Source of the DNA: an uncultured Rhodobacterales bacterium
Lineage (GTDB): Bacteria > Pseudomonadota > Alphaproteobacteria > Rhodobacterales > Rhodobacteraceae
NCBI GenBank assembly: GCA_965366835.1
Contig: CBDUGF010000004.1
Location: forward strand, 1,273-65,272
Direction of reading: 5' to 3'
Length of the DNA stretch: 64,000 bases
This document shows, one piece after another, positions 1 to 64,000 of this stretch. Positions within the stretch are counted from its first letter, which is position 1, and every line of letters begins with the position of its first letter. A program made the translations under genes and the position numbers. The notes under the pieces were generated by a model, which was given only the letters and a program-made list of their open reading frames with translations, did not search any database and was not told the origin of the DNA.

Positions 1-136
1 TATAAGGGCGGCTTTCCTCGGCCGCGTCCTGGGCCCGGCGCAGTTTTGCCGCGGCCACCATCTGCATGGCCTTGGTGATCTTGCGGGTCGATTTGACCGA
101 CTCGATCCTGGTCTTCAGGTCCTTGAGATTCGGCAT
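1..136 (-). CDS. atpG: F0F1 ATP synthase subunit gamma, N-terminal 45 codons only (gene runs off the window start)
   Basis: Reverse complement of 1-136 reads [45 protein letters not shown], a canonical gamma N-terminus. It lies 13 nt downstream of atpA, in atpHAG order. Confidence 0.85.
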
Positions 137-149
137 TGCCTATCTCCCT

Positions 150-1688
<1,539 letters not shown>

Positions 1689-2249
1689 TTATCCGACCTC
1701 TTTCATTGCGTTCTGGAGAGAGTTGAGGTGCGAGCGGATCGACGTGTCGATCATCTTCGAACCCACTTTGACAACAAGACCGCCGATGAGACTCTCATCA
1801 ACGGTCGCTTTGATAATCACGTCCTTGCCGACGCTGGCCTTGAGCGATTTGGCGAGCTTGTCGCTCTGTGCCTTGGTCAGCGCCTTGGCGCTCACCACCT
1901 CGGCGGTCACCTCGCCCTTGTCCTCGGCTACGGCGGCGCGCAGCGCGGTGGTCAGTTGCGGCAAAACGAAGAGACGGCGTTTCGACGCCATCAGGCCCAG
2001 CGTGTTGGCCATCATCGCCGACAGGCCCATCTTCTTGGCGATGGCGGCGACGGCCGTCGCCTGTTCGGTGCGCGAATAGACCGGCGAATGGATCAATGCA
2101 TTGAAATCCGCGCTTTCGGCCATGGCGGCGTCAAGTGCGGCGATATCGGCCTCGAGGGCCTTCACGACTTTGTCTTGCTTGGCCAGGTCAAACACGGCGG
2201 TGGCATAGCGCGCAGCAATGCCGGAGGAGATCGAAGCTGGTTCGGACAC
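1689..2249 (-). CDS. atpH: F0F1 ATP synthase subunit delta (OSCP)
   Basis: ORF directly abuts the atpA start (TAA then ATG). Sequence [15 protein letters not shown]... is typical of delta/OSCP. Start set at an internal GTG after GAAAGGG (about 186 aa); the start is uncertain by a few codons. Confidence 0.85.
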
Positions 2250-2702
2250 GTCCACCCTTTCGATTTTATTGGCCCCGGGTGGTCGCAAACCCCTCGCGGC
2301 GCAAAAGCGCGTTAGCGCTTGTGCCGGAAGGGGCGGCCCGAGGGCGTGTGGCAGCCTTGCATTCACAAAGCGTCGAAAATCGAGACGGATGTAGCAGAGC
2401 CTCGCTGGCCTAGCAACCTGCTATGAAGAATCGGGGTCAAGATGGAGATCTTTGTTTTTCAATGCTTTAGCCCAAGTGCGACCGTTTGTGCCCGCGGTTT
2501 TGACAAAAAACTGCGGTCCCGAGGCGCTTTTTGACGAATCCCGCCCTGCGACACGCGGCCAGCCGTTAACGCTATCACCGCGAAACCGCCAGGCACCCCG
2601 CCCCCGACGCAGCCACGTCCCGGTGAAATTGCAATGCTCTCTTGGCGGCGGAGCCGGCTTCGGGCATTAGTGGAAATGCGTTGCAAGTGTGGCCCTGATG
2701 GC

Positions 2703-3512
2703 ATGACAGATTTTCTCGTCGCTGAACAAACCGTGTGTGTTATTCCCGGTTTCGATCCGCTGGAAGACGTTCTCGTGATTGCCCTTCCCGAGGACCGGGA
2801 CGGCGGGCTGGATCATGCCTTGTCGTTTCGCCGCATCGCGGCGCGGCCCGGAGCGCAGCCAGCGCTGGAAGTCGGCCTCACCCACAAGGCCAGCGGGGCG
2901 CGGTTCCGCGTCCGTTTGCCCGGTGTCACCCGGCTGCCAGCCGATGCGATTGCGGTCCTCTCGCTCAGCGATGCCGGACAGCTCATAAGGCCACGGCTCG
3001 GCCAGGACGGCGCCATGCTCACCGGCGAAAGGCTCCACCCCGCGACCAGGTCGATGGCTGCGGGCAAACCGGGCGCCGCCCGCAAGCTGGCCTTCGTCCA
3101 CCGCCACAGCTGGCATCTCGATGGCCCGCCGTCCGAACGGTTCTTCGATCTGTCGAATCCAGCCTCCGAGCTCACGATCACGCTGAAAGACGATACCGGC
3201 GGCGCGATCTATGCCATCCGCCTTACCGAAACCGGCAGTGCCGAACCCGGCAGCGCCGACAGGCACTGTTCGATCGTGCTGGCCCAGACTGCGCCGGGCA
3301 CGCCCCAGCTGACGCCCTCGCTGCTCGGCCAATGGGTCGAAAATCGCCTCGGCAGCGTCCGGTTCCGCGCCATCGCCTGGATCTGGCTGGGCAACAAAGG
3401 CCACTACACCGATCCCGACAGCGGCACGCCGCGCACCTTCGGGCAGATCAACGACAGCCCTCAGCTCACCATTCACGGCAAGATCGCCGGCTCCATCGCG
3501 ATCGACCGCTAG
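2703..3512 (+). CDS. hypothetical protein (no family recognised)
   Basis: ORF with GC-rich third codon positions and protein-like composition. The overlapping minus-strand ORF 2667-3731 is R/G/A-rich shadow sequence. Start uncertain (ATG 2676 or 2703); no strong SD. Confidence 0.5.
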   Translation: MTDFLVAEQTVCVIPGFDPLEDVLVIALPEDRDGGLDHALSFRRIAARPGAQPALEVGLTHKASGARFRVRLPGVTRLPADAIAVLSLSDAGQLIRPRLGQDGAMLTGERLHPATRSMAAGKPGAARKLAFVHRHSWHLDGPPSERFFDLSNPASELTITLKDDTGGAIYAIRLTETGSAEPGSADRHCSIVLAQTAPGTPQLTPSLLGQWVENRLGSVRFRAIAWIWLGNKGHYTDPDSGTPRTFGQINDSPQLTIHGKIAGSIAIDR

Positions 3513-3774
3513 GAGCGTCCCTCTGAGCCCGCATCGCCATGCCGACCGGAGACTACCCGACCGGGGCAAGGGCGATGGCTGGCAGGCCGGATTGTGGCCA
3601 GCTTCCCGAAGCGCATCGCAATTCTGCGGGGTCGCAAGTGCTCGTTGACGGATTGCTGCACCTTTCCATCCGGATACGGCGGGCACAACGCCGGCGAAGA
3701 AACCGACTGACAGCCAAACCGCTTCAGGCATCCCGCCGATGGCAACAGAGCCCTGCTCGCCTGCCCGCGCTGCC

Positions 3775-4512
3775 TCACGCCGGGGTCGGCTTGGGCTTTG
3801 GCGACAGGATCGAGATCGGCTTGCGCACCCGCTCGCCCAATCCTCCGGTGGGCGCAGGCACCCGTTTGGAGGCTTCCACCATCAGAACCCCGCCCGCCGC
3901 GATCACAGGTATGGCCCGCCCCGTGCGCTCCCAGAAGCCCGCCGTCTTGCGCCAGAACCGCCGCGCACTGGGTGGCTGATAAAGCGTCGTGTGCTGCTCC
4001 TCGGTCAGAAAGCCGTGGCTCTTGAGCTGGGCATCGAGCTGGCCCAGCGAATAGGGCCGGCCATAGCCGAACGGCGTCGCGTCGCTGCGGCTCCACAGAC
4101 CCGCGCGGTTGGGCACGATGACCAGCGCCTTGCCCCCCGGCCCCAGCACCCGCAGACATTCCTCCAGAACCGCGCCGGGCATTTCGCTGGTCTCGAGCCC
4201 GTGCAGCAGGACCAGCTTGTCGACATGGCCGGTCTCGATCGGCCACATCGTCTCTTCGCTCAGCACGCTCACATTGGGCTCACCCGCAGGCCAGGGCATC
4301 ACCCCCTGCGGCCCCGGCATCAGCGCGATTACCCTGCGCGCATCGCCCAGATAGGGCCTCAGCAGCGGCACGGCAAAGCCGAACCCGACCACGGTCTGAC
4401 CATGCGCTTCGGGCCACATCTCCAGCATCTTGTCGCGGATCACCTTCTGCGCCGCACGCCCCAGCGTGCTGCGGTAATAGAAGTTGCGAAGATCCTGCAC
4501 GTCCAAGTGCAT
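3775..4512 (-). CDS. class I SAM-dependent methyltransferase
   Basis: 245-aa ORF with a methyltransferase-fold C-terminal core ([11 protein letters not shown]...[20 protein letters not shown]). Divergent from gloB, a common alphaproteobacterial arrangement. Confidence 0.7.
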
Positions 4513-4689
4513 TGCAGCCCGGCTCCCGATCGGTCACTCTAGGCGCGACTAAAGCGTTCCGAGATAACTTGAACCACGAGTTCATCTCGAAACGCCCACA
4601 ACATAAGTTGGTTTCGCGCGTTTCGGGTTTTAGTAAGTGTCTCAACTTAAACCCGCCACGCTTTAAACACCACTACCCGGGAAAAATCC

Positions 4690-5460
4690 ATGACCCTCGA
4701 TCTCGTCACCCTGCCCTGCCTGTCCGACAACTACTGCTTCCTGATGCATTGTTCCGAATCCGGCGACACCGCCGTGATCGACGTGCCCGAAGCCGCGCCG
4801 GTGGCTGCCGAGCTGAAAAAGCGCGGCTGGACCCTGACCCATGTGCTGCTCACCCATCACCATCATGACCACATAGAAGGCCTTGAAGAGCTTCAGAAAG
4901 ACTGGCCCGACGCGGTGGTGATCGGCGCCGAGGCCGATGCCCACCGGCTGCCGCCGCTCGATCTGAAGGTGAAAGAGGGCGACACCATCACTGTCGGCAT
5001 TGAATGGGTGCGGGTGCTGGATGTCTCGGGCCACACCATGGGCCACATCGCCTATCACTTCCCCGAAAGCGGGGTGGTGTTCACCGGCGACAGCCTGATG
5101 GCGCTTGGCTGTGGGCGGCTGTTCGAAGGCAAACCGCCGCGAATGTATGAGAGCCTGCAAAAGCTCGCCGCGCTCGACCCCGAAACACTGGTCTGCTCGG
5201 GCCACGAATACACCGCCGCCAACGCCAGGTTCGCGCTCAGCATCGAGCCGGGCAACGCCGCCCTGCAAGCACGCGCCAAGGATACCGACAAACTGCGCGC
5301 CGCCGGCATGTTCACCGTGCCCTCCACCCTGCGACTCGAACTCGAAACCAACCCGTTCTTGCGCAGCCATGTGCCCGAGGTGCAGCAATCGGTCGACCTG
5401 CCCAACGCCGATCCGGTCGCCGTCTTCGCCGCCGTACGCAAGGCCAAGGACAATTTCTGA
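4690..5460 (+). CDS. gloB: hydroxyacylglutathione hydrolase (glyoxalase II)
   Basis: 256 aa with metallo-beta-lactamase motif THHHHDHIEG, plus the downstream GHTMGHI and CGRLFEG motifs typical of GloB. Confidence 0.92.
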   Translation: MTLDLVTLPCLSDNYCFLMHCSESGDTAVIDVPEAAPVAAELKKRGWTLTHVLLTHHHHDHIEGLEELQKDWPDAVVIGAEADAHRLPPLDLKVKEGDTITVGIEWVRVLDVSGHTMGHIAYHFPESGVVFTGDSLMALGCGRLFEGKPPRMYESLQKLAALDPETLVCSGHEYTAANARFALSIEPGNAALQARAKDTDKLRAAGMFTVPSTLRLELETNPFLRSHVPEVQQSVDLPNADPVAVFAAVRKAKDNF

Positions 5461-5499
5461 CCCCGCGCACCGATCCGGACCAGCCCGAGGAGCCACCCG

Positions 5500-6105
5500 A
5501 TGACCCAGACCGCCCCCGGCCCCGACAATCAGCCGCGCTGCACCTGGTGCGTCGGCTATGACCCGTTCATCCCCTATCACGACACCGAATGGGGTTTCCC
5601 GGTCGATGATGATGTCCGGCTGTTCGAAAAGCTCTGCCTCGAGTCGTTTCAATCGGGTCTGAGCTGGCGCACCATCCTCGACAAGCGCGAGAATTTCCGC
5701 GCCGCCTTTGCCGGGTTCGATTACAATGCCGTGGCCGGCTTCGGCGAAGCCGATGTCGAACGCCTCCTGCAAGACGCGGGCATTGTCCGCCATCGCGGCA
5801 AGATCGAAGCGGTGATCAACAACGCGAGCCGCGCCCAGGAAATCGTCGCCGAGTTCGGCTCGCTGGCGTGTTTCATCTGGTCTTTCGAGCCTCCCGCAGG
5901 CGAGATCGACCCGCCGCAATCCCTCACCACCTCGCCCGCCTCGCACGCCCTGTCGAAAGAATTGAAAAGGCGGGGCTGGAAATTCGTCGGCCCCACCACC
6001 ATCTTTGCCTTCATGCAGTCGATGGGGCTGTTCAACGATCACGCCCCCGGCTGCGCCATCCGGCCCGCCGTCGATGCCGCCCGCCGGAAGTTCGTGCGTC
6101 CCTGA
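5500..6105 (+). CDS. tag: DNA-3-methyladenine glycosylase I
   Basis: 201 aa with Tag signature CTWC...YHDTEWGFPV..LFEKLCLESFQSGLSWRTIL.KRENFR. Confidence 0.9.
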   Translation: MTQTAPGPDNQPRCTWCVGYDPFIPYHDTEWGFPVDDDVRLFEKLCLESFQSGLSWRTILDKRENFRAAFAGFDYNAVAGFGEADVERLLQDAGIVRHRGKIEAVINNASRAQEIVAEFGSLACFIWSFEPPAGEIDPPQSLTTSPASHALSKELKRRGWKFVGPTTIFAFMQSMGLFNDHAPGCAIRPAVDAARRKFVRP

Positions 6106-6307
6106 CGTGTTTTCTCCCTCCAACCCTCGAAAAACCCTGCGAAATCACGATTTGTATCCTTTTTCGGTCTCACTTTCCGTAAATGTGATCGCGATTTCCC
6201 AGAAAAACCTTGAAGACGTGCCTCAATCGACCAAACTTTAACTATATGAGGCCATGATCGTACGGAGAGTCATTTCCGACGGCACAGCAGAAAGGAGCAT
6301 GGGGAAC

Positions 6308-8626
6308 ATGCCTTCATTCTCGACAACGCTTGAGCAGGCTATTCACGGCGCGCTGGCGCTGGCCAATGCCCGCCGACATGAATTCGCAACGCTGGAGCAT
6401 CTGCTGCTGGCCCTCCTTGATGAGCCCGATGCGATCCGCGTGATGCAGGCCTGTTCGGTCGATCTCGAAGAATTGCGCCAGACCCTGGTGGAATTCATCG
6501 AAGAGGATCTGAGCAATCTCGTCACCGAGATCGACGGCTCCGAAGCCGTGCCCACCGCTGCGTTCCAGCGCGTGATCCAGCGCGCCGCGATCCATGTGCA
6601 ATCCTCCGGGCGCACCGAAGTCACCGGCGCCAACGTGTTGGTTGCGATCTTCGCCGAGCGCGAATCCAACGCCGCCTATTTCCTTCAGGAACAGGACATG
6701 ACCCGCTATGACGCGGTGAATTTCATCGCCCATGGCGTGGCCAAGGATCCGGCATTCGGCGAATCCCGCCCGGTCCAGGGCGCCGATATCGAGGAAGAGG
6801 CCCAGATCCCGCCCGAATCCGACGGTAAGGACAGCGCGCTTGGCAAATACTGCGTCGATCTCAACGACAAGGCCCGCAACGGCGATGTCGATCCGCTGAT
6901 CGGGCGCAGTCACGAGGTCGAACGCTGCATCCAGGTGCTGTGCCGCCGCCGCAAGAACAATCCGCTTCTGGTCGGCGATCCCGGCGTCGGCAAGACCGCC
7001 ATCGCCGAAGGGCTGGCTTACAAGATCGTCAAGGGCGAAACCCCCGAAGTGCTTTCGGAAACCACGATTTTTTCGCTCGACATGGGCGCGCTCCTGGCCG
7101 GCACCCGCTATCGCGGCGACTTCGAGGAACGGCTCAAGGCGGTGGTGAACGAACTCGAAGACCATCCCGACGCGGTGCTCTTCATCGACGAGATTCACAC
7201 CGTGATCGGCGCCGGTGCCACATCCGGCGGCGCGATGGATGCCTCCAACCTGCTGAAGCCCGCGCTTCAGGGCGGCAAGCTGCGCTGCATGGGCTCGACC
7301 ACCTACAAGGAATTCCGCCAGCATTTCGAGAAGGACCGCGCCCTGTCGCGCCGGTTCCAGAAGATCGACGTCAACGAGCCTTCGGTTGATGACACGGTGA
7401 AAATCCTCAAGGGCCTCAAGCCCTATTTCGAGGAACATCACGGCGTCAAATACACCGCCGAGGCGATCAAGACCGCTGTGGAACTTTCGGCGCGCTACAT
7501 CAACGACCGCAAGCTGCCCGACAAGGCGATCGACGTGATCGACGAGGCCGGCGCAGCCCAGCATCTGGTTGCCAAGGCAAAGCGGCGCAAGTCCATCGGC
7601 GTCAAGGAGATCGAGGAGATCGTGGCGAAAATCGCCCGGATTCCGCCGAAAACCGTCTCCAAGGATGACAGCGCCGTGCTCAAGGATCTCGAAAAGTCGC
7701 TCAAGCGCGTGGTGTTCGGCCAGGACGCAGCCATCGAGAACCTCGCTTCGGCGATCAAACTGGCCCGTGCCGGGCTGCGCGAGCCGGAAAAACCGATCGG
7801 CAACTATCTCTTCACCGGACCCACCGGCGTCGGCAAGACCGAGGTGGCGCGTCAGCTGGCCGATACGCTCGGCCTCGAGCTTATCCGCTTCGACATGTCG
7901 GAATACATGGAGAAACACGCGGTTTCGCGCCTGATCGGCGCGCCTCCGGGCTATGTCGGCTTCGATCAGGGCGGCATGCTCACCGATGGCGTCGACCAGA
8001 ACCCGCATTGCGTGCTCCTGCTCGACGAAATGGAAAAGGCACACCCGGATGTCTACAACATCCTGTTGCAGGTGATGGACCACGGCAAGCTGACCGATCA
8101 CAATGGTCGCACCACCGATTTTCGCAACGTGATCCTGATAATGACGTCGAACGCGGGCGCCTCCGAAATGGCCAAGTCCGCCATCGGGTTCGGTCGTGAT
8201 CGTCGGGAAGGCGAAGACACCGCTGCTGTCGAGCGCACTTTCACGCCGGAATTCCGCAACCGGCTCGATGCTATCGTGTCCTTCGCGCCGCTTGGCAAAG
8301 AGGTGATCCTGCAAGTGGTCGAGAAGTTCGTGCTGCAACTCGAAGCGCAGCTGCTCGACCGCGGTGTCGCCATCGAGCTGACCCGCAAGGCCGCCGAATG
8401 GCTGGCCGACAAGGGCTATGACGACAAGATGGGCGCGCGCCCGCTGGCCCGGACGATACAGGAATATATCAAGAAGCCGCTGGCGGAAGAACTGCTCTTC
8501 GGCAAGCTCGCCAAGGGCGGTATCGTCAAGGTCGGGGTCAAGGCGGGCAAGATCGACCTCACCATCGAAGGCCCGCAAAACCCGCGGATCAAGGGCGACA
8601 AGCCGCCTTTGCTCACCGCCGATTGA
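6308..8626 (+). CDS. clpA: ATP-dependent Clp protease ATP-binding subunit ClpA
   Basis: Two AAA+ modules (GDPGVGKT and GPTGVGKT). The N-terminus [16 protein letters not shown] is typical of ClpA. Start moved to ATG 6308, 10 nt after AGGAG. Confidence 0.95.
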
Positions 8627-8693
8627 GTCGGGGCGCGCTCAGGTGAGCCTGAGGCCGGGCGATCATACAGACATTTCGGCGCGCGCCCCTTGG

Positions 8694-9710
8694 GTGCGCG
8701 CCTTTTTCCTGGCCCTTGTGACGGTCGGCGTCGTCCTCGCCGCCCCCCTGCGCGCCGATCTCCCCGCACCCAAACCGCCTCTGCCAAGCGTTTCGAACCC
8801 GCCTGCCCTGACCCAGCCGATCGACTGCATCGTCGGAGAAACCTGCTATATCCAGAATTATGTCGATGCCGATCCCGGCCCGGCGGCGCGCGATTTCCGC
8901 TGCAATCCGCTGAGCTATGATGGCCACAAAGGCACCGATTTCGCCGTTCCCAGCCGGGCGGAAATAGCAAGCGGCGTCACCGTCACCGCCGCCGCCAGGG
9001 GCCGTGTGCGCGGCGTGCGCGACGGCATGGAAGACGGCGCCTTTCTCACCGACCCGGAAAGCGTCAAGGAGACCGAATGCGGCAACGGGCTGGTGATCGA
9101 CCACGGACGCGGCTGGGAAACGCAGTATTGCCACCTGCGCAAGGGCAGCCTGCTGGTGAAGCCCGGCCAGCAGGTCGAGAACGGCACGCCGCTCGGTCTC
9201 GTCGGGCAATCCGGGCTGGCCGAATTTCCGCATCTGCATTTCTCCGTACGCTACCTCGGCAAGCCGGTCGATCCGTTCAATCCCGACGGGCTCGATGCCT
9301 GCGCCCTGCCGCCGCCGGTCTCGCTATGGCAGGATCATCCCCCCGCCTACATCCCGGGTGGCGTGCTTCTGGCCGGGTTCGGGGCGCATCTGCCCAAGCT
9401 CGAAACCATCCGCGATGGCGGCGCCGCCGCTGACATCCTGCCCGCAGACAGCGCCGAGTTGCTGCTCTGGGGCTATTTTTTCGGCGCCCGCGCCGGCGAT
9501 CTGGTGCGCATAAGCTTCCGCGGCCCTGCCGGTTTCAGCCACAGCCGCGACTACACCGTCGAGCGCAACCTCGCGCTCATGTCGCGCGCCGCGTCCAAAC
9601 GCCGTGGTGCCACGTCCTGGTCACCCGGCATTTATACCGGCAGCGTTACCCTACGGCGCGGCAATACTGTCCTTGGCGAGAAGACCGCCACGGTCGGGAT
9701 CATCCCCTGA
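8694..9710 (+). CDS. M23 family metallopeptidase (secreted)
   Basis: M23 motifs HKGTDFAV and EFPHLHFSVR. Signal-like N-terminus VRAFFLALVTVGVVLAAPLRA. The GTG start at 8694 is inferred. Confidence 0.8.
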   Translation: MRAFFLALVTVGVVLAAPLRADLPAPKPPLPSVSNPPALTQPIDCIVGETCYIQNYVDADPGPAARDFRCNPLSYDGHKGTDFAVPSRAEIASGVTVTAAARGRVRGVRDGMEDGAFLTDPESVKETECGNGLVIDHGRGWETQYCHLRKGSLLVKPGQQVENGTPLGLVGQSGLAEFPHLHFSVRYLGKPVDPFNPDGLDACALPPPVSLWQDHPPAYIPGGVLLAGFGAHLPKLETIRDGGAAADILPADSAELLLWGYFFGARAGDLVRISFRGPAGFSHSRDYTVERNLALMSRAASKRRGATSWSPGIYTGSVTLRRGNTVLGEKTATVGIIP

Positions 9711-9784
9711 CCCATCGCTTTTCCTGGATAACTACTGATGCCCCGCAGCGCGCGCCAAGGCATCGCCCGTCGGCAGAGCGCCGT

Positions 9785-10564
9785 TCATACCGTCAGTGTG
9801 AAAAACATCCGCCGGAACGGAAACAGGACCGTTCCATCCGCGCCCCTGGGATAGGCCTTTTCCATCACCTCTTCGTAGCGCCGGATCAAGACCGCCTGCT
9901 CGTCGGGTTCCAGCGCCTCCAGAATCGGCCGCGCATAGGTGCTCTCGGTATAGCGACGCACCGGGTGGCCGCTCTCATCCGCGCCCAGAACCTGGTAGTA
10001 TTCCGTCTCCCAAAGAGAGAACCGGCCCAGGCCGGCCAGAAGATGGAAATAGTGCGGCGGTTTCATCACCCCGGGCGAGACCTCCGGCTTCACCCGCCCA
10101 GGAAAAAGCTCCTCGGCCAGTGACAGCCAGACCCGGTGCGACGGCGCATTGTTCTGATGCGGCATCTGCACCGCCAGGGTGCCGCCGATCGCCAGCATCC
10201 CGGCCAGACGCACAAACAGCGTTTCATGCTCGCCCAGCCAATGCAGCGCCGCATTGGAATAGATCAGCCCGGCCCGCTCGACGCTCCAGTCGGCGATATC
10301 GGTCTCGATCAGCGCATCATAGGCGCCGCCCTCTCGCGCCTTGGCCAGCATTGCCGGACTGGCATCAACCCCCACCAGCCTGTGCCCGGCAAATCGCTCC
10401 TTGAGCGCCGCGCCCATCGCGCCATTGCCACAGCCCAGGTCGATCACATCGCCGCCGCCCACCGAGCGCACTGCCAGCATCAGGTCGAGCGCCGGGCGCG
10501 CACGCAAATCCCGGAACCTTGCATAGGCCCCGGGATTCCAGTCGTTTCGGCCAGTTGCCCTCAT
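9785..10564 (-). CDS. tam: trans-aconitate 2-methyltransferase-like SAM methyltransferase
   Basis: 259 aa with the Tam-like N-terminus DWNPGAYARFRDLRARPALDL and SAM motif VIDLGCGNG. Confidence 0.75.
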   Translation of the reverse strand: MRATGRNDWNPGAYARFRDLRARPALDLMLAVRSVGGGDVIDLGCGNGAMGAALKERFAGHRLVGVDASPAMLAKAREGGAYDALIETDIADWSVERAGLIYSNAALHWLGEHETLFVRLAGMLAIGGTLAVQMPHQNNAPSHRVWLSLAEELFPGRVKPEVSPGVMKPPHYFHLLAGLGRFSLWETEYYQVLGADESGHPVRRYTESTYARPILEALEPDEQAVLIRRYEEVMEKAYPRGADGTVLFPFRRMFFTLTV

Positions 10565-12495
10565 GCCGAAGGCTCTGGCTCCATACCGCCGCCATCGTCT
10601 TTGGGCTTGATCTTGGCCTTGGGCTTGGTTTTCGGGATCGCGGTGACCGAGGGTGCAGAGCCCGCATCGGGCGTGTCATCCTCGTCCTCGCCTTTGTGCG
10701 GCGGCTCGCCCCGGATCACGCGCTGAATCTCCTCCCCGGTCAGGGTCTCGTATTCCAGCAGCCCCTGGGCCAGCCGCTCCCATTCCTCGCGGTTGTCCTC
10801 GATGATCTTTTCGGCGCGGGCATAGCCCTCGTCGATGATCCGTTTGACCTCGCTTTCGATCAGCTCCTTGGTCGCCGCTGAAACCGAAAAGCCCCCGGCG
10901 CCGCCATTGGGCTGATAGCCCGCCGCCGCCTCCTGGTAATCGACATTGCCGACCTTGTCGGACATGCCCATGCGCATCACCATGCCGCGCGCCAGCTGAC
11001 TGGCCTGCATGATGTCGCCCATCGGCCCCGAAGACACCGAGTCGGGACCATATTTCAGGATTTCCGCCGCCTTGCCTGCCATGGTCATGGCGATCTTCTG
11101 CTCGGCCTCGTCCTTGAACATCTGCAGCTTGTCCATCTCCGGCAGGCTCATCACCATGCCCAGCGCGCTGCCGCGCGGAATGATCGTCGCCTTGTAGACC
11201 GGGTCGCATTTGTCGAGCTTCAGGCCGACAATGGCGTGACCGGCCTCGTGATAGGCGGTCTTTTCCTTCTGTTCCTTGGTCAGAACCATGCTGCGCCGCT
11301 CGGCGCCCATCATGATCTTGTCCTTGGCAAACTCGAAGTCTTCCATGGTGACGAACCGCCGCCCGATCCGCGCCGCGGTCAGCGCCGCCTCATTCACCAG
11401 GTTGGCCAGATCCGCGCCGGAAAAGCCCGGCGAGCCGCGCGCGATGATGCGTAGGTCCACATCCGGCCCCAGCGGGGTCTTGCGCGCATGCACGGCCAGG
11501 ATCTTCTCGCGGCCCTTGATGTCGGGATTGTCGACCGTGATCTGGCGGTCGAACCGGCCCGGGCGCAGCAGTGCCGGGTCGAGAACGTCCTTGCGGTTGG
11601 TCGCCGCGATGATGATCACGCCCTCGTTGGCCTCGAAACCGTCCATCTCGACCAGCAATTGGTTCAGCGTCTGTTCACGCTCGTCATTGCCGCCGCCATA
11701 GCCCGCGCCGCGATGCCGCCCCACGGCGTCGATCTCGTCGATGAACACGATGCAGGGCGCGTTCTTCTTGGCCTGCTCGAACATGTCACGCACCCGGGAT
11801 GCGCCGACACCGACGAACATTTCCACAAAGTCAGAGCCCGAGATGGTGAAGAACGGCACTCCCGCCTCGCCCGCAATCGCGCGCGCCAGCAGGGTCTTGC
11901 CGGTGCCCGGAGGGCCGACCAGCAGTGCACCTTTCGGAATCTTGCCGCCGAGGCGCGAGAATTTCTGCGGGTTGCGCAGGAATTCCACGATCTCTTCCAG
12001 CTCTTCCTTGGCCTCGTCGATCCCGGCCACATCGTCAAACGTGACCCGGCCATGCTTTTCGGTCAGCATCTTGGCCTTGGACTTGCCGAAGCCCATGGCA
12101 CCGCCGCCGCGTCCGCCCTGCATCCGGTTCATGAAATAGATCCACACCCCGATCAGCAAGAGGAAGGGCAGCAGGCTCAGGATGAAGGTCTGGAAGCCCG
12201 ATTGTTCCTGGCTTTCGGCCTTCACCGGGATGTTCTTGTCGATCAGAAGATCGGTCACCTTGGCGTCTTCCGGCCGGATCACCACGTAATCCTTGCCGTC
12301 TTCGCCGCGGAATCGCACCTGTTCACCGTCCAGCGTCACCTGGCTGACGCGGCCGTCCTCGACAGCCGCGACAAACTCGGAATAGCTGATCTCGCGGCTC
12401 TGCAGCGTGTTGCCGCCGCCCGAAAACAGGTTGAACAACGCCAGGATCAACAAGAACAGAACGACCCAGAAGGCGATATTGCGTGCGTTACCCAA
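10561..12495 (-). CDS. ftsH: ATP-dependent zinc metalloprotease FtsH
   Basis: 644 aa with an N-terminal TM segment, Walker [12 protein letters not shown] region and Zn motif HEAGHA. Confidence 0.97.
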
Positions 12496-12574
12496 TGACT
12501 GTCTCCCATGAAATCTTTGGCCCTGCGCCTAGCACAGTTGCCCTTGGACTAAAATAGAGATCATCGCGCCACGT

Positions 12575-13822
12575 TCAATGGATCATCAGGAATTGGCGGA
12601 AATCGTCCCGCCCGGAGGTCAGATGGGCGCTATACCCCGCCTTCAGCCCCGCCAGCGGCGCCGAGATCAGCGTCTCGCCCCACCAGACGCCCGGGCTCGC
12701 TTCCAGCGAAATTCGCGGCAGCCCGGTCTCGCGCCAGTTCGGGCAATTGCTCAGCCCGGCGCCGAGCGCCCGCGTCTCGGCCCCTTCCACGTCGGGCCCG
12801 ATCACCTGCCAGCGCCCATCCCAGAGCCCGCCGATGGCGCAGGTCTCATCCATCACCGCGCCTGCCTCGCGGCAAATCCGCAAGCCCCCGGCCTCGGGAA
12901 TCAGATGGCAGCCGTGCAATTGCCGCGCCTGCCCGGTGACCACGGCGGCCAGCGCCTCCTCGAGCTGGTTGAGCCGCGGGCGATAATCCGCCGAAGCCAC
13001 CCACCGGAGCGCCCCCGAGATAAGCCGCAGCCGCGTCTCGCGCGGCGCCTTCGCGCATTCCTCAAGATCAATTATCACATCGCCGCCCTGCTGCACCGCC
13101 GCACCATAGGCCAGTTGCGCCGCCGCCCAATCGAGCGCCGCGCGCGCCGCCCCCATCATCCCGGCGGTTGCGACCAACCGCTCCCGCGTCAGCCCGAGAT
13201 CGGCCAGCTCGTCAAGCGCCCGCCGCGCCTTCACCCGGTCAAACCGCGCATCGTCATTGCTCGGATCCTCGGCCCAGTCGATCTCCCGCCCGCGCAAGAA
13301 CGCGCGCAACTCGTCACGCGCAAAGCCCAGCAACGGCCTAAGCCAGACAACGCCTTCGCGCCAAGACAACCCCTGCATCGCCGCCAGCCCATCGACCCCC
13401 GAACCGCGCGCCAGCCGCATCAGGAAAGTCTCGGCGATATCGTCGGCGGTATGGCCCAGAACGACCGCGTCGAGCCCCTGCCGCCCGGCCCATCCCGCCA
13501 ACAGGCGATAGCGCGCCGCGCGCGCCTCGGCCTGCAAATTGCCGCCGCCGTCCCATCCTTCCCAGCGCAGGATATCATGCCGCAAGCCCAGCCCGCGCGC
13601 CGCTTCAGCCACTATCGCCGCCTCGCCCGCCGCCGCTTCGCGCAGCCCGTGGTCCACCGTCGCAACCTGCAAAAGACAGCCCTGCGCCTCGGCCCAGCCA
13701 TGCAAAAGGTGCAACAAGGCCATGCTGTCGCCGCCGCCCGAGACGGCCACGCCCAGCTTGCGCGGCGGTTCAGCTTGAAAGAGATCGTCTAACGCGGCGG
13801 CAATGCGCCGGTTAAGGCTCAC
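12575..13822 (-). CDS. tilS: tRNA(Ile)-lysidine synthetase
   Basis: 415 aa with PP-loop VAVSGGGDSMALL. Conserved position between cpoB and ftsH. Confidence 0.9.
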   Translation of the reverse strand: MSLNRRIAAALDDLFQAEPPRKLGVAVSGGGDSMALLHLLHGWAEAQGCLLQVATVDHGLREAAAGEAAIVAEAARGLGLRHDILRWEGWDGGGNLQAEARAARYRLLAGWAGRQGLDAVVLGHTADDIAETFLMRLARGSGVDGLAAMQGLSWREGVVWLRPLLGFARDELRAFLRGREIDWAEDPSNDDARFDRVKARRALDELADLGLTRERLVATAGMMGAARAALDWAAAQLAYGAAVQQGGDVIIDLEECAKAPRETRLRLISGALRWVASADYRPRLNQLEEALAAVVTGQARQLHGCHLIPEAGGLRICREAGAVMDETCAIGGLWDGRWQVIGPDVEGAETRALGAGLSNCPNWRETGLPRISLEASPGVWWGETLISAPLAGLKAGYSAHLTSGRDDFRQFLMIH

Positions 13823-14655
13823 GAACAGCCGAGACGCGCCATTTCTTCGCGCGCCTTGCCCTCGGCCGCGCCGCCAGGGAACCGCGTCCCGACCTCGCCC
13901 AAGGTCACACAGGCCTCGTTGGTCTGGCCCAACCGGCCCAGCCCCCTGCCGAGATGAAACAGCGCCTCGGGCGCGATCGTGCCACTGGGCTCCAGGCTGA
14001 ACGCCTCGAGATAGGCCCGCGCCGCATCGGTCAGCTCGCCGCCGGCCTCCAGCGCCTGGCCACGTCCCAGCTGCGCCGCCGGCGCCATCGGGCTGCCGGG
14101 ATAGGTTTCGTTGAAGGCGGCGAATTTCGCCGCGGCATCGGCATGTTGGCCGGCCTCAAGCGCCGTCTTGGCGGCATCGAAATCGGCCTGCTCACCCAGC
14201 GCCAGCTGCGGCGAATCGCTTGGCTCGGGCGTGACAGCTGCCACCGCCGCGCCCGAAGACCCGGCTCCGGCCGCCCCGCCCAGCGTCGTGGTTTCCTTCA
14301 GCTTGCTGACATCGCCGCCTTCCGCCTCGACCAGCCGGAATTCGAGATCGGCAATCCGGTTGGTGCCATCCTTGACGATGGCATCAACCCGGAATTCCAG
14401 CTCCTCGGTCTTGGCGGTCAGCCGCGACAGCTCGCTCTCGATCGCGCTCACCCGGTCCAGAACCGACGAGCCGCTCGCCACCCCCGACGCACCGCCGGTG
14501 GTGGAAAGCTCGCGCTTGAGTTTCTGAATTTCCACAAACAGAACCGTCAGCTCCTGACGGATATCCGCCAGCGTCTGCTTGTTCTGAGCCATCGCCGGTG
14601 CGGCGCCGAAACACAGCGCCGCGATGGCCGCAATCCCCAAGAGCCTGCGCATCAT
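13819..14655 (-). CDS. cpoB: Tol-Pal system protein CpoB/YbgF
   Basis: 278 aa with a signal peptide, a coiled-coil N-domain and a TPR-like C-domain. It follows pal. Confidence 0.85.
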   Translation of the reverse strand: MMRRLLGIAAIAALCFGAAPAMAQNKQTLADIRQELTVLFVEIQKLKRELSTTGGASGVASGSSVLDRVSAIESELSRLTAKTEELEFRVDAIVKDGTNRIADLEFRLVEAEGGDVSKLKETTTLGGAAGAGSSGAAVAAVTPEPSDSPQLALGEQADFDAAKTALEAGQHADAAAKFAAFNETYPGSPMAPAAQLGRGQALEAGGELTDAARAYLEAFSLEPSGTIAPEALFHLGRGLGRLGQTNEACVTLGEVGTRFPGGAAEGKAREEMARLGCS

Positions 14656-14677
14656 GTCCTTCGTCTCCCGCTTGTCG

Positions 14678-15193
14678 CTATCCGCTCAGGCCCGCCGAAA
14701 GTACCGTCACCGCCCGGCGGTTCTGCCGGTAGCAGGCTTCTTCCGAACAAACTTCGATCGGGCGTTCCTTGCCATAGCTGATGGTCTTCAGCCGGTTGGC
14801 CGACAGCCCGCGCGACATCAGGTATTCGCGCACCGCGTTGGCCCGGCGCGCACCCAGAGCGAGGTTGTATTCGCGTGTGCCCTGTTCGTCGGCATGGCCC
14901 TCGATCACGGCGTTGTATTCCGTGTTGCTGGTCAGCCAGCTGGCCTGCCCGTCAAGCACCTGCTTGGAGGATTGCTCCAGCGTGTGCTGATCGACCTCGA
15001 ACAGCACGCGGTCGCCGATCGCCTGCTGGAAATAAAGCGGCGAGCGCGGATCGTTGGCGCTGCCCTCGATGATGCCGCCGCCCGCGCCGGCGCCCGCTGC
15101 CGGGGTATCGCCGCTGCCAAAGCGCCCCGCATCGGTACACCCGGCAAGCGCCAGCGCCGCCACGATGATCAGCGGTTTTACAAAGTAAGTCAT
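14678..15193 (-). CDS. pal: peptidoglycan-associated lipoprotein Pal
   Basis: 171 aa with lipobox LALAGC and an OmpA-like domain (GHADEQGTREYNLALGARRA). Confidence 0.93.
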   Translation of the reverse strand: MTYFVKPLIIVAALALAGCTDAGRFGSGDTPAAGAGAGGGIIEGSANDPRSPLYFQQAIGDRVLFEVDQHTLEQSSKQVLDGQASWLTSNTEYNAVIEGHADEQGTREYNLALGARRANAVREYLMSRGLSANRLKTISYGKERPIEVCSEEACYRQNRRAVTVLSAGLSG

Positions 15194-15290
15194 TGTCTCG
15201 TGCCTCGTTCTTGTTTTCTTGATTGCTTTCTACCACAGCGCGCCGCGCATGGGAATCGTCTCCGCGCGCGGGCGCAAATCCATGCTGATG

Positions 15291-15398
15291 CGAATTGCGA
15301 CGCTGAGTTCGGCCCGCTTTCCGATGCGAAAAGCCCGCCCGCGGATCGCACCCGGAAATCCGTGTCGGATTTCTGACCGTTTTTCGCCTCGAAAAACG
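15291..15398. repeat. four-hairpin composite intergenic element, copy A (partly degenerate)
   Basis: CGAATTGCG-ACG-CTGAGTTCG (degenerate), GCTTTCCG-ATG-CGAAAAGC (1 mismatch), GAAATCCG-TGT-CGGATTTC and CGTTTTTCG-CCT-CGAAAAACG. Ends 10 nt from the tolB stop. Confidence 0.7.
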
Positions 15399-15407
15399 CC
15401 ACACCGC

Positions 15408-16745
15408 TCATTTTTGCAACGGGCTCCAAGACGGATCCGAAGCGCCGCCCGGTGTCCGCACCTTTTGCAACGTACGCCCGGTGATATCCACGCGATACAG
15501 GCTGGCTTCGCCGCCCGCACCCTGGGTTTCGCGGGTGAACATGATCACCCGTCCGTTGGGCGACCATGTCGGGCCTTCCTCGCGGAACGACGCGGTCAGC
15601 AGCCGTTCGGCGCTGCCGTCGGGCTTCATCACCCCGATGTGAAACCGCCCCTTGTGCTGCTTGGTGAAGGCAATGAGATCGCCGCGCGGGCTCCATACCG
15701 GAGTGCCGTATTTGCCCGCGCCCGAGCTGATCCGCTGCGCCTCGCCGCCGCTGGCGCTCATCACATATATCTGCCCCGGCCCGGAACGGTCGGATTCAAA
15801 CACGATCTTGCTGCCATCGGGCGAATAGCTCGGCGCGGTTTCGATCGAAGGTGCCGAATTCAGCCGGGTTTCGGCACCGCTGGCTATGTCCATGGTGTAG
15901 ATATCGGTGTTGCCGCCCGCCTCCAGCGAGAACACGACCTGCTGGCCATCGGGGCTGAAGCGCGGCCCGAAGCTCATCGTGCCCTCGCGGCTCTGCAACA
16001 CCCGGCGCCCGACATTGGCCACATCCAGCACATGGATTTTCGGCGATCCGCTTTCGAAGCTGGTGTAGAGCACCCGGTCGCCCGAAGGCGAAAACCGCGG
16101 CGTCAAGACAATCGAGCTCGAATCGGTCAGATACTGCACGTTGGCGCCATCGTAATCCATGATCGCCAGCCGCTTCTTGCGGTCGTCCTTGGGGCCGGTC
16201 TCGCTGACAAACACCACCCGGCTGTCGAAATAGCCGCTCTCGCCGGTGATCCGCTCATAGACCGCATCGGCCACCTTGTGCGCCATCCGCCGCCAGCCCT
16301 CCGTGGTGCCGGCAAATTGCAGCCCGGCGCCCAGTTCCTGGCCGGAAAACACATCCCAGACCCGGAATTTCACCGTCAGGCTGTCGCCCGCCACGCTGAC
16401 CGCCCCGGTGATCAGGGCCTGCGCGTTGATCGCCTTCCAGTCGGCGAACTCCACCGGCGAGGAAAAGCTTGTGATCTGGCTGATGAATGCCTCGCTGCCG
16501 ATCTCGCGGAACAGTCCGGTGCCGCTCAGATCGTCGGACACCACCCGGGCAATATCCTGCGCCATCTGCGTCGCGGTGCCGTTTTCCGCCACGAAAGCGG
16601 GCACTGCATAAGGCAACGGCTCCTGCACCCCGTCAGTGATCTCGATCCGAAGCGGGCCTTGCTGCGCCCCTGCGGGCAATGCTCCGCCAGTCCAGGACAA
16701 GCCCGCCAGCATCATCAATACTGCACTCAAAACCCTGGTGTTCAT
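15408..16745 (-). CDS. tolB: Tol-Pal system beta-propeller protein TolB
   Basis: 445 aa with a signal peptide and repeated SPDG/SPSGD beta-propeller blades. Its start overlaps the tolA stop (ATGA). Confidence 0.95.
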
Positions 16746-17857
16746 CTCAGCCTCATTTTCTCCGGATTGAACGTCATCTCGATCTCACGCCAATGCTCGT
16801 ATTTCTCGTCCGGCAGGTCAAATCCGCGCCGCCCGCACGAGATCACCGCCGTGCGCGCCTTGCGGAAAGCCACATCCACCGCGGTCTGATCGCCGCCCTG
16901 CGACGAAACCAACGTCGGGCTCGCCGCCAGGGTTCCATCGCGGTTGAGCGTGACCGACACCACCACCGTCACCTTACCCGATGCCGCGCCCGGGTCGACA
17001 GACCAACACTCCGAAACGGCAACAATCAGCGCATCTTCCTCGCCCTTGGTCAGCGGGTCGGAACCGCTCTGCCCGGTCGTGCCGGTCTGCGCCGCCTGGG
17101 TTTCTCCGCCCGCCAGGGCCTCGGCCAGCGCCGAGTTCACCGCCGACGAGGTGCCATTGCTGGCGGTCTCCGTCGCGGGCTTCGGTGCGGGTGCGCTGCG
17201 TTTGGGCCGCGTCTGCGGGCGTTTCGAGACCTTCGGCGCGGCGCTCACCTCGTCGCTGGCCTCAGGCACGATCTCGGTCACCGCCTCCCGCGGCGCAGTG
17301 GCGTCTTCCCTGGGCTTCGGCGTCTCGCTGGCCACATTCGGATCGGCCTCCTGGCGCACCACCGGATCGACCTCCGCATCCGGTTCGGGCGGCTGCGCCA
17401 CCGGCTTCGGCGCCACCCGCTCGACGGGGCGCGCCTTGGGCCGCGCACTCTCCTGGGGCACCAGCACGGCCACATCCTCTTCGGCGGGGCGTGCGATCTC
17501 GGGTGAGCGATCTTCCACCTCGGCGGGTGCCGGTGCCGGCGCCACCTGATCGGGCGTGGCGTCGGGTTCGGGCGTCTCGGCCACCTCCGGTTCGCTCTGC
17601 TCGGGCGGCGTGTCCTGGTTCTGGCTCACATCCGGCGCGGGCGGGCTGTCGGGCGCGGGCGCCTGCGGCATCGCCACTTCTGTCGTGGTCTCCGGCGCGC
17701 CCTGCGCCGCCAGCATGGCTTCGAAATCCTGGGTGCTGATCACCGCCACATCGGTGACCTGGAACGGCAAGGGCTCCTGCAGGAAATTGCCGCCAAACAG
17801 CAACCAGCCGATAAGGCCGACATGCCCCACTCCCGATATGATCTGGCCCGTCTGCAT
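16742..17857 (-). CDS. tolA: cell envelope integrity protein TolA
   Basis: N-terminal TM ([18 protein letters not shown]), a long Pro/Ala/Glu-rich spacer and a TolA/TonB-like C-domain. Start moved to ATG 17857, after GAGG and 7 nt past the tolR stop. Confidence 0.85.
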
Positions 17858-17864
17858 CGGAGCC

Positions 17865-18344
<480 letters not shown>

Positions 18345-18347
18345 GGC

Positions 18348-19043
18348 TCAGGAATCCAGCTGGCGGCTGAGGATGGTGGCGAATTCATCGGCGAAGGCTT
18401 CATAGCCGGCGATGATCCGGTCGCTGTCGGCACTCAGCTTGTTGTAGAAGATCACCGCGGGGATCGCCGCCAGCAGGCCCAGACCCGTGGCCAGCAACGC
18501 CTCGGCAATGCCCGGCGCGACGACCGCGAGGTTGGTGTTCTGCTGCTGGGCGATCTCGATGAAAGCGTTCATGATCCCGATCACCGTGCCGAAAAGCCCG
18601 ACAAACGGTGCCGTCGAACCGACAGTCGCAAGCACCGGCAAGCCGCTTTGCAAGCCTTCGGCCTGTTTGGCGATGGCGACATCCATGCTGCGATCGATGC
18701 GTGCCTGCGCTCCGGCGATCAACTCGCCGCCGGGCCGGTGCGACCGGCGCCATTCGATCATGCCAGCGGCAAAAACCTTCTCGGACTGGCCTTTCGGATC
18801 GGCACCGATCTGCTCGAACAGCTGATCCAGCGGCTCGCCCGACCAGAAGGCACGGTCGAACTTGGCCGCCTCGGCCTTGGCCTTGCGATAGTTGATCAGC
18901 TTCTGAAGGATGATCGACCATGACCAGAACGAGGCCACGATCAGGAGGATCATCACCAGTTTCACGGTAAAGGTGGCGCGCGCGAATAGGGCCCACAAGG
19001 AGAAATCAATCTCCTGCACCAGGGCAAGTGTCTCTGTTTCCAT
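18348..19043 (-). CDS. tolQ: Tol-Pal system protein TolQ (MotA/TolQ/ExbB channel)
   Basis: 231 aa with three TM segments and the conserved LATVGSTAPFVGLFGTVIGIM motif. Confidence 0.93.
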   Translation of the reverse strand: METETLALVQEIDFSLWALFARATFTVKLVMILLIVASFWSWSIILQKLINYRKAKAEAAKFDRAFWSGEPLDQLFEQIGADPKGQSEKVFAAGMIEWRRSHRPGGELIAGAQARIDRSMDVAIAKQAEGLQSGLPVLATVGSTAPFVGLFGTVIGIMNAFIEIAQQQNTNLAVVAPGIAEALLATGLGLLAAIPAVIFYNKLSADSDRIIAGYEAFADEFATILSRQLDS

Positions 19044-19336
19044 CTGCCTGCTCTTCTTGTTACCCGGATCGTTGCCAGGATTATTGTCTGTGGCCTTTTC
19101 GGCCTTCTTTAGGAGGGAAACTATCCGATCGGAAGGGGAAAACCAACAAGATCGGCCTCACGTCTGCTTGAATTCGCTTTGGCCACCCGCCAGCCGAGCG
19201 GAAAATCGCCGCCCGGCGCCTGATTTCACGCCCGGCAACGCGCCGCGATCGGGCCATATCTCGACCTGTCGCCGCTCGCCACGGGCTGAACGCGCCTCTC
19301 GCTGCGACATGACGGACCGGGCGCCATGGGCCGATC

Positions 19337-19720
19337 TCAGTCGGGTTCGCTCCATTTCGGCAAGCGCACCGGTTTGCCGCCGGTGGTCATGCAGATCACC
19401 GTGACCATGGCGCGAAACAGCACCTGCGCGCCGCGCTTGACCTCCTGGCCCATCACCATACGCACCGGCTTGAGGCTCTCGATCCAGGTTTCGACCACCA
19501 ATTCGTCATCGAGCCTGGCGGGGGCAAGATAGTCCGCTTCGACCCGGCGCACCGCGAAGACGATGCCGTCGCGCTCTTTCATCATGTTCTGATCCAGCCC
19601 GACCGCGCGCACCCATTCGCTGCGGCCCCGCTCGATATAGCGCAGGTAATTGGCATAATAGACGATACCGGCCATGTCGGTGTCTTCGTAATAGACGCGG
19701 ATCGGAAGTTTGTAGATCAT
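19337..19720 (-). CDS. ybgC: tol-pal-associated acyl-CoA thioesterase YbgC (4HBT hotdog fold)
   Basis: 127 aa with VYYEDTDMAGIVYYANYLRY, typical of YbgC. It is the first gene of the tol cluster. Confidence 0.88.
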   Translation of the reverse strand: MIYKLPIRVYYEDTDMAGIVYYANYLRYIERGRSEWVRAVGLDQNMMKERDGIVFAVRRVEADYLAPARLDDELVVETWIESLKPVRMVMGQEVKRGAQVLFRAMVTVICMTTGGKPVRLPKWSEPD

Positions 19721-19883
19721 TCGCGCAGCCTAGGGCGGGCATGGCGCAGCTTCAAGCCCGGTTGCAAGCCGCAGGTTTTGCGCCGCCTTCGGCGTCGCCG
19801 GGGGGGCGCCTCGCTGCGCTCGGCGCCGCCAGGGTCGGGCCAGACTCCCGATTTGAAACGGATCGGTTTTGTCGCGGTGGGGA

Positions 19884-19907
19884 TTGAGTATTTTTGCCAA
19901 GAAAAAG
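19884..19907 (+). repeat. 24-nt AT-rich intergenic repeat TTGAGTATTTTTGCCAAGAAAAAG (copy 1)
   Basis: Matches 23661-23684 at 23 of 24 positions, in the same orientation. Confidence 0.75.
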
Positions 19908-20046
19908 GGCGTAAGCGTGCGCTGCGTTAACCCGATTTCGCGAAGAACCATACGCCTGCGTATGTCATACGCATGACAGCCGGGAGTCAGCCGCAGATCA
20001 CCCCCTCCGTTTTGGTGCAATTCGGCGCGTTAACCGTTTGGGACGC

Positions 20047-21297
20047 TCAGTTTACCATTTCTTTCATCACGGCAAGGTATCGGGCCACCTCGGCGGCGCT
20101 GTTGTAGTGACACAGCGAGACCCTGATACAGCTGTCGAGACCCAGCGGATCGAGCACGTTGCCGGAATAGTGGTCTGCCTTGCGAATGTGGGTGCGGATG
20201 CCTTCACTGTTCAGCCGCGCCACCACGTCGGCGCTTGCAACCCCTTGAACATGAAAGGAAACCAGCCCCTCGCGCGCGGGGTTGTCGATGCCGCCGATGA
20301 TCTCGACACCGGGCAATTGGGCCAGGCCTGGCAGATTGCCGAGCCCATGCAGCATGGTGTCGGTAAGGCGCTTTTCATGGGCATGAATCGCCTCTCCCGC
20401 CGCCCTGATCCGGGCACCGCGATCAACGTCTTGCGTCAGCTCGCCGCCGAGCCATTCGAGATAGGCGACGACGTCGGAAAAGGTAGCGTAGGCGCCAGTG
20501 TCCCGGGTGCCCATTTCCCAGTTTTTCTCGGGGCCTTTCAACAGGTTATTGTGCGGCAGCGCAGCCAACCTGTCGGATATCCAGGCCAGCCCGTAACCAT
20601 GGCGCGAGAACATCTTGTAAGGCGATATCACGTAGCCATCCACGCCCAGCGCGCCCAGGTCGATGCGCCCATGGGCGGCATGCTGGATACCATCGACGAT
20701 GATGTAGCAATCGGGCGATTCTTGCCGGATGGCCGTTGCGATCGCTGCCACATCCACGCCCATGCCCGTCACCGGAGAGGTGTGCAGTATGGTGGCAACG
20801 ACCGTATCCGCAGTAATCTCGGGCAGATAGTGTTCGGGGCCGACCGTTCCGGTGGAATCATCATGTTTTACAAGCACATGAGCCTGCCCTGCGAGTCCCG
20901 CCCAGCGCGCCGCCGCGCTGCGCGACGCGGGGTGCTCCAGCGTCGAACCCAACACCCGCCCGGGCCCTGCGCCCAGACAGGCAGCCGAAATCAGGCGGAA
21001 CAGCAGTTCGGTGCCGCTTTCACCGACGAAGAACTGCCCGCCCGGCGCGTTCATCGCCAGGGCCATGTCGGTGCGGGCGTCTTCAATCACTTTCACGAGG
21101 GCGTGGCTGGCGGCATTGTCGCGGCCCTGATTGTCAGGGATGGCGGCGTAGAACGCCGAGGTTTCGACCACTGATTTCAGCGTAAGCGCACCGCCGGCAT
21201 TCTCGAAAAACACCCGCTCGCCCTGGAACGGATCGCTGTCGACATGCGCAAACCGCGCCCGAATCTTCTCCAGAAGATCGTCTGAAATCATCGGCAT
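20047..21297 (-). CDS. aminotransferase class V-fold PLP-dependent enzyme (cysteine-desulfurase-like; substrate unknown)
   Basis: 416 aa with a class V fold and a probable PLP-lysine context VDGYVISPYKMFSRHG. No NifS/SufS-specific active-site loop was recognised. Confidence 0.7.
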   Translation of the reverse strand: MPMISDDLLEKIRARFAHVDSDPFQGERVFFENAGGALTLKSVVETSAFYAAIPDNQGRDNAASHALVKVIEDARTDMALAMNAPGGQFFVGESGTELLFRLISAACLGAGPGRVLGSTLEHPASRSAAARWAGLAGQAHVLVKHDDSTGTVGPEHYLPEITADTVVATILHTSPVTGMGVDVAAIATAIRQESPDCYIIVDGIQHAAHGRIDLGALGVDGYVISPYKMFSRHGYGLAWISDRLAALPHNNLLKGPEKNWEMGTRDTGAYATFSDVVAYLEWLGGELTQDVDRGARIRAAGEAIHAHEKRLTDTMLHGLGNLPGLAQLPGVEIIGGIDNPAREGLVSFHVQGVASADVVARLNSEGIRTHIRKADHYSGNVLDPLGLDSCIRVSLCHYNSAAEVARYLAVMKEMVN

Positions 21298-21340
21298 AGC
21301 CTGTTCCCCGCTGCTTTGCTCGCGCAGGCTACAGGCGCTA

Positions 21341-21370
21341 AATAGAAAAGGCCACCGCTGCCGCGATGGC
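21341..21370 (-). terminator. rho-independent terminator downstream of glyA
   Basis: The minus strand reads GCCAUCGC-GGCA-GCGGUGGC (8-bp stem including one G-U) followed by CUUUUCUAUUU. It lies 30 nt after the glyA stop. Confidence 0.6.
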
Positions 21371-21399
21371 TTCGCCAGGATGGGCGATCCGTCTGCCGT

Positions 21400-22683
21400 C
21401 TACAATTCGGGATAGATCGGAAACCGCGCGCAAAGCTGGGCCACTTGCGCTTTCACCTTGGCTTCCACCGCACCGTTACCGTCTTCGCCATTCGCGGCCA
21501 GCCCGTCGACCACCTCGATGATCCAGTCGGCGATCTGGCGGAACTCGGTGACACCGAATCCGCGCGTTGTGCCCGCGGGCGAGCCGAGGCGCACGCCGCT
21601 GGTGATCGTCGGCTTTTCCGGATCGAACGGCACGCCGTTCTTATTGCAGGTGATGCGCGCCCGCCCCAGCGCCTTTTCGGTGGCGTTGCCCTTCACCCCC
21701 TTGGGTCGCAGATCGACCAGCAAAACATGCGTATCGGTGCCGCCGGTGACGAGATCGAGCCCGCCCTTCATCAACTGATCGCCCATCGCCTGGGCATTGG
21801 CCACAACCGCCTTGGCATACTCCTTGAAATCGGGCCGCAGCGCCTCGCCAAAAGCCACCGCCTTGGCCGCGATCACATGCATCAGAGGCCCGCCCTGGAT
21901 GCCTGGGAAAATGGCGGAGTTCACCTTCTTGGCGATTTCTTCATCATTTGTGAGGATCATGCCCCCACGCGGTCCGCGCAGCGTCTTGTGCGTCGTCGTC
22001 GTGGCGACATGGGCATGCGGGAACGGGCTCGGGTGAACGCCCGCCGCCACCAGCCCGGCGAAATGCGCCATATCGACATGCAGGAGCGCGCCGACGCTGT
22101 CGGCGATCTCGCGCATACGCGCGAAATCGATCTCGCGCGGAATCGCACTGCCCCCGGCGATGATCAGCTTGGGCGCATGCGCCTTGGCCAGTTCTTCCAC
22201 CTGGTCGTAATCCAGCAGGTTGTCCTGCTTGCGCACGCCATATTGCACGGCGTTGAACCATTTGCCCGATTGGTTGGGCTTGGCGCCATGGGTCAGGTGC
22301 CCCCCGGCGTCGAGGCTCATGCCGAGTATCGTGTCACCAGGCGTCAATAGCGCCTGATAGACGCCCTGGTTGGCCTGGCTGCCGGAGTTGGGCTGGACAT
22401 TGGCAAAGCCACAGCCAAACAGCTCTTTCGCCCGGTCAATCGCCAATGTTTCTGCGATATCGACAAATTCGCAGCCGCCGTAGTAACGCCGCCCGGGATA
22501 GCCTTCGGCATATTTGTTGGTCATCACCGAACCCTGCGCCTGCATCACGGCTTGAGAAACGATGTTTTCGCTGGCAATCAGTTCGATTTCGTCGCGCTGG
22601 CGGCCCAGTTCCTTCTCGATCGCGTCAAAGATTTCAGGGTCGCGGCTGGCGAGATCTTCGGTGAAAAATCCGGGGTTGGACAT
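21400..22683 (-). CDS. glyA: serine hydroxymethyltransferase
   Basis: 427 aa with PLP site [14 protein letters not shown]. Full-length SHMT similarity. Confidence 0.97.
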
Positions 22684-22865
22684 GAGGCGCTGTCTCCGTC
22701 ACTGATGTGGCACATGGCTGTTGGGCGCTGTCGTAAGCCATTGTGCGCGGGCTTGAAAGCCCCGATTCCGACCATTGGCCTTGCCAGCGCGGCAATCATC
22801 GTGCAGGTGAAAGGGCGTTGGGGACCATCCGGCCCCGGCGCCGCCGTTTTTGGAAGCTTTTGCGC

Positions 22866-23627
22866 ATGAGCCTGAAAATCGCCTTTGTCGCTTCGGATGC
22901 GCCTATTGCGCAAACCGCGCGCGCGGCTTTGATCGGGCGCTATGGCAACAACGACGAAAACGAGGCGGATGTGATCGTGGCGCTTGGCGGCGACGGTTTC
23001 ATGTTGCACACGCTGCACCGAACCCAGGACATGGATGCGCCGGTCTATGGAATGAACCGAGGCACGGTCGGATTCCTGATGAACGAATACGCCGAGGCCG
23101 ATCTGCCCGAGCGGCTGGCCAGCGCAGAGGAGGCGGTGATCAATCCGCTGTCGATGCGCGCCACGCGAGGAGATGGATCGGTGCACGAGGCGCTGGCGAT
23201 CAACGAAGTTTCGCTGCTGCGGATGGGGCCGCAAACGGCGAAGCTGAAGATCACGGTGGACGGGCGGCTTCGCATGGAAGAGTTGGTCTGCGATGGCGCG
23301 CTCGTGTCCACGCCGGCAGGCTCCACAGCCTACAACTACTCGGCGCACGGGCCGATCCTGCCCATCGGGTCGGAAGTGCTGGCGCTCACCGCGATCGCCC
23401 CGTTCCGACCGCGGCGCTGGCGCGGCGCGCTTTTGCCCAAGGGCGCCGATGTGCGCATCGAGGTGCAGAACCCGGAAAAGCGACCCGTCATGGCCCATGC
23501 GGATTCGCGCGCGGTGCTCTATGTGCAGACAGTCGATATCCGCTCGGAACCGTCGATTGCGCACCGATTGCTTTTCGATCCCGGCCATGGGCTGGAAGAG
23601 CGTCTGATACGAGAACAGTTCGTCTGA
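22866..23627 (+). CDS. nadK: NAD kinase
   Basis: GGDGFML motif and NEVSL...[18 protein letters not shown]. Start set at ATG 22866 ([10 protein letters not shown]). Confidence 0.9.
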
Positions 23628-23660
23628 TTCCAGCCGCTGCGCGCGTGTCCGGGTCAGGGT

Positions 23661-23684
23661 TTGAGTATTTTTACCAAGAAAAAG
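23661..23684 (+). repeat. 24-nt AT-rich intergenic repeat TTGAGTATTTTTACCAAGAAAAAG (copy 2)
   Basis: Matches 19884-19907 at 23 of 24 positions. Lies between the convergent nadK and deoR genes. Confidence 0.75.
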
Positions 23685-23691
23685 CAGAGTT

Positions 23692-24453
23692 TCAGGCCCG
23701 GGTCACCCGAAGGTTGAATGCCGCAAGAAGCGCATCGAAACGCGCATCCGGCATCGCATCGGTAATCACCGTGTCGCCAGACCTGAGAGACGGCAGACGT
23801 AGTGCCGGTTTGCGCGCCTGATCGGTGAATTTGGTGGCATCGACCGCCATGATCGCGCGTCCGGCGATGTTCATCATTGCGTCGGCCATGTCGACCTCGC
23901 ATTGATCATGCACCATGAATCCGCGCTCGGGATGTACCAGTGACGCCGACAGGATCGCCAGATCCGCCGAGAACCCGGCAATCACCTCATAGGCCACCCT
24001 GTCGAAAGCTGCTCCGTCGTGGTCGCGCAGCTGGGTGCCCGCGATGAACACTCGGTTGCCCTCAACCAGCGACAGGGTCGAGGCGATGAAAGCCGAATTG
24101 GTCACCACCGTCAGGTTGCGCTTCTGGCGCAACGCCTGAGCGACGAAGCCCGACGTGCTGCCGGTGTCGATCGCCAGTGTCGCACCATCACGCACCAGTG
24201 CCGCCACTTCGCGGGCAATCGCCACCTTGGCAGCACGATTGCGACTCATCCGGGCCTGGAACGGAGGATCGGTCGGGCTCATCGTGCTGACGATTGCGCC
24301 GTGTACCTTGTACAACTCGCCACGCGCAACCAGCGGTTTGACGATCCGGCGGATGGTCTGGTCGGACACACCCAACATCTGCGAAAGTTCGCTCACCTTC
24401 ACTGTGCCATGCAGGTGAACCGCTGCTTTCAGCTCCTGTTCATGTTTCGACAT
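23692..24453 (-). CDS. DeoR/GlpR family transcriptional regulator
   Basis: N-terminal wHTH (VSELSQMLGVSDQTIRRIVKPL) plus a DeoR C-terminal sugar-phosphate-isomerase-like sensor domain. Divergent from the oxidoreductase gene. Confidence 0.88.
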   Translation of the reverse strand: MSKHEQELKAAVHLHGTVKVSELSQMLGVSDQTIRRIVKPLVARGELYKVHGAIVSTMSPTDPPFQARMSRNRAAKVAIAREVAALVRDGATLAIDTGSTSGFVAQALRQKRNLTVVTNSAFIASTLSLVEGNRVFIAGTQLRDHDGAAFDRVAYEVIAGFSADLAILSASLVHPERGFMVHDQCEVDMADAMMNIAGRAIMAVDATKFTDQARKPALRLPSLRSGDTVITDAMPDARFDALLAAFNLRVTRA

Positions 24454-24522
24454 CAGACTCGGCCCATCGCAGCGTTCCAAAATGTGCTATTGCAGGAAGT
24501 TCATCACCTCAACCATACGCAT

Positions 24523-24550
24523 ATCAACAAAAAACAACGTTTTTGTTGAT
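24523..24550. promoter_or_regulatory. candidate DeoR operator: inverted repeat ATCAACAAAAA-N6-TTTTTGTTGAT
   Basis: Perfect 11-bp arms in the divergent deoR/oxidoreductase promoter region. The right arm TTTTTGTTGATT recurs at 29652-29663. Confidence 0.5.
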
Positions 24551-24607
24551 TTAATGTCGCTTTCAGGCTGACATGGCACCAGATTCGCGGATTTCACAGG
24601 CGGGCCG

Positions 24608-27031
24608 ATGCCGCAGTATTCAGCAAAACACCTGATTATCGGCGGCGGCATCATTGGCTGCTCAACCGCTTATCACCTTGCAAAATCAGGCGAAAAAGAT
24701 GTGGTCCTGCTGGAAAAATCGGCACTGACCGAAGGCGCCACCTGGCATGCGGCGGGGCTTGTAGGGCAGTTGCGCTCGTCCCGCAACACCACGCGGATGC
24801 TGAAACGTTCGGTGGCGCTCTACGATACGCTCGAGGCCGAAACCGGCATGGCGTTTGACTGGAAAAAGGTCGGCTCCCTGCGCCTTGCCGCCACGCCCGA
24901 ACGCCTCAAGGAGGCCAAGCGCCTCGCCACGATGGCACGCAGTTTCGATCTGGAAATGGAGATCATTACCGCGGTCGAGGCCAAGACCCTCTTCCCTTAC
25001 ATCGACGCCTCCAGCCTTCACGGCGCGGCCTTCATTCCCTCCGATGGCCATGTCGATCCGGCGGGCCTGTGCCTGGCCATCGCGGCTGGAGCGCGCAAAT
25101 ACGGCGCCGATCTGCGCCAGGGCGTCAGGGTGCTCGATTTCGAGGTAAGGAACGGCCGCATCACCCGCGTGACAACCAGCGAGGGCGATTGGGAGGCCGA
25201 AACCGTCGTGCTCGCCTCCGGCATGTGGAGCCGCGAATTGGGCGCCAAGCTGGGGCTCAAGGTGCCGGCTTGCGCAGTCGAACATCAGTACATCGTCACC
25301 GAACCGCTGCCCGACCCCGATCTGGTACGCACCCTGCCTTCGTTGCGCGATCCCGAGCGACTGGTCTACTACAAGCCCGATGCCGGCGGGCGAATGGTGA
25401 TCGGCGGCTACGAGGACGACACTTTACCCTTTGGCGACAAGGGTATACCGGGCGAATTCGTGCGCCAGCTCCTGCCCGACAATCTCGATCGCTTCGCACC
25501 TCTGGCCGAGCTTGCCGGCAAGGTCACACCGGTCATCAACGAGGTCGGCATCCGCCAGGTGATCAACGGCCCTATCCCGTATTCGGCGGATGGTGATTTT
25601 GTCATGGGCTGGGCGCCGGGCCTCGACAATTTGATGCTCGCCACCGGTTTTCTCTATGGCATCGCCGCAGGCGGCGGGGCGGGCGAGATGATCGCCGAAT
25701 GGATCACCCAAGGCCGTCCCTCGCTCGATCTCTGGCCCCTGGATGTGCGCCGTTTTTCGCCGCATCATGGCGCAAAAGCCTTCATGTATCCCCGTGCGGT
25801 CGAGCATTACGCGCATCACTACAAGATGCGCTATCCCGGACAGGAAGCCGAAACCGCCCGCGGCCTTCGCCTCTCCCCGCTCTACGAACGCCTCAAGCAG
25901 GCGGGCGCGGTCTGTGGCTCGAAAAACGGCTGGGAACGTCCGCTCTGGTTCGCCCCCAAAGGGCTGGCGCAGGTCGACCAGCTGGCGTTCGAAAGCCCCG
26001 GCTGGACCCAATACGCGGCAGAGGAACATCGCGCGGTGCGCGAGCGGGTGGCGCTGATCGACCAGTCGAGCTTTTCCAAGTTCGAACTTATCGGCCCCGG
26101 CGCTCTGCCCGCCCTGCAACGCATGGCCGTCTCGAACATGGACAAACCTTCAGGCAGCGTCATCTACACTCAACTTTGCAACGATCAAGGCGGGATCGAA
26201 GCCGATCTCACCATCACCCGCACGGGCGAGCAGAGTTTCTACATCGTCACGGGTGCGGGCTTTGGCGTGCATGACAGCGATTTCATCCGCCGGTCGCTGC
26301 CGCAGGACGGCTCGGCCCAGCTGATCGAAGTCACTTCCGCGCGCGCCGTGATCAACATCTGCGGACCCCGGTCCCGCGACGTGCTGCAAGCGGTGATCGA
26401 AGAGGACGTCTCGAACGCCGCCCTGCCCTTCGCCACCTGCCGCGAACTGACCCTCGGCGCCGCCCCGGTTCGTGCCGCGCGCATCGGCTATGTCGGCGAG
26501 TTGGGCTACGAGCTGCACATCCCCACAGAATTCGCCGCCCATACCTATGATCTCTTGTTGCGGGCCGGGCAGGCTCATGGCATCGCCAATGCAGGCTACC
26601 GCGCCATCGAGAGTCTGCGGCTGGAAAAGGGCTATCTCTATTGGTCCTCCGACATCACCCCTGATTACACGCCGATCGAAGCCGGCCTCGGCGCTCGCGT
26701 ACATCTGAAATCCAAGGGCGATTTTCGCGGTCGCAAGGCGCTGGAGCAACATAAGGAGAATGGCCCCCGCCAACAGCTCTGCTTCTTCACCAGCAATGCC
26801 CGATTGCCGGTCACCGGCGGGGAAACCATCCTGCATCGCGGCAAGACCGTCGCACCTTGTTCCAGCGCGGGCTTTGGCCATACCGTGGGCAAGACAATTC
26901 TTTATGGCTATCTGCCCGCCGATCTGACCGGCGAAACCGATTTCGAACTCGAGGTTTTCGGAGAGCGCCACCCGATTACGCGCGCACCGGGGCCACTTTA
27001 TGATCCCGAAAACGTCCGTTTGAAATCGTGA
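24608..27031 (+). CDS. FAD-dependent oxidoreductase with C-terminal GcvT-type folate-binding domain (dimethylglycine/sarcosine dehydrogenase family), paralogue 1
   Basis: 807 aa with Rossmann GGGIIGCSTAYHL, HAAGLVGQLRS and a C-terminal aminomethyltransferase fold (IGYVGELGYELHIP, GYRAIESLRLEKGY). Confidence 0.88.
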   Translation: MPQYSAKHLIIGGGIIGCSTAYHLAKSGEKDVVLLEKSALTEGATWHAAGLVGQLRSSRNTTRMLKRSVALYDTLEAETGMAFDWKKVGSLRLAATPERLKEAKRLATMARSFDLEMEIITAVEAKTLFPYIDASSLHGAAFIPSDGHVDPAGLCLAIAAGARKYGADLRQGVRVLDFEVRNGRITRVTTSEGDWEAETVVLASGMWSRELGAKLGLKVPACAVEHQYIVTEPLPDPDLVRTLPSLRDPERLVYYKPDAGGRMVIGGYEDDTLPFGDKGIPGEFVRQLLPDNLDRFAPLAELAGKVTPVINEVGIRQVINGPIPYSADGDFVMGWAPGLDNLMLATGFLYGIAAGGGAGEMIAEWITQGRPSLDLWPLDVRRFSPHHGAKAFMYPRAVEHYAHHYKMRYPGQEAETARGLRLSPLYERLKQAGAVCGSKNGWERPLWFAPKGLAQVDQLAFESPGWTQYAAEEHRAVRERVALIDQSSFSKFELIGPGALPALQRMAVSNMDKPSGSVIYTQLCNDQGGIEADLTITRTGEQSFYIVTGAGFGVHDSDFIRRSLPQDGSAQLIEVTSARAVINICGPRSRDVLQAVIEEDVSNAALPFATCRELTLGAAPVRAARIGYVGELGYELHIPTEFAAHTYDLLLRAGQAHGIANAGYRAIESLRLEKGYLYWSSDITPDYTPIEAGLGARVHLKSKGDFRGRKALEQHKENGPRQQLCFFTSNARLPVTGGETILHRGKTVAPCSSAGFGHTVGKTILYGYLPADLTGETDFELEVFGERHPITRAPGPLYDPENVRLKS

Positions 27032-27042
27032 AGGAGGCTCCG

Positions 27043-27975
27043 ATGGCAGACCACAACAAGGCTCAGGTAATCGCAGCGCTGCGCCACGCCCCCGGCTACG
27101 AGGGCGTGCCCGAAACATCCGATATCCAGCGCCTCGGCGGGCTCACCAACCTCGTCTATCGCGTGGCGCCGCCGGGCAAACCAGCGGTGATCGTGCGCAT
27201 TCCCGGTGCCGGAACCGAGGATTACATCAACCGCGAAGTCGAACTGCACAATGCCCAAGTCGCCGCCCGCGCCGGGATATCAGCACCGGTGATTTGGGGC
27301 GATCCCGAAAGCGGAGTGATGATTTCTGAATGCATCGAAAACATAGTGACGATGACACCCGAAAATTTCAAAACCCGTAAAGGTGCGGCGGGTCGCGCCG
27401 GCGTCGCATTCCGTCAACTCCATGACGCGCCCGAGCCGTTTGAATTCCGCTTCGAGCTTTTCGCGATGATCGACGACTATCTCGGCATTCTCTCGGGCAA
27501 AACGGTCGATCTGCCAGAGGGCTATCACAAGATCGTTGCGGCGGCGCAGCCTATCAAGGCTCTGCTTGAGGAGAAACCAGCCGCCTTGAAGCCCTGCCAT
27601 TGCGATCCGCTTTGCGAGAACTTCCTGGATGACGGCAGGCGCATGTGGATTGTCGATTTCGAGTATTCCGGCATGAACGATCCGCTTTGGGATCTCGGCG
27701 ATCTCTCGGTCGAAGCCGGGTTCGATGCAACGCAGGATGGCGAGATGATGCGTGCTTATTTCGGCGCCGAGCCCTCGCCGGCACAGCAAGGCCGGATGGT
27801 GATCTACAAGGCGATGTGCGATCTGCTTTGGACGCTCTGGGGCCTGATTCAACATGCTGACGGCAACCCGGCAGAAGATTTCTGGGCCTATTCCGTGGGC
27901 CGGTTCGAGCGCTGCAAGACCTTGATGAATTCTCCGGGCTTTGAGGACCATCTCGACGCTATGCGCAAGGGATGA
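27043..27975 (+). CDS. choline/ethanolamine kinase family phosphotransferase (APH fold), copy 1
   Basis: Brenner motif HCDPLCENFL and choline-kinase motif WIVDFEYSGMNDPLWDLG. ATG 27043 is preceded by GAAGGAGG. Confidence 0.8.
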   Translation: MADHNKAQVIAALRHAPGYEGVPETSDIQRLGGLTNLVYRVAPPGKPAVIVRIPGAGTEDYINREVELHNAQVAARAGISAPVIWGDPESGVMISECIENIVTMTPENFKTRKGAAGRAGVAFRQLHDAPEPFEFRFELFAMIDDYLGILSGKTVDLPEGYHKIVAAAQPIKALLEEKPAALKPCHCDPLCENFLDDGRRMWIVDFEYSGMNDPLWDLGDLSVEAGFDATQDGEMMRAYFGAEPSPAQQGRMVIYKAMCDLLWTLWGLIQHADGNPAEDFWAYSVGRFERCKTLMNSPGFEDHLDAMRKG

Positions 27976-27999
27976 GCATTTGCCCATCCGCTCCGGGCC

Positions 28000-28764
28000 T
28001 CACCGCGCCAGCAATCCAAGCAACTCAGCGTGCAATTCCGGCGTCGCCGCCGAGACAACCGGCACGTCTCTGCCAAATCCCAACGTGTTGCCGTTCCAAT
28101 CGGTGATCACTCCGCCCGCCTCTTCGATCAAGGGCACCAGGGGCAGGTAATCATAGGGTTGTAGCTGGTAGTCTACCACCGCATCCACTTTGCCTTCTGC
28201 CAGCAGGGCATGGGGCTGACAGTCATAGCTCAGCCGCCGCAAACGCCCGGCGCGCATCAATCTTGCAAACAGCTCCGGATGATCCAGCCAGATCTTTTCG
28301 CCCTCGTTGACGAATAGCATGGCGTTGCCAAGATCCGTGACGCCGGAGGTGCGGATCTCGGCACCATTCAAGGCCGCACCGTGCCCTCGCACCGCCGCAT
28401 AAACCTGCCCCAGCGCGGGCATCCGCACGATCCCGAGCGCAGGCAGGCCGTTTTTCATCAAAGCCATCAACATCCCGAACAACGGTCCGCCGGCAATGAA
28501 ACTGCGCGTGCCGTCGATCGGATCGATCACCCAGATGCGCGCGCGTTTCAGCCCTTCCGCGCCGAATTCTTCGCCGTAGATTCCATCGTCGGGAAATTGC
28601 GCGGTCAACGCCGTCCGAATGGCGGCTTCAGTCTCGCGATCAGCCACCGTGACCGGGCTTGCATCGCCTTTCAGCTCAATGTCGACCCGCCCCTCGAAAT
28701 GCCGCATGACGATCTTCACCGCCTCATCGGTGATCTGCAAAGCCTGCCTGAGGTCTTCGATCAT
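28000..28764 (-). CDS. inositol monophosphatase family protein (HisN/IMPase-like phosphatase)
   Basis: 254 aa with IMPase motifs WVIDPIDGTRSFIAG and the upstream EE..metal site. Its start overlaps the upstream DeoR stop (ATGA). Confidence 0.82.
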   Translation of the reverse strand: MIEDLRQALQITDEAVKIVMRHFEGRVDIELKGDASPVTVADRETEAAIRTALTAQFPDDGIYGEEFGAEGLKRARIWVIDPIDGTRSFIAGGPLFGMLMALMKNGLPALGIVRMPALGQVYAAVRGHGAALNGAEIRTSGVTDLGNAMLFVNEGEKIWLDHPELFARLMRAGRLRRLSYDCQPHALLAEGKVDAVVDYQLQPYDYLPLVPLIEEAGGVITDWNGNTLGFGRDVPVVSAATPELHAELLGLLAR

Positions 28765-29567
28765 CTCGGCCCCGCGACCACGATTTCGGTACCCCAGCTC
28801 GCTGCCGACCGAACCAGAGCAGGCGGTGGCGCGGCTTCTGTCACCAGCATGTTCACATCGCTTGGATCGCTCACCACAATCGGCGCGGCGCGGCCGAATT
28901 TGGAACTGTCGGCGGCCACGATCCGCGCCTCTGCGCGTTCCATCATGGCGCGTGTCACCCGCGCCTCTTCCAGATCGTAAAGCATGAACCCGCTTTCGGC
29001 ATTGATCGCCGCCGCCGAAAGCACTGCCAGATCGGCACGGAAATTGCTGATGAAATCGCGCACTCCGGCCCCGAACACGCCGCCGTCATGGGCGCGCAAC
29101 TCGCCGCCCGGAATGAACACCCGGTTGTCATTGCGCGCTGCCAGCGCATAGGCCACGACCACCGAGTTGGTCACAACGAAAAGCTCGCGATGCGCCTTCA
29201 GCGCCTCGGCGATATAGGCGGTTGTGCTGCCGACATCGAGAAACAACGATTGACCGTTCTTAATCACACCGGCGACATGCGCCGCGATGCGCTGCTTGGC
29301 GCGCGGGTTCTCATCGCGACGCTGCGAAAAACTGAGTTCCACCGCGCCTTGCAGCATGTGCACTCCGCCATGCACCTTCTCCACCAGCCCCTGATCGGAA
29401 AGCTTTCTCACATTGCGGCGGACGGTTTCCTCGGTCACATGCAGTGCCTGCGCGATTGCATGAATGCGCATCGTTCCTCCGGAGCGCGCCACGAGATCGA
29501 GAATCTCCCCCTCGCGGTGAGACGCCGGTCGGCTACTCATGTCCTGTTGCTTGCGCTTGGCAGTCAT
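28761..29567 (-). CDS. DeoR/GlpR family transcriptional regulator (second copy)
   Basis: wHTH IHAIAQALHVTEETVRRNVRKL plus a DeoR C-terminal domain. Divergent from the ABC transporter genes. Start at 29567 or 29540. Confidence 0.88.
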   Translation of the reverse strand: MTAKRKQQDMSSRPASHREGEILDLVARSGGTMRIHAIAQALHVTEETVRRNVRKLSDQGLVEKVHGGVHMLQGAVELSFSQRRDENPRAKQRIAAHVAGVIKNGQSLFLDVGSTTAYIAEALKAHRELFVVTNSVVVAYALAARNDNRVFIPGGELRAHDGGVFGAGVRDFISNFRADLAVLSAAAINAESGFMLYDLEEARVTRAMMERAEARIVAADSSKFGRAAPIVVSDPSDVNMLVTEAAPPPALVRSAASWGTEIVVAGPR

Positions 29568-29651
29568 CGGCTCACCTCATGTCGCCCGGCCTTACCCGAA
29601 AAAACCACATTTCCACCGCACCAACCAGCATTTCTCGTGGGTTTTATTGGT

Positions 29652-29663
29652 TTTTTGTTGATT
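29652..29663. promoter_or_regulatory. candidate DeoR operator half-site TTTTTGTTGATT
   Basis: Exact 12-mer shared with 24539-24550. Located in the second deoR/ABC-transporter divergent promoter region. Confidence 0.45.
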
Positions 29664-29758
29664 CAAGCCGGAAACTGTTGAAATTTGACTCTCACAGGTC
29701 GGTGACTCGCGACACCACCCAAAAACCGGCCAGCAAGAAATTTCAGGGGGGATCCCAT

Positions 29759-30703
29759 ATGTTCAAGACACAACTTTTTGCCGCCTGTCTGGCCGGGGCC
29801 GCGTTAGCGGGCCCTGCGCTGGCCGAGGCGGAATCACAAGACCCGATCAAGCTCACGCTGCACGATTGGACCGGCCAGCTTCTGACCACCACGATCATGG
29901 GCAAGGTTCTGGCCGAGGCGGGTTACAACGTAGAATACGTGCAGGCGGATTACATCGCCCAGTTCGCCGGGCTCAAGACCGGCGATCTGCATGTCGCGAT
30001 GGAGATCTGGGAAACCACGGGCCGCGAGGCCATGGACGAGGCCACCGGCACCGGCAATGTCGTCAACCTGGGCGAAACCGGAATGATGGCGATCGAGGAA
30101 TGGTGGTATCCGTCTTACATGAAAGAGGTTTGCCCGGGACTGCCCGACTGGAAGGCGCTCAACGACTGTGCTCAGGAATTCGCCACGCCGGAGACCGCGC
30201 CGATGGGCCGATATCTCGGTGGGCCTGTCACCTGGGGCGGCTTTGATGATGAACGCGTCGAGGCGCTGGGCATGGATTTCGAAGTGGTCCATGCCGGCAC
30301 CGATGCCGCTCTTTTCGCCGAGCTTGAATCGGCCTATCAACGCAAGGCACCTGTCTTGCTCTGGGTCTATGCCCCACATTGGGCACCCGCCAAATATCAG
30401 GGCGAATGGGTCGAATTTCCGCCATACTCCGCCGAGTGCTATAACGATCCGTCTGTCGGAATGAACCCCGATGCGGCTTATGATTGCGGCAAACCGCGCG
30501 GCCCGATCTGGAAGGTTGCCTGGAAGGGCGTGCAAGAGAAATGGCCCGGTGCCGCCGAAGCGATCAAGGCTTTCAGAGTCTCGAACGACGACATGGGTGC
30601 GATGGTCGCTGCGGTCGATCTCGATGGCAAATCGGTCGATGAGGTCGCGCAGGGCTGGCTTGATGCCAACAAGGATGCGTGGATGGGCTGGATCGCCAAG
30701 TAG
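29759..30703 (+). CDS. glycine betaine/choline-type ABC transporter substrate-binding protein (ProX/OpuAC family)
   Basis: Signal peptide MFKTQLFAACLAGAALAGPALA. OpuAC-like body rich in Trp/Tyr (WWYPSYM, WGGFDD). Followed by proV/proW-like genes. Confidence 0.8.
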   Translation: MFKTQLFAACLAGAALAGPALAEAESQDPIKLTLHDWTGQLLTTTIMGKVLAEAGYNVEYVQADYIAQFAGLKTGDLHVAMEIWETTGREAMDEATGTGNVVNLGETGMMAIEEWWYPSYMKEVCPGLPDWKALNDCAQEFATPETAPMGRYLGGPVTWGGFDDERVEALGMDFEVVHAGTDAALFAELESAYQRKAPVLLWVYAPHWAPAKYQGEWVEFPPYSAECYNDPSVGMNPDAAYDCGKPRGPIWKVAWKGVQEKWPGAAEAIKAFRVSNDDMGAMVAAVDLDGKSVDEVAQGWLDANKDAWMGWIAK

Positions 30704-30815
30704 CGCACCTTTCAGCGCGGCACCGCTCCCTCGTGCCGCGCTGGTCATTCGCCGATGACCGGCCATGCCGGAGCCTCGGTGCGCCCATACTCACCCTTTG
30801 CCCGGACCCCGCCTG

Positions 30816-31847
30816 ATGGACAAGCCGATCCTGCTCGATTGTCGCAATGTCTGGAAGCTTTACGGCGCCCATCCCCGCCGCTTCTTTCAGACCCACGGCG
30901 GCGCTCCCAGCGCCGAGGCGATCAAGGCAGAGGGCCTGATCGGAGCCGTGCGCGACGCCTCGGTGCAAATCCGCCAGGGCGAAATTTTCGTGATCATGGG
31001 CCTGTCTGGCTCGGGCAAGTCAACACTGGTGCGCTGCCTGTCGCGGCTGATCGAACCCACGGGTGGCGAGATCCTGTTCGAAGGTCAGAACCTGTCGGCG
31101 ATGTCCGAGCGCGAGCTTATCGAAATCCGCCGCCGCAAGATGGGCATGGTGTTTCAGCATTTCGCGCTGCTGCCGCATCTGACCGTATTGCAGAACGCCG
31201 CTTTCCCGCTTGAAGTGCAGGGCGTGAGCCGCGCCAGGCGCGAAGCCCGCGCCCGGGAAATGGTCAATCTGGTCGGGCTTGAAGGGCGCGAAAACTATTA
31301 CCCGCGAGAGCTTTCCGGCGGCCAGCAGCAGCGCGTTGGCATTGCCCGCTCGCTAGCTGTCGAGCCTGACCTGTGGTTCCTCGACGAGCCTTTTTCTGCG
31401 CTCGATCCCCTGATCCGCCGCGAAATGCAGGATGAATTCCTGCGTTTGCAATCGCTCTTGCACAAGACCATCGTGTTCATCACCCATGATTTCGACGAGG
31501 CCATACGCCTGGCCGACCGGATCGCAGTGATGAAGGACGGCGCCATCGTGCAGGTCGCCACGCCGGAAGAGCTGGTGCTGAACCCGGCCACCGACTACGT
31601 GCAGGAGTTCACCCGCCACATCCCCCGTGCCAAGGTATTGACCCTGCGCAGCATCATGCGGCCCGGCGCGGCTCCCGGCGCGGTGGCGGGAACGCTGGCC
31701 GCCTCCACCCGTATCGAAGCGGCGGCGGATCGGATCGAGGCTGCCGATGCACCCTTCAACCTTGCCGGTGACGATGGCAGCGTGATCGGTCATGTCGGGC
31801 GCCAGGCGGTGATTGACGTTCTGATCGGGCGGAGGCTCGAGCGATGA
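30816..31847 (+). CDS. glycine betaine/proline-type ABC transporter ATP-binding protein (ProV/OpuAA family)
   Basis: Walker A GLSGSGKST, signature LSGGQQQRVGIAR and Walker B LWFLDEPFSALD, with a C-terminal CBS-like tail. Start at 30816 or 30765. Confidence 0.9.
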   Translation: MDKPILLDCRNVWKLYGAHPRRFFQTHGGAPSAEAIKAEGLIGAVRDASVQIRQGEIFVIMGLSGSGKSTLVRCLSRLIEPTGGEILFEGQNLSAMSERELIEIRRRKMGMVFQHFALLPHLTVLQNAAFPLEVQGVSRARREARAREMVNLVGLEGRENYYPRELSGGQQQRVGIARSLAVEPDLWFLDEPFSALDPLIRREMQDEFLRLQSLLHKTIVFITHDFDEAIRLADRIAVMKDGAIVQVATPEELVLNPATDYVQEFTRHIPRAKVLTLRSIMRPGAAPGAVAGTLAASTRIEAAADRIEAADAPFNLAGDDGSVIGHVGRQAVIDVLIGRRLER

Positions 31848-33853
31848 ACGCCCGGTTAAAACCGTTCCTGCATGCCGGCCCGCTGTTCTGGGCCGGGTTG
31901 TTCGCCATCACCTGGGCGCTGTCCACCTGGTCATTCCAGCTCTACAAGGCGCTCGATGCACGCTGGATCGTGAAATACCCCACTGGCTGGACGCTGCCGC
32001 TGGAAGGCGCGATTTCCGATGCGTTGAAATGGCTGGTCGAGGACGCGAGTTTCGGCCTGTTCAGCTTCCGCGACCTGACCCGATTCATCTCGGCGCTGAT
32101 CGAAGCACCCTACGATTTCGTACGCGGTCTCTTGATTGAAGGATTCCAATCAGGACTGGGCCAGCAGGCAGTGGATATCGCCCCATCGCTGAGCTGGATC
32201 GCGATCATCGTCACGCTCGCCGCCATGGGCCATTACGCTAAAAGCTGGGGCCTGGCCGCTTTGATAGCGGGGTGTTTCCTTTATCTGGCGATCTTCGGGC
32301 AATGGCATTCGGCGATGATCACGCTGGCCTCGGTGTTGATCTCCGTTCCCATCGGCGTGATGGGCGGGCTCTTGCTGGGCATTCTCGCCTATCGCTGGCC
32401 CTGGTTCGACCGGGCGTTGCGCCCTGTTCTCGACCTGATGCAGACGGTGCCGATCTTTGCCTATCTGGTGCCGATCCTGTTCCTGTTCGGCTTCGGTCCG
32501 GTCTCTGCTCTGGTCGCCACCATCATCTATGCCATGCCGCCCATGGTGCGGGTGACCACCGTGGCGCTTCAGGGTGTTCCATCCGAGATCCATGACGTTG
32601 GCCGCATGGTCGGCTGCACCAGACGGCAGATGATGTGGAAGGTGCTGGTGCCCTCCGCCGCGCCCACGCTGATGGTAGGCGTCAACCAGGTGATCATGCT
32701 GACGCTCAACATGGTGATCATCGCGTCGATGATCGGCGCCGGGGGTCTGGGCTATGATGTGCTGACTGCGCTGCGCCGTCTCGATATCGGCGGCGGGATC
32801 GAGGCTGGTGTCGCCATCGTCGTCATGGCGATTGCGCTCGACCGCCTCAGCCAGGCCTTCGCGACCCGCGCCGCCCATGATCGCGCGATGCCGCACGAGG
32901 CCAATCTCCTGCGCCGTCACCCGTGGAGCGCGACGGTGCTGCTGGTCATCATCGGCACCTTCATTCTGGGCCGTGTCATTCCGGCAGTTCAAAGCTTTCC
33001 CGACACTGCAACGCTTTCGACCGGCACGTTCGGGTCGGACGTGATGGAGTATATCAACGTCAATTTCTTTGACGCTTTCGAGGCGGTGAAAACCTTCTTC
33101 CTGACCTGGCTGCTTCTGCCGGTGAAGCGGTTTTTCGCAGGCATCCCATGGGCTTGGGGTATCGCGGCAATGACGTTGATCGGCTGGCGTATGGGCGGCT
33201 GGCGTCTGGCCATGATGACCGGTCTGATGAGTGCGTTCATCGCTGCCTCGGGGCTATGGCCCAAGGCGATGATCACAGTCTATCTCTGCGGCGTATCGGT
33301 GCTGATCGCCACCGTGATCGGCGTTCCCTTCGGTATCCTCGCCGCGCAAAACCAGACCGCCGGCCGCATCATCGGCTCGGTCATCGACACGCTGCAAACC
33401 CTGCCCAGCTTTGTCTATCTCATCCCGGTGGTGATGCTGTTCCGGGTCGGCGATTTCTCGGCCATGATCGCGGTGGTGCTCTATGCGTTGGCGCCGGCTG
33501 TGCGCTATGCCGCCCATGGCATCCGCTCGATTGACCCGCAGTTGATCGAGGCCGGGATTGTCTCGGGCTGCACGCCGCGCCAGCTGTTGTGGCGGATCAA
33601 GCTGCCGATGGCTTTCCCCGAGATCCTGCTGGGCCTCAACCAGACCATCATGCTGGCGCTGTCGATGCTGGTGATCACCGCGTTGGTCGGCACCCGCGAT
33701 CTGGGTCAGGAGGTCTATATCGCGCTGACCAAGGCCAATACCGGCCAAGGGATTGTCGCCGGTCTGTCGGTCGCCTTCATTGCGATGATCGCCGACCGCA
33801 TCCTGTCGGCCGCCGCCCATCATACCCGCCGCAAAATGGGGCTTCAAACATGA
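31844..33853 (+). CDS. ABC transporter permease, tandem-duplicated (two ProW-like BPD_transp_1 domains fused)
   Basis: 669 aa. Two similar halves, each carrying an EAA-like loop region (...LQTVPIFAYLVPILFLFG... and ...LQTLPSFVYLIPVVMLFR...). The start overlaps the proV stop. Confidence 0.85.
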   Translation: MNARLKPFLHAGPLFWAGLFAITWALSTWSFQLYKALDARWIVKYPTGWTLPLEGAISDALKWLVEDASFGLFSFRDLTRFISALIEAPYDFVRGLLIEGFQSGLGQQAVDIAPSLSWIAIIVTLAAMGHYAKSWGLAALIAGCFLYLAIFGQWHSAMITLASVLISVPIGVMGGLLLGILAYRWPWFDRALRPVLDLMQTVPIFAYLVPILFLFGFGPVSALVATIIYAMPPMVRVTTVALQGVPSEIHDVGRMVGCTRRQMMWKVLVPSAAPTLMVGVNQVIMLTLNMVIIASMIGAGGLGYDVLTALRRLDIGGGIEAGVAIVVMAIALDRLSQAFATRAAHDRAMPHEANLLRRHPWSATVLLVIIGTFILGRVIPAVQSFPDTATLSTGTFGSDVMEYINVNFFDAFEAVKTFFLTWLLLPVKRFFAGIPWAWGIAAMTLIGWRMGGWRLAMMTGLMSAFIAASGLWPKAMITVYLCGVSVLIATVIGVPFGILAAQNQTAGRIIGSVIDTLQTLPSFVYLIPVVMLFRVGDFSAMIAVVLYALAPAVRYAAHGIRSIDPQLIEAGIVSGCTPRQLLWRIKLPMAFPEILLGLNQTIMLALSMLVITALVGTRDLGQEVYIALTKANTGQGIVAGLSVAFIAMIADRILSAAAHHTRRKMGLQT

Positions 33854-34737
33854 CAACTCCTGCCGATGCCGCCCTGGCCCGCGCTGCCGGATTGCCGATC
33901 TGGACCGCGCCTCGCGATGTGCAGTTGCTGGGCGGAGGGATCACCAATTTCAACGTCTCGCTGGTGGATCAGGGCAATCGCTATGTGGTGCGCGTGGGCG
34001 AGGACATTCCGCTGCACGGTATCCTGCGTGCAAACGAGTTGGCCGCGCATCGCGCCGCGCAGGCGGTGGGGCTGGCGCCCGCGATCCGGCATGCCGAGCC
34101 TGGTATTCTTGCGATTGAGTTCATTGACAGCAAGACGTTGGGCGAAGCCGAGGTGCGCGCCCCCGAGATGCTGGAGCGGATCGTGCCGCTTCTGCATCGC
34201 TGCCATCACGAGGCGTTTGCAGCGCTGCGTGGGCCGGTGCTGGCCTTCTGGGTGTTCCACGTTCTGCGCGATTATGCCGCCACGCTGCGCGCGGGCAACT
34301 CGCCCTACCTGGCCCGGCTGCCAGACCTGCTTGCCACTGCCGACGGGCTGGAAGCTGCCATCGGGCCGGTCGAAATCGTGTTGGGCCACAACGATCTTCT
34401 GCCCGCCAATTTTCTCGACGACGGAGAAAAACTCTGGCTGATCGACTGGGAATATGCCGGTCTCAACTCTCCGCTTTTCGATCTGGCCGGCCTTGCAACC
34501 AACAATGGTCTTTCCGCCACCCAGGAGGATTGGCTGTTGGAGGCATATTACGACAAAGCGGTTAACGACACCTTACGGCGCCGGTTTGCTGCGATGAAAT
34601 GCGCCTCTTTGATGCGCGAAACCATGTGGTCGATGGTCTCCGAACTGCATTCGGAGATCGACTTCGACTACGCCGCCTATACGCGCGAAAATCAGGGCCG
34701 TCTCGATGCGGCGCTGGCGCATTTCCAAGCCCTGTGA
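33850..34737 (+). CDS. choline/ethanolamine kinase family phosphotransferase (APH fold), copy 2
   Basis: Brenner motif HNDLLPANFL and choline-kinase motif WLIDWEYAGLNSPLFDLA. ATG 33850 overlaps the permease stop (ATGA). Confidence 0.8.
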   Translation: MTTPADAALARAAGLPIWTAPRDVQLLGGGITNFNVSLVDQGNRYVVRVGEDIPLHGILRANELAAHRAAQAVGLAPAIRHAEPGILAIEFIDSKTLGEAEVRAPEMLERIVPLLHRCHHEAFAALRGPVLAFWVFHVLRDYAATLRAGNSPYLARLPDLLATADGLEAAIGPVEIVLGHNDLLPANFLDDGEKLWLIDWEYAGLNSPLFDLAGLATNNGLSATQEDWLLEAYYDKAVNDTLRRRFAAMKCASLMRETMWSMVSELHSEIDFDYAAYTRENQGRLDAALAHFQAL

Positions 34738-34744
34738 GGTTTTC

Positions 34745-37183
34745 ATGAGCACGCTTCCCTCCTCCTCGAAAGTGATTGTCATCGGGGGCGGTATCGTCGG
34801 CTGTTCCACCGCCTATCATCTCGGAAAGCTGGGGGTGGAAACGGTCTTGATCGAGCGCAAGAAACTCACTTCGGGGACTACGTTTCACGCCGCCGGACTG
34901 GTCGGGCAGCTGCGCTCGAACGCCAATATCACCCAGCTTCTGGGCTATTCCGTCGAGCTTTACGACCGGCTGGAAAAAGAGACCGGGCAGGCGACGGGCT
35001 GGAAAATGAATGGCGGGCTGCGGCTGGCCTGCAATCAGGAACGCTGGACCGAGGTGAAACGCCAGGCCACTACGGCGCATTCCTTTGGGCTCGACATGCA
35101 GCTTCTGAGCCCGAAAGAGGCGCAGGATCTCTGGCCCTTGATGGATGTGAGCGATGTTGTCGGCGCCGCCTTCCTGCCCACCGATGGCCAGGCCAACCCC
35201 TCGGACATAACGCTGTCACTGGCCAAGGGTGCGCGCATGGGCGGAGTGCAGATCCTTGAGGATACAAGGGCGCTGCGCGTGGTGGTGGAAAAAGGTGTGA
35301 TCATCGGGGTGGAGACCGACAAGGGGCTGATTGCATGCGAGAAAGTGGTGCTGTGCGGCGGCCAGTGGAGCCGGGATTTTGCCGCACAGTCGGGGGTGAA
35401 TGTCCCGCTGGTTTCGGTCGAACATCAATACATGGTGACCGAACCGATCAAGGGCGTGACCCCGGATATGCCCACCCTGCGCGACCCGGACCGGCTGACC
35501 TATTACAAGGAAGAGGTCGGCGGGCTGGTGATGGGCGGCTACGAGGCCAATCCGATTCCCTGGGCGATTGACGGCATCCCGAAGGGCTTTCACTACACCG
35601 TGCTCGACAGCAATTTCGACCATTTCGAACAGATTGTCGAGCTGGCTTTGGGCCGGGTTCCGGCGCTGGAGACCGCCGGGATCAAGCAGCTGTTGAACGG
35701 GCCGGAGAGCTTTACCCCGGATGGCAATTTCATCCTCGGTGAAGCGCCGGAGCTGAAGAATTTCTTTGTCGGAGCAGGGTTTAACGCCTTTGGAATCGCC
35801 TCGGGCGGCGGCGCGGGCATGGCGCTGGCCGAGTGGGTTGCGAAGGGCGCACCGCCGTTCGATCTCTGGCCGGTGGATATCCGCCGCTTTGGCCGGCCGC
35901 ATTTCGATACCGATTGGGTGCGCACCCGCACGCTGGAGGCGTATGGCAAGCATTACACCATGGCCTGGCCATTCGAGGAGCACTCCTCGGGGCGGCCTTG
36001 CCGCAAATCGCCGCTCTATGACACGCTGCTGGCACGCGGCGCTTGTTTTGGTGAAAAGCTGGGCTGGGAACGGCCCAACTGGTTTGCGCATGAGGGCCAG
36101 GAGGCGCGCGATATCTACTCCTTCGGGCGGCAGAACTGGTTTGAAAATGTCGGTGAAGAGCACCGTGCGGCGCGCGCGGCGGCGGTGCTGATCGACCAGA
36201 CTTCCTTTGCCAAGTTCACCCTCAAGGGGCCGGATGCCGAAGCCGCGCTGAGCTGGATCGCGGCAAATGATGTGAGCGGGCCGGTGGGCAAGCTGACCTA
36301 TACCCAGATGCTGAACGATCACGGCGGGATCGAATGCGATCTGACCTGTGTGCGGGTGGCTGAGGACGAGTATTACATCGTCACCGGCACCGGCTTTGCC
36401 ACCCATGATTTTCACTGGATTTCCAGCAACATACCCGAGGGGATGAACGCCCAGCTGGTGGATGTCACCTCGGGTCATTCGGTGCTGTCGCTGATGGGGC
36501 CGAAGGCGCGCGATATCCTTCAAGCGGTGACCCGCAACGATGTGTCGAACGCCGCCTTTCCGTTTGGCACCGCGCAGGTGATCGGCATCGCGGGCTGTCC
36601 GGTGCGCGCGCTGCGGCTGACCTATGTGGGCGAGCTGGGCTGGGAGCTGCACCTGCCGACTGAATATGCCGCGACGGTTTACCAGACCCTTACGGCGGCG
36701 GGCGCGGCGCATGGGTTGCGCGATGCGGGCTATCGCGCGATCGAGAGCTTGCGGCTGGAGAAAGGTTACCGCGCCTGGGGGTCGGATATCGGGCCGGACC
36801 ATACGCCGGATGAGGCGGGTTTGGGATGGGCGGTAAAACTGAAGAAAAACAATGACTTCAAAGGGCGCGCGGCGGCAGAGAAACAACGCCGCGAAGGGGT
36901 GAGGAAAATCCTCGCCGGGTTCACGGCGGCGCCTGACGTGGTGCTGTCGGGGCGCGAGACGATCTATCGCAACGGCGAGCGCGTAGGCTGGCTCAGCTCT
37001 GGCGGATATGGATATACAATAGAAAAATCAATCGGTTACGGATATGTGCGCAGCAGCGATCCGATTGATGCGGGCTTTGTGATGGCGGGCGATTACGAGC
37101 TGGAAGTGGCGACCGAGCGGGTGGCTTGCGAGGTGCATCTGGCGCCGCTCCATGATCCGGAGATGGCACGGATCAAGTGCTGA
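34745..37183 (+). CDS. FAD-dependent oxidoreductase with C-terminal GcvT-type domain (dimethylglycine/sarcosine dehydrogenase family), paralogue 2
   Basis: 812 aa with GGGIVGCSTAYHL, HAAGLVGQLRS, TYVGELGWELHLP and GYRAIESLRLEKGY. ATG 34745 lies 5 nt after GAGG. Confidence 0.88.
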   Translation: MSTLPSSSKVIVIGGGIVGCSTAYHLGKLGVETVLIERKKLTSGTTFHAAGLVGQLRSNANITQLLGYSVELYDRLEKETGQATGWKMNGGLRLACNQERWTEVKRQATTAHSFGLDMQLLSPKEAQDLWPLMDVSDVVGAAFLPTDGQANPSDITLSLAKGARMGGVQILEDTRALRVVVEKGVIIGVETDKGLIACEKVVLCGGQWSRDFAAQSGVNVPLVSVEHQYMVTEPIKGVTPDMPTLRDPDRLTYYKEEVGGLVMGGYEANPIPWAIDGIPKGFHYTVLDSNFDHFEQIVELALGRVPALETAGIKQLLNGPESFTPDGNFILGEAPELKNFFVGAGFNAFGIASGGGAGMALAEWVAKGAPPFDLWPVDIRRFGRPHFDTDWVRTRTLEAYGKHYTMAWPFEEHSSGRPCRKSPLYDTLLARGACFGEKLGWERPNWFAHEGQEARDIYSFGRQNWFENVGEEHRAARAAAVLIDQTSFAKFTLKGPDAEAALSWIAANDVSGPVGKLTYTQMLNDHGGIECDLTCVRVAEDEYYIVTGTGFATHDFHWISSNIPEGMNAQLVDVTSGHSVLSLMGPKARDILQAVTRNDVSNAAFPFGTAQVIGIAGCPVRALRLTYVGELGWELHLPTEYAATVYQTLTAAGAAHGLRDAGYRAIESLRLEKGYRAWGSDIGPDHTPDEAGLGWAVKLKKNNDFKGRAAAEKQRREGVRKILAGFTAAPDVVLSGRETIYRNGERVGWLSSGGYGYTIEKSIGYGYVRSSDPIDAGFVMAGDYELEVATERVACEVHLAPLHDPEMARIKC

Positions 37184-37240
37184 AATGCGCCACCGCGCGG
37201 CGCGTTAGGATTTGACGGAGATCGCCGAATTCAGGGGGGT

Positions 37241-37284
37241 GACTCCCGGCTGCCACCCGGCTGACTCCCGGCTGCCGGGGAGTC
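37241..37284. repeat. direct repeat GACTCCCGGCTGCC x2 followed by complementary GGGGAGTC
   Basis: Copies at 37241-37254 and 37263-37276. CGGCTGACTCCCGGCTG also occurs reverse-complemented at 19975-19993 with 1 mismatch. Confidence 0.7.
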
Positions 37285-37337
37285 CGGGCGTGTGACGGTA
37301 AGAAGGGTTAAGAAAACCTTGAAATGCGTCGCGTGAG

Positions 37338-37456
37338 TCGAATTCCGACGCGGAATTCGATTTGTTTTCCGACGCGGAAAACAGTGCCAGTCCGTCGAGG
37401 CCACACTGCGCTGAAATCCGCGTCGGATTTCGAACCGAATTTCGCGTCGAAATTCG
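37338..37456. repeat. four-hairpin composite intergenic element, copy B
   Basis: TCGAATTCCG-ACG-CGGAATTCGA, GTTTTCCG-ACG-CGGAAAAC, a 30-nt spacer, GAAATCCG-CGT-CGGATTTC and CGAATTTCG-CGT-CGAAATTCG. All stems are perfect. Ends 6 nt from the HMG-CoA reductase stop. Confidence 0.85.
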
Positions 37457-37461
37457 GCGTT

Positions 37462-38694
37462 TCAGGCCAATAGCGCGCGCGCGACGTCTTCGCGAATTTC
37501 GCCGCGCTCGATCAGGGCCGCGGCAACACGCTCGATCTCTTCCCCCCTGGCCCCCGCCGCGATGGCCACGTTACGGGCATGCAGGCCCATATGACCGCGC
37601 TGAATACCCTCGCCCGCCAGCGCCCTGAGCGCCGAGAAGTTCTGGATCAGTCCGACCGCCGCCATGACCCGCGCCAGCCGGTCGCCGGTCGTCGCGCCCA
37701 TGATCTTGAGACATGCCTGCGCCGTGGGATGTACCCGCGTGGCGCCGCCGACAATGCCCATCGGCACCGGCACTTCGATCTCGCCGAGCAAATCGCCCTC
37801 CGGCGTCCTGGCATAGCGGGTCAGCGGGCCATAACCGTCGCGCGCGGCGAAGGCATGCGCCCCGGCCTCGAGCGCGCGGCTGTCATTGCCGGTGGCCAGC
37901 GCCACGGCGGAGATGCCATTCATGATGCCCTTGTTGTGGGTCGCGGCGCGGTACGGATCATGGGCGGCGAATTCCCAGGCCGACAGGATGCCATCGACCG
38001 TCTCGGCGCCGATTTCCGACGCGGACCAGAGCGCATGGGCGCGCACCAGCCGACGGTCGGCGAGGTTGGACAGGATGCGCAGCCCCGCCTTGCCGCCGGT
38101 CCAGGCTTCCAGCTTCGGCGCCAGTTTTTCGGCCATGGTGTTGACAGTGTTGGCGCCCATCGCGTCGCGCACGTCGATGATCAGATGCACCACGAGAAAC
38201 GGGCCTGCGATACGCACGTCGAGATCGCGGAACCCGCCGCCGAGTTGCACGAGCATCGGATCGCAGCTGTCGCATATCCCGGCGATTTCGGTGCGCCTGT
38301 CCTCGACTGCGGATTTGGCCGCCTCGAGATCGGCCAGGCCGATGAGCTGTACCTGCGCGATCATCTGCGGCGCATCCGCCTCGGTCGTCACCCCACCGGT
38401 GGCGCGACAGGCGCGCGCGCCGTTGCATACCGCGGCGATGACCGAGCTTTCCTCGCTCGCCATCGGCACCAGCACATCGCGCCCGTCGACGATCAGGTTG
38501 GTGGCGACACCCAGAGGGACGGCCATGACCGAGATCACGTTTTCGCTCAGGTTGTCGGCGAGATCGCCGTCATGGGCGGCGGTGGCAGCGAGATGAGCCA
38601 CTTCATCAGCGGTGAGCCGGGCGGCTTCGGCAATGCGCGCGAGCCGGTCGGCGCGCGAAAGGTTGTGGAAGCCGGGAATGCGGGATGTGGTCAT
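37462..38694 (-). CDS. mvaA: hydroxymethylglutaryl-CoA reductase, degradative (class II, NAD-dependent type)
   Basis: About 410 aa, with class II HMGR blocks (SENVISVMAVPLGVA, MASEESSVIAA, DAMGANTVNTMAE, GNDSRA, GLHARN). ATG 38694 follows GGAGGAG. Confidence 0.85.
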   Translation of the reverse strand: MTTSRIPGFHNLSRADRLARIAEAARLTADEVAHLAATAAHDGDLADNLSENVISVMAVPLGVATNLIVDGRDVLVPMASEESSVIAAVCNGARACRATGGVTTEADAPQMIAQVQLIGLADLEAAKSAVEDRRTEIAGICDSCDPMLVQLGGGFRDLDVRIAGPFLVVHLIIDVRDAMGANTVNTMAEKLAPKLEAWTGGKAGLRILSNLADRRLVRAHALWSASEIGAETVDGILSAWEFAAHDPYRAATHNKGIMNGISAVALATGNDSRALEAGAHAFAARDGYGPLTRYARTPEGDLLGEIEVPVPMGIVGGATRVHPTAQACLKIMGATTGDRLARVMAAVGLIQNFSALRALAGEGIQRGHMGLHARNVAIAAGARGEEIERVAAALIERGEIREDVARALLA

Positions 38695-38856
38695 GGGGCG
38701 TTCTCCTCCGGGCAAAGGGACCCGTTGGCGGAGGTGAGGTCAAGAGGGTGTAGAGGAGGTAAGCGCCCTCCCTCGGGTGGGCGCATGCAACAAAAGAGGG
38801 GAGCTCTTTATCCAGGAGGCCCCTAGCGACCTGACACTGGTGCGGAACATTACCAA

Positions 38857-38885
38857 AGCGCCCTCCCGGTGGGAGGGAGGGCGCT
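38857..38885 (-). terminator. hairpin downstream of prpE (possible terminator, weak U tract)
   Basis: AGCGCCCTCCC-N7-GGGAGGGCGCT with an 11-bp stem. The minus strand is followed by UUGGUAAUGUU. Confidence 0.45.
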
Positions 38886-38923
38886 GCCCGGCGGCTCTGC
38901 GAGCCTTGATTCCGGGCTGGGCG

Positions 38924-40813
38924 CTATTTCGCGTAGCCAATCGCCTGCAACGCCTCTGCGATTTCGTCGAGAACCGCCGGGTCGTCGATTGTCGCCGGCA
39001 TCTTCCATTCGCCGCCATCGGCGATCGACACCATGGTGGCGCGCAGGATCTTGCCCGAGCGGGTCTTGGGCAGGCGATCCACGACAACGGCGAGCTTGAA
39101 TGCCGCCACCGGGCCGATCTTGTCGCGCACCAGCTTGACCACCTCGGCGGTGATCTCGTCATGCGGGCGATCGACACCCTTGGTCAGGCAGACGAAGCCG
39201 ACCGGCAACTGCCCCTTGAGCTGATCCGTCACGCCGATGACGGCGCATTCGGCCACATCCGGGTGGCTGGCCAGAACCTCTTCCATCGCGCCGGTGCTGA
39301 GCCGGTGCCCGGCGACGTTGATCACATCGTCGGTGCGCGCCATGATGTAGAGATAGCCGTCTTCGTCGATCATGCCGGCATCGCCGGTTTCGTAATAGCC
39401 CGGGAAATGGCTGAGATAGCTCTTCTGGAAGCGCTCTTCGGCGTTCCAGAGATTGGGCAGCGTGCCCGGCGGCAACGGCAGCTTGACCGCGATGGCGCCC
39501 AATTCGCCCGGCTTCATCGGGTTGCCGCCTTCGTCGAGGATCTGCACGTCATAGCCGGGCATCGCCACGGTCGGGCTGCCGAGCTTGACCGGCAGCGCTT
39601 CGATCCCCACCGGGTTGCCGGCGATGGTCCAGCCGGTTTCGGTCTGCCACCAGTGGTCATAGACCGGTTTGCCGGTCATCTCTTGGGTCCAGACGATGGT
39701 ATCGGGATCGGCGCGCTCGCCGGCGAGATAGATCGCGTTGAGCGCACTGAGGTCGTATTTGCGGATGAATTCGCCCTTGGGGTCTTCGCGTTTGACGGCG
39801 CGAAAGGCGGTGGGCGCGGTGAAGAAGCTCTTGACCTTGTGTTCCGAGATCACCCGCCAGAAGGTGCCGGCATCGGGGGTGCCGACGGGCTTGCCCTCGA
39901 ACACGATGGTGGTGTTGCCGTGGATCAGCGGCGCGTAGCAGATATAGCTGTGGCCGACGACCCAGCCGACATCGGAGGCGGCCCAGAACACATCGCCGGG
40001 ATCGACGTTGTAGATGTTCTTCATCGTCCAGTTCAGTGCCACAAGCTGGCCCGCGGTATGGCGGATCACGCCCTTGGGCGCGCCGGTGGTGCCGGAAGTG
40101 TAGAGGATATAGGACGGGTGATTGCCCTCGACGGGGACGCAATCGGCCGGAGCGACGCCTTTCTGCGCCTCGTACCAGTCGAAATCGCGACCCTCGGTGA
40201 GCGGCGCGACTTCCTCTTCGCGTTGCAGGATCAGGGTGAAATCGGGCTTGTGTTTGGCGAGGTCAATGGCGCCGTCGAGCAGGGGTTTGTATTTCACCAC
40301 GCGGCCCGGTTCGAGCCCGCAAGAGGCGGCGATGATCGCCTTGGGCCTGGCATCGTCGATCCGCACCGCCAGCTCGTTGGCGGCAAAGCCGCCGAACACA
40401 ACCGAATGGATCGCGCCGATGCGCCCGCAGGCCAACATCGCTTCCAAAGCCTGCGGCACCATCGGCATGTAGATCACCACGCGATCGCCCTTTTCGACCC
40501 CCTTGGCCTTGAGCGCCCCGGCGAGGCCGGCAACGCGGGTTTTCAGCTCGGCGAAGGAGATGTGTTCCTGGCGTCCGGTGATCGGGCTGTCATAGATGAT
40601 CGCGGTCTGCTCGGCTCGGCCATTTTCAACGTGGCGGTCGACCGCGTTCCAGCAGGTGTTGCATTTGGCGTCGGCATACCACTCGTAGAGATTGTTGCCC
40701 TTGTCGAAGAGCGCCTTCGAGGGCGGTTTGTCCCAGTCGATGGCCTTGGCCGCCTCCATCCAGAATGTTTCGGGGTCGGCTTTCCAGGCGTTATAGACGT
40801 CGCGGTATCCCAT
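38924..40813 (-). CDS. prpE: propionate--CoA ligase (acyl-CoA synthetase, ACS family)
   Basis: 629 aa with AMP-binding motif YTSGTTGAPKG. The N-terminus MGYRDVYNAWKADPETFW and the length are typical of PrpE rather than Acs. Confidence 0.8.
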   Translation of the reverse strand: MGYRDVYNAWKADPETFWMEAAKAIDWDKPPSKALFDKGNNLYEWYADAKCNTCWNAVDRHVENGRAEQTAIIYDSPITGRQEHISFAELKTRVAGLAGALKAKGVEKGDRVVIYMPMVPQALEAMLACGRIGAIHSVVFGGFAANELAVRIDDARPKAIIAASCGLEPGRVVKYKPLLDGAIDLAKHKPDFTLILQREEEVAPLTEGRDFDWYEAQKGVAPADCVPVEGNHPSYILYTSGTTGAPKGVIRHTAGQLVALNWTMKNIYNVDPGDVFWAASDVGWVVGHSYICYAPLIHGNTTIVFEGKPVGTPDAGTFWRVISEHKVKSFFTAPTAFRAVKREDPKGEFIRKYDLSALNAIYLAGERADPDTIVWTQEMTGKPVYDHWWQTETGWTIAGNPVGIEALPVKLGSPTVAMPGYDVQILDEGGNPMKPGELGAIAVKLPLPPGTLPNLWNAEERFQKSYLSHFPGYYETGDAGMIDEDGYLYIMARTDDVINVAGHRLSTGAMEEVLASHPDVAECAVIGVTDQLKGQLPVGFVCLTKGVDRPHDEITAEVVKLVRDKIGPVAAFKLAVVVDRLPKTRSGKILRATMVSIADGGEWKMPATIDDPAVLDEIAEALQAIGYAK

Positions 40814-40908
40814 GGCATACTCCTCCTCGGCTTGGTAAAGGAGTTACGCCCTCTCGACGCCACCGGGCAACCCCCTTGGGCGACCTAGCGTCAGTTTATC
40901 GCAAGATA

Positions 40909-41020
40909 TTTGCAAGACCTGCCGGAGCGGAGCTGCAAATTTTTGCAAAGCCCTGTTTTATATACAATTGGCCTGCATAGCCCACCCTTGTTTGCAAAAT
41001 TGCGAACTTGCTTCTGCAAA
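40909..41020. promoter_or_regulatory. cluster of TTTGCAAA-type repeats upstream of prpE
   Basis: TTTGCAAG at 40909-40916, TGCAAA-TT-TTTGCAAA at 40934-40949, TTTGCAAA at 40991-40998 and TGCAAA at 41015-41020. Confidence 0.5.
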
Positions 41021-41042
41021 CACCGATTCGTCGCGCCCCGAC

Positions 41043-41372
41043 TCAATGTGACGGCTTGTCGGGATTGATCGCGGGGAAGGTTGCGGTCGGCGTGTGCTTG
41101 GTAATCACCTTGCGGCGTCTGGTTTCTTCAAGCACGCGCTGCGCGGTGAGAGCGCATTTGCCGAGGCAATTATATCCGACACCATTGACGTAAACCGTTT
41201 GGATAAACTCGTCTTCTTCCTGCAATCCCACTTGGCGGGTAACGGTCATGCTAACCACTCTGTAAGCCTTGCCATCGACCGTGACGTAAGTGGTGACCCC
41301 CGCGGTTTCGTTGAGAATACAGGCCGAAAGGCCCAGAACCGTAACGCAACACACTGCAATAAGCCGCATCAT
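41043..41372 (-). CDS. small hypothetical lipoprotein
   Basis: 109 aa. MMRLIAVCCVTVLGLSAC carries a lipobox. ATG 41372 is preceded by GGGGAGG. GC looks locally lower. No family recognised. Confidence 0.55.
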   Translation of the reverse strand: MMRLIAVCCVTVLGLSACILNETAGVTTYVTVDGKAYRVVSMTVTRQVGLQEEDEFIQTVYVNGVGYNCLGKCALTAQRVLEETRRRKVITKHTPTATFPAINPDKPSH

Positions 41373-41449
41373 CGAAGCCTCCCCGCATCGTGCATCCCCG
41401 CGCCCGAGGATACACGACTGCAGGCAATTCCCCAAATCGGAGCCTGAGC

Positions 41450-43747
41450 TCAGCCGTAATGCTCGACCGGGGTTCCGGCCACGGCGGCCATGTTCAGCAG
41501 GCCGCGCGGGGTGACGCCGGGGGTGACGATATGGGCGCGGTTGCCCATGCCCATCAGGATCGGACCGACCTCGAGACCGCCGCCTTTCATCTTGAGAATG
41601 TTGCGCACGCCAGAGGCGGCATCGGCATGGGCGAAGATCAGCACGTTGGCCGCACCGTCGAGCCGACCGTCGGGCAACAGCCGCTCGCGCAGATCGGGAT
41701 CGAGCGCGGCATCGACATTCATCTCGCCCTCATAGGTGAAATCGCGCGGCGCCGCATCGAGCAGCGCCATCGCGTCGCGCAGGCGCCTGCCCGAGCCTTC
41801 GGCCTGGTTGCCGAATTGCGATTGCGAACAGAAGGCGATCTTGGGTTCGATCCCGAAGCGGCGCACATGGCGCGCGGCCCCGACCGCCACTTCGGCCAGC
41901 TGTTCCGGGCTGGGCGTGCTCCAGACATGGGTATCGGCGATGAACAGCGGCCCGCTTTCGAGAATCATCATGCTGAGCGCGCCATGCGGGCGTTGCGTCT
42001 TGCTGCCCAGAACCTGGGAAATATAGCCCAGATGCCAGCGGTATTCGCCGAAAGTGCCGCAGATCATGCTGTCGGCCTCGTCGCGATGCACCATGATGGC
42101 GGCAATCGCCGTGGTGTTGGTACGCATGATGGCGCGGGCGATATCGGGGGTGACGCCGCGGCGCGCCATGATCTGGTGATAGCTGCCCCAGTAGTCGCGG
42201 TAGCGCGGGTCGTTCTCGGGGTTGACGACCTGGAAATCGCGGCCCGGGCGGATGGTCAGACCATCGCGTTCGCAGCGCGCTTCCAGAACCTCGGGGCGGC
42301 CGATCAGGATCGGCTGTTCGGTGGTTTCCTCGAGAATCGCCTGCGCCGCGCGCAGCACGCGATCATCCTCGCCCTCGGCGAACACGATCCGGCGCGACGC
42401 GGTACGCGCGGCATCGAACACCGGGCGCATCAGCAGCGCGGACTTGAACACCGACTGGTTCAGTTTCTGGCGGTATTCGGCAAAGTTTTCGATCTCGCGG
42501 GTGGCGACACCGCTTTTCATCGCCGCTTCGGCTACGGCGGAGGAGACGATGGCCACCAGCCGCGGATCGAACGGTTTGGGGATCAGATATTCGGGCCCGA
42601 AGGTGAGGTGTTCGCCCTGATAGGCGGCCGCGGCCTCGGCGCTTGTGGTGGCGCGGGCCAGTTCGGCGATGCCCTCGATACAGGCGATCTGCATCTCGTC
42701 ATTGATCTCGGTGGCGCCGACATCGAGCGCACCGCGAAAGATGAACGGAAAACACAGCACGTTGTTGACCTGATTGGGATAATCGCTGCGCCCGGTGGCG
42801 ATGATCGCGTCCGGCGCCACCGTTCTGACCTCTTCCGGCAGGATTTCGGGCGTCGGATTGGCCAGCGCGAAGATGATCGGCTGACCGGTCATCTTCGCCA
42901 CCATTTCGGGCGTCAGGACGCCGGGGCCGGAAAGGCCGAGGAACAGGTCGGCGCCATCAATGACATCGTCGAGTGTGCGCAGATCGCTGTCTTGCGCAAA
43001 AGCCGCCTTTTGCGGGTTCATGTCTTCGGTGCGGCCTTCATAGACCAGCCCGTGAATATCGCAGAGCCAGACGTTTTCGCGCTTCACCCCGAGTTTCAGC
43101 AGCATGTTGAGGCAGGCGATGCCGGCCGCGCCGCCGCCGGTGGAGACGATCTTGATCTTGTCGAATGTCTTGCCTGCGACATGCAGCGCGTTGGTGGCGG
43201 CGGCGCCGACGACGATGGCGGTACCGTGCTGATCGTCGTGAAATACCGGGATGTTCATCCGCTCGCGGCACAGCTTCTCGACGATGAAGCAATCGGGCGC
43301 CTTGATGTCTTCGAGGTTGATCGCGCCGAATGTCGGTTCGAGGGCGCAGACGATATCGGCGAGACGCTCGGGATCGGATTCGTTGACCTCGATATCGAAA
43401 CAGTCGATGCCGGCGAAATTCTTGAACAGCACCGCCTTGCCTTCCATCACCGGCTTGGACGCCAACGCGCCGATATTGCCGAGGCCGAGCACCGCCGTGC
43501 CGTTGGAGACCACCGCCACGAGATTGCCGCGCGCGGTGTAGCGCCGCGCATTGGCCGGATCGTCCCTGATCTCGAGGCTGGCCTCGGCGACACCGGGGGA
43601 ATAGGCGCGGGCCAGATCGCGGCCATTTGCCAGCGGCTTGGTGGCGCGGATCTCGAGCTTGCCGGGTTTGGGAAACTCATGATATTGCAAGGCCGCCTGA
43701 CGCAGGGCTTCCTTGGGGTCTCTGGGATCTCGGATGTCTTTCGACAT
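41450..43747 (-). CDS. maeB: NADP-dependent malic enzyme (malic enzyme domain fused to PTA-like domain)
   Basis: 765 aa with the N-terminus [15 protein letters not shown], a malic enzyme NAD(P) domain and a C-terminal phosphate-acetyltransferase-like domain. Confidence 0.93.
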
Positions 43748-43773
43748 GGTGCGGCCTCGCGGAATTGGCAATT

Positions 43774-43787
43774 GTTTAACGTTAAAC
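43774..43787. promoter_or_regulatory. perfect 14-bp palindrome GTTTAACGTTAAAC in the maeB/nucleoside-operon divergent region
   Basis: Seen directly. It is flanked by GCAATTG (43768-43774), and a second GCAATTG lies about 70 nt downstream. Confidence 0.4.
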
Positions 43788-43888
43788 TACTTTTTTGGCG
43801 AGGGGAAGCCGGGGTTTTCCACGGCCTGCAGACGCCTCATCTTGCAATTGAGTGTATCCCCGCGCAGACTTGGACGTCGAGGGGGGCA

Positions 43889-44995
43889 ATGATGCACGGA
43901 AAACAGGATGAAATCCGGGCCGAGATCCGGCTTCCGACGCAGGAATTGCGGGACGACATTCCGTTTTTCACCAAGGTGCTGCGGATGCGGATGGACATGA
44001 TCTATCCCGCCGATTCCCCGCGTGTCGCGGTGTTTTCCGGCCATGGGCTGCGGCTGCGCATCGAGCAGGGGGCGGAGGAAACGCCCGGCACGATCCGCAT
44101 CCTGAGCGACACGCCGGATGCTTTTGCCGAAGGCCGGCGCCGCCTGACCGCGCCCAATGGCACGCGCGTGGAAATCGAAGAGCTGAACCCGGCGCTGGTG
44201 CTGCCCGAGACCCGGCATGCCTTTGTCGTGCGGCGGCTGGCCGACGAGGCGCCCTGGATCATCGGGCGCGCCGGCATGCAGTATCGCGACCTCATTCCTG
44301 ATCGGCTCGGCGGCTCGATCATCGCCAGCCATATCCGCATCCCCGATGCCGGGCCGGTTCCCGACATGGTGCATTTTCACAAGGTCGGGTTTCAGCTGAT
44401 CTTCTGCGTCTCCGGCTGGGTCGATGTGCTCTATGAGGATCAGGGCGGCTTGCGCCGGCTCACCCCCGGCGATTGCTTCATCCAGCCGCCCGAGATCCGC
44501 CACCGGGTGATGGAGGCGAGCGAGAACCTGCAGGTGATCGAGATCGGGGTGCCGGCGGATCATGTGACCGAGATCGACCACGAGATGACCCTGCCGACGC
44601 CGGAGCTGCGCCCAGAGCGGGAATGGGGCGGGCAGCGGTTTGTGCATGATATCGGGGCCGAGGCCGATTGGGCGCCGCACCGCCTGCCCGGTTTTGAGGC
44701 GCGCGATACCACGATTGCGCGCAACACCGGCGATGTCGCCGGGGTCTGGGTGGTGCGGCGGGCTGAAGGCGGGCCGGTCTGGGCGCGTCACGATGCCGAT
44801 ATCCTGTTCGGCTATGTGATGGCGGGCAAGGTGACGCTCGAGGGCGAGGGCCAGCCGGACCATGCACTCGCGCTGGGCGACGCCTTTGTCATCCCGCCGG
44901 GGATGAAGACCCGGCTTTCGGCTGCGTCGGATGATTTCGAACTGCTGGAAGTGGCCCTGCCGGGCGATTTTGCAACCATACTGGAGGACCGATGA
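43889..44995 (+). CDS. cupin domain-containing protein (apparent bicupin), function unknown
   Basis: This is the C-terminal 368 codons of a 1201-aa composite ORF; the upstream part is the antisense shadow of maeB. ATG 43889 follows GAGGGGGG. Two cupin-like cores (HFHKVGFQLIFCVSGWVDVLYED...PPEIRHRV and ...ILFGYVMAGKVTLEGEG..GDAFVIPPG). The stop overlaps the cdd start. Confidence 0.65.
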   Translation: MMHGKQDEIRAEIRLPTQELRDDIPFFTKVLRMRMDMIYPADSPRVAVFSGHGLRLRIEQGAEETPGTIRILSDTPDAFAEGRRRLTAPNGTRVEIEELNPALVLPETRHAFVVRRLADEAPWIIGRAGMQYRDLIPDRLGGSIIASHIRIPDAGPVPDMVHFHKVGFQLIFCVSGWVDVLYEDQGGLRRLTPGDCFIQPPEIRHRVMEASENLQVIEIGVPADHVTEIDHEMTLPTPELRPEREWGGQRFVHDIGAEADWAPHRLPGFEARDTTIARNTGDVAGVWVVRRAEGGPVWARHDADILFGYVMAGKVTLEGEGQPDHALALGDAFVIPPGMKTRLSAASDDFELLEVALPGDFATILEDR

Positions 44996-45402
44996 TGCCG
45001 CTTCTCGATGCCGCCCGCAGCGTGCGCGAAAACGCCTATGCCCCGTATTCGCATTTCAGGGTCGGCGCGGCAGTGCGCGGCAAATCGGGGGCGATCTATA
45101 GCGGCTGCAATGTCGAGAACGCGGCCTATCCCGAGGGCACCTGCGCCGAGGCCGGGGCGATTGCGGCGATGGTGGCGGCGGGCGAGACCGAGCTGGTCGA
45201 GGTGGCGGTGATCGCCGACAGCCCGCACCCGGTGCCGCCTTGCGGCGGCTGCCGCCAGAAGCTGGCCGAGTTCGGCGCCGGGCATGTGATGGTGACCCTG
45301 GCGACGACCGGCGGGGCAGAGAGCCGTCATAGCATTTCCGAGCTGTTGCCGGGGGCCTTCGCGCTCGACCATATGAGCCACGGCGACGGCGGCGAAAGCT
45401 GA
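44992..45402 (+). CDS. cdd: cytidine deaminase
   Basis: 136 aa with Zn ligand motifs CAEAGAI and PCGGCRQKL. Confidence 0.92.
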   Translation: MMPLLDAARSVRENAYAPYSHFRVGAAVRGKSGAIYSGCNVENAAYPEGTCAEAGAIAAMVAAGETELVEVAVIADSPHPVPPCGGCRQKLAEFGAGHVMVTLATTGGAESRHSISELLPGAFALDHMSHGDGGES

Positions 45403-46706
45403 TGGATGCGCGCCGGATCATCGCCCATCTGCGCGACGGGATAACCCCGACGCGCGAAGAATTGAGATGGTTTGCCAATGGGTTGGCGGATCGCTCGGTC
45501 TCGGATGCGCAGGCCGGGGCGTTTGCCATGGCGGCGCTGTTGAAGGGCTTGGGCGAAGAGGGGCGCGTGGCGCTGACGCTGGCGATGCGCGACAGCGGCG
45601 ATGTGCTGACATGGGATCTCGACAAGCCGGTGCTCGACAAGCATTCGACCGGCGGGGTGGGCGATTGTGTTTCGCTTGTGCTGGCCCCGGCGCTGGCGGT
45701 GTGCGGCGCCTATGTGCCGATGATTTCGGGGCGCGGGCTGGGCCATACCGGCGGCACGCTCGACAAGATCGAGGCGATTGCCGGCCTGCGCACCGATCTC
45801 GACGAGGCGCAATTCCGCAGGGTGGTGAAGGAGGCGGGGGCGGCGATTGTTTCGGCCTCGGCCCATATCGCGCCCGCCGACAAGCGGCTCTATGCGATCC
45901 GTGATGTGACCGCGACGGTGGAGAGCCTCGATCTGATCACCGCCTCGATCCTGTCGAAGAAGCTGGCGGCGGGGCTGGAGGGGTTGGTGCTGGATGTGAA
46001 GCTGGGTTCTGGCGCGTTCATGAAGACGCCCGAGAAGGCGCGCACGCTGGCTGGGTCGCTGGTCAGCACCGCCAATGCCGCCGGCTGCCCGACCACGGCG
46101 ATCATTTCGGACATGAACCAGCCGCTGGTGCCTTCCTTAGGCAATGCGCTGGAGGTGGCGGAGGTGATGCGGGTCTTGACCGGGGGCAAGGGCGGGGCGA
46201 TGGCCGAGCTTTCGGCGGCGCTGGGCGGCGTGGTTCTGGCCAATGCCGGGGTCTGCGACGATGTGCAGGCGGGGGCCGATGCGATTGCCGAAAGCATCCG
46301 CGATGGCCGCGCGGCGGAGGCGTTTGGGCGGATGATCGCGGCGCAGGGCGGGCCGGTGCAATTCGTCGAGAGCTGGGCGCGGTTCCTGCCCGAGGCGACG
46401 GTGATCCGCGAGGTCGTGGCGCGCGAAGACGGCTATATCGCCGCCTATGACGGCGAGGCGCTGGGGCTTTGCGTGGTCGGGCTTGGCGGCGGGCGGCAGG
46501 TGGAGGGCGATGTGATCGACCCGTCGGTCGGCCTGTCGGACCTGTTGCCGCTGGGCGCGAAGGTCGAAAAAGGCCAGCCGATCGCGCGGATCCATGCGGC
46601 GCGCGAGGATGCGGCGGCGCGGGCCGAGACGGAGCTGCGCGCGGCGCTGACGATCGGGCCGCGCAAGCCGGAAGTGCCGCCGCTCATTCACGAGAGGGTC
46701 GGGTGA
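45402..46706 (+). CDS. deoA: thymidine phosphorylase
   Basis: 434 aa with DKHSTGGVGD and SGRGLGHTGGTLDK motifs. Confidence 0.93.
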   Translation: MDARRIIAHLRDGITPTREELRWFANGLADRSVSDAQAGAFAMAALLKGLGEEGRVALTLAMRDSGDVLTWDLDKPVLDKHSTGGVGDCVSLVLAPALAVCGAYVPMISGRGLGHTGGTLDKIEAIAGLRTDLDEAQFRRVVKEAGAAIVSASAHIAPADKRLYAIRDVTATVESLDLITASILSKKLAAGLEGLVLDVKLGSGAFMKTPEKARTLAGSLVSTANAAGCPTTAIISDMNQPLVPSLGNALEVAEVMRVLTGGKGGAMAELSAALGGVVLANAGVCDDVQAGADAIAESIRDGRAAEAFGRMIAAQGGPVQFVESWARFLPEATVIREVVAREDGYIAAYDGEALGLCVVGLGGGRQVEGDVIDPSVGLSDLLPLGAKVEKGQPIARIHAAREDAAARAETELRAALTIGPRKPEVPPLIHERVG

Positions 46707-46820
46707 TGGGCGGGTTGGCGAAAGCTTTGAGAGCAGCGTCTGCCTGGGTAGGCGTTTTGGGGTGCCATGATGACGTGGTCGCCGCGGTTGCTGAAACGCG
46801 CGAACGCCGCAACCAATCGA

Positions 46821-46858
46821 AACTGCGAAAAAGCGCCTGCCGGGGGGCAGGCAGGCGC
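46821..46858 (-). terminator. terminator-like hairpin in the deoA-deoB spacer, with its U tract on the minus strand
   Basis: AGCGCCTGCC-N8-GGCAGGCGCT with a 10-bp stem. The minus strand is followed by TTTTTCGCAGTTTCG. The plus strand has no T tract. Confidence 0.4.
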
Positions 46859-46905
46859 TGCCCGGCGTTGCCGCCGCGCGGAGCATTTACTCAAGCATCG
46901 ACACC

Positions 46906-48111
46906 ATGACCCGCGCCTTCCTGATCGTGATGGATTCCGCCGGGATCGGCGGCGCGCCGGATGCGGACCGGTTTTTCAATGGCACCCTGCCCGATACCGG
47001 CGCCTGCACGCTGGGCCATATCGCGCAGACCTGCGCGGCCGGAAAGGCGGAAGAGGGCCGCAGCGGGCCGCTTGCCGTTCCAAATCTGGCAGCGCTGGGG
47101 CTGGGCGATGCGATCAGGCTGGCCAGCGGCGAGGAGACCGGCCTGCCCGGGGCCAGCACCGGACGTTGGGGCGCGGCGACGGAAATCTCAAAGGGCAAGG
47201 ACACGCCTTCGGGCCATTGGGAAATCGCCGGGGTTCCGGTGCCGTGGGACTGGCATTTCTTCCCCGATGAAGACCCGGCGATTCCCGATGATCTGCTGGC
47301 GCTGATCCGCGACGCGGCGGGCACCAAGGGCACGCTGGGCAATGCCCATGCCTCGGGCACCGAAGTGATCGAGCGGCTGGGGCAGAAGAGCATCGAGACC
47401 GGCTGGCCCATCGTCTATACTTCGGCCGACAGCGTGGTGCAGATCGCCGCCCACGAGGAGCATTTCGGGCGCGACCGGCTGATCGCGCTGTGCAAGGCCG
47501 TCGCCCCGGCCTTTCATGCGCTGCGGGTCGGGCGGGTAATCGCGCGGCCTTTCATCGGGCAAGAGGGCGATTTCCAGCGCACGCCGCATCGCAAGGATTT
47601 CGCCATTGCGCCCCCTGCCCCGACCTTGCTGGACTGGGCGCAGGGCGCCGGGCGCGCCACCCATGCCATCGGCAAGATCGGCGATATCTTCTCGATGCGC
47701 GGGATCGACACATATGCAAAAGGTACGGATGCCGATCTGATGGCCGATCTCGCCCGGCAGGTGGAGCAGGCCGAAGACGGCAGCCTGACCTTCGCCAATT
47801 TCGTCGAGTTCGATACGCAATACGGCCATCGGCGCGATGTGTCGGGCTATGCGCGCGCGCTGGAATGGTTCGACGGCGAGTTGGGCAAATTGCTGCCCCG
47901 GCTCAGGGATGGCGACATGCTGCTGATCACCGCCGATCACGGCAACGATCCGACATGGGACGGCACCGATCATACCCGCGAACGGGTGCCTGTTTTGATT
48001 GCTGGCAAGGGGGCGGGCAGCGTCGGGCTGGTGGGGTTTGCCGATATCGGCGCCAGCGTGGCGGATCATCTGGGACTGTCTGAGCGCGGCGCGGGGAAAA
48101 GCTTCTTATGA
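46906..48111 (+). CDS. deoB: phosphopentomutase
   Basis: 401 aa with MDSAGIGGAPDA, SGHWE and a C-terminal TADHGNDPT metal site. Confidence 0.93.
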   Translation: MTRAFLIVMDSAGIGGAPDADRFFNGTLPDTGACTLGHIAQTCAAGKAEEGRSGPLAVPNLAALGLGDAIRLASGEETGLPGASTGRWGAATEISKGKDTPSGHWEIAGVPVPWDWHFFPDEDPAIPDDLLALIRDAAGTKGTLGNAHASGTEVIERLGQKSIETGWPIVYTSADSVVQIAAHEEHFGRDRLIALCKAVAPAFHALRVGRVIARPFIGQEGDFQRTPHRKDFAIAPPAPTLLDWAQGAGRATHAIGKIGDIFSMRGIDTYAKGTDADLMADLARQVEQAEDGSLTFANFVEFDTQYGHRRDVSGYARALEWFDGELGKLLPRLRDGDMLLITADHGNDPTWDGTDHTRERVPVLIAGKGAGSVGLVGFADIGASVADHLGLSERGAGKSFL

Positions 48112-49094
48112 GTTGGCGAGACTTTCCCAAGATCGAGTTGCATCTGCATCTGGAAGGCGCCGCGCCGCCCGCATTCATTCGCGGGCTGGCGCAGGAAAAG
48201 AGCATTGATATCTCGCGCATCTTTGCCGAGGACGGCTCTTATGCGTTTCGCGATTTCGGCCATTTCCTGCAAGTCTACGAGGCCGCGACCAGCGTATTGA
48301 CCGGCCCGCGCGATTACGGCCGGCTGACCGCGGCGATCCTGGAGGAACTGGCCAGCCATGGCGTGATCTATGCAGAAGCCTTCCTGTCGCCCGATTTCTG
48401 CGGTGGCGGCGATGTATCGGCATGGCGCGATTATCTGGGCGAGATCGAGGATGCGGCGGCGCGGGCGGAGAAAATCCATGGCATCATCCTCAAGGGCATC
48501 ATCACCAATATCCGCCATTTCGGCCCTGAGGCGGCGCGGCCCATCGCCATCTGTGCCGCCGAGACGGCGGGCGATTTCATTCGCGGCTATGGCATGGGCG
48601 GCGACGAGAGCGTCGGCAAGCAGGGCGATTACGTCTGGGCCTTCGATTGCGCCCGCGAGGCCGGCTTGCGCCTGACCACCCATGCCGGGGAATGGGGCGG
48701 GGCGGAGAGCGTGCGCCAGGCGCTGGATGATCTCAAGGTCGAGCGGATCGGCCATGGCATCGGTGCCGCCACCGATCCGGCGCTGGTCGAGCGGCTGGTC
48801 GAGGATAGCATCACGCTGGAGGTCTGCCCGGGCTCGAACGTGGCGCTGGGAATTTTCCCGTCTTTCGCGGCGCACCCTCTGGCAAAGCTGCGCGAGGCCG
48901 GGGTAAAGGTGTGTGTAAGCACCGACGATCCGCCGTTCTTTCACACCTCGATGACGCGGGAATACGAGGAGCTGGCCCGCGCCTATGGCTGGGGCGCGGC
49001 GGAATTTGGCGAATTGAACGACACCGCGCTGGCGGCGGCCTTTTGCAGCGAGCCGACGCGCGCGCACCTGAAAGAAAAGCTGGAGGCCACATGA
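48108..49094 (+). CDS. add: adenosine deaminase
   Basis: 328 aa with [14 protein letters not shown] and the STDDP motif. Confidence 0.92.
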
Positions 49095-49735
49095 CCCACG
49101 ATCTGAAAGACCATCTGACCATCGTCAAGCATCCGCTGGTGCAGCACAAGCTGACGCTGATGCGCGAGAAGGACACCTCGACCGCGGTGTTCCGCCAGCT
49201 TTTACGCGAGATCAGCCAGCTTCTGGCCTATGAGGTGACACGCAACCTGCCGATGACGACGAAATCCATCGACACGCCGCTCTGCGAGATGGATGCGCCG
49301 ACGCTGGCGGGCCGCAAGCTGGCGCTGATCTCGATCCTGCGCGCCGGGAACGGGCTTCTGGACGGGATGCTCGAGCTGGTGCCCTCGGCGCGGGTCGGGT
49401 TTGTCGGGCTTTACCGCGACGAGGCGACGCTGCAACCGGTGCAGTATTACTTCAAGGTGCCGTCGCAGCTCGACGAGCGGCTGGTGATCGCGGTCGATCC
49501 GATGCTGGCCACCGGCAACAGCTCGGTCGCGGCGATTGACCTTTTGAAAGGCGCCGGAGCCAGGAACATCCGGTTCTTGTGCCTGCTGGCGGCTCCCGAG
49601 GGGGTGGCGCGGATGAAAGAGGCGCATCCGGATGTGCCGATCGTCACCGCCGCGCTCGACAAGCAGCTCAACGAGAAAGGCTATATCGTACCCGGGCTTG
49701 GCGATGCGGGCGACCGAATGTTCGGCACCAAGTAA
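49091..49735 (+). CDS. upp: uracil phosphoribosyltransferase
   Basis: 214 aa with the PRPP loop [10 protein letters not shown] and C-terminal [12 protein letters not shown]. The start overlaps the add stop (ATGA). Confidence 0.93.
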
Positions 49736-49840
49736 CCAATGCTAAATAAATTGTGGATAGTTTGAAGATTGAACGGCGAAGCGGCTTTACTCACTAGTCG
49801 CAATGGGGCAATCTGCCCCTACATCTTGTGGGGGCAAGAC

Positions 49841-51265
49841 ATGAAAATGACAAGAGTTCTGGCGATCTGTGTGATCGCGCTATCCATGGGCCTGATGAAC
49901 GCCCAAGCCAAAACGCTGCGCGAAGCCGAGGTTCCGGCCGAATTTCCACCGGCTTCCTACACCGGCAAGCAATATGTCGACAGCCGCGGCTGCGTCTATA
50001 TCCGCGCCGGTATCGACGGGCTGACCAATTGGGTGCCGCGTGTGACGCGCAGCCGGGAGGTGCTGTGCGGTTATCAGCCCAGCCTGGCCAAGGCCGCGAC
50101 GCAACCGGCGCCTGAACCGGCCAAACCGGTACCCGTGATTACGCCGAAACCCGAGGCCAAACCTGCTGCCGAACCGGCTGCTACACCGGTGCAGATCGTC
50201 TCGCCGAAGCCCAAGCCCGCGCGCGGCGCCAAGACGGCCCCGGTCAAGGCCAAGCCGGTGATGGCCAAACCGGTCGCACCGGCGCCGCAGCCTGTCCGCA
50301 AGGTGGTGCAGGTCGCTCCCGCGCAGCCGGTGGCGCCTGCTGTCGTTGCCAAACCCGCGGCCGCCGCGAGCCAGGCCCGGCGTGTCGCCGCTCCGACGCA
50401 AACAACCTCCTGCCCCGGGGTCACCGGGGTCAGCCGCTATTATGCCGGGGTCAGCCGCGACGGATTGCCGGTACGCTGCGGACCGCAGAGCGAACCCTAT
50501 GTCACGGTGATACGCCGCGAAAACGTGACCGTAATGCGCGGCGGCAAGCCTGTGGCCATGCAGCGCCGGGTGGTTCGCCAGGCGCCAGCTGTAGCCGCCA
50601 CCCCGCCACGCCGCGCCACAGCGGCAACGGTCGGCGGTCAGGTACGGGTGGTGCCACGCCATGTCTGGGAAAAGCAGCAGGCCTCGAAGGTGGACGATCC
50701 GATCCCCGAGGGCTACCGTGCGGCCTGGAACGACGACCGGCTCAACAAACAGCGTGCGCATCAGACGTTTGACGGCATCTATGCCTCGGGGCTGGCCTGG
50801 ACCCGCACCGTGCCGCGCAAGCTCTATGTCCGCTCGACCGGGCTGGTGGTGACGCATAAATATCCCGGGCTGATCTACCCCTATCACAGCTACGCCGAAA
50901 TGCAGGCAGCGGGCTATGACAGGCCGCTCCATGAACCTGCGATCAAGAGCGCGCCCGCGCGCAAGGTGGTACGCAGGGCGGCGCCGAAACAGGCCGTCGT
51001 GGCAACCAAATCAGTCAAGCGTGCAGCCCCTGCGGCGCCTGCCAGGGGCCGGTTCGTGCAGGTCGGCACCTTCGGGGTGGAGGCCAATGCGCGGCGCAGC
51101 GCGGCGCGTCTGCAAAGCATTGGCCTGCCGGCACGGCTGGGCAACCTGACCAAGGGCGGCAAGACCTATCGCATCGTTCTGGCGGGGCCGTTCGCGCCCG
51201 AACAGCTGGGTGCGGCGCTGAACAAGGCCCGGCGCGCCGGCTTCAGCGACGCCTTCGTGCGGTAA
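49841..51265 (+). CDS. SPOR domain-containing protein (Pro/Ala/Lys-rich linker)
   Basis: Signal peptide MKMTRVLAICVIALSMGLMNAQA, a low-complexity KP/AP-rich middle and a C-terminal SPOR fold (FVQVGTFGVEANARRSAARLQ...YRIVLAGPF). Confidence 0.8.
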   Translation: MKMTRVLAICVIALSMGLMNAQAKTLREAEVPAEFPPASYTGKQYVDSRGCVYIRAGIDGLTNWVPRVTRSREVLCGYQPSLAKAATQPAPEPAKPVPVITPKPEAKPAAEPAATPVQIVSPKPKPARGAKTAPVKAKPVMAKPVAPAPQPVRKVVQVAPAQPVAPAVVAKPAAAASQARRVAAPTQTTSCPGVTGVSRYYAGVSRDGLPVRCGPQSEPYVTVIRRENVTVMRGGKPVAMQRRVVRQAPAVAATPPRRATAATVGGQVRVVPRHVWEKQQASKVDDPIPEGYRAAWNDDRLNKQRAHQTFDGIYASGLAWTRTVPRKLYVRSTGLVVTHKYPGLIYPYHSYAEMQAAGYDRPLHEPAIKSAPARKVVRRAAPKQAVVATKSVKRAAPAAPARGRFVQVGTFGVEANARRSAARLQSIGLPARLGNLTKGGKTYRIVLAGPFAPEQLGAALNKARRAGFSDAFVR

Positions 51266-51292
51266 GGTTTCGACCATGAAACACTGGCACAG

Positions 51293-51319
51293 GGCGGGGT
51301 TCTCCCCGCCTTTTGCTTG
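51293..51319 (+). terminator. rho-independent terminator downstream of the SPOR gene
   Basis: GGCGGGG-TTCT-CCCCGCC followed by TTTTGCTTG. It lies 28 nt after the stop codon. Confidence 0.7.
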
Positions 51320-51335
51320 CCGGAGGGGCAGTCGC

Positions 51336-51761
51336 TCAGACCAGCCCGCGCCATTTCAGCACCAGGATCACCAGTGCCACGATGGCCAGGAGATTGAATG
51401 CCAGGCTGCCCATGAGGCCGAGCCAGAAATCCTTGCGCCTTTCCTTCGGGTCGATCGCGTCGAGATGGCGGGCGATCCGGTCATGCGCCGCCTTTACCGC
51501 CGCCGCATCGACCCGTTTGCGCAGCTTTGGGTGACTGTCGAACTCGACCGCCTTGTCGATCAGCGCGACGTCTTGCGCCAGCGGTTTCGACACGCCGCCC
51601 GCGGCCCGGCGCAGGCGTTTGAGCAGCGGCCCGCGGCGCTGGCCAAAGCCTTTTTGCAGCCGGGTGTCGATATCGGCGGCGAGCCGGGAAATGTCGGTCG
51701 ATTCGCTCATGAGCGCCACGATATCGGCTTTCTGAGGGGGGCGAAACGCACCGATTGCCAT
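51336..51761 (-). CDS. hypothetical membrane-anchored protein (C-terminal TM)
   Basis: 141-aa ORF; the ATG follows GGGGAG. C-terminal hydrophobic segment FWLGLMGSLAFNLLAIVALVILVL. Confidence 0.55.
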   Translation of the reverse strand: MAIGAFRPPQKADIVALMSESTDISRLAADIDTRLQKGFGQRRGPLLKRLRRAAGGVSKPLAQDVALIDKAVEFDSHPKLRKRVDAAAVKAAHDRIARHLDAIDPKERRKDFWLGLMGSLAFNLLAIVALVILVLKWRGLV

Positions 51762-51799
51762 CGCTTGCTCCCCGGCGCCGGGGCCGCTATTGCTCGGGC

Positions 51800-52561
51800 A
51801 TGCTCAACACCCTGCATCAAGGCACCGACGCCGCCACCGCCCCGCTGCTGATCGCCCATGGCCTGTTCGGCTCGGCACGCAATTGGGGCGTGATCGCAAA
51901 ACGGCTGTCGAACGCGCGCCATGTGATCGCGGCGGATATGCGCAACCACGGCGCCTCGCCCTGGTTTGACAGCCACAGCTATGGTGACATGGCCGCCGAT
52001 CTGGCCGAGGTGATCGCGGCTGAGGGCGGAGCGGCGGATGTGCTGGGCCATTCGATGGGCGGCAAGGCGGCGATGATGCTGGCACTTGAGCATCCAGAGC
52101 TTGTGAACCGGCTGATCGTGGCCGATATCGCGCCGGTGCCCTACAGCCACCAGCAGCGCCACAATATCGAGGCGATGCGGGCGCTCGATCTGTCTGGGAT
52201 CGAAAACCGCTCCGACGCGGGCGCGCAGCTTGCGCCCCGGCTGGAGGATCCGGCGCTGGCCGACTTCTTCCTGCAATCGCTCGATGTGGCGGGCAAGCGC
52301 TGGCGGCTCAATCTCGATGTGCTGGACCGCGAAATGGAAAAGATCCTGTCATTCCCGGACGTCGCGGGCTCGTTCGACAAGCCGGTGCTGTTCCTGTCAG
52401 GCGCCGAGAGCCCCTATGTCAGCCGCGACCAGCGCCCGCAGATCAAGGCGCTGTTTCCGCAGGCGCGGTTCATGAAGATACCCGGCGCCGGCCATTGGCT
52501 GCATGCCGAAAAGCCGCGCGAATTCGAAGCCGCTGTGCGCGGCTGGCTCGATCACGCCTGA
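51800..52561 (+). CDS. alpha/beta hydrolase (YbfF-like esterase)
   Basis: Nucleophile elbow GHSMGG and HG oxyanion motif (LLIAHGLFGS). About 253 aa. Confidence 0.82.
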   Translation: MLNTLHQGTDAATAPLLIAHGLFGSARNWGVIAKRLSNARHVIAADMRNHGASPWFDSHSYGDMAADLAEVIAAEGGAADVLGHSMGGKAAMMLALEHPELVNRLIVADIAPVPYSHQQRHNIEAMRALDLSGIENRSDAGAQLAPRLEDPALADFFLQSLDVAGKRWRLNLDVLDREMEKILSFPDVAGSFDKPVLFLSGAESPYVSRDQRPQIKALFPQARFMKIPGAGHWLHAEKPREFEAAVRGWLDHA

Positions 52562-52580
52562 ACCCGCCCCGCAGTCCGGC

Positions 52581-52763
52581 TCAGAGGCTCTGGATTTTCT
52601 TGGCCAGGATCCAGCTCAGCGGCAGCGACACCAGCCACCCCAACAGCGCCGCGATCACCAGCGGTTGCAGCGTGTCCCAGCCCACGGTCAGCGCGAAGAC
52701 CATGGCGCTGCCGGCGAGTGTCGCGCCGACGAACAGATGCACGATGAAAGCAAGCCGCAACAT
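52581..52763 (-). CDS. small two-TM membrane protein (60 aa)
   Basis: Two hydrophobic helices. The ATG is preceded by AAGGAAGGGA with 6-nt spacing. Confidence 0.5.
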   Translation of the reverse strand: MLRLAFIVHLFVGATLAGSAMVFALTVGWDTLQPLVIAALLGWLVSLPLSWILAKKIQSL

Positions 52764-52891
52764 GGAGAGTCCCTTCCTTCAAACCCAAACATTCAGCGTG
52801 GAATTTGCCGCGGCGGCGGGGGGCTGTCCTTGATCTGCATCAGGTCAGGGCGCGGCGGCGGACATGGGTTTGTCAGGGGAGGCGGGCGCCC

Positions 52892-53317
52892 TCAGACCAG
52901 CTTGTTGAGAAGTGCGAGGAAACTGGCGCGTTCGGCTTTGCTCAGCGGCGCCAATGTCTCGTCGCTGATCCGGCGGCCGACCTCACGCATCCGCGCCAGC
53001 AGGGCGGCGCCTTCATCGGTGAGCGAAATCAGCATGCGCCGCTTGTCGTCGGGGTCAGGCACCACCCGGGTCAGCCCCTTCGATCTCAGCCGGTCGGCGA
53101 CGCCCTTGATCGTGGCCACGTCCATCGCCGCCAGCCGCCCGAGCCGGTTCTGCGAGACGCTGCCCTCCTCGCCGATCCGCACCAGCGCGGCGAATTGCTG
53201 GGCCGTCAGCCCGTCGAGCGTATGGGTCTGGAAGATCGCCGCATGGCGCTGGTTGGCCAGCCTGAGCAAGTATCCGACCTGGCTGTCGAGGGTATAGGGC
53301 GCGCCGGCCATGCTCAA
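52892..53317 (-). CDS. MarR family transcriptional regulator
   Basis: 141 aa with a MarR wHTH core (LTAQQFAALVRIGEEGSVSQNRLGRLAAMDVATIKGVADRLRSKGL). Its start overlaps the upstream ABC ATPase stop (ATGA). Confidence 0.88.
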   Translation of the reverse strand: MSMAGAPYTLDSQVGYLLRLANQRHAAIFQTHTLDGLTAQQFAALVRIGEEGSVSQNRLGRLAAMDVATIKGVADRLRSKGLTRVVPDPDDKRRMLISLTDEGAALLARMREVGRRISDETLAPLSKAERASFLALLNKLV

Positions 53318-54015
53318 ACCGCCAGGTATTGCTGGCTGATCGCCGGGTTGGCATCAAGCTTGGCAAAGCTGCCCTCGAAGCGCAGCGTGCCTTTCTCGAT
53401 GATGATCGCCCGGTCGGAAACGGCGCGCGCGAAATGCAGGTTCTGTTCGCTGAGCAACACCGACAGCCCCTCGCTCTTCAGCTCGCCGATCACCCGCGCC
53501 ATCTGTTCCACGATCACCGGCGCGATGCCCTCGGAGGGTTCGTCGAGCAGCACGGCCTTGGGATTGCCCATCAGCGTGCGCGCGATGCTCAGCATCTGCT
53601 GTTCGCCGCCCGACAGCTGCTTGCCGAGATTGCCGCGCCGCTCGGCCAGGTTGGGAAACAGCTCGAAAAGGTGTTCCCGGGTCCATTCCGGGGCGCCCTC
53701 GCGGCGCGGACGACGACCCACTTCGAGGTTTTCCTCGACCGTCAGATCGGGGAAGATCCGCCGCTCCTCGGGGACATAGCCGATCCCGGCACGGCAGATC
53801 ATATGCGGCGCCAGCTTCATCAATGAGCGTCCGTCATAGCGGATCTCGCCCGCCTTGGCGGCGACCAGCCCCATGATGCATTTCATCGTCGTGGTCTTGC
53901 CGGCACCGTTGCGCCCGAGCAGCGCCACCACCTCCTGCCCGGCCAGTTCGAGGCTCATCCCGTTCAGGATCTGGGCGCGGCCATAACGCGCGGTCAGGTT
54001 GTTGACCTCAAGCAT
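53314..54015 (-). CDS. branched-chain amino acid-type ABC transporter ATP-binding protein (LivF family)
   Basis: Walker A GRNGAGKTT, signature LSGGEQQML and Walker B VLLDEPSEG. Start at ATG 54015, which overlaps the livG-like stop by 8 nt. Confidence 0.9.
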   Translation of the reverse strand: MLEVNNLTARYGRAQILNGMSLELAGQEVVALLGRNGAGKTTTMKCIMGLVAAKAGEIRYDGRSLMKLAPHMICRAGIGYVPEERRIFPDLTVEENLEVGRRPRREGAPEWTREHLFELFPNLAERRGNLGKQLSGGEQQMLSIARTLMGNPKAVLLDEPSEGIAPVIVEQMARVIGELKSEGLSVLLSEQNLHFARAVSDRAIIIEKGTLRFEGSFAKLDANPAISQQYLAV

Positions 54016-54781
54016 CGGCACCCTCCGCCCTGGCAAACAGCGTGCCGCCGCCGAGATAGACCTCCTGCACCAGCGCGTTTTCGCGGATTTCCGGCCCCGT
54101 GCCTTCAGCGATCAGCCTGCCGCGATTGAGCACCAGGATGCGATGGGCATGGGCAAAGACCACGTCCATGTCATGCTCGGTGAAAAGCACGCTGACGCCG
54201 CGCTCGGCGACGATCCCGGCGGTCAGTTCCATCAGCGCGATCCGCTCGGAGGGCGCCATGCCCGCCGTCGGTTCGTCCATCAGCAACAGCGTCGGCTCAT
54301 GCGCGAGCGCGATCGCCAGTTCCAGCCGCTTGAGATCGCCGTAGGCCAGCTCCGAGCTGGCGCGCCCGCCCTGTGCGGCCATCGACACCAGCTCGAGCAG
54401 CGCATCGGCCTCGGCGACGTAGGCCCGCGTCGCGCGCGAGATCAGGTCGAACATCCGCCGGTGGTGCGACAGGAGCGCCATCTGCACATTCTCGCGCACC
54501 GTCATCGACCCGAACGTGCGGGTGATCTGAAACGTCCGCCCCACCCCCATGCGCCAGATCCGGCGCGGCCGCTTGCCGATCAGCTCGGCGCCTTCCAGCC
54601 TGACCGAGCCGCGATCCGGCCTGAGATAGCCGTTGAGCATGTTGAAACAGGTGGTCTTGCCCGCCCCGTTCGGCCCGATCAGCGCCAGGAACTCGCCCTT
54701 GCCGAGATCAAACGACACATCCGCGACCGCATCGAGGCCGCCAAAGCTCTTGCTGAGGCCGCGCACTTCGAGAACATTCAT
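54008..54781 (-). CDS. branched-chain amino acid-type ABC transporter ATP-binding protein (LivG family)
   Basis: [15 protein letters not shown], Walker [10 protein letters not shown] and LMDEPTAGM. These are the C-terminal 258 codons of a longer shadow-extended ORF. Confidence 0.9.
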
Positions 54782-56637
54782 GCCTTGCCCTCCTCGTCGC
54801 GGCGCAGCCCCAGCGCGCGCAACAATCGCTCGACCCCGCCGGCCACACCATCGGGTGCGATCAGCACCACCACCAGAATGATGGCGCCGAAGATGAAGCG
54901 CCAGTAATCCAGCCGGCTGACCCAGTCCTCGATCATCACGAAGGCGACGGCGCCGAAGATCGGCCCGGCCAGCGCATGGATGCCGCCCAACAGCACCATG
55001 ATCAGCCCGTCGACCGATTGCCCGATGCCCAGCGCATCGGGAAAGACCGAGCCCTTGGAGAAGGCGAACACCACCCCGGCCAGCCCGGCCAGCGTTCCGG
55101 CCAGGGTGAAACCCATCCATTGATGCAGCTTCACGTTCATGCCGATCGCCTCGGCGCGCACATCGCTGTCGCGGATGCCGCGCAGGCCATAGCCGAAGGG
55201 CGAATGCGCCACCCGGCGCAGGAACAGGATGCCGCCGATGCAGAGCCCGAAGGCGATGTAGAAGAACACCAGGTCGGAGCTCGCCCATGCGGCGGGCCAG
55301 ACACCGAGGATGCCATCGTCGCCGCCGGTGAACTGCTGCCACTGGAAGGTGACGCCCCAGAGGATCTGTGCCGCCGCCAGCGTCAGCATGGCGAGGTAGA
55401 CGCCGGAAAGGCGCACGCAGAACCAGCCGAAGAACAGCGCCGCCAGCCCGGCGGCCAGCGGCCCCATCAGCATCGCGGGCAGCATCGAAAAGCCGAAGAA
55501 CTTCACCGACATCGCCGCGCCATAGGCGCCGACGCCGAAATAGGCCGCGTGGCCGAACGACACCATGCCGCCCAGCCCCATCATGAAATGCAGCGACACG
55601 GCAAACAAGGTCGCCACCATGACATCGACCAGGAGGATGGTGGAAAACTCGCTGACCACCGCCGGGCTGAGCGCCAGCGCGAAGATCAGCGCCATCAGCA
55701 CCATCGCGGCGCGCGGGCTGAGCAGGCGCAGCGGCGCTTCCGGGTCGGCGGGCTGGCCATGCTCGCTGCCCGGTTTGCCGAAAAGGCCGTGCGGGCGCAG
55801 GATCAGCACCACCGCCATGACGATGAACGGCAGCACGATCGAGATCTGCGGGAAGATCAGGATGGCGAAGGCATTGAGCACCGAGATCAGCACCGCGGCG
55901 ACAAAGGCGCCCGAGACCGAGCCCATGCCGCCGATCACCACCACCACGAAGGCCTCGCCGATCACCGAAAGGTCCATCTGCAGGCTCACTGCCTCGCGCG
56001 GGATTTGCAGCGCCCCGCCGAGGCCTGCCAGCGCCGCGCCGAGCATGAATACGCCCGAGAAAAGCCACGCCTGGTTGACGCCGAGTGCATCGACCATGTC
56101 GCGATCCTGGGTCGCGGCGCGCACCAGGATGCCCCAGCGGGTGCGATGGAACAGCAGCCAGATCGCCCCCAGAACCAGCGGGCCGATGAAGATCAGTGCC
56201 AGGTCGTATTCCGGGATCGGCTCGCCGAGGATGCGCACCGCGCGGTCGAGCCCCGGCGCGCGTGGGCCCAAGAGATCCTCGGCTCCCCAGATCGCCAGCG
56301 TGGCGTCCTGAAAGATCAGCACCACGCCGAAGGTGGCGACCAGCTGGAACAGTTCGGGCGCGTGATAGATGCGGCGCAGGATGGTGATCTCGATGATCAG
56401 CCCGACCACCCCGACGATCAGCGCCGCCGCCAGCACCGAACCCCAGAAGCCAAGGATTCCACCCTGCAAATTGGTGACCAGCGTGTAGGCGATATAGGCG
56501 CCGACCATGTAGAACGAACCATGCGCGAAGTTGACGATCCGGGTGACGCCGAAGATGATCGACAGCCCGCAGGCGATCAGAAACAGAGACGAGGCGTTCG
56601 CCAGCCCGGTCAGCAACTGCGCGATGTAGAAACCCAT
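54778..56637 (-). CDS. fused branched-chain amino acid-type ABC permease (LivH-like plus LivM-like halves)
   Basis: About 619 aa starting [30 protein letters not shown] (LivH-like). The second half is LivM-like (..[17 protein letters not shown]..). Confidence 0.85.
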
Positions 56638-56728
56638 CTTGCCCGTCCCCTTTTCAACTCGCGTTCGCGCGCGCTTTTTCGCAAGTGTTTCGGGGCAGCC
56701 TGCGCTGCCCCGATGATGTTTCCGGCGA

Positions 56729-57943
56729 TTATTCCGCCGGGCGCATCTTGGCGGCTTCTTCTTCGCTGGGCAGATAGGCCGCGCCATCGGCATAGGCCCA
56801 GTCCACCATCATTCCCATGCCGTCTTTCTTGGCCGTGAGCCCGACATAGGCGCCCATGGTCGATTGATGATCGGCGGCGCGGAACATGAACGGACCGGTC
56901 GGCGAGGACGGCACTTCGAGCCCCTCCATCGCCTGGCGCAGGGCTTCCGTCTCGGTCGAGCCGGCCTTTTCCAGCGCCGCCTTGATCGCCAGCACCGAGT
57001 TGTAGCCGACGATCGAGCCGGTTTTCGGGATCTCGCCCCAGCGCGCTTCATAGGCGGTCAGGAAGGCCTTGTGCTCGGGCGTGTCGATCTGGGCCGCGGG
57101 ATAGCCGGTGACGATCCAGCCTTCGGGGGTTTCCTCGCCCAGCGGGTCGAGATATTCCGGCTCGCCCGAGAGCAGCGACACCACGGTGCGATCCTCGAAC
57201 AGGAAGCGCAAGCTGCCTTCGCGTACGAATTTCGCCAGATCGCCGCCGAAGGTGACGTTGTAGATCGCGTCGGGCTTGACCTGTTCCAGCGCGCGCACAG
57301 TGCTGCCGGCGTCGATCTTGAACACCGGCGGCCATTGCTCGCCCACCCATTCGACATCCGGCTGCAGCTTGGTCAGCTCGGATTTGAACGCGGCCACGGC
57401 GTCCTTGCCATAGGCATAGTTGGGCGCCACGGTGGCCCATTTCTTCTTGCCCAGCTTGGCCGCCTGTTCGGCCAGCATCGCCGCCTGCATATGGGTCGAT
57501 GGGCGCAAACGGTAGGTATACTTGTTGCCCTTGGACCAGACCAGCGCATCCGAGAGCGGCTCGGAGGCGAGGAACAGCACCTCTTTCTGCTTGGCGAAAT
57601 CCGCCACGGCGAGGCCGATATTGCTGAGGAAGGTGCCGAACAGCATCACCGCGCCGTCCTTGGAGATCAGCTCTTCGGCAATGCGGATCGCGGTGGCCGG
57701 ATCGCCGGTGTCGTCGCGGCTGATCACTTCGAGCATCCTGCCGTCAATGCCCCCGGCGGCGTTGATTTCCTCGACCGCCAGCATCCAGCCTTTCTTGTAG
57801 GGCTCGGTAAAGGCCGGCAGGCGGGTATAGGAATTGATCTCGCCAAGCACGATCTTGTCCTGTGCCGAGGCGGCACCGGGCAGCAGGCTCAGCATCGGCA
57901 AGGCGGCCAGCGCGCCCAATATCTTGCGTCGCAAAAGTTTCAT
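56729..57943 (-). CDS. ABC transporter substrate-binding protein (LivK/type I periplasmic receptor family)
   Basis: 404 aa with signal peptide ...LSLLPGAASA and an ANF-receptor-like body (IVLGEINSYT...). Confidence 0.85.
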   Translation of the reverse strand: MKLLRRKILGALAALPMLSLLPGAASAQDKIVLGEINSYTRLPAFTEPYKKGWMLAVEEINAAGGIDGRMLEVISRDDTGDPATAIRIAEELISKDGAVMLFGTFLSNIGLAVADFAKQKEVLFLASEPLSDALVWSKGNKYTYRLRPSTHMQAAMLAEQAAKLGKKKWATVAPNYAYGKDAVAAFKSELTKLQPDVEWVGEQWPPVFKIDAGSTVRALEQVKPDAIYNVTFGGDLAKFVREGSLRFLFEDRTVVSLLSGEPEYLDPLGEETPEGWIVTGYPAAQIDTPEHKAFLTAYEARWGEIPKTGSIVGYNSVLAIKAALEKAGSTETEALRQAMEGLEVPSSPTGPFMFRAADHQSTMGAYVGLTAKKDGMGMMVDWAYADGAAYLPSEEEAAKMRPAE

Positions 57944-58048
57944 GTCACGTCTCCCTGTGGTCTTGTTGGTTTGAGTTGTTGTTTTGATCCTGGTCAGGCG
58001 ATCGTCAGCCAGCCATCGCTGTTCGGGCCTGTCGCGCGCGAAAACCCG

Positions 58049-58633
58049 CTATCGCAGCCCGTCCTTGCCCTCCGCGTCCTTTGCCTCGAGCCCGCCGACG
58101 CGCGGCAAGGGCCGCCCGCTATCGGTAACCGCGACGGCAACCATGATCTCGTTGGCGCGCGGCGCGTCGTTCAGGCGCACCTCGATGCCGTCGAAATGGC
58201 TGCGCACATAGGCCGCATCCTTGTGGCCCAAAGGCACGTCGAGCACTTGGCCGGGGCTGCCCATCTTCTTGGAGGACGGCACCAGTGCGGCGCCCTTTTC
58301 GACCGCCTTCCTGAGCGGCGCGCCGAGCTTGGGATGCAGGATCGCGGCGGCATGTTCAAGCTCGCCGTTTTCCCCCACCATGGCGGATTTGCCATAGGAT
58401 TCAGCGTCTTCCGGCGTTATGTCAAGCGCCAGCACGCAACGTTCCCCGAGCAGCCCGCCCAGTTCGGCGCCGATCTCCATCAGCTCGCCGAGGTCTTCGA
58501 CGTAGCGCCCGGCGAACGGGTTCTCGATCACCGCCACGGCCACAGCCTTGCGCGTGGGCGGCATGATCTCGCGGCCCATCTCGCTCAGCGTCTCTTCCAC
58601 CGTGACGGTGAGTTTCCTGATCTTCGCTTTCAT
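58049..58633 (-). CDS. amino acid synthesis family protein (PF06684/DUF1185-like), copy B
   Basis: 194 aa with motifs AVAVIENPFAGRY, GELEHAA, VRSHFDGIEV and C-terminal GKDGLR, all shared with the adjacent paralogue. Family name recalled from memory. Confidence 0.65.
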   Translation of the reverse strand: MKAKIRKLTVTVEETLSEMGREIMPPTRKAVAVAVIENPFAGRYVEDLGELMEIGAELGGLLGERCVLALDITPEDAESYGKSAMVGENGELEHAAAILHPKLGAPLRKAVEKGAALVPSSKKMGSPGQVLDVPLGHKDAAYVRSHFDGIEVRLNDAPRANEIMVAVAVTDSGRPLPRVGGLEAKDAEGKDGLR

Positions 58634-59217
58634 CTCAGCCCATCCTCTCCCTTGATATCGCCGGCGTCCAGCCCGCCGGCGCGATTGTGCACCCGTGCGC
58701 CATTGGTCATCACCAGGATCAGCGCCATTTCATCGGCCCGAGGTGCATCGTTGCAGCCGACTTCGATACTGTCGAAATGCGAGCGCACGTATGAGGCGGT
58801 AATATGCGTGACCGGCACGTCGAGCCGCGCGCCGACCCCGCCGACCTTCTTGGTCGAGGGCACGATGGCCTTGGAACGCTCGGCGCCCAGAAGCTCGCGC
58901 ATGGCATAGCCGCCCGGCGCGTGCCAGAGCGCACCATGTTCGATCTCGCCGGCGCTGCCGATGATCGCGCCCTTGCCATAGCCTTCGACATTTTCGGCCC
59001 CGCCCATCATCTCGATCAGACGTGTGGCCAGCTGGATGCCGAGCGGTTTCAGCTCCTCCATGAAGGGCTGGATCTCGGGCGCGTATTGCCCGGCGAACGG
59101 GTTGGCGATCACCGCCATGGCCCAGGCCCGGCGATAGGGGGATTTGGCCGGCACACCGCCCTCGTGCCAGATTTCCTCCAGGCTCTCGATGGTCTTTCTG
59201 ATTTTGAGGTCAGGCAT
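58630..59217 (-). CDS. amino acid synthesis family protein (PF06684/DUF1185-like), copy A
   Basis: About 195 aa with AMAVIANPFAGQY, GEIEHGA, VRSHFDSIEV and GEDGLR. The second ATG (59217) has better SD spacing (GAAGGA, 8 nt). Confidence 0.65.
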   Translation of the reverse strand: MPDLKIRKTIESLEEIWHEGGVPAKSPYRRAWAMAVIANPFAGQYAPEIQPFMEELKPLGIQLATRLIEMMGGAENVEGYGKGAIIGSAGEIEHGALWHAPGGYAMRELLGAERSKAIVPSTKKVGGVGARLDVPVTHITASYVRSHFDSIEVGCNDAPRADEMALILVMTNGARVHNRAGGLDAGDIKGEDGLR

Positions 59218-60067
59218 GTTCGACATCCTTCAATTCTGCTCGTCCGATGGGTCCGACAAGGCGGTTTTGCCCGCGCAAGAACAGCGCCGCCGCATGGATC
59301 AGCCCGGCCTGTCGCATCTCGTTTGCCGCTGCGACTCCACGCGCCAGGGCCTGCGTAATGTCGGCATCGCTGAGCGGCCCGACGCCAGCGACAACCAGGC
59401 GCTCGCCGAGATCGCTTTCGGGGCGCAATTGGCTGGCCGGCCTGCGGGCAATCGCGCCATGGCCGGGCAGATCGACCGCATTGGCGATCAGCGTCGCCGC
59501 CGCATCCGCCGATGCCGCGTCGCGCGCCAGAACCGTCACGCTGTCGGCGATGCCAAAGGACAGGCTGCGCCCGCCCTGCCCGCTGGTGGCGACGCCGCCG
59601 ATGCCGTCGCCGGCGCCGATCTCGACCGCGCCCAAGCCCGCGCCATCCAGCCCGGCCATGGCGAGGCGAAACGTCTCTCCGCGGGCGAGATGCAGGGCGA
59701 TATCGCCGCCATTGTTGACATAGGCGCGGCGCAGCCCGCCCGCCGCGACCATGGCCGCCAGCACATGATCGGCCACCGCGCCAGCGACTGCCGCCATCGG
59801 GGTGACAAAGCCTTGATGTCGCGCCACCGCCCGCACCATCCGTTTCGCGACCGGACCCTTCACCGCGTAGGGTGGGGTTTCACCCCACCCCCCGGCGCGC
59901 CGCAATAGCTCAAGCTCCTCGACCAGCCCTTCAAGGACGCCGTCAAACGCGGCTTCCGCCGCCGCAAACGCCTGTTTGCGCGCACCGTCTGCCCCGATCA
60001 CCAGGTCGATCGGGCCATGCTGCAAGTGCAGTCGCTCACCCGGGAGGAAGGCGCTGGAAGAACTCAT
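59210..60067 (-). CDS. UPF0280 family protein (ApbE-like fold suspected)
   Basis: 285 aa with N-terminus LHLQHGPIDLVIGADG. Family assignment is from memory of this conserved neighbourhood. Start and stop both overlap the neighbouring genes. Confidence 0.55.
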   Translation of the reverse strand: MSSSSAFLPGERLHLQHGPIDLVIGADGARKQAFAAAEAAFDGVLEGLVEELELLRRAGGWGETPPYAVKGPVAKRMVRAVARHQGFVTPMAAVAGAVADHVLAAMVAAGGLRRAYVNNGGDIALHLARGETFRLAMAGLDGAGLGAVEIGAGDGIGGVATSGQGGRSLSFGIADSVTVLARDAASADAAATLIANAVDLPGHGAIARRPASQLRPESDLGERLVVAGVGPLSDADITQALARGVAAANEMRQAGLIHAAALFLRGQNRLVGPIGRAELKDVEHA

Positions 60068-61548
60068 TTCTCGCCCCAGCGGAAATGTCCGCGCGCATTG
60101 GGGTCGTGGCCCGCAGCACTGGGGCCGATCTTGCGGGTGGCGTCGCTGAGCACCGTCTCGACCGGGTGGATTTCCTTGATATGCCCGCCCAGAGCCGCGT
60201 AATCGCTGACCCGCATGGTGAATTCGATCGGCGCCACGATGGCAGGGGTGGGCACATAGCCGAAGGCGTTGGAGGGCATTTCCATTACGTCGGCCATCAC
60301 CGTGATGCCGCCGCCGGGCCAGACATAGGCCTCGGCGCCACCACAGCTGACCCGCGCCAGCGCCTCGCGCACCGAGCGGGTGAGGCGCACCGGGTTTTCC
60401 GTTACGCCGGCGCGCAAGCTGCCCCCGGCGCCGCCCATGAACAGCACCGAACAGATCGAAGGCTCGCAGTTCTCGGCGATGCGCTCGGCGCTGGCTTTGA
60501 CAGCTTCGGGCGCTTCGGCGGCGCGCGGCACCAGATCGGCATCAAGCTCGAAATAAGCCCATTGCTCGCCCGTGGTGGAGACCATGAAGAGGCGCAGGCC
60601 GGGCCATGCCACGTCCGGTTTCCAATCGCCCAGGATGGTCAGCGGATCGTCGATATCGGTGCCGCCCCACCCGAGCCCCGGCTCGGCGACCTGAAAGTAG
60701 CGCCCGGGGGTCGAGCGGCGGCCCTTGATCCTGATGCCGGTGGGCGGCACGCCCAGCACCTGCCCGGCCTGATGCTCGCTGAGCACCCCGGTGATATGGT
60801 CATCGACCACCACCACCTCGTCGACGATGTCGCGCCATTGCTTGGCGAACATGCCGATGGCGGCCGAGCCGCAGCCGACCCGCATCAGCTTTTCCGGCAC
60901 GCCGTTGACGATGGGCGGCTGGCCGGCCTGCACCACCACTTCCGTGGCATGGCCCTCCTCGCCGATCACCATGGTGACGGGTTCGCGGTTGCACAGCTGC
61001 ATCAGCGCGTCGCAGGTCACCCGGCCTTCCTTCTTGGAGCCGCCTGTAAGGTGTTCGACGCCGCCGAGCGAGAGCATTTTCGAGCCGTATTCGGACGTCA
61101 TCACATGGCCGATCGGCTCGCCATCGACGCGCACCACGTCGCGTTCGTTGCCGAGATGGCGGTCGGTGTCGATCTTCACCTTGGCACCGCAATAGGAAAA
61201 GATGCCCTCGGTCACGACCGTGACCATGTCGACGCCATCGACTTCCTGGCTGACGATGAAGGGGGCGGGCTTGTAATCGGGATAGGTGGTGCCGGCGCCG
61301 ACCGCGGTGACGAAGCGGCGCTGGCCCTTGACGATATCTCCGTCCCAATCGCCGGCTTCGTCGGTGGCGAGGAACGGCACCAGCTTCTCGGAACTGATCT
61401 CGATCACCGTGAGCGGGTCGAGCCGCACCAATTCGCCGCCGTGATTGGCATATCGGTCGCAGGCGCCGGGTTTGCCTTCGGCAATGTAGCACATCACCGG
61501 GCAGGCATCGCAGCGGATCTTCTCGACGCTCACTCTCTCACGCGCCAT
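60064..61548 (-). CDS. 6-hydroxynicotinate reductase-like Fe-S protein
   Basis: 494 aa with an N-terminal Cys cluster CDACPVMCYIAEGKPGACDRY. Resembles proteins annotated as 6-hydroxynicotinate reductase (Hnr); the substrate here is unproven. Confidence 0.6.
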   Translation of the reverse strand: MARERVSVEKIRCDACPVMCYIAEGKPGACDRYANHGGELVRLDPLTVIEISSEKLVPFLATDEAGDWDGDIVKGQRRFVTAVGAGTTYPDYKPAPFIVSQEVDGVDMVTVVTEGIFSYCGAKVKIDTDRHLGNERDVVRVDGEPIGHVMTSEYGSKMLSLGGVEHLTGGSKKEGRVTCDALMQLCNREPVTMVIGEEGHATEVVVQAGQPPIVNGVPEKLMRVGCGSAAIGMFAKQWRDIVDEVVVVDDHITGVLSEHQAGQVLGVPPTGIRIKGRRSTPGRYFQVAEPGLGWGGTDIDDPLTILGDWKPDVAWPGLRLFMVSTTGEQWAYFELDADLVPRAAEAPEAVKASAERIAENCEPSICSVLFMGGAGGSLRAGVTENPVRLTRSVREALARVSCGGAEAYVWPGGGITVMADVMEMPSNAFGYVPTPAIVAPIEFTMRVSDYAALGGHIKEIHPVETVLSDATRKIGPSAAGHDPNARGHFRWGEK

Positions 61549-61563
61549 GGTTTCCTCCCGTGA

Positions 61564-61679
61564 CGATTTTGGACGCCAAAATCGGTTCGAAATCCGACGC
61601 GGATTTCGATTGCCGCGCCGTATCGGCCAGGCACCTGTTTTCCGCGTCGGAAAACGGACTGAATTCCGCTTCGGAATTC
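61564..61679. repeat. four-hairpin composite intergenic element, copy C (inverted relative to copy B)
   Basis: CGATTTTGG-ACG-CCAAAATCG, TCGAAATCCG-ACG-CGGATTTCGA, a 27-nt spacer, GTTTTCCG-CGT-CGGAAAAC and GAATTCCG-CTT-CGGAATTC. The reverse complement reproduces the stem order of copy B. Confidence 0.85.
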
Positions 61680-61682
61680 GCT

Positions 61683-64000
61683 CTATCCATCCGCCATCTC
61701 CTTCAGCGCCGCTTTCAAACGCGACGGCGTGACCGGCAGGTGGTGCATCGCAACCCCTGTGGCATCGCGGATCGCGTTCAGGATTGCCGGAGCGGTGGGG
61801 ATCAGCACATGTTCGCCCAGCCCCTTGGCGCCGTAAGGCCCGTGCGCGTCCGGTTCCTCGATGATCAGGGTCTCGACGGGCGGCATGTCGCCCACCGTCG
61901 GGATCAGGTAGTCATGCAGGTTCTCGGTGCGCCCGGGCAGGTATTCCTCCATCAGCGCCATGCCGAGGCCCTGGGCGATGCCGCCTTCGACCTGGCCTTC
62001 GACCAGCAGCGGGTTGATCGCCTTGCCGAGATCATGCGCGGCGACGAATTTCAGCGGCTTTACGGTGCCCAGCGCGGTGTCGACCTCGAGCACGCAGAGA
62101 TGCGCGGCATAGCCAAACTGCGCGTAAGGCTCGCCCTGACCGTTGGCATCCAGCGGCTTTGTCGGCGGATCATAGGTCTCCTCGGCGCGCAGCACATAGC
62201 CTTCGGCGTCGGGCTCCAGCGCCGAGAGGTCGATCTCGTGCACGCGCGTACCATCGCGCACACGAAGCAGATTGGCGGCCAGTTCGATCTCGGCTGCGTC
62301 GCCCGCATTGGCGCGTTGCAGGATTTCTGCGCGCAGCGCCTCGCCGGTCAGCCGCGCGGCATTGCCGGTCACGAAGGTCTGGCGCGAGGCCGAGGTCTTG
62401 CCGGCGTCGGGCGTCACGTCGGTATCGCCGCCGACCAGCGCCAGCGCGCTGACAGGCACGCCGAGCGCGGTGGCGAAGATCTGCGCGATCACCGTGTTGG
62501 CGCCCTGGCCGATATCTGCCGCACCCTGGTGCAGCACGATTTGCCCGTCACGCCGCAGCCCGGCCTTGATCGTCGAGGGGTTGGGCAGCGAGGTGTTGCC
62601 GCAGCCATACCAGCCCGCCGCAATGCCGACACCGCGCCGGACCGTACCGCCCCGGCGGTTGACCTTCTCCGCCGTGGCGCGGGCACTGTCCCAGGCGGGC
62701 TTGAGCGCCTCTAGGCAGGCCTTGATGCCGACGCCCTGTTCGAACACCTGGCCGCAGACCGTCGGCACGCCATTTTCGAGCGCATTCAGGATGCGAAACT
62801 CCAGCCGGTCGATGCCGAGCCTGTCGGCCAGCACGTCAAACAGGCTTTCCTGCGCCACCGCCGCCTGCGGTACGCCAAAGCCGCGAAACGCGCCGGAGGG
62901 CGGGCAATGGGTGTGAATGCCCTTGGCCTCGGCGCGGTAATCGGCCACCGCATAAGGCCCGGAGGCATGTACCGGCACCCGGTTGGCCACCGTTGGCCCC
63001 CAGCTGGCATAGGCGCCGGTGTTGAACAGGCCATCGAAGCGAAAGCCGCAAATCCGGCCCTCGGCATCGGCGCCGATCCTGACGGTCATCTCCGCCGGGT
63101 GGCGCTTGGTGGTCGATTGCATCGATTCGCGGCGCTCGTAGGTGAGCCGCACCGGCCGTCCGGTTTTCAGCGCCGCAATCGCCAGATAGGGCTGCACCGA
63201 GACATCGAGCTTGGCGCCGAAACCGCCGCCGGTCGCGGTGGGCACGACACGGATGCGGGCGCGGTCCATGCCCAGAACCTGCTCGAGCGTGTCGAGATCC
63301 ATCACCGGCGCCTGGGTGCAGGCATGCACTTCGACCCGGCCGTTCACGATCTCGGCAAAGCCGGCCTCGGGCTCGATATAGGCGTGTTCGACGAAGCTGG
63401 TGGTGAACCGGCCCTCGGCGATCACGGCGGCGCGGGCCAGCGCGCCATCGGCGTCGCCGTGGGCGACGAAGCCACCGCACATCACGTTGCCTGCGCGCGC
63501 TTCGTGCAGGAGCGCAGCACCTTCGGCCATGGCAGAAGCCATGTCCTGCGTGTCGGGCAGCGGCTCCCAGCTTACCGGGAAGTCTGCCGGATCGAAGCGG
63601 GCCATCGCCCTGGCCTCGCCGACGACGGCGGCCACCGCTTCGCCGCGAAAGCGGGCTTCGCAGACAGCGAAAACCGGCTGGTCGTGAAAGCCGGGGATCA
63701 CGCCGTAGAGATTGGCGCCCGGGACGTCGCCTGCGGTGAGAACCGCTTCGATTCCAGGGCGCGCCGCGAAGGCTTCAAGATCGCCGAAGGCAAAGCGCGC
63801 CCGGGCGTGCGGGCTGCGGATGATCCGGATCACCAAGGCGTCGGGCGGGGCGATATCATCGCCGAACCGCTCGGTGCCGCGCACCTTGGGGCCGCCATCG
63901 AGCTTGGCGATCGCCGCCCCGGCATGGCCGTTTGCGTCGGCGTCAACGCCCGGGCCGCGATCCATCACCGCGTCGATGATCTTGACATAGCCGGTGCAGC
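61683..64000 (-). CDS. xanthine dehydrogenase/aldehyde oxidase family molybdopterin-binding protein, probably fused to an N-terminal [2Fe-2S] domain (5' end outside window)
   Basis: a/b-hammerhead KVRGTERFGDDI and Mo-site TATGGGFGAKLD. The frame stays open to the window edge, and the upstream codons read CTGYVKIIDAV, a [2Fe-2S] small-subunit motif. Confidence 0.85.
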   Translation of the reverse strand, partial: CTGYVKIIDAVMDRGPGVDADANGHAGAAIAKLDGGPKVRGTERFGDDIAPPDALVIRIIRSPHARARFAFGDLEAFAARPGIEAVLTAGDVPGANLYGVIPGFHDQPVFAVCEARFRGEAVAAVVGEARAMARFDPADFPVSWEPLPDTQDMASAMAEGAALLHEARAGNVMCGGFVAHGDADGALARAAVIAEGRFTTSFVEHAYIEPEAGFAEIVNGRVEVHACTQAPVMDLDTLEQVLGMDRARIRVVPTATGGGFGAKLDVSVQPYLAIAALKTGRPVRLTYERRESMQSTTKRHPAEMTVRIGADAEGRICGFRFDGLFNTGAYASWGPTVANRVPVHASGPYAVADYRAEAKGIHTHCPPSGAFRGFGVPQAAVAQESLFDVLADRLGIDRLEFRILNALENGVPTVCGQVFEQGVGIKACLEALKPAWDSARATAEKVNRRGGTVRRGVGIAAGWYGCGNTSLPNPSTIKAGLRRDGQIVLHQGAADIGQGANTVIAQIFATALGVPVSALALVGGDTDVTPDAGKTSASRQTFVTGNAARLTGEALRAEILQRANAGDAAEIELAANLLRVRDGTRVHEIDLSALEPDAEGYVLRAEETYDPPTKPLDANGQGEPYAQFGYAAHLCVLEVDTALGTVKPLKFVAAHDLGKAINPLLVEGQVEGGIAQGLGMALMEEYLPGRTENLHDYLIPTVGDMPPVETLIIEEPDAHGPYGAKGLGEHVLIPTAPAILNAIRDATGVAMHHLPVTPSRLKAALKEMADG

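Follow-up and report, generated by a model that had tools for sequence, protein, structure and literature searches.

In the window, i.e., the whole 64,000-nt stretch that was analysed, all ten genes described by the sequence-only reading are present at the claimed positions, and their claimed families are borne out by Pfam and NCBIfam profile matches. The genes and the operator-like sequences are as follows:

23692-24480, minus strand: DeoR1, a DeoR/GlpR regulator (HTH_DeoR and DeoRC), divergent from DAO1-Kin1
24523-24550: candidate palindromic operator, ATCAACAAAAA-N6-TTTTTGTTGAT, in the DeoR1/DAO1 intergenic region, with two exact 11-mer arms
24608-27031, plus strand: DAO1 (807 aa; DAO, FAO_M, GCV_T, and GCV_T_C), a predicted DMGDH-like FAD/tetrahydrofolate N-demethylase
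27028-27975, plus strand: Kin1, choline-kinase-type (Choline_kinase/APH)
28000-28764, minus strand: IMPase, a HisN-like phosphatase (Inositol_P, 170 bits)
28761-29567, minus strand: DeoR2, a second DeoR/GlpR regulator
29652-29662, plus strand: third exact 11-mer, TTTTTGTTGAT, in the DeoR2/SBP intergenic region
29759-30703, plus strand: SBP, a periplasmic binding protein, OpuAC-type, TmoX-like subfamily
30765-31847, plus strand: ProV, an ABC ATPase (TIGR01186, 353 bits, cut-off 326.6)
31844-33853, plus strand: ProW, a fused double ProW/ChoW-type permease with two BPD_transp_1 domains
33850-34737, plus strand: Kin2, choline-kinase-type with a variant amine pocket
34745-37183, plus strand: DAO2, a predicted DMGDH-like FAD/tetrahydrofolate N-demethylase (523 bits against rat DMGDH)

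The ATGA overlaps claimed for DeoR2/IMPase and ProW/Kin2 are real: DeoR2 and IMPase share these 4 nt, indicating co-transcription, and the start of Kin2 overlaps the end of ProW in the same way. Kin1 starts with GTG at 27028, overlapping the DAO1 stop (the other possible start is ATG 27043), and the true start of SBP is ATG 29759, followed by a signal peptide. No ATGA overlap exists at the Kin2/DAO2 junction, where the most likely DAO2 start is ATG 34745, since this codon, 7 nt past the Kin2 stop, is preceded by GAGG and its spacing is kept in orthologues. The start given by the longest ORF (ATG 34706) is less likely. Just upstream of the cluster, the window holds genes for SHMT and a class-V aminotransferase.

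Comparison with related loci confirms that the arrangement recurs far beyond chance, in dozens of genomes belonging to several orders. Of 46 loci with Kin2, 37 have DAO2 directly behind it; among the nine others, about three break off at a contig end and six have no neighbouring demethylase. DAO1 directly precedes Kin1 in 23 of 26 loci. The complete double module is found in 15 loci from Rhodobacterales, Hyphomicrobiales, and Rhodospirillales, and the order SBP-ProV-ProWW-Kin2-DAO2 is kept in >20 loci, with further kinase-demethylase pairs in MAGs of Bacteroidetes and Actinomycetota. Kinase and demethylase genes overlap or lie 4-7 nt apart in the window, and in those orthologues that were checked the spacing is 7-27 nt. 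These data support the pairing of each kinase with its own demethylase across many taxa, often with translational coupling.

As for regulation, DeoR1 and DeoR2 are 40% identical. Orthologues of DeoR1 (52-67% identity) hold the same position in 11 loci, and the Roseibium and Seohaeicola versions have DeoR1 only, with DeoR2 absent. Exact copies of the 11-mer number three, all within the two divergent DeoR promoters, and at ≤1 mismatch 4 matches are found in 64 kb versus 0.34 expected. The core TTTGTTGA stands at the equivalent position in at least 12 orthologous loci. Judging by these repeats, both modules share one candidate operator, tying together the promoters of the transporter and of DAO1-Kin1.

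The binding protein, previously taken for ProX-type, is closest instead to the TMAO-binding protein TmoX (281 bits against PDB 4XZ6). The two have the aromatic box and Glu131 in common and agree at 4 of 7 pocket residues (W-W-G-E-W-W-Y in SBP, W-W-F-E-W-F-W in TmoX), with the pocket apparently opened by F106→G. The SBP pocket is identical in 14 of 15 cluster-linked orthologues, the remaining one having Ala at the third position, and on these residues SBP is assigned to a distinct TmoX-like subfamily. ProW matches TIGR03416 (412 bits over two stretches, its halves being mutually 35% identical), both ProV and ProW clear the NCBIfam betaine/choline family cut-offs, and ABC_tran is the sole Pfam match of ProV above the curated cut-off, with no match to a CBS domain. 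The TmoX score, the retained pocket residues, and the family cut-offs fit a transporter devoted merely to TMAO or osmolyte uptake (a TmoXWV/ProU paralogue), for which the kinase, oxidoreductase, and phosphatase genes would be unrelated neighbours. This explanation is, however, very improbable: the cluster-linked orthologues all depart consistently from TmoX at three pocket residues, the tdm, tmm, and dmm genes are absent, and ProV lacks CBS osmosensing domains. The ProW/Kin2 overlap, the conserved gene order, and the common operator also tie the transporter to the enzymes.

Both kinases carry the Brenner and choline-kinase motifs read earlier from the sequence (HCDPLCENFL and VDFEYSG in Kin1, HNDLLPANFL and IDWEYAG in Kin2), with an overall identity of only 25.6%. 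All choline-site residues of the pneumococcal choline kinase LicA (T29, D176, Y197, E213, W251, W254, and Y268) are present in Kin1 and unchanged in 18 of 18 members of its family. Kin2, by comparison, has N in place of E213 and retains a single Trp of the pair, invariantly in 34 of 34 members. Going by its active-site stretch, which is far closer to Kin1 than to Kin2 (judged by eye, unscored), PDB 3DXQ seems to be a Kin1 orthologue. None of the >7000 Kin2 homologues at E≤1e-10 has a functional name. Given its complete choline cage, Kin1 might be no more than a choline kinase, with a product that no flavoenzyme could demethylate. In one of the six Kin2 loci with no adjoining demethylase (L045), the kinase gene lies beside a choline sulfatase, which hints that some of the kinases may act on choline itself.

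The oxidoreductases DAO1 and DAO2 are indeed paralogues, with 47.7% identity over 798 aa, and DAO1 orthologues upstream of Kin1 are 51-79% identical. DAO2 keeps the flavinylated His and the catalytic dyad His225/Tyr259 of DMGO. Both DAO families have, in addition, invariant basic residues that are not found in DMGDH/DMGO according to a sequence-only comparison with two control sequences. All adjoin active-site segments: an Arg nine residues past the flavinyl-His, a Trp-Lys pair, and an Arg three residues ahead of the catalytic Tyr. Flavin amine oxidation requires a secondary or tertiary amine, so choline, being quaternary, is ruled out as a substrate of DAO1 and DAO2. Thus, of the choline-like substrate suggested earlier, the methylated amino alcohol stands and choline for the flavoenzyme does not; the substrates are likely dimethyl- and monomethyl-ethanolamine (DMEA and MMEA) as phospho-bases.

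Histidinol-phosphate phosphatases (HisN) hydrolyse an amino-alcohol phosphate. These enzymes are the nearest relatives of IMPase, which therefore seems suited to such a compound and is proposed to be a phospho-ethanolamine phosphatase. Its score against HisN TIGR02067 is 241 bits, under the cut-off of 275, and its top PDB matches are 5EQ7, 4N81, and Mtb HisN 5YHT. IMPase lies within the cluster in 18 loci; loci without it have other phosphatase families in or beside the cluster, namely HAD (L001 and L055) and Metallophos (L003, L059, and L060).

In anaerobes, relatives of the kinases occur in the order DeoR, APH kinase, MTTB, corrinoid protein, MtmB, kinase, APC permease, and Metallophos. This layout is that of the MthK/MthB phosphocholine route of Eubacterium limosum, where MthK phosphorylates choline and MthB, a member of the same family as the MTTB gene, demethylates phosphocholine only (PMC12155760, 2025); the earlier statement that characterised routes need no kinase is hence out of date. 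DeoR regulators and a phosphatase are kept in aerobic and anaerobic versions alike.

These loci bear on the possibility that the demethylases use unphosphorylated amines, or acids similar to dimethylglycine or sarcosine, with the kinases acting later or in parallel (choline/ethanolamine salvage, inducer formation, or detoxification) and IMPase balancing the phospho-pool. DAO1 and DAO2 are related to true DMGDH at the 500-bit level and have kept the catalytic apparatus intact, Kin1 resembles an ordinary choline kinase, and some Kin2 orthologues have no demethylase, as in the choline sulfatase locus. Nevertheless, this scenario appears rather unlikely, since a separate co-evolving kinase accompanies each demethylase paralogue, in conserved order and with tight spacing, and the same kinase family is joined to two unrelated corrinoid demethylase families, one of which demonstrably needs a phospho-substrate. 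The shared regulators and phosphatase, as well as the basic residues unseen in DMGDH/DMGO, speak against it too.

No ethanolamine-pathway genes were found within the 64-kb window. In Roseovarius indicus, DAO2 overlaps a set of FGase, GS-like, ALDH, and Fe-ADH genes, which in Salipiger abyssi comes after ETF, folD, and purU and ahead of glyA and sdaA. The same protein families form the ethanolamine γ-glutamyl pathway of Phaeobacter MED193, induced in proteomics (PMC10132767). An Actinomycetota MAG carries SDR, ALDH, GS-like, APC permease, kinase, DAO-GcvT, and second kinase genes. This link, seen in only 3 of ~58 loci (a fourth, L045, has Fe-ADH only), joins the cluster to γ-glutamyl-ethanolamine-family genes in three lineages and so supports an ethanolamine-like end product. 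The same mechanism might nonetheless serve another small N-methylated hydroxy compound, such as methylated aminopropanols, N-methylserinol, or N-methyl-serine/-homoserine. The carbon skeleton is not fixed by any sequence feature, transporter type differs by lineage (ProU-type, PotD-type, APC, and TRAP), a substituted amino-alcohol phosphate is within the range of HisN-type enzymes, and the upstream SHMT and aminotransferase genes would suit such a compound. We regard this as unlikely, given that only the ethanolamine-type γ-glutamyl pathway, with glyA and sdaA behind it, recurs downstream, that the Kin1 pocket matches the choline pocket of LicA exactly, and that the anaerobic relatives adjoin a gene of the MthB family. 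Moreover, a phosphate standing in for an acid group would be superfluous on carboxylated substrates.

On balance, the cluster probably serves aerobic catabolism of N-methylated ethanolamines (DMEA, MMEA, or very close analogues), a reading held with moderate confidence. The free bases would be imported via the TmoX-like protein, ProV, and double ProW, and their hydroxyl phosphorylated by Kin1 or Kin2, so that a neutral alcohol becomes an acidic substrate similar to dimethylglycine or sarcosine. DAO1 and DAO2, each combining a covalent-FAD dehydrogenase with a GcvT folate domain, would then oxidise the N-methyl groups, with tetrahydrofolate receiving the C1 unit (as 5,10-methylene-THF) and ETF the electrons. 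The end product, phosphoethanolamine, would be dephosphorylated by IMPase, and ethanolamine converted to glycine through a γ-glutamyl pathway encoded elsewhere in the genome. Both DeoR repressors would act on the common TTTTTGTTGAT operator at the two divergent promoters and are probably released by phospho-bases. Tentatively, Kin1/DAO1, with the full choline-type cage, may handle the dimethyl compound, and Kin2/DAO2, with the reduced cage and always beside transporter and phosphatase, the monomethyl one. The originally suggested sequence of O-phosphorylation, tetrahydrofolate-linked N-demethylation, and final dephosphorylation is thus supported at the comparative level, where every test run agrees with it.

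Several points count against the proposed route. The window lacks ethanolamine-pathway genes, whose link to the cluster is confined to few loci, six Kin2 loci have no adjoining demethylase, and Kin1 might be a mere choline kinase. In addition, the need for two kinases is unexplained if phospho-MMEA passes straight between the demethylases, each molecule costs one ATP with no obvious return, and, to our knowledge, the abundance of DMEA and MMEA in the environment is poorly documented. A literature search found no paper on an aerobic kinase-primed demethylation route, which is thus apparently undescribed for aerobes, the one published precedent being anaerobic. If the proposal is true, aerobic marine and soil bacteria consume N-methylated ethanolamines via phosphorylation, folate-linked demethylation, and dephosphorylation.

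The cluster at 23692-37183 was called from six-frame ORFs, codon-position GC, and Pfam/NCBIfam scans, which bear out the gene list of the earlier sequence-only reading: two choline-kinase-type kinases (Kin1 and Kin2), two DMGDH-like FAD/tetrahydrofolate proteins (DAO1 and DAO2), two regulators (DeoR1 and DeoR2), a HisN-like phosphatase (IMPase), and an ABC importer with a TmoX-like binding protein (SBP).

23692-24480, minus strand: DeoR1, HTH_DeoR and DeoRC domains
24608-27031, plus strand: DAO1, domains DAO, FAO_M, GCV_T, and GCV_T_C
27028-27975, plus strand: Kin1, Choline_kinase/APH
28000-28764, minus strand: IMPase, IMPase family, HisN being the best NCBIfam model
28761-29567, minus strand: DeoR2, HTH_DeoR and DeoRC domains, 4-nt overlap with the IMPase gene
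real start at ATG 29759: SBP, OpuAC-type, signal peptide after the start
30765-31847: ProV (TIGR01186)
31844-33853: fused double ProW (TIGR03416)
33850-34737: Kin2, ATGA overlap onto ProW
likely start at ATG 34745: DAO2, 7 nt past the Kin2 stop and behind GAGG

The ProV ORF (30765-31847) may begin at a downstream ATG (MDKPILL...). The spacing between Kin2 and DAO2 in orthologous loci is the same as in the window. Paralogy of the two oxidoreductases, also claimed from the sequence, is confirmed by 47.7% identity between DAO1 and DAO2, and the Brenner and choline-kinase motifs that had been quoted are present in both kinases. DeoR1 and DeoR2 are 40% identical, and Kin1 and Kin2 only 25.6%, which makes the module duplication an ancient one, with kinases that have diverged much further than their demethylases.

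Regarding its genomic location, the window is chromosomal: the cluster is surrounded by tol-pal, ftsH, clp, and nucleoside-salvage genes, as well as genes for malic enzyme and a branched-chain amino acid transporter, all typical of an ordinary chromosome. A plasmid search with the window DNA gave partial matches only. These fall on plasmids of Salipiger abyssi and Ruegeria sp. THAF33, both of which carry IMPase, DeoR, SBP, ProV, double ProW, kinase, and DAO-GcvT genes.

The sequence-only reading had proposed checking whether the module co-occurs across genomes, and it does. According to a genome scan with one genome per species (52 loci; the pair counts are from corrected queries), DAO2 directly follows the Kin2 orthologue in 37/46 loci, with approximately 3 of the 9 exceptions being contig ends, and DAO1 directly precedes the Kin1 orthologue in 23/26. 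The complete double module is present in 15 loci (Roseovarius, Seohaeicola, Amylibacter, Aliiroseovarius, Roseibium, Microbaculum, Pseudaminobacter, and others), and the IMPase gene lies inside the cluster in 18. Kinase-DAO pairs are also found in MAGs of Chromatiales, Bacteroidetes, and Actinomycetota. The cluster is a conserved unit and no accident of neighbourhood. Several spurious opposite-strand ORFs, which the ORF clustering of these high-GC loci produced, were disregarded.

As for the loci of Mesorhizobium and its relatives (L014, L016, L019, L025, and L030), the kinase adjoins a PotABCD-type ABC transporter, which replaces the TmoX-like one, and has an aldehyde dehydrogenase, a LysR regulator, and a cytosine-deaminase-like amidohydrolase beside it. 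DAO2 is absent from L014 and L030 and present in L016, L019, and L025, where it is followed by a Kin1-type kinase and DAO1 is missing, giving two kinases and one demethylase.

The kinase motifs sought were the Brenner motif HxDxxxxN and the choline-kinase motif (I/V)D(F/W)EY...N...(F/W)D, which read HCDPLCENF and VDFEYSGMNDPLWD in Kin1, HNDLLPANF and IDWEYAGLNSPLFD in Kin2. Both proteins score 65-68 bits with Pfam PF01633 (cut-off 29 bits). The kinase family has >7000 proteins at E<=1e-10, mostly from marine metagenomes, and among these homologues no functional name goes beyond phosphotransferase, choline kinase, or thiamine-kinase-like. The best NCBIfam match is the guanitoxin kinase GntI, with 133-140 bits vs a cut-off of 357. 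An N-hydroxy or N-oxide kinase, an idea taken from this weak similarity, was dropped because it leaves the linkage to ethanolamine-pathway genes described below unexplained, and aminoglycoside-type APH resistance genes are ruled out by the choline-kinase motifs, the pocket, and the catabolic context.

Among solved structures, the kinases come closest to 3DXQ, which structural genomics lists as a "choline/ethanolamine kinase family protein", and to LicA, the pneumococcal choline kinase, for which the original paper lists T29, D176, V178, Y197, E213, W251, W254, and Y268 as choline-contacting residues. Y197, E213, W251, W254, and Y268, i.e., the aromatic cage with its acidic rim residue, were used as the amine-cage test. 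The choline-contacting residues are invariant in 18/18 members of the Kin1 family, except for V178->L. In the Kin2 family, E213->N and the loss of one of the two cage Trp (which one depends on the alignment) are found in 34/34 members, with Y197, Y268, and one Trp kept. Judged by these alignments, the methyl-ammonium cage is complete in Kin1 and reduced in Kin2, which would fit Kin1 acting on a more methylated base and Kin2 on a less methylated one. Both motifs are shared with LicA and 3DXQ; the context of the window kinases, however, is catabolic and demethylase-linked, while that of LicA is cell-wall phosphocholine decoration. By eye, the active-site stretch of 3DXQ is nearly identical to that of Kin1 and far closer to it than to Kin2. 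It looks like a Kin1 orthologue, and a solved structure for the Kin1-type family may already exist.

Regarding the demethylases, each of the four domains is matched at full length in DAO1 as well as in DAO2. Against rat DMGDH, DAO2 reaches 523 bits; it keeps the flavinylated His and the catalytic dyad (aligned to DMGO H48, H225, and Y259); the H-A-A-G-L, HQY, and YY segments are kept in both DAO families. The four-domain architecture, flavinylated His, His/Tyr dyad, and folate domain are shared with DMGDH, DMGO, and SARDH. ETF genes lie next to the demethylase genes in Salipiger and in L061, a contig that combines a kinase and ETF with two copies of DAO-GcvT, a TRAP transporter, and an Fe-S oxidoreductase. 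Neither protein reaches an NCBIfam equivalog model. In contrast to the known enzymes, DAO1 and DAO2 are kinase-paired, and approximately 50 positions are conserved in both families yet differ from DMGDH and DMGO, the two control sequences, with several gained Arg/Lys among them. Among the family-specific residues are an Arg, invariant, nine positions past the flavinyl-His, a Trp-Lys pair, and an Arg three positions ahead of the catalytic Tyr. Numbered from ATG 34706, the family-specific Arg/Lys of DAO2 are R70, K100, and R263. Basic residues gained near the active-site segments would suit a phosphate, a suggestive pattern that comes from two control sequences.

Flavin amine oxidation needs the nitrogen lone pair, and no iminium intermediate can form from a quaternary amine. 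This chemistry rules out choline and phosphocholine as substrates of these flavoenzymes, for which secondary or tertiary amines are required.

In Eubacterium limosum, MthK phosphorylates choline, and MthB, a member of the MttB family, demethylates phosphocholine, not choline, to dimethylaminoethanol phosphate; according to the authors, the phosphate supplies the acidic group expected by MthB's demethylase family (PMC12155760). Likened by function and gene layout, the window system and MthK/MthB/MthC/MthA would have in common a kinase that makes an amino-alcohol phosphate for an acid-type demethylase, and a C1 unit that ends on tetrahydrofolate. A kinase encoded next to its demethylase is found in the window and in 37/46 and 23/26 of the related loci. 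An MttB-superfamily methyltransferase and a corrinoid protein, however, are absent from the window, and DAO-GcvT is there in their place, so the window system would work like MthK/MthB but is no member of it. The demethylase here is a covalent-FAD dehydrogenase with GcvT (oxidative, yielding methylene-THF), whereas the Mth system relies on a corrinoid methyltransferase (methyl-THF). Furthermore, the DAO enzymes cannot act on quaternary phosphocholine, and the window adds a dedicated phosphatase and an ABC importer.

MTTB/MtmB-type genes and a corrinoid protein do adjoin relatives of the kinases at three loci, L034, L059, and L060. In L034, a Spirochaetota MAG found in the genome scan, a corrinoid protein and a methyltransferase of the non-pyrrolysine MtmB family flank each of two tandem kinases; with the L034 kinase as query, 806 relatives are obtained at E<=1e-20. 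The long contigs L059 and L060 have the order DeoR, APH-type kinase (L059 only), MTTB-family gene, corrinoid protein, MtmB-family gene, and the kinase, which has a 4-nt overlap. Next in order are an APC permease, in L059 only a further kinase, then a Metallophos phosphoesterase and one more permease. By gene content these clusters look like complete stepwise anaerobic choline demethylation through phospho-bases, and if so, orphan non-Pyl MtmB homologues gain a candidate substrate. The clusters span 1407-14954 in L059, 1326-14052 in L060, and 4123-10425 in L034 (unclassified metagenome contigs and the Spirochaetota MAG, respectively), and other relatives are labelled Spirochaetes or Desulfobacterales.

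Depending on the lineage, the phosphatase is of the IMPase, HAD, or Metallophos type. The combination of kinase, demethylase, phosphatase, and DeoR regulator thus recurs with three unrelated demethylase families, and no other observation argues as strongly that the demethylase acts on what the kinase makes. Set beside this recurrence, kinases that act outside the demethylation sequence appear quite unlikely. Such a reading would draw on Kin1, which could be a plain choline kinase, and on six loci with a Kin2 orthologue and no adjacent demethylase. One of the six (L045, 8738-12697, 64% identity to Kin2) has the kinase flanked by an Fe-alcohol dehydrogenase and a choline sulfatase (TIGR03417, 703 bits), a context which suggests that some members of the family act on choline released from choline-O-sulfate. 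As for the broader view, the chances are roughly even that phospho-base demethylation is a general modular strategy, in which the choline-kinase-like family, DeoR, and a phosphatase were independently combined with MttB, non-pyrrolysine MtmB, and FAD/GcvT enzymes, and of which the aerobic FAD/GcvT version is widespread in marine Alphaproteobacteria, with thousands of metagenomic homologues.

The window phosphatase scores 241.3 bits against HisN TIGR02067, under the equivalog cut-off of 275.15, although this is still its best NCBIfam model. Its best PDB relatives are 5EQ7 (a plant histidinol-phosphate phosphatase), 4N81, and M. tuberculosis HisN. Because it falls below the HisN cut-off and yet has its best family and PDB neighbourhood there, IMPase is taken to be a HisN-like paralogue. 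The HisN substrate, histidinol phosphate, belongs together with phosphoethanolamine to the β-amino-alcohol phosphates. Unlike HisN, the gene is embedded in, and co-conserved with, a catabolic cluster.

The fate of the dephosphorylated product is indicated by the neighbours of the cluster in other genomes. The DAO2 gene of Roseovarius indicus runs into a set of four genes, the first of which it overlaps; their products are an FGase-family amidohydrolase, GS-like ligase, aldehyde dehydrogenase, and Fe-alcohol dehydrogenase. The same four genes lie behind DAO2 in Salipiger abyssi, where ETF β/α, folD, and purU come in between and glyA and sdaA follow. An Actinomycetota MAG has SDR, ALDH, GS-like ligase, APC permease (TIGR00907), kinase, DAO-GcvT, and a second kinase; the TIGR00907 permease is also found with kinase and DAO-GcvT in a Bacteroidetes MAG. 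The proteomically induced ethanolamine pathway of Phaeobacter MED193 consists of a γ-glutamylglycine amidohydrolase, an ethanolamine γ-glutamylase, and two dehydrogenases (PMC10132767). The amidohydrolase, GS-like ligase, ALDH, and alcohol dehydrogenase families of this γ-glutamylation pathway and of Streptomyces GlnA4 are the same as those listed here, a match at the family level only, and the importer is an ABC system here and the EtoX TRAP system in MED193. None of the ethanolamine-pathway genes is present in the 64-kb window. Since γ-glutamyl-type genes adjoin the cluster in three lineages (Roseovarius indicus, Salipiger abyssi, and the actinomycete MAG), the end product would be a primary amino alcohol, most simply ethanolamine. 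The same mechanism serving another N-methyl hydroxy compound is viewed as unlikely.

Regarding import, SBP matches TmoX, the TMAO-binding protein of Ruegeria pomeroyi (PDB 4XZ6), with 281 bits. The published TmoX pocket consists of W55, W102, F106, E131, W177, F220, and W222. The SBP pocket reads W, W, G, E, W, W, and Y, and is the same in 14/15 cluster-linked orthologues, the remaining one having Ala for Gly (F106A). Four of the seven residues are therefore kept (Trp55, Trp102, Trp177, and Glu131), and three are changed (F106->G, F220->W, and W222->Y). By this alignment SBP belongs to a separate, conserved, kinase-linked TmoX-like subfamily that retains the aromatic box and Glu and has a cavity in place of Phe106, which is compatible with a methyl-ammonium head bearing a hydroxyethyl arm. 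The fused double ProW permease of TmoXWV is likewise shared by the window and its orthologues. TMAO catabolism, however, is ruled out by the differing SBP pocket and the absence of the TMAO demethylase genes tdm, tmm, and dmm from the neighbourhood. ProV scores 352.9 bits against TIGR01186 (cut-off 326.6), and fused ProW 411.9 bits, summed over two copies, against TIGR03416 (cut-off 363). Osmoregulated ProV and OpuAA ATPases have CBS domains; a Pfam scan detected none in the window ProV, which points to nutrient uptake more than osmoregulated uptake. An unrelated TMAO or osmolyte transporter, for which the TmoX and ProV family matches would speak, is accordingly a very improbable explanation.

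As for regulation, DeoR1 and DeoR2 both have an N-terminal HTH_DeoR and a C-terminal DeoRC sensor domain, and neither reaches an NCBIfam equivalog cut-off. The DeoR1/DAO1 intergenic region contains a perfect palindrome, ATCAACAAAAA-N6-TTTTTGTTGAT, at 24523-24550, and a third exact copy of the 11-mer is found in the DeoR2/SBP region (29652-29662). With <=1 mismatch, the 11-mer has 4 matches in the window vs 0.34 expected; 3 are exact, all within the two divergent promoters. The core TTTGTTGA occurs at equivalent promoter positions in at least 12 orthologous loci from other genera. Some genomes, among them Roseibium and Seohaeicola, have DeoR1 only, yet the motif is present at both promoters. 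Because the motif is common to both promoters and kept even with DeoR1 alone, the two modules look like one regulon under putative DeoR binding. Promoter and terminator scans gave matches at chance level.

Family memberships, catalytic residues, pairing, co-conservation, the common operator motif, and the contextual links come from sequence and comparison. The account that we consider probable is a route for N,N-dimethylethanolamine (DMEA) and N-methylethanolamine (MMEA) through phosphorylation, demethylation, and dephosphorylation. Both bases would be imported and phosphorylated by Kin1 and Kin2; DAO1 and DAO2 would then oxidatively demethylate the phospho-bases to phosphoethanolamine, a step that would also yield methylene-THF and reduced ETF; IMPase would remove the phosphate, with ethanolamine passed on; and the DeoR pair would sense the phospho-intermediates. 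For a linear pathway of this kind, one kinase would strictly be enough. What we infer is which substrate each protein takes, in which order the steps run, what the DeoR effectors are, and how the two modules share the work.

If this route and the broader modular view are correct, DMEA and MMEA would be mineralised to ethanolamine, with C1 units going to folate, which would tie lipid-headgroup turnover to the C, N, and P cycles, and with DAO1 and DAO2 the flavin amine dehydrogenases would for the first time include members specific for phosphorylated substrates. Two sources of partly methylated ethanolamines are phosphatidyl-mono- and di-methylethanolamine lipids and the anaerobic demethylation of choline, and the route would describe the aerobic fate of these ethanolamines. 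Neither an aerobic route built from a kinase and DAO-GcvT nor genes for DMEA/MMEA catabolism turned up in a full-text literature search. The enzyme families and the kinase-primed demethylation of choline in an acetogen (2025) are already known; the aerobic FAD/GcvT version would be new, and would extend to a flavoenzyme the 2025 principle of phosphorylation that adapts an amino alcohol to an acid-type demethylase. It would also give a role to a kinase/demethylase pair, with >7000 kinase homologues, annotated only as phosphotransferase, FAD-dependent oxidoreductase, or thiamine-kinase-like. Practical interest is high, since the genes are abundant and unannotated, and members of the TmoX-like SBP subfamily may be counted as TMAO transporters in metagenomic surveys. 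Testable hypotheses follow for the orphan structure 3DXQ, this SBP subfamily, and DeoR regulators with phospho-base effectors.

Several other features lie next to the cluster. Just upstream of DeoR1, SHMT and a class-V aminotransferase (20047-22683, minus strand) could consume methylene-THF and glycine of the pathway; they are not co-conserved with the cluster at other loci, with the exception of glyA in Salipiger. A weak NAD-kinase-like ORF of 294 aa (22743-23627, plus strand) is located between SHMT and DeoR1. Immediately past the downstream end of the cluster, a gene for HMG-CoA reductase (343 bits) adjoins that of an acetyl-CoA-synthetase-like AMP-binding enzyme (37462-38715 and 38924-40813, both minus strand); the reductase is not expected in an alphaproteobacterium and may be degradative, of class II type. 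The intergenic region past DAO2 has a short tandem array of three overlapping 18-nt copies with 11-nt spacing (37237-37276), as well as REP-like palindromic units (37338-37456), in which TTCCGACGCGGAA occurs twice and the 49-nt inverted arms are 78% complementary.

Follow-up and report, generated by a model that had tools for sequence, protein, structure and literature searches.

A probable family of dyad-symmetric palindromic repeats in the Roseobacter group, akin to REP, BIME and REPIN elements

Three intergenic loci in a 64-kb stretch of DNA from an uncultured Rhodobacterales bacterium (64,000 nucleotides analysed as a whole, hereafter the window) probably belong to a dispersed, non-coding and dyad-symmetric family of palindromic repeats of the Roseobacter group (Rhodobacteraceae/Paracoccaceae), and would be its counterpart of REP, BIME and REPIN elements. 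In gamma-proteobacteria, REP-type repeats have been studied extensively. The present family is apparently undescribed so far, as the first-pass annotation of this DNA had supposed: the literature searched gave no description of REP-type repeats in Rhodobacteraceae or roseobacters, and an Rfam scan of the whole window returned nothing at the gathering threshold. A permissive Rfam scan of positions 37150-37550 produced only meaningless microRNA-like matches, such as MIR6297, matched because of a long-hairpin shape at 39 bits (threshold, 114). The Roseobacter group is an ecologically dominant marine clade. The family offers a ready marker for intergenic annotation and strain typing.

Three composite elements in the window

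The window holds three copies of a composite element, which amounts to about 12 hairpins in 64 kb: copy A (15291-15398, plus strand), copy B (37338-37457, plus strand) and copy C (61564-61680, minus strand). The full composite is made of two units, a spacer of 20-30 nt and two further units in inverted orientation, and the linkers between hairpins (H1 to H4) measure 3-5 nt. Each unit is a perfect hairpin of 19-21 nt with the consensus CG-WWWT-CCG N3 CGG-AWWW-CG, recurring at a spacing of 24 nt, and its stem of 8-10 bp and loop of 3 nt give it the geometry of the short palindromic units that characterize the REP class.

The repeats are far in excess of chance. Matches to WWWYCGNNNCGRWWW numbered 13 in the window where 0.75 was expected, with 12 of the 13 inside the three loci, and the refined unit CGWWWTCCGNNNCGGAWWWCG, with up to two mismatches, was matched nine times against 0.06 expected, always within these loci. 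With a covariance model, copies A, B and C reached 112-133 bits (E about 1e-26 to 1e-31), and its search of the window revealed no further match. The order H1-H2-spacer-H3-H4 could be aligned across the three copies and a metagenome-assembled genome of the Paracoccaceae (L105), with a mean column identity of 80%. The first-pass annotation had proposed three copies of four hairpins, and all the hairpins that it listed were found; as it had also stated, the reverse complement of copy C has the stem order of copy B with a 27-nt spacer, and copy A is a degenerate version in the orientation of copy B.

All three copies are intergenic and occupy the extragenic, 3'-UTR or intra-operon position typical of REPs. 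Their proximity to the stop codon of a minus-strand gene, noticed from the start, was confirmed at each copy, the distance from stop codon to element ranging from 2 to 10 nt. The neighbouring genes encode TolB, a degradative HMG-CoA reductase and a Mo-hydroxylase, and copies occur in both orientations relative to transcription.

Copy B, a complete four-hairpin element (132 bits with the covariance model), lies between convergent genes. It comprises H1 (37338-37360, with a 10-bp stem), H2 (37363-37383), H3 (37413-37431) and H4 (37435-37457), and 30 nt (37383-37412) lie between the 8-bp stem of H2 and that of H3. H4 is 4-6 nt from the stop codon of the degradative HMG-CoA reductase gene (37462-38715, minus strand), whose true start is probably about seven codons within the listed ORF; as this ORF begins too early, the locus was compared via homologues. 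The convergent neighbour (34706-37183, plus strand) encodes a fusion of an FAD oxidoreductase and an aminomethyltransferase resembling dimethylglycine or sarcosine dehydrogenases. The orthologue of copy B in a metagenome strain of 99% identity (L160) differs by three SNPs, one of which breaks the H2 stem in this natural strain, indicating that the constraint is not absolute. A blastn search with copy B as the query found no counterpart among 72,556 plasmids.

When folded as RNA, copy B prefers a single long hairpin over four local ones (-68.3 kcal/mol, z = -6.6). The minimum-energy fold pairs H4 with H1 and the core of H3 with that of H2, and 19 of 21 positions agree between H1 and the reverse-complemented H4. 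In the fold of copy C, long-hairpin pairing is limited to the H2 and H3 cores.

Palindromy, covariation and dyad symmetry

The first-pass annotation had reported co-varying stems from the three copies, a view that was borne out and much strengthened once about 20 elements had been aligned. In this alignment (A4), which was fitted to the model and contains both strands of each element, 97-98% of the stem positions are Watson-Crick paired, double-sided changes affect 32 of the 34 stem pairs, and none of 500 shuffles reached the observed covariation. Among 696 stem cells, only five are G-U pairs and 14 are mismatches. At the variable W positions, a change on one arm is mirrored on the other, and the core TCCG N3 CGGA shows an occupancy of 87-94% per position. 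The near-absence of G-U pairs points to palindromy at the DNA level, equal on both strands, rather than to ordinary covariation of an RNA structure.

The same data qualify the earlier proposal that selection acts on structure rather than on sequence. Pairing is indeed maintained, but stem sequences are themselves conserved as a few types, GAAATCCG, GTTTTCCG, GAATTCCG and GGTTTCCG (their frequencies are biased, since sampling was seeded on GAAATCCG and GTTTTCCG), and G-U pairs make up only 5 of the 696 cells. Adjacent units within arrays differ in stem type, and the same order of specific stem sequences is found at unrelated loci and across genera.

Loops, initially taken as three free nucleotides, proved to be patterned. 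Those of the left half (H1 and H2) are ACG-like and those of the right half (H3 and H4) are CGT-like, that is, their reverse complement, which gives the element its dyad symmetry. Among the loop pairs of one and the same array, 34 have either the same sequence or reverse-complementary sequences; 8.0 +/- 2.6 would be expected, and none of 5000 shuffles reached the observed number. Between copies B and C, stems are far better conserved than linkers and spacer. This divergence fits old copies under constraint, or a homogenization limited to the hairpins, better than recent transposition.

Distribution and history of the arrays

The annotation had recommended a search of related genomes for further copies and for their positions relative to stop codons. 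Among the matches listed in a single-hairpin scan of a genome collection, many were from Rhodobacteraceae, including Litorisediminicola, Seohaeicola, Leisingera, Pseudodonghicola, Roseivivax, Sinisalibacter, Ruegeria, Thalassovita and Nioella, and several genomes had at least 3-6 loci each. Neighbouring hairpins among these matches are 23-25 nt apart in 53 of 76 distances and 47-49 nt apart in 15 more. A scan of metagenomes added 31 loci, and arrays in Rhodobacteraceae genomes and marine metagenomes consist of 2-5 units. Other phyla contributed lone hairpins only, among the matches listed. The 10 matches in viral contigs, which double as a chance control, were likewise all lone hairpins without a single array, suggesting that the elements are not phage-borne. 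Three related genera, with 21 kb examined in each, showed no composite. For about 48 arrays, the majority had the end of a flanking ORF within about 3-35 nt, mostly 3-25 nt, according to crude ORF calls, and no clear case was located in a divergent-promoter spacer.

Comparison of orthologous intergenic regions, which the annotation had suggested, uncovered presence/absence differences at all three loci. Copy A is the older and partly degenerate copy (112 bits) and occupies the tolB-pal spacer. Its H1 (15292-15310) and H2 (15316-15334) carry three mismatches and one mismatch, respectively, H3 (15355-15373) and H4 (15378-15398) are perfect, and the stop codon of tolB (15408-16745, minus strand; TolB_N and PD40 domains) is 9 nt from H4; pal, of the OmpA family (14678-15193, minus strand), lies downstream. 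In this spacer, orthologous arrays were found at two loci of relatives (L121 and L120) and are deleted at three others (L117-L119). The sites of copies A and B also bear arrays in a more distant strain, D3-12 (CP104793), whereas closer relatives, the LMO-12 group, have none at either the tolB-pal or the HMG-CoA reductase site; a remnant, TTGAGGGATTTT, is retained by the LMO-12 group at tolB-pal. In D3-12, both arrays have CTTT-N-AAAG cores, so that the hairpin core is CCG-N3-CGG in the window species versus CTT-TNA-AAG in this strain. At orthologous sites, stems are kept and loops and linkers drift. These comparisons show that the element has persisted for a long time at some sites (A and B, shared with D3-12) and has been lost in the LMO-12 group, and that its hairpin core changes in concert, in a species-specific manner.

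Copy C (133 bits) records a gain. This complete element in the opposite orientation comprises H1 (61660-61680), H2 (61637-61655), a 27-nt spacer (61610-61636), H3 (61587-61609) and H4' (61564-61584), and occupies a 134-nt gap separating two genes. On one side, the large subunit of a Mo-cofactor hydroxylase from a nicotinate-degradation-type cluster (61683-63968, minus strand) ends with a TAG stop codon 2-3 nt from H1; its ORF probably runs beyond the end of the window, since its relatives have 905-912 aa. On the other side, the Shine-Dalgarno sequence GGGAGG of a 6-hydroxynicotinate reductase gene, so named from database sources (60064-61548, minus strand), begins 5 nt past H4'. In four relatives (L153, L154, L155 and L157), namely Marimonas arenosa, Alisedimentitalea, Aquicoccus and one from a metagenome with 90% identity, the two genes overlap by 8 nt (ATGGCTGA). 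In the window and a 100%-identical contig, they are instead separated by the 134-nt spacer, which contains the element and brings both a stop codon and a Shine-Dalgarno sequence that are new. ATGG flanks the inserted DNA on both sides. According to these alignments, copy C was inserted recently, at a junction where the two genes had once overlapped. The insertion split a translationally coupled gene pair while supplying the stop codon and the ribosome-binding site, and represents a natural experiment that shows how such repeats can remodel operon architecture.

Relation to known repeat families and competing explanations

REPs (repetitive extragenic palindromes) and BIMEs (bacterial interspersed mosaic elements) are known from Enterobacteriaceae and Pseudomonas. 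In E. coli, they are made of extragenic palindromic units that often lie about 15 nt or less from a stop codon and form clusters in which short linkers join the units; the REPs of enterobacteria have imperfect, G+C-rich palindromes of 30-40 nt. REPs as a class reach dozens to hundreds of copies in a genome. The E. coli REP and BIME properties used in our comparison come partly from PMC2817692 and PMC3733652. The likeness to REP/BIME elements that the annotation had noted extends to several levels: the roseobacter elements are extragenic, located past stop codons, clustered with short linkers, composed of slightly different stem types with neighbours in inverted orientation, gained and lost among relatives, and species-specific in sequence at orthologous sites. 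The differing and alternating units of a BIME find their equivalent in the 24-nt period and the excess of related loop pairs (34 against 8.0). In contrast to enterobacterial REPs, the roseobacter units are perfect palindromes with A/T-rich stems of 8-10 bp and a fixed 3-nt loop, and their arrays differ from REP/BIME elements in being strictly 24-nt phased, in lacking a GTAG/CGTC tag, and in that no RAYT gene was found in the window or about 1.4 Mb of related loci.

REPINs are REP doublets that form hairpins (Bertels and Rainey, PMC3116915, PMC3337134). Several features recall them, namely two inverted halves with a spacer, a total length of about 110-120 bp, the folding of the whole of copy B into one long hairpin, and the apparent decay of the elements in the lineage that lost them, the LMO-12 group. 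Unlike in REPINs, each half here consists of two short perfect palindromes, and the W tracts of H2 and H3 are non-complementary, so that the long hairpin is interrupted. A further comparison is offered by Br-REP1 and Br-REP2 of Bradyrhizobium japonicum, which are multi-palindrome 3'-UTR elements, Br-REP1 having about 200 copies (Hahn et al. 2016, PMC5082802). These are also alphaproteobacterial, place several palindromes in 3' UTRs, including between convergent genes, vary strongly in abundance between related species, and have GGAAT/ATTCC-type half-sites that look similar. However, the arms are arranged differently, CCGG being outside in Br-REP1, 24-nt phased arrays are absent from Br-REP, and the Br-REP1 consensus CCGGAATCTCGAGATTCCGG had no match in the window with up to three mismatches.

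Other explanations were weighed against a REP-like family. Small, non-coding elements with inverted ends and insertion polymorphism among relatives recall MITEs, and the element could be seen as one, moved by a DDE-type transposase encoded elsewhere in the genome, with H1 and H4 (19/21 in copy B) as terminal inverted repeats and ATGG at locus C as a short target-site duplication. We regard this as unlikely. The possible 4-nt duplication is found at one site only, where some duplication was needed for both overlapping genes to survive and may therefore reflect survivorship rather than mechanism, and locus B shows none against the empty site of LMO-12. Moreover, arrays of 2-5 units in strict 24-nt register are unexpected for a fixed-length MITE, the internal perfect palindromes are a further difference from MITEs, and no parent insertion sequence was identified. 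It is similarly improbable that the loci are RNA structures selected independently of one another, as 3'-UTR or intercistronic stabilizers or as signals for selective RNA processing and stabilization, rather than repeats related by descent. The stability of the folds of copies B and C (-61 to -68 kcal/mol, z = -4.3 to -6.6), the location directly 3' of stop codons and the retention of stems at orthologous sites where loops and linkers drift would all agree with such structures. Yet unrelated loci, and different genera, share the same order of specific stem sequences, hardly any G-U pairs occur, copies point both ways with respect to transcription, and what locus C received was a four-hairpin element that was already complete; fixed-length A/T-rich stems in a genome of 64% G+C are also unexpected from selection on RNA stability alone.

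Intrinsic (Rho-independent) terminators of an atypical kind are very unlikely, in agreement with the annotation, which had dismissed a classical terminator. The hairpins do lie just past stop codons, and copy B is between convergent genes, but the outer stems are A/T-rich, no hairpin is followed by a U tract, and a terminator scan of 30000-45000 does not call the hairpins, its 12 terminator-like sites being at the level of chance (11.7 expected). Furthermore, copies A and C are inside operons, between co-oriented genes, and the hydroxylase-reductase pair overlaps in relatives. There is also very little probability that the units are phased double-stranded binding sites, in which TCCG-N3-CGGA palindromes are recognized by a dimeric DNA-binding or nucleoid-associated protein, in spite of the conserved core and the regular 24-nt spacing. 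These sites are at gene 3' ends and within operons instead of promoter regions, symmetric W changes on both arms are not required by half-site recognition, and the core is replaced by CTTT-N-AAAG at the orthologous sites of D3-12; an operator array was rejected on these grounds. A CRISPR array, already discounted by the annotation, was likewise rejected, as the units are non-identical and are separated by linkers of just 3-5 nt in place of unique spacers, and as the scanned ORFs of the window and the annotated genes of syntenic relatives include no cas gene.

For the REP-like family favoured here, spread and homogenization would take place at the DNA level, with the palindromes folded as hairpins or cruciforms, and would be driven by an enzyme that recognizes hairpins (RAYT-like or otherwise), by template switching between adjacent units, or by both. 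We also infer a role at the RNA level: once transcribed, the element would fold into very stable stem-loops directly 3' of the stop codon, which may serve as REP-like 3'-UTR elements, as barriers to 3'-5' exonucleases, as pause or attenuation sites, or as translation uncouplers within operons. The annotation had recommended a search for a RAYT/TnpA-REP-type gene. REPs and REPINs mobilized by a RAYT (a Y1 HUH transposase, PF01797) share their genome with one copy of its gene, usually with REPs on its flanks, and bear a GTAG or CGTC tetranucleotide at one foot of the palindrome. By tblastn, E. coli TnpA-REP (a probe validated against PDB 4ER8) and IS200 TnpA gave no match to the window or to about 1.4 Mb of related loci; no transposase domain was seen among the scanned window ORFs or the annotated genes of syntenic relatives, and Pfam searches of low-GC3 gap ORFs of the window returned housekeeping domains only. 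A tentative possibility, which we hold to be doubtful, is that the arrays are propagated and kept perfectly palindromic by a non-RAYT mechanism and form a mechanistically distinct class of palindromic repeats. An unrecognized hairpin- or cruciform-specific enzyme, or replication template switching between 24-nt-phased units, would be candidates, and either could rewrite hairpin cores concertedly across the genome, as exemplified by the different cores of the window species and D3-12 and by the matching or reverse-complementary loops of each array. Should a RAYT gene be present, the family would simply be one more REP/RAYT pair. Perfect palindromy, strict 24-nt phasing, missing RAYT hallmarks and concerted core changes make these repeats a good system for studying how palindromic repeats originate and are homogenized. 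Position frequencies over 134 units gave no GTAG/CGTC tag beside the units; in the same set, the only preferences next to the unit are C at -1 and G at +20, which extend the stem, and conservation is weak from -6 to -2 and from +21 to +25.

Anatomy of the tandem-hairpin elements

The window carries three tandem-hairpin elements, copies A (15291-15398), B (37338-37457) and C (61564-61680), whose hairpins are designated H1 to H4. Direct reading of these regions, together with a listing of the window's perfect inverted repeats, recovered all of the hairpins reported by the first-pass annotation. Copy B is composed of four perfect inverted repeats, H1 (TCGAATTCCG-ACG-CGGAATTCGA, 37338-37360), H2 (37363-37383), H3 (37413-37431) and H4 (37435-37457); the 8-bp stem of H2 is separated from that of H3 by 30 nt. 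Copy C displays the same hairpin order on the opposite strand, with H1 at 61660-61680, H2 at 61637-61655, a 27-nt spacer, H3 at 61587-61609 and H4' at 61564-61584. The H1 (15292-15310) and H2 (15316-15334) of copy A are degenerate, with three mismatches and one mismatch, respectively, and its H3 and H4 are both perfect. This three-copy pattern is far above chance expectation: across the window, the loose pattern WWWYCGNNNCGRWWW had 13 matches against 0.75 expected, and the refined unit CGWWWTCCGNNNCGGAWWWCG had nine against 0.06 expected, all nine within the three copies. A covariance model built from the three copies and one homologue scored them at 112-133 bits and found no further match in the 64-kb window. 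The window also holds a perfect 11-bp A/T-rich hairpin (ATCAACAAAAA-N6-TTTTTGTTGAT, 24523-24550) immediately preceding the ORF at 24608-27031; its sequence bears no relation to that of the repeats.

In a model-based alignment of about 20 elements, fitted to the model and including both strands of each element, standard pairs occupied 98% of stem cells, two-sided changes affected 32 of 34 pairs, and the covariation score was 0.571 versus 0.135 after shuffling, a value reached by none of 500 shuffles. Shifting the partner column by one in this same fitted alignment reduced pairing to 42-60%. With each element counted once, stems comprised 677 Watson-Crick pairs, five G-U pairs and 14 mismatches; such a scarcity of G-U would be expected for palindromes preserved as DNA or read on both strands, and would not be expected from ordinary RNA-structure evolution. 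The loops likewise proved to be matched within arrays, with 34 identical or reverse-complementary pairs across 48 arrays versus 8.0 +/- 2.6 by shuffling (0 of 5000 shuffles reaching 34). The four-hairpin form has ACG/ACA/ATG/GCG-type loops in H1 and H2 and their reverse complements (CGT/TGT/CGC) in H3 and H4, which makes the composite a "palindrome of palindromes" with dyad symmetry. As RNA, copy B is predicted to prefer a single long hairpin (-68.3 kcal/mol, z = -6.6) and copy C to pair its H2 core with its H3 core at long range (-61.1 kcal/mol, z = -4.3); the fold predicted for the degenerate copy A is unremarkable (z = -1.0). A match of 37337-37458 to the plant microRNA precursor MIR6297, at 39 bits versus a threshold of 114, was dismissed as an artefact of the long-hairpin shape.

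Distribution among related genomes

Scanning one genome per species with a hairpin common to the three copies (GAAATCCG-N3-CGGATTTC) revealed at least 116 loci. Among the matches listed, about 35 were from Rhodobacteraceae/Paracoccaceae, including Litorisediminicola (at least five loci), MAG UBA9292 (at least four) and Seohaeicola (at least three), as well as Leisingera, Pseudodonghicola, Roseivivax, Sinisalibacter, Ruegeria, Thalassovita, Nioella and Thiosulfatihalobacter. Most of these listed loci placed the query within an array of two to five similar hairpins; the listed matches from other phyla and all ten from viral contigs were lone hairpins and provided a control for chance. With a more stringent pattern of two hairpins, 31 metagenome loci were identified, likewise arrays. 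Of 76 distances between neighbouring hairpins, 53 were 23-25 nt and a further 15 were 47-49 nt. The consensus of 134 non-redundant units, C-G-W-W-W-T-C-C-G N3 C-G-G-A-W-W-W-C-G (W, A or T), has no conserved positions beyond the palindrome; sampling was seeded on two stem types, whose frequencies are thus inflated, the partner hairpins (GGTTTCCG, GAATTCCG, GGAAACCG and others) being free of this selection. No elements were detected in 21-kb samples from each of Marimonas, Alisedimentitalea and Aquicoccus. Outside Rhodobacteraceae, MAGs assigned to Alphaproteobacteria or Pseudomonadota, one of them from Salaquimonas, gave weak model matches (23-29 bits; L107 1660-1765, L031 3650-3768 and L019 3090-3143), which may represent related arrays of other lineages.

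Gene neighbourhood, gain and loss

Based on Pfam and homology searches, copy A occupies the spacer between the minus-strand genes tolB and pal; copy B is flanked by a convergent FAD-oxidoreductase/aminomethyltransferase gene and a degradative HMG-CoA reductase gene; and copy C separates the minus-strand genes for a Mo-cofactor hydroxylase and 6-hydroxynicotinate reductase. The adjacency to stop codons noted in the first pass holds for all three copies, which begin 2-10 nt past a stop codon, and 5 nt separate the end of copy C from the Shine-Dalgarno sequence (GGGAGG) of the following gene. Relative to transcription, copy C is reversed with respect to copies A and B, indicating that orientation is unconstrained. 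The genes around copy C (60064-63968), as in the related loci L153-L157, form a nicotinate-degradation-type cluster of FAD and Mo-cofactor hydroxylase subunits and 6-hydroxynicotinate reductase, the latter having no Pfam domain in the window. Downstream of the HMG-CoA reductase gene, at a distance of about 60-130 nt, a G+C-rich motif (37205-37285) comprises two direct copies of TGACTCCCGGCTGCC and a hairpin (GACTCCCCGGC-A-GCCGGGAGTC); it matches no Rfam family, is kept in a relative, LMO-12 (L158, about 11290-11350), despite a different adjoining gene, and could be a conserved terminator or small RNA.

Among relatives with genomes, the nearest are Rhodobacteraceae bacterium LMO-12 (Pal 88% identical), D3-12 (80%), Marimonas, Alisedimentitalea and Aquicoccus; metagenome contigs of a 99-100%-identical strain were used for comparison within the species. 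At locus C, Marimonas arenosa, Alisedimentitalea, Aquicoccus and a metagenome relative of 90% identity have no gap between the hydroxylase and reductase genes, whose ends overlap by 8 nt (GATGGCTGA). In the window and a 100%-identical contig, these genes are 134 nt apart and the gap is filled by the element; ATGG stands on both sides, and the new stop codon (TAG) and Shine-Dalgarno sequence both come from the inserted DNA. From this comparison, copy C is a clean, recent gain. The locus A array is shared by the window and the 99%-identical strain, with a difference of one loop SNP. D3-12 has it at the corresponding position (L120 9781-9873), its four hairpins keeping an exact 24-nt register, with unchanged W-tract stems and three of four cores rewritten to CTTT-G-AAAG or CT-TTG-AG. 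In the LMO-12 group, this array has been deleted, leaving a fragment (TTGAGGGATTTT) that matches a D3-12 hairpin. At locus B, the window species has four hairpins, D3-12 has two (L159 11253-11300), one of them with a CTTT-C-AAAG core, and LMO-12 has none. The replacement of CCG-N3-CGG by CTTT-N-AAAG cores at two D3-12 loci implies concerted change across loci. Taken together, the three loci show that elements can be gained, can survive divergence at the genus level, can undergo concerted, species-specific core changes and can be purged from a lineage. An extra 11-bp hairpin immediately before the pal ribosome-binding site of D3-12 (AAGCGTTTCGG-N7-CCGAAACGCTT, L120 9944-9972) is missing from the tolB-pal spacers of the window and LMO-12.

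Within the species, copy B has three SNPs, copy C none and the 214-nt tolB-pal spacer holding copy A one, in the H4 loop. In the 99%-identical strain (L160), one copy B SNP (37380) breaks an H2 pair and the remaining two fall in linker and spacer. This polymorphism is ordinary.

Relationship to REP-type repeats

With its anatomy, distribution, gain, loss and concerted change documented here, this repeat family has all the testable features of REP/BIME elements in the descriptive sense. Like REP, BIME and REPIN sequences, its units are short extragenic palindromes clustered with short linkers, adjacent units differ in type and are inverted relative to one another, stop codons lie close by, and relatives differ by gain and loss, with species-specific sequences at orthologous sites. 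This combination of palindromy, clustering, stop-codon position and turnover is a REP/BIME/REPIN-type signature, and the element is taken to be a roseobacter counterpart of these repeats. The GTAG/CGTC tag of RAYT-mobilised REPs (RAYT, REP-associated Y1 transposase) was absent around the units in the 134-unit position frequencies. Searches of the window and about 1.4 Mb of related loci, with a RAYT probe validated on 4ER8, and of the genes annotated in syntenic relatives revealed no RAYT- or IS200-like gene. The closest described alphaproteobacterial analogues are Br-REP1/2 of Bradyrhizobium, 3'-UTR composites of several palindromes with about 200 copies (PMC5082802), whose consensus does not occur in the window. 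No Rfam family matches the element, and no account of comparable repeats in Rhodobacteraceae emerged from the literature searched. The first-pass reading, REP/BIME-like with no described family, was essentially right, and the element is apparently an undescribed, lineage-specific variant of a well-known kind.

A DDE-type MITE is possible but unlikely, given the inverted ends and the single ATGG duplication at locus C, yet unit number varies, phasing is strict and locus B has no duplication. That the arrays are independently selected RNA structures is unlikely, as this would leave unexplained why unrelated loci have specific stems in a common order, why G-U pairs are scarce, why both orientations occur and how a ready-made element was inserted. 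Still less probable are arrays of protein operators, which match neither the location nor the symmetric changes of both arms, and, to a similar degree, intrinsic terminators, since the hairpins have no U tracts, as the first-pass annotation had remarked, and the genes flanking two of the copies are co-oriented, one such pair overlapping in relatives.

The observation is real, and the perfect palindromy, the strict 24-nt phasing, the concerted rewriting of cores and an insertion separating a formerly overlapping gene pair merit further work, with no surprise of principle. The elements may propagate and be homogenised via a hairpin or cruciform form of the DNA. By analogy with E. coli REPs, documented in these roles as summarised in PMC5082802 and paper abstracts, transcribed arrays might act as 3'-end protectors, as pause sites or attenuators, or as translation uncouplers.

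Follow-up and report, generated by a model that had tools for sequence, protein, structure and literature searches.

Gene content of the operon

The window (the whole 64-kb stretch of DNA that was analysed) ends in a run of ten minus-strand genes whose order, as given in the preliminary description, was upheld. The description also advised looking beyond position 64000, and on a near-identical contig (L082) the operon begins some 2.4 kb beyond that position with the gene for the FAD subunit of a hydroxylase, which brings the gene total to 11; upstream of this gene lie a 313-bp intergenic region and then an AsnC/Lrp regulator and trxB. Neighbouring genes overlap by 4-17 nt at six junctions, given a LivF start at 54015, and are separated by 88, 105 and 134 nt at the remaining three, a spacing that fits one or two predicted transcripts. 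The largest gap, a spacer at 61549..61682 (minus strand), separates hnr from the hydroxylase gene; in it lies a single copy of a dispersed, REP-like repeat with four hairpins, which has no match in Rfam and of which the window holds more copies at 37335-37460 and 15285-15405. Marimonas, Alisedimentitalea and Aquicoccus differ in lacking the spacer, and there the hydroxylase gene and hnr overlap. For comparison, 84 loci with a related core were fetched, 58 of them with full flanks, while the adjacency of hnr and the UPF0280 gene was counted over 79. The Hnr-UPF0280-PF06684 core recurs in these 84 loci across Alpha- and Gammaproteobacteria and Acidobacteriota.

Hydroxylase and 6-hydroxynicotinate reductase

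The gene at the window end (61683..64000, minus strand, cut by the end) encodes a fused [2Fe-2S]/molybdopterin subunit of the XDH family, a predicted nicotinate dehydrogenase, of which 771 of about 912 residues lie inside the window and match the Pfam families Ald_Xan_dh_C, MoCoBD_1 and MoCoBD_2. The first window residues of this frame (CTGYVKIIDAV) form the tail of a [2Fe-2S] domain and the full 912-residue Fer2/Fer2_2/Mo protein is present on L082, which confirms the in-frame [2Fe-2S] domain described earlier. The FAD subunit on the same contig has 275 residues with FAD_binding_5 and CO_deh_flav_C domains. The Mo/Fe-S protein matches subunits of the Eubacterium barkeri nicotinate dehydrogenase (PDB 3HRD chains A, B and D) with 250, 209 and 110 bits, and its best single-chain match scores 385 bits. 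Among the NCBIfam equivalog models it stays below every cut-off, the top matches being pucD and XdhA with 478 bits against a cut-off of 784. To our knowledge, sequence does not reveal which substrates XDH-family enzymes and Liv-type binding proteins accept.

The next gene (60064..61548, minus strand) encodes a 494-residue orthologue of 6-hydroxynicotinate reductase (Hnr), recognised by alignment and by the NCBI name of its relatives ('6-hydroxynicotinate reductase'); the protein itself has no match in Pfam or NCBIfam. Over 459 residues it shares 43% identity with the Hnr of a Firmicutes MAG whose cluster is of the canonical E. barkeri type, and this identity together with the 3HRD matches sustains the earlier view that a hydroxylase and an Hnr homologue reproduce the E. 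barkeri nicotinate logic in an aerobic alphaproteobacterium. The neighbours of hnr in the MAG include NdhF/S/L/M, enamidase, a B12-binding mutase, PrpF, MutL and an ICL-like lyase in the Pfam table, a set that we take to be the canonical one of E. barkeri. Unlike the anaerobe-type Hnr, which has an N-terminal 2x[4Fe-4S] ferredoxin domain, the window Hnr is without such a Fer4 domain and has one Cys4 motif (C13, C16, C20 and C30) whose cysteines are invariant in the alignment (A1). A PDB fold search with its AF2 model (pLDDT 84) gave no match. The window Hnr, having no ferredoxin domain, could receive its electrons from the hydroxylase itself; the conversion of nicotinate and water to 1,4,5,6-tetrahydro-6-oxonicotinate (THON) would then be redox-neutral.

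UPF0280 and the PF06684 pair

UPF0280 (COG2122; 59210..60067, minus strand) is a protein with an ApbE-superfamily fold which matches NCBIfam NF003322 with 349 bits (cut-off 290) and has the precomputed Pfam assignment PF27030 ('AbpE_bact'). A Foldseek search with its AF2 model (pLDDT 89) matched only DVU1097 and the ApbE/Ftp/FmnB flavin transferases. The gene directly follows hnr in 74 of the 79 loci, and it also does so in the anaerobe-type clusters L083 and L092, including the canonical anaerobic Firmicutes cluster. Alhapel and co-workers are said to have described, in 2006, a covalent flavin on the E. barkeri Hnr. UPF0280 may be a maturation factor that installs the covalently bound flavin of Hnr or another cofactor; published work connects its sister branch, COG2122, with the handling of sulfur in homocysteine synthesis, which counts against this proposal.

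PF06684 (DUF1185, 'AA_synth') is represented by two minus-strand genes, paralogue A (198 residues, 58630..59226, Pfam 226 bits) and paralogue B (194 residues, 58049..58633, Pfam 242 bits), whose products share 45% identity. Paralogue B has its Ruegeria pomeroyi orthologue in SPO0826, whose structure (PDB 2QTP) it matches with 356 bits, and A forms a separate orthologous group. A is found in 64 and B in 76 of the 84 loci; in Thermodesulfobacteriota a single B-type copy follows hnr and is found together with hnr, enamidase and aldehyde dehydrogenase genes. TgnF, another PF06684 member, stimulates succinate-semialdehyde oxidation in trigonelline catabolism (PMC7913881), and by analogy the reaction sequence linked to it would be the lower homologue of the conversion of 2-formylglutarate to glutarate semialdehyde. 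The A/B pair may be a hetero-oligomer that processes the ring-opened product, perhaps by hydrolysing an enamine, by decarboxylating 2-formylglutarate to glutarate semialdehyde, or by both. Across the 84 loci the PF06684 genes are tied more closely to hnr than to enamidase, so that a role as accessory subunits of Hnr would also fit.

Transporter and regulator

The remaining genes, all on the minus strand, encode a Liv-type ABC transporter and its presumptive control. The periplasmic solute-binding protein of the Liv/HAAT type (LivK-like, 56729..57943; Peripla_BP_6, 229 bits) falls below the cut-offs of the NCBIfam urea and branched-chain amino acid models, is represented within the cluster by orthologues (50% identity or more) in 33 of the 84 loci, and has nicotinate or a close analogue as its predicted ligand. 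It is followed by a fused LivH/LivM-type permease of about 620 residues (54778..56640; PF02653 in two stretches, 243 bits), the Marimonas orthologue of which has 617, and by two ATPases of the LivG type (257 residues, 54008..54781; PF00005 and PF12399, BCA_ABC_TP_C) and the LivF type (53314..54036; PF00005, 111 bits). The true start of LivF is likely to be 54015, giving 233 residues and thus matching the lengths in relatives. The preliminary description noted that this transporter family is usually linked to amino acids; as the transporter recurs in these clusters, even in Thermodesulfobacteriota, its presence here is no anomaly. The last gene of the operon encodes a MarR-family regulator (52892..53317; PF01047 and PF12802), a predicted repressor of the pathway with an orthologue in the cluster in 50 of the 84 loci.

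Enamidase

The downstream genes of the E. barkeri pathway were reported absent from the window, and Pfam scans and tblastn agree. The Pfam scans covered about 40 further open reading frames at 1-52800 and recognised none as an amidohydrolase, a B12 mutase or the like. Enamidase orthologues used as tblastn queries had no match in the 64-kb window, and no enamidase gene lies in the approximately 3 kb past its end or within 10 kb of the cluster in the three closest genomes (Marimonas, Alisedimentitalea and Aquicoccus). Elsewhere an enamidase orthologue, which matches PDB 2VUN with 343 bits, lies no more than 10 kb from hnr in 52 of the 84 loci, among them that of R. pomeroyi; among the 58 loci with full flanks it is within this distance in 41 and further away in 17 of varied lineages. 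As enamidase accompanies both UPF0280 and PF06684 in the 52 loci, the suggestion that these proteins take its place is not borne out. In the small clade of the window the enamidase gene is assumed to be encoded elsewhere in the genome, not adjacent to the cluster, and the complete pathway in the source organism is likewise an assumption. The R. pomeroyi enamidase gene adjoins a gene for a family-III CoA transferase, which fits the step from glutarate to glutaryl-CoA in the Azorhizobium route.

Proposed pathway and alternatives

With good confidence, the region can be regarded as most of an operon of 11 genes that serves nicotinate uptake and upper catabolism by the reductive THON route, nicotinate being the inferred substrate. 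Nicotinate would be imported by the Liv-type ABC transporter, converted to 6-hydroxynicotinate by the XDH-family hydroxylase (FAD subunit and fused 2Fe-2S/Mo subunit) and reduced by Hnr to THON, whose ring an enamidase encoded elsewhere in the genome would open to 2-formylglutarate and ammonia. Decarboxylation and oxidation, as in Azorhizobium, would then lead to glutarate and glutaryl-CoA, and MarR would repress the operon until a pathway intermediate appears.

The same enzyme logic could serve another N-heteroaromatic acid or a nicotinate precursor, such as another pyridine carboxylate or trigonelline (N-methylnicotinate), for which the Liv-type transporter would then be specific. The sub-threshold equivalog scores of the Mo subunit leave room for this, as do PF06684 members in trigonelline and coumarin catabolic clusters and a Rieske VanA-like oxygenase with a FAD_binding_6 reductase, which adjoin the transporter genes in 19-21 of the 84 relatives and resemble an N- or O-demethylase feeding the pathway. 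However, the Rieske pair is missing from the window, nicotinate phosphoribosyltransferase is found beside the same core in relatives, the cluster-bearing strain SG-6C uses nicotinate for growth, and, among proteins with a solved structure or a name, the E. barkeri nicotinate enzymes are the closest matches to Hnr, enamidase and hydroxylase, so that a different substrate appears unlikely.

A more radical proposal, that in the enamidase-unlinked clade the PF06684 pair, with or without UPF0280, opens the reduced ring by a new chemistry after THON, we consider highly improbable. It draws on the lack of a nearby enamidase gene in the window and in L082, L001, L088 and L089, on conserved His, Lys, Ser and Asp residues that cluster at an oligomer interface of PF06684 proteins (PMC2954203; alignment A6) and on a coumarin cluster with a PF06684 member in which no lactone hydrolase was identified; yet pair and enamidase co-occur too often to be mutually exclusive, in Thermodesulfobacteriota as well, and the 17 distant enamidase genes show that loose linkage is common. 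Older annotations ('branched-chain amino acid ABC transporter', 'amino acid synthesis' family, 'xanthine dehydrogenase') would place the cluster in amino-acid or purine metabolism, to which we attach next to no probability. This reading follows the Pfam names of the transporter and PF06684, the pucD and XdhA matches, and the JCSG structure paper that took the transporter genes near SPO0826 as a sign of amino-acid metabolism, but the matches are far under their cut-offs, the paper's argument left out the neighbouring hnr and hydroxylase genes, and the partners conserved across phyla are Hnr and enamidase rather than amino-acid or purine enzymes.

Comparison with known nicotinate clusters

The nicotinate route proposed here has precedents. 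A 'nicotinate degradation cluster' was drawn in 2012 for Azorhizobium caulinodans, Bradyrhizobium, Rhodopseudomonas and strain SG-6C, with a route from nicotinate via 6-hydroxynicotinate to THON; SG-6C grows on both nicotinate and 6-hydroxynicotinate, and its Hnr is 42% identical to that of E. barkeri (PMC3511419). The aerobic THON route was shown biochemically in A. caulinodans according to later accounts (Kitts 1989 and 1992, as cited in PMC3511419 and PMC9304392), and its occurrence in both E. barkeri and A. caulinodans has been summarised (PMC9304392). A literature search found no experiment on any Rhodobacterales cluster. Of the preliminary interpretation, the hydroxylate-then-reduce nicotinate logic stands, whereas the idea of an undescribed route has to be given up along with the replacement of enamidase.

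The clusters of Bradyrhizobium, Rhodopseudomonas, Afipia, Xanthobacter and Rhizobium share the core with the window but use another hydroxylase, made up of a 2Fe-2S subunit and a 1182-residue Mo/cytochrome c subunit, and the nicotinate phosphoribosyltransferase gene belongs to three of these loci. The cluster is ordinary apart from three conserved genes with putative roles, UPF0280 and PF06684 A and B. The window cluster is a marine alphaproteobacterial copy of the already described nicotinate cluster and not a new pathway.

Organisation of the operon

The minus-strand operon at 52892-64000 contains the genes listed in the preliminary description, in the same order, and HMM family assignments back all of them except Hnr. 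It leads from an XDH-family molybdopterin subunit (61683 to the window end, its frame still open at 64000) through Hnr, the predicted 6-hydroxynicotinate reductase (494 aa, 60064-61548), and a UPF0280 protein (59210-60067; NF003322, 349 bits against a cut-off of 290) to two genes of the PF06684 family (DUF1185/AA_synth), paralogue A (58630-59226, 226 bits) and paralogue B (58049-58633, 242 bits), both of which match the family model over its full length (positions 1-175 of 175). These are followed by a Peripla_BP_6 binding protein (56729-57943), a fused LivH/LivM permease (54778-56640), LivG (54008-54781), LivF (53314-54036, with a likely start at 54015) and a winged-helix regulator of the MarR family (52892-53317; PF01047, 37 bits against a cut-off of 24.6). 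The transporter genes supply the components of a HAAT (Liv-type) importer, namely Peripla_BP_6, two BPD_transp_2 domains and two ATPases, one with the BCA C-terminal motif, and the binding protein scores below the cut-offs of the NCBIfam models for branched-chain amino acids and urea.

The Mo-subunit frame, as cut at 64000, begins with the tail of a [2Fe-2S] domain (CTGYVKIIDAV). The remainder is found on L082, a 7.2-kb metagenome contig of a near-identical strain (Hnr is 100% identical and the Mo protein differs at two residues in a by-eye comparison) which reaches about 3 kb further than the window and encodes a full 912-aa Fer2/Fer2_2/Mo protein, in agreement with the in-frame [2Fe-2S] domain described at the outset. 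Upstream of the 912-aa protein L082 carries a 275-aa FAD subunit, followed by a 313-bp intergenic region, an AsnC/Lrp regulator and trxB. Of the genes sought beyond 64000, the FAD subunit is thus present and an enamidase is absent from the roughly 3 kb covered. The operon is composed of 11 genes, of which the FAD subunit is the first. Six junctions are overlaps of 4-17 nt, provided that LivF starts at 54015, and three are gaps of 88, 105 and 134 nt, a spacing that fits co-transcription and falls short of proof.

The 134-nt gap between the hydroxylase gene and hnr was considered as a terminator or riboswitch and rejected as such, being occupied by one copy of a dispersed hairpin repeat without a match in Rfam. 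The repeat is about 125 nt long, intergenic, and present in three copies in the window (61548-61685, 37335-37460 and 15285-15405). Four short, perfect hairpins make up the repeat, each having a stem of 8-9 bp and a loop of 3 nt (two of them read GAATTCCG-AAG-CGGAATTC and GTTTTCCG-ACG-CGGAAAAC), and a spacer of some 28 nt divides it in the middle. The copies share a mean identity of 77% and their stems are preserved by compensatory changes, so that the repeat looks like a REP/BIME-type element. It does not occur in the hydroxylase-hnr junction of Marimonas, Alisedimentitalea or Aquicoccus.

Outside the operon, Pfam scans of further ORFs assign the window genes to housekeeping or unrelated metabolism, including ATP synthase, ClpB, FtsH, Tol-Pal, SHMT, HMG-CoA reductase, acetyl-CoA synthetase, malic enzyme and nucleoside salvage. 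The operon is flanked upstream by the AsnC/Lrp regulator and trxB and downstream by an alpha/beta hydrolase and a SPOR protein. The hydrolase (51713-52561) was discarded as a member of the cluster because it recurs, beside the SPOR gene, only in the window's own clade. A nucleoside salvage trio on the plus strand (45333-49094), comprising a thymidine/pyrimidine-nucleoside phosphorylase, a phosphopentomutase-like metalloenzyme and an adenosine deaminase, lies near the cluster without relation to it. Two DMGDH-like paralogues of about 820-860 aa (24572-27031 and 34613-37183), with the DAO, FAO_M, GCV_T and GCV_T_C domains of the dimethylglycine/sarcosine dehydrogenase type, flank DeoR regulators, a choline/ethanolamine-kinase-like gene and an ABC transporter, and together with these neighbours may form a methylated-amine catabolic island.

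Hydroxylase and 6-hydroxynicotinate reductase

The pairing of a hydroxylase with a ring reductase, as in the nicotinate pathway of Eubacterium barkeri, was correctly recognised in the preliminary description, and both enzymes have counterparts in that system. The hydroxylase belongs to the XDH family of Mo-hydroxylases with 2Fe-2S and FAD modules, on the grounds of architecture and similarity. Every NCBIfam equivalog score of the Mo subunit is far below its cut-off, and it is therefore not a known xanthine dehydrogenase. Among PDB sequences the best single chain is the Desulfovibrio aldehyde oxidoreductase (385 bits), and the chains of E. barkeri nicotinate dehydrogenase cover the same residues with 250 (3HRD_A), 209 (3HRD_B) and 110 bits (3HRD_D). 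The summed 3HRD coverage, which is a rough comparison, supports the assignment to nicotinate, and the enzyme is predicted to produce 6-hydroxynicotinate.

Hnr has no match in Pfam, NCBIfam or PDB sequence searches. An AlphaFold model (pLDDT 84, pTM 0.81) likewise finds no significant structural neighbour in a fold search of the PDB. Its relatives carry the NCBI name 6-hydroxynicotinate reductase, the closest named ones being those of Marimonas arenosa and Alisedimentitalea (88% identity) and Aquicoccus (84-86%), which places the source organism in the Rhodobacterales. An exhaustive profile-free search (E <= 0.001) returned relatives in 1264 clusters at 50% identity, many of which are fragments, and several distant representatives lie on short contigs with little neighbourhood to read; two representatives of about 970-980 aa have additional N-terminal sequence. 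The distant full-length members come in two forms, with or without an N-terminal 2x[4Fe-4S] ferredoxin domain, of which the window protein represents the latter, and an alignment shows C13, C16, C20 and C30 to be invariant across all forms. Hnr also has a conserved G-A-G-T-T loop at residues 84-88. The window protein shares 43% identity over 459 residues with the Hnr of L092, a Firmicutes MAG locus that stands in for E. barkeri here; an identity of 42% is reported between the Bradyrhizobiaceae homologue and E. barkeri Hnr (PMC3511419). By this similarity, the names of its relatives and the invariant cysteines, the window protein qualifies as the Hnr of a nicotinate cluster of the THON route, which is named after the ring-reduced product 1,4,5,6-tetrahydro-6-oxonicotinate.

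Conservation of the cluster and the fate of the reduced ring

The comparative neighbourhood analysis proposed earlier was carried out on 84 loci, 80 of which came from a genome-collection scan with an alignment of six Hnr sequences and four, all proteobacterial, from exact-protein look-up. The scan loci are proteobacterial or acidobacterial throughout, none being from Firmicutes, and the whole set covers Rhodobacterales, Hyphomicrobiales, Rhodospirillales-like MAGs, Granulosicoccus (Gammaproteobacteria) and Acidobacteriota. When the window proteins are mapped onto all 84 loci, a core of Hnr, UPF0280 and PF06684 recurs across the set: of the 79 loci whose sequence extends beyond the 3' end of hnr, 74 have UPF0280 directly after it, and PF06684 paralogues B and A are found in 76 and 64 of the 84, respectively. 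MarR is present in 50 loci and an orthologous Liv transporter, judged by its binding protein, in 33. The XDH-type hydroxylase with an FAD subunit and an Fe-S/Mo subunit accompanies the core in 70 loci. Ten loci have an alternative, divergent hydroxylase made of a 2Fe-2S subunit and a Mo/cytochrome c subunit of about 1180 aa, which occurs with the core in Bradyrhizobium, Afipia, R. palustris, Xanthobacter and Rhizobium (among the loci are L062, L059, L074, L072, L078, L055, L042, L039 and L037). Three of the loci of this type include a nicotinate phosphoribosyltransferase gene, and the type matches the nicotinate cluster drawn in the literature (PMC3511419). A separate feature of 19-21 of the 84 loci, in Rhodobacterales, Granulosicoccus and others, is a pair of genes for a Rieske VanA-like oxygenase and a FAD_binding_6 reductase beside the Liv genes (for example L005 15282-17352, L004 13524-15545 and L032 14019-15089); the window lacks this pair, a candidate demethylase through which a precursor with an N- or O-methyl group, trigonelline perhaps, could enter the pathway.

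The genes expected after ring reduction are missing from the window, as had been noted, since Pfam scans of its ORFs detect neither an amidohydrolase nor a B12 enzyme and tblastn with orthologues finds no match to enamidase. Nor is an enamidase found within 10 kb on either side in the loci of the window's clade, which are those of Marimonas (L001), Alisedimentitalea (L088) and Aquicoccus (L089). Across the wider set, 52 of 84 loci, or 41 of the 58 with full 9-10-kb flanks, encode a highly conserved amidohydrolase no more than 10 kb from hnr, and its copies are mostly 63-90% identical to each other, with two outliers at about 50%. The copy of Ruegeria pomeroyi (L090, 14689-15855), located directly after the 11-gene operon and next to the gene of a family-III CoA transferase, aligns end to end with E. 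barkeri enamidase (PDB 2VUN; 343 bits, E = 2e-101). Because the enamidase shares clusters with UPF0280 and PF06684, including that of R. pomeroyi, these proteins co-occur with it and do not replace it, contrary to what had been proposed, and the view that the ring opening would be undescribed does not hold.

The lower pathway of the E. barkeri type was sought as 2-(hydroxymethyl)glutarate dehydrogenase and dehydratase, B12-dependent 2-methyleneglutarate mutase, methylitaconate isomerase and dimethylmalate lyase. These genes are present in L092 and absent from both the window and the proteobacterial loci, so the window is not a member of the fermentative variant. Taking hydroxylase, reductase and neighbourhoods together, the window cluster probably serves nicotinate catabolism by the THON route. 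The suggestion that the route might be undescribed does not stand, as the THON route and the same cluster are already in the literature, and the Liv-type transporter is no novelty either, given its presence in the related loci and in the published cluster (PMC3511419).

Possible roles of UPF0280 and the PF06684 pair

UPF0280 carries the precomputed Pfam name PF27030 'AbpE_bact' and the JGI name 'ApbE superfamily uncharacterized protein', and its AF2 model (pLDDT 89) adopts the ApbE fold. The only significant Foldseek matches in the PDB are DVU1097 (2O34, a COG2122 structure; E = 1e-10), which is also found by sequence profile (E = 4e-10), and the ApbE/Ftp/FmnB flavin transferases (E 2e-5 to 1e-2, TM-score 0.35-0.50, 12-18% identity). 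UPF0280 was not classified as ApbE because the similarity between COG2122 and ApbE stops short of the flavin-binding region (PMC5764234). In anaerobe-type clusters it trails hnr as well: L083 and L084 have Mo subunit, enamidase, ferredoxin-domain Hnr and UPF0280 in order, and in L092 it again comes directly after hnr, so that the association is with Hnr itself. E. barkeri Hnr reportedly contains a covalently bound flavin. The favoured reading, on account of the fold, the adjacency to hnr and this flavin, is that UPF0280/COG2122 is a cytoplasmic maturase of the ApbE superfamily that would install the covalent flavin or another cofactor of Hnr. The main alternative is a role in sulfur or Fe-S maturation; according to published genetic work, Desulfovibrio needs the sister branch, COG2122, alongside DUF39 and a NIL/ferredoxin protein to synthesise homocysteine.

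The two PF06684 paralogues share 45% identity and fall into two orthologous groups with the conserved motifs YGK, GE-EH, H102, PS-K, VRSHFD, DAP and a C-terminal DGLR. To our knowledge no member of PF06684 has a defined catalytic activity. Paralogue B is orthologous to SPO0826 (PDB 2QTP; 356 bits), which has a chorismate-mutase-like fold, forms hexamers, contains a conserved histidine cluster and was assigned to amino-acid metabolism as a guess from its Liv neighbours alone (PMC2954203). Two other members belong to catabolic clusters, TgnF to one for trigonelline and HcdD to one for coumarin, and TgnF stimulates the oxidation of succinate semialdehyde at the semialdehyde dehydrogenase step (PMC7913881). 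In Thermodesulfobacteriota a single B-type PF06684 gene follows a ferredoxin-domain Hnr, in a cluster that also has LivHMGF, an aldehyde dehydrogenase, a three-subunit hydroxylase and an enamidase.

The aerobic Azorhizobium route is said to decarboxylate the ring-opened product before its oxidation to glutarate. Because this route needs a decarboxylation, it is proposed that paralogues A and B form a hetero-oligomeric enzyme that would convert the ring-opened enamine or 2-formylglutarate to glutarate semialdehyde and CO2, filling that step in analogy to TgnF in trigonelline catabolism. In a bolder version the pair itself would open the ring where no enamidase is linked to the cluster. Alternatively, the pair may be an accessory subunit of Hnr, a role that its tight linkage to hnr would permit. 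The joint reading, in which UPF0280 is the Hnr maturase and the PF06684 pair the enzyme that processes the enamine or 2-formylglutarate, would give both families their first roles and is offered tentatively, as it is rather unlikely to hold in both parts.

The window reveals no new kind of pathway. Its interest lies in part in the current labels of this operon, 'xanthine dehydrogenase / hypothetical / amino acid synthesis / branched-chain amino acid transporter'; the operon is widespread in marine Rhodobacterales, among them the model organism R. pomeroyi (SPO0822-SPO0831). Reading the operon as nicotinate catabolism bears on the turnover of vitamin B3 and pyridines in ocean metatranscriptomes. 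UPF0280 accompanies Hnr in aerobes and anaerobes and PF06684 accompanies the non-fermentative version of the pathway, and these co-occurrence patterns, together with the crystal structures 2O34, 2QTP and 3BYQ, turn both families into testable enzymology.

Comparison with known systems

The fermentation of nicotinate by E. barkeri (structures 3HRD and 2VUN) has hydroxylase modules and an Hnr homologous to those of the window. The pathway goes on via 2-(hydroxymethyl)glutarate, a B12 mutase, methylitaconate isomerase and dimethylmalate lyase, and none of these lower-pathway genes is found in the window. In L092, whose gene set we take to be the canonical fermentative nic cluster of the E. barkeri type, the hydroxylase is split into four subunits (FAD, 2Fe-2S and Mo in two parts), whereas in the window Mo is fused with 2Fe-2S, and the Hnr of the anaerobe has the N-terminal ferredoxin domain that the window protein lacks. 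Its other neighbours encode an amidohydrolase, a B12-binding mutase, PrpF, MutL and a lyase of the ICL/PEP-mutase type; no PF06684 gene was seen on this contig, which ends within UPF0280.

UPF0280 shares its fold with the FAD:protein FMN transferases ApbE/Ftp/FmnB and with COG2122 of the DUF39 homocysteine pathway (DVU1097) and, unlike ApbE proteins, is cytoplasmic and has no lipoprotein signal. TgnF of Acinetobacter baylyi and HcdD of Pseudomonas mandelii (7-hydroxycoumarin) belong to the same family as the PF06684 pair and to clusters that degrade heterocycles via a ring-opened aldehyde-acid; both are single genes, whereas the window has two paralogues.

The operon of R. pomeroyi DSS-3 (SPO0822-SPO0831) has the same 11 genes in the same order as the operon described here, with the enamidase and CoA transferase immediately downstream and a divergent LysR regulator upstream; no experimental work on this Roseobacter-group operon was found in the literature searched. 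Another of the closest known systems is the nicotinate degradation cluster drawn for A. caulinodans ORS571 (AZC_2790-2804), B. japonicum (blr3818-3830), R. palustris HaA2 and SG-6C (PMC3511419), for which the biochemistry of the Azorhizobium pathway is credited to Kitts et al. 1989 and 1992 (as cited in PMC3511419 and PMC9304392). Evidence for growth on nicotinate or 6-hydroxynicotinate, or for induction by them, comes solely from the published work on A. caulinodans and strain SG-6C. Like the window, these are aerobic alphaproteobacteria, and the route leads from nicotinate via 6-hydroxynicotinate to THON. Both clusters have Hnr, a Liv-type ABC transporter (proposed for nicotinate), MarR and two conserved uncharacterised genes, identified here as UPF0280 and PF06684, and the loci of Bradyrhizobium, R. 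palustris, Afipia and Xanthobacter follow the same order, Hnr-UPF0280-PF06684-LivKHMGF-MarR. They differ in the hydroxylase, which in the Bradyrhizobiaceae type is the divergent pair of a 2Fe-2S small subunit and the Mo/cytochrome c subunit and in the window an XDH-type FAD subunit with a fused 2Fe-2S/Mo subunit, co-directional with hnr, and in the enamidase, found no more than 10 kb away in R. palustris, Xanthobacter and Afipia but not in the window or its clade. The gene cluster and the pathway are already known, and the window adds to them a member from the Rhodobacterales with an XDH-type hydroxylase and no linked enamidase.
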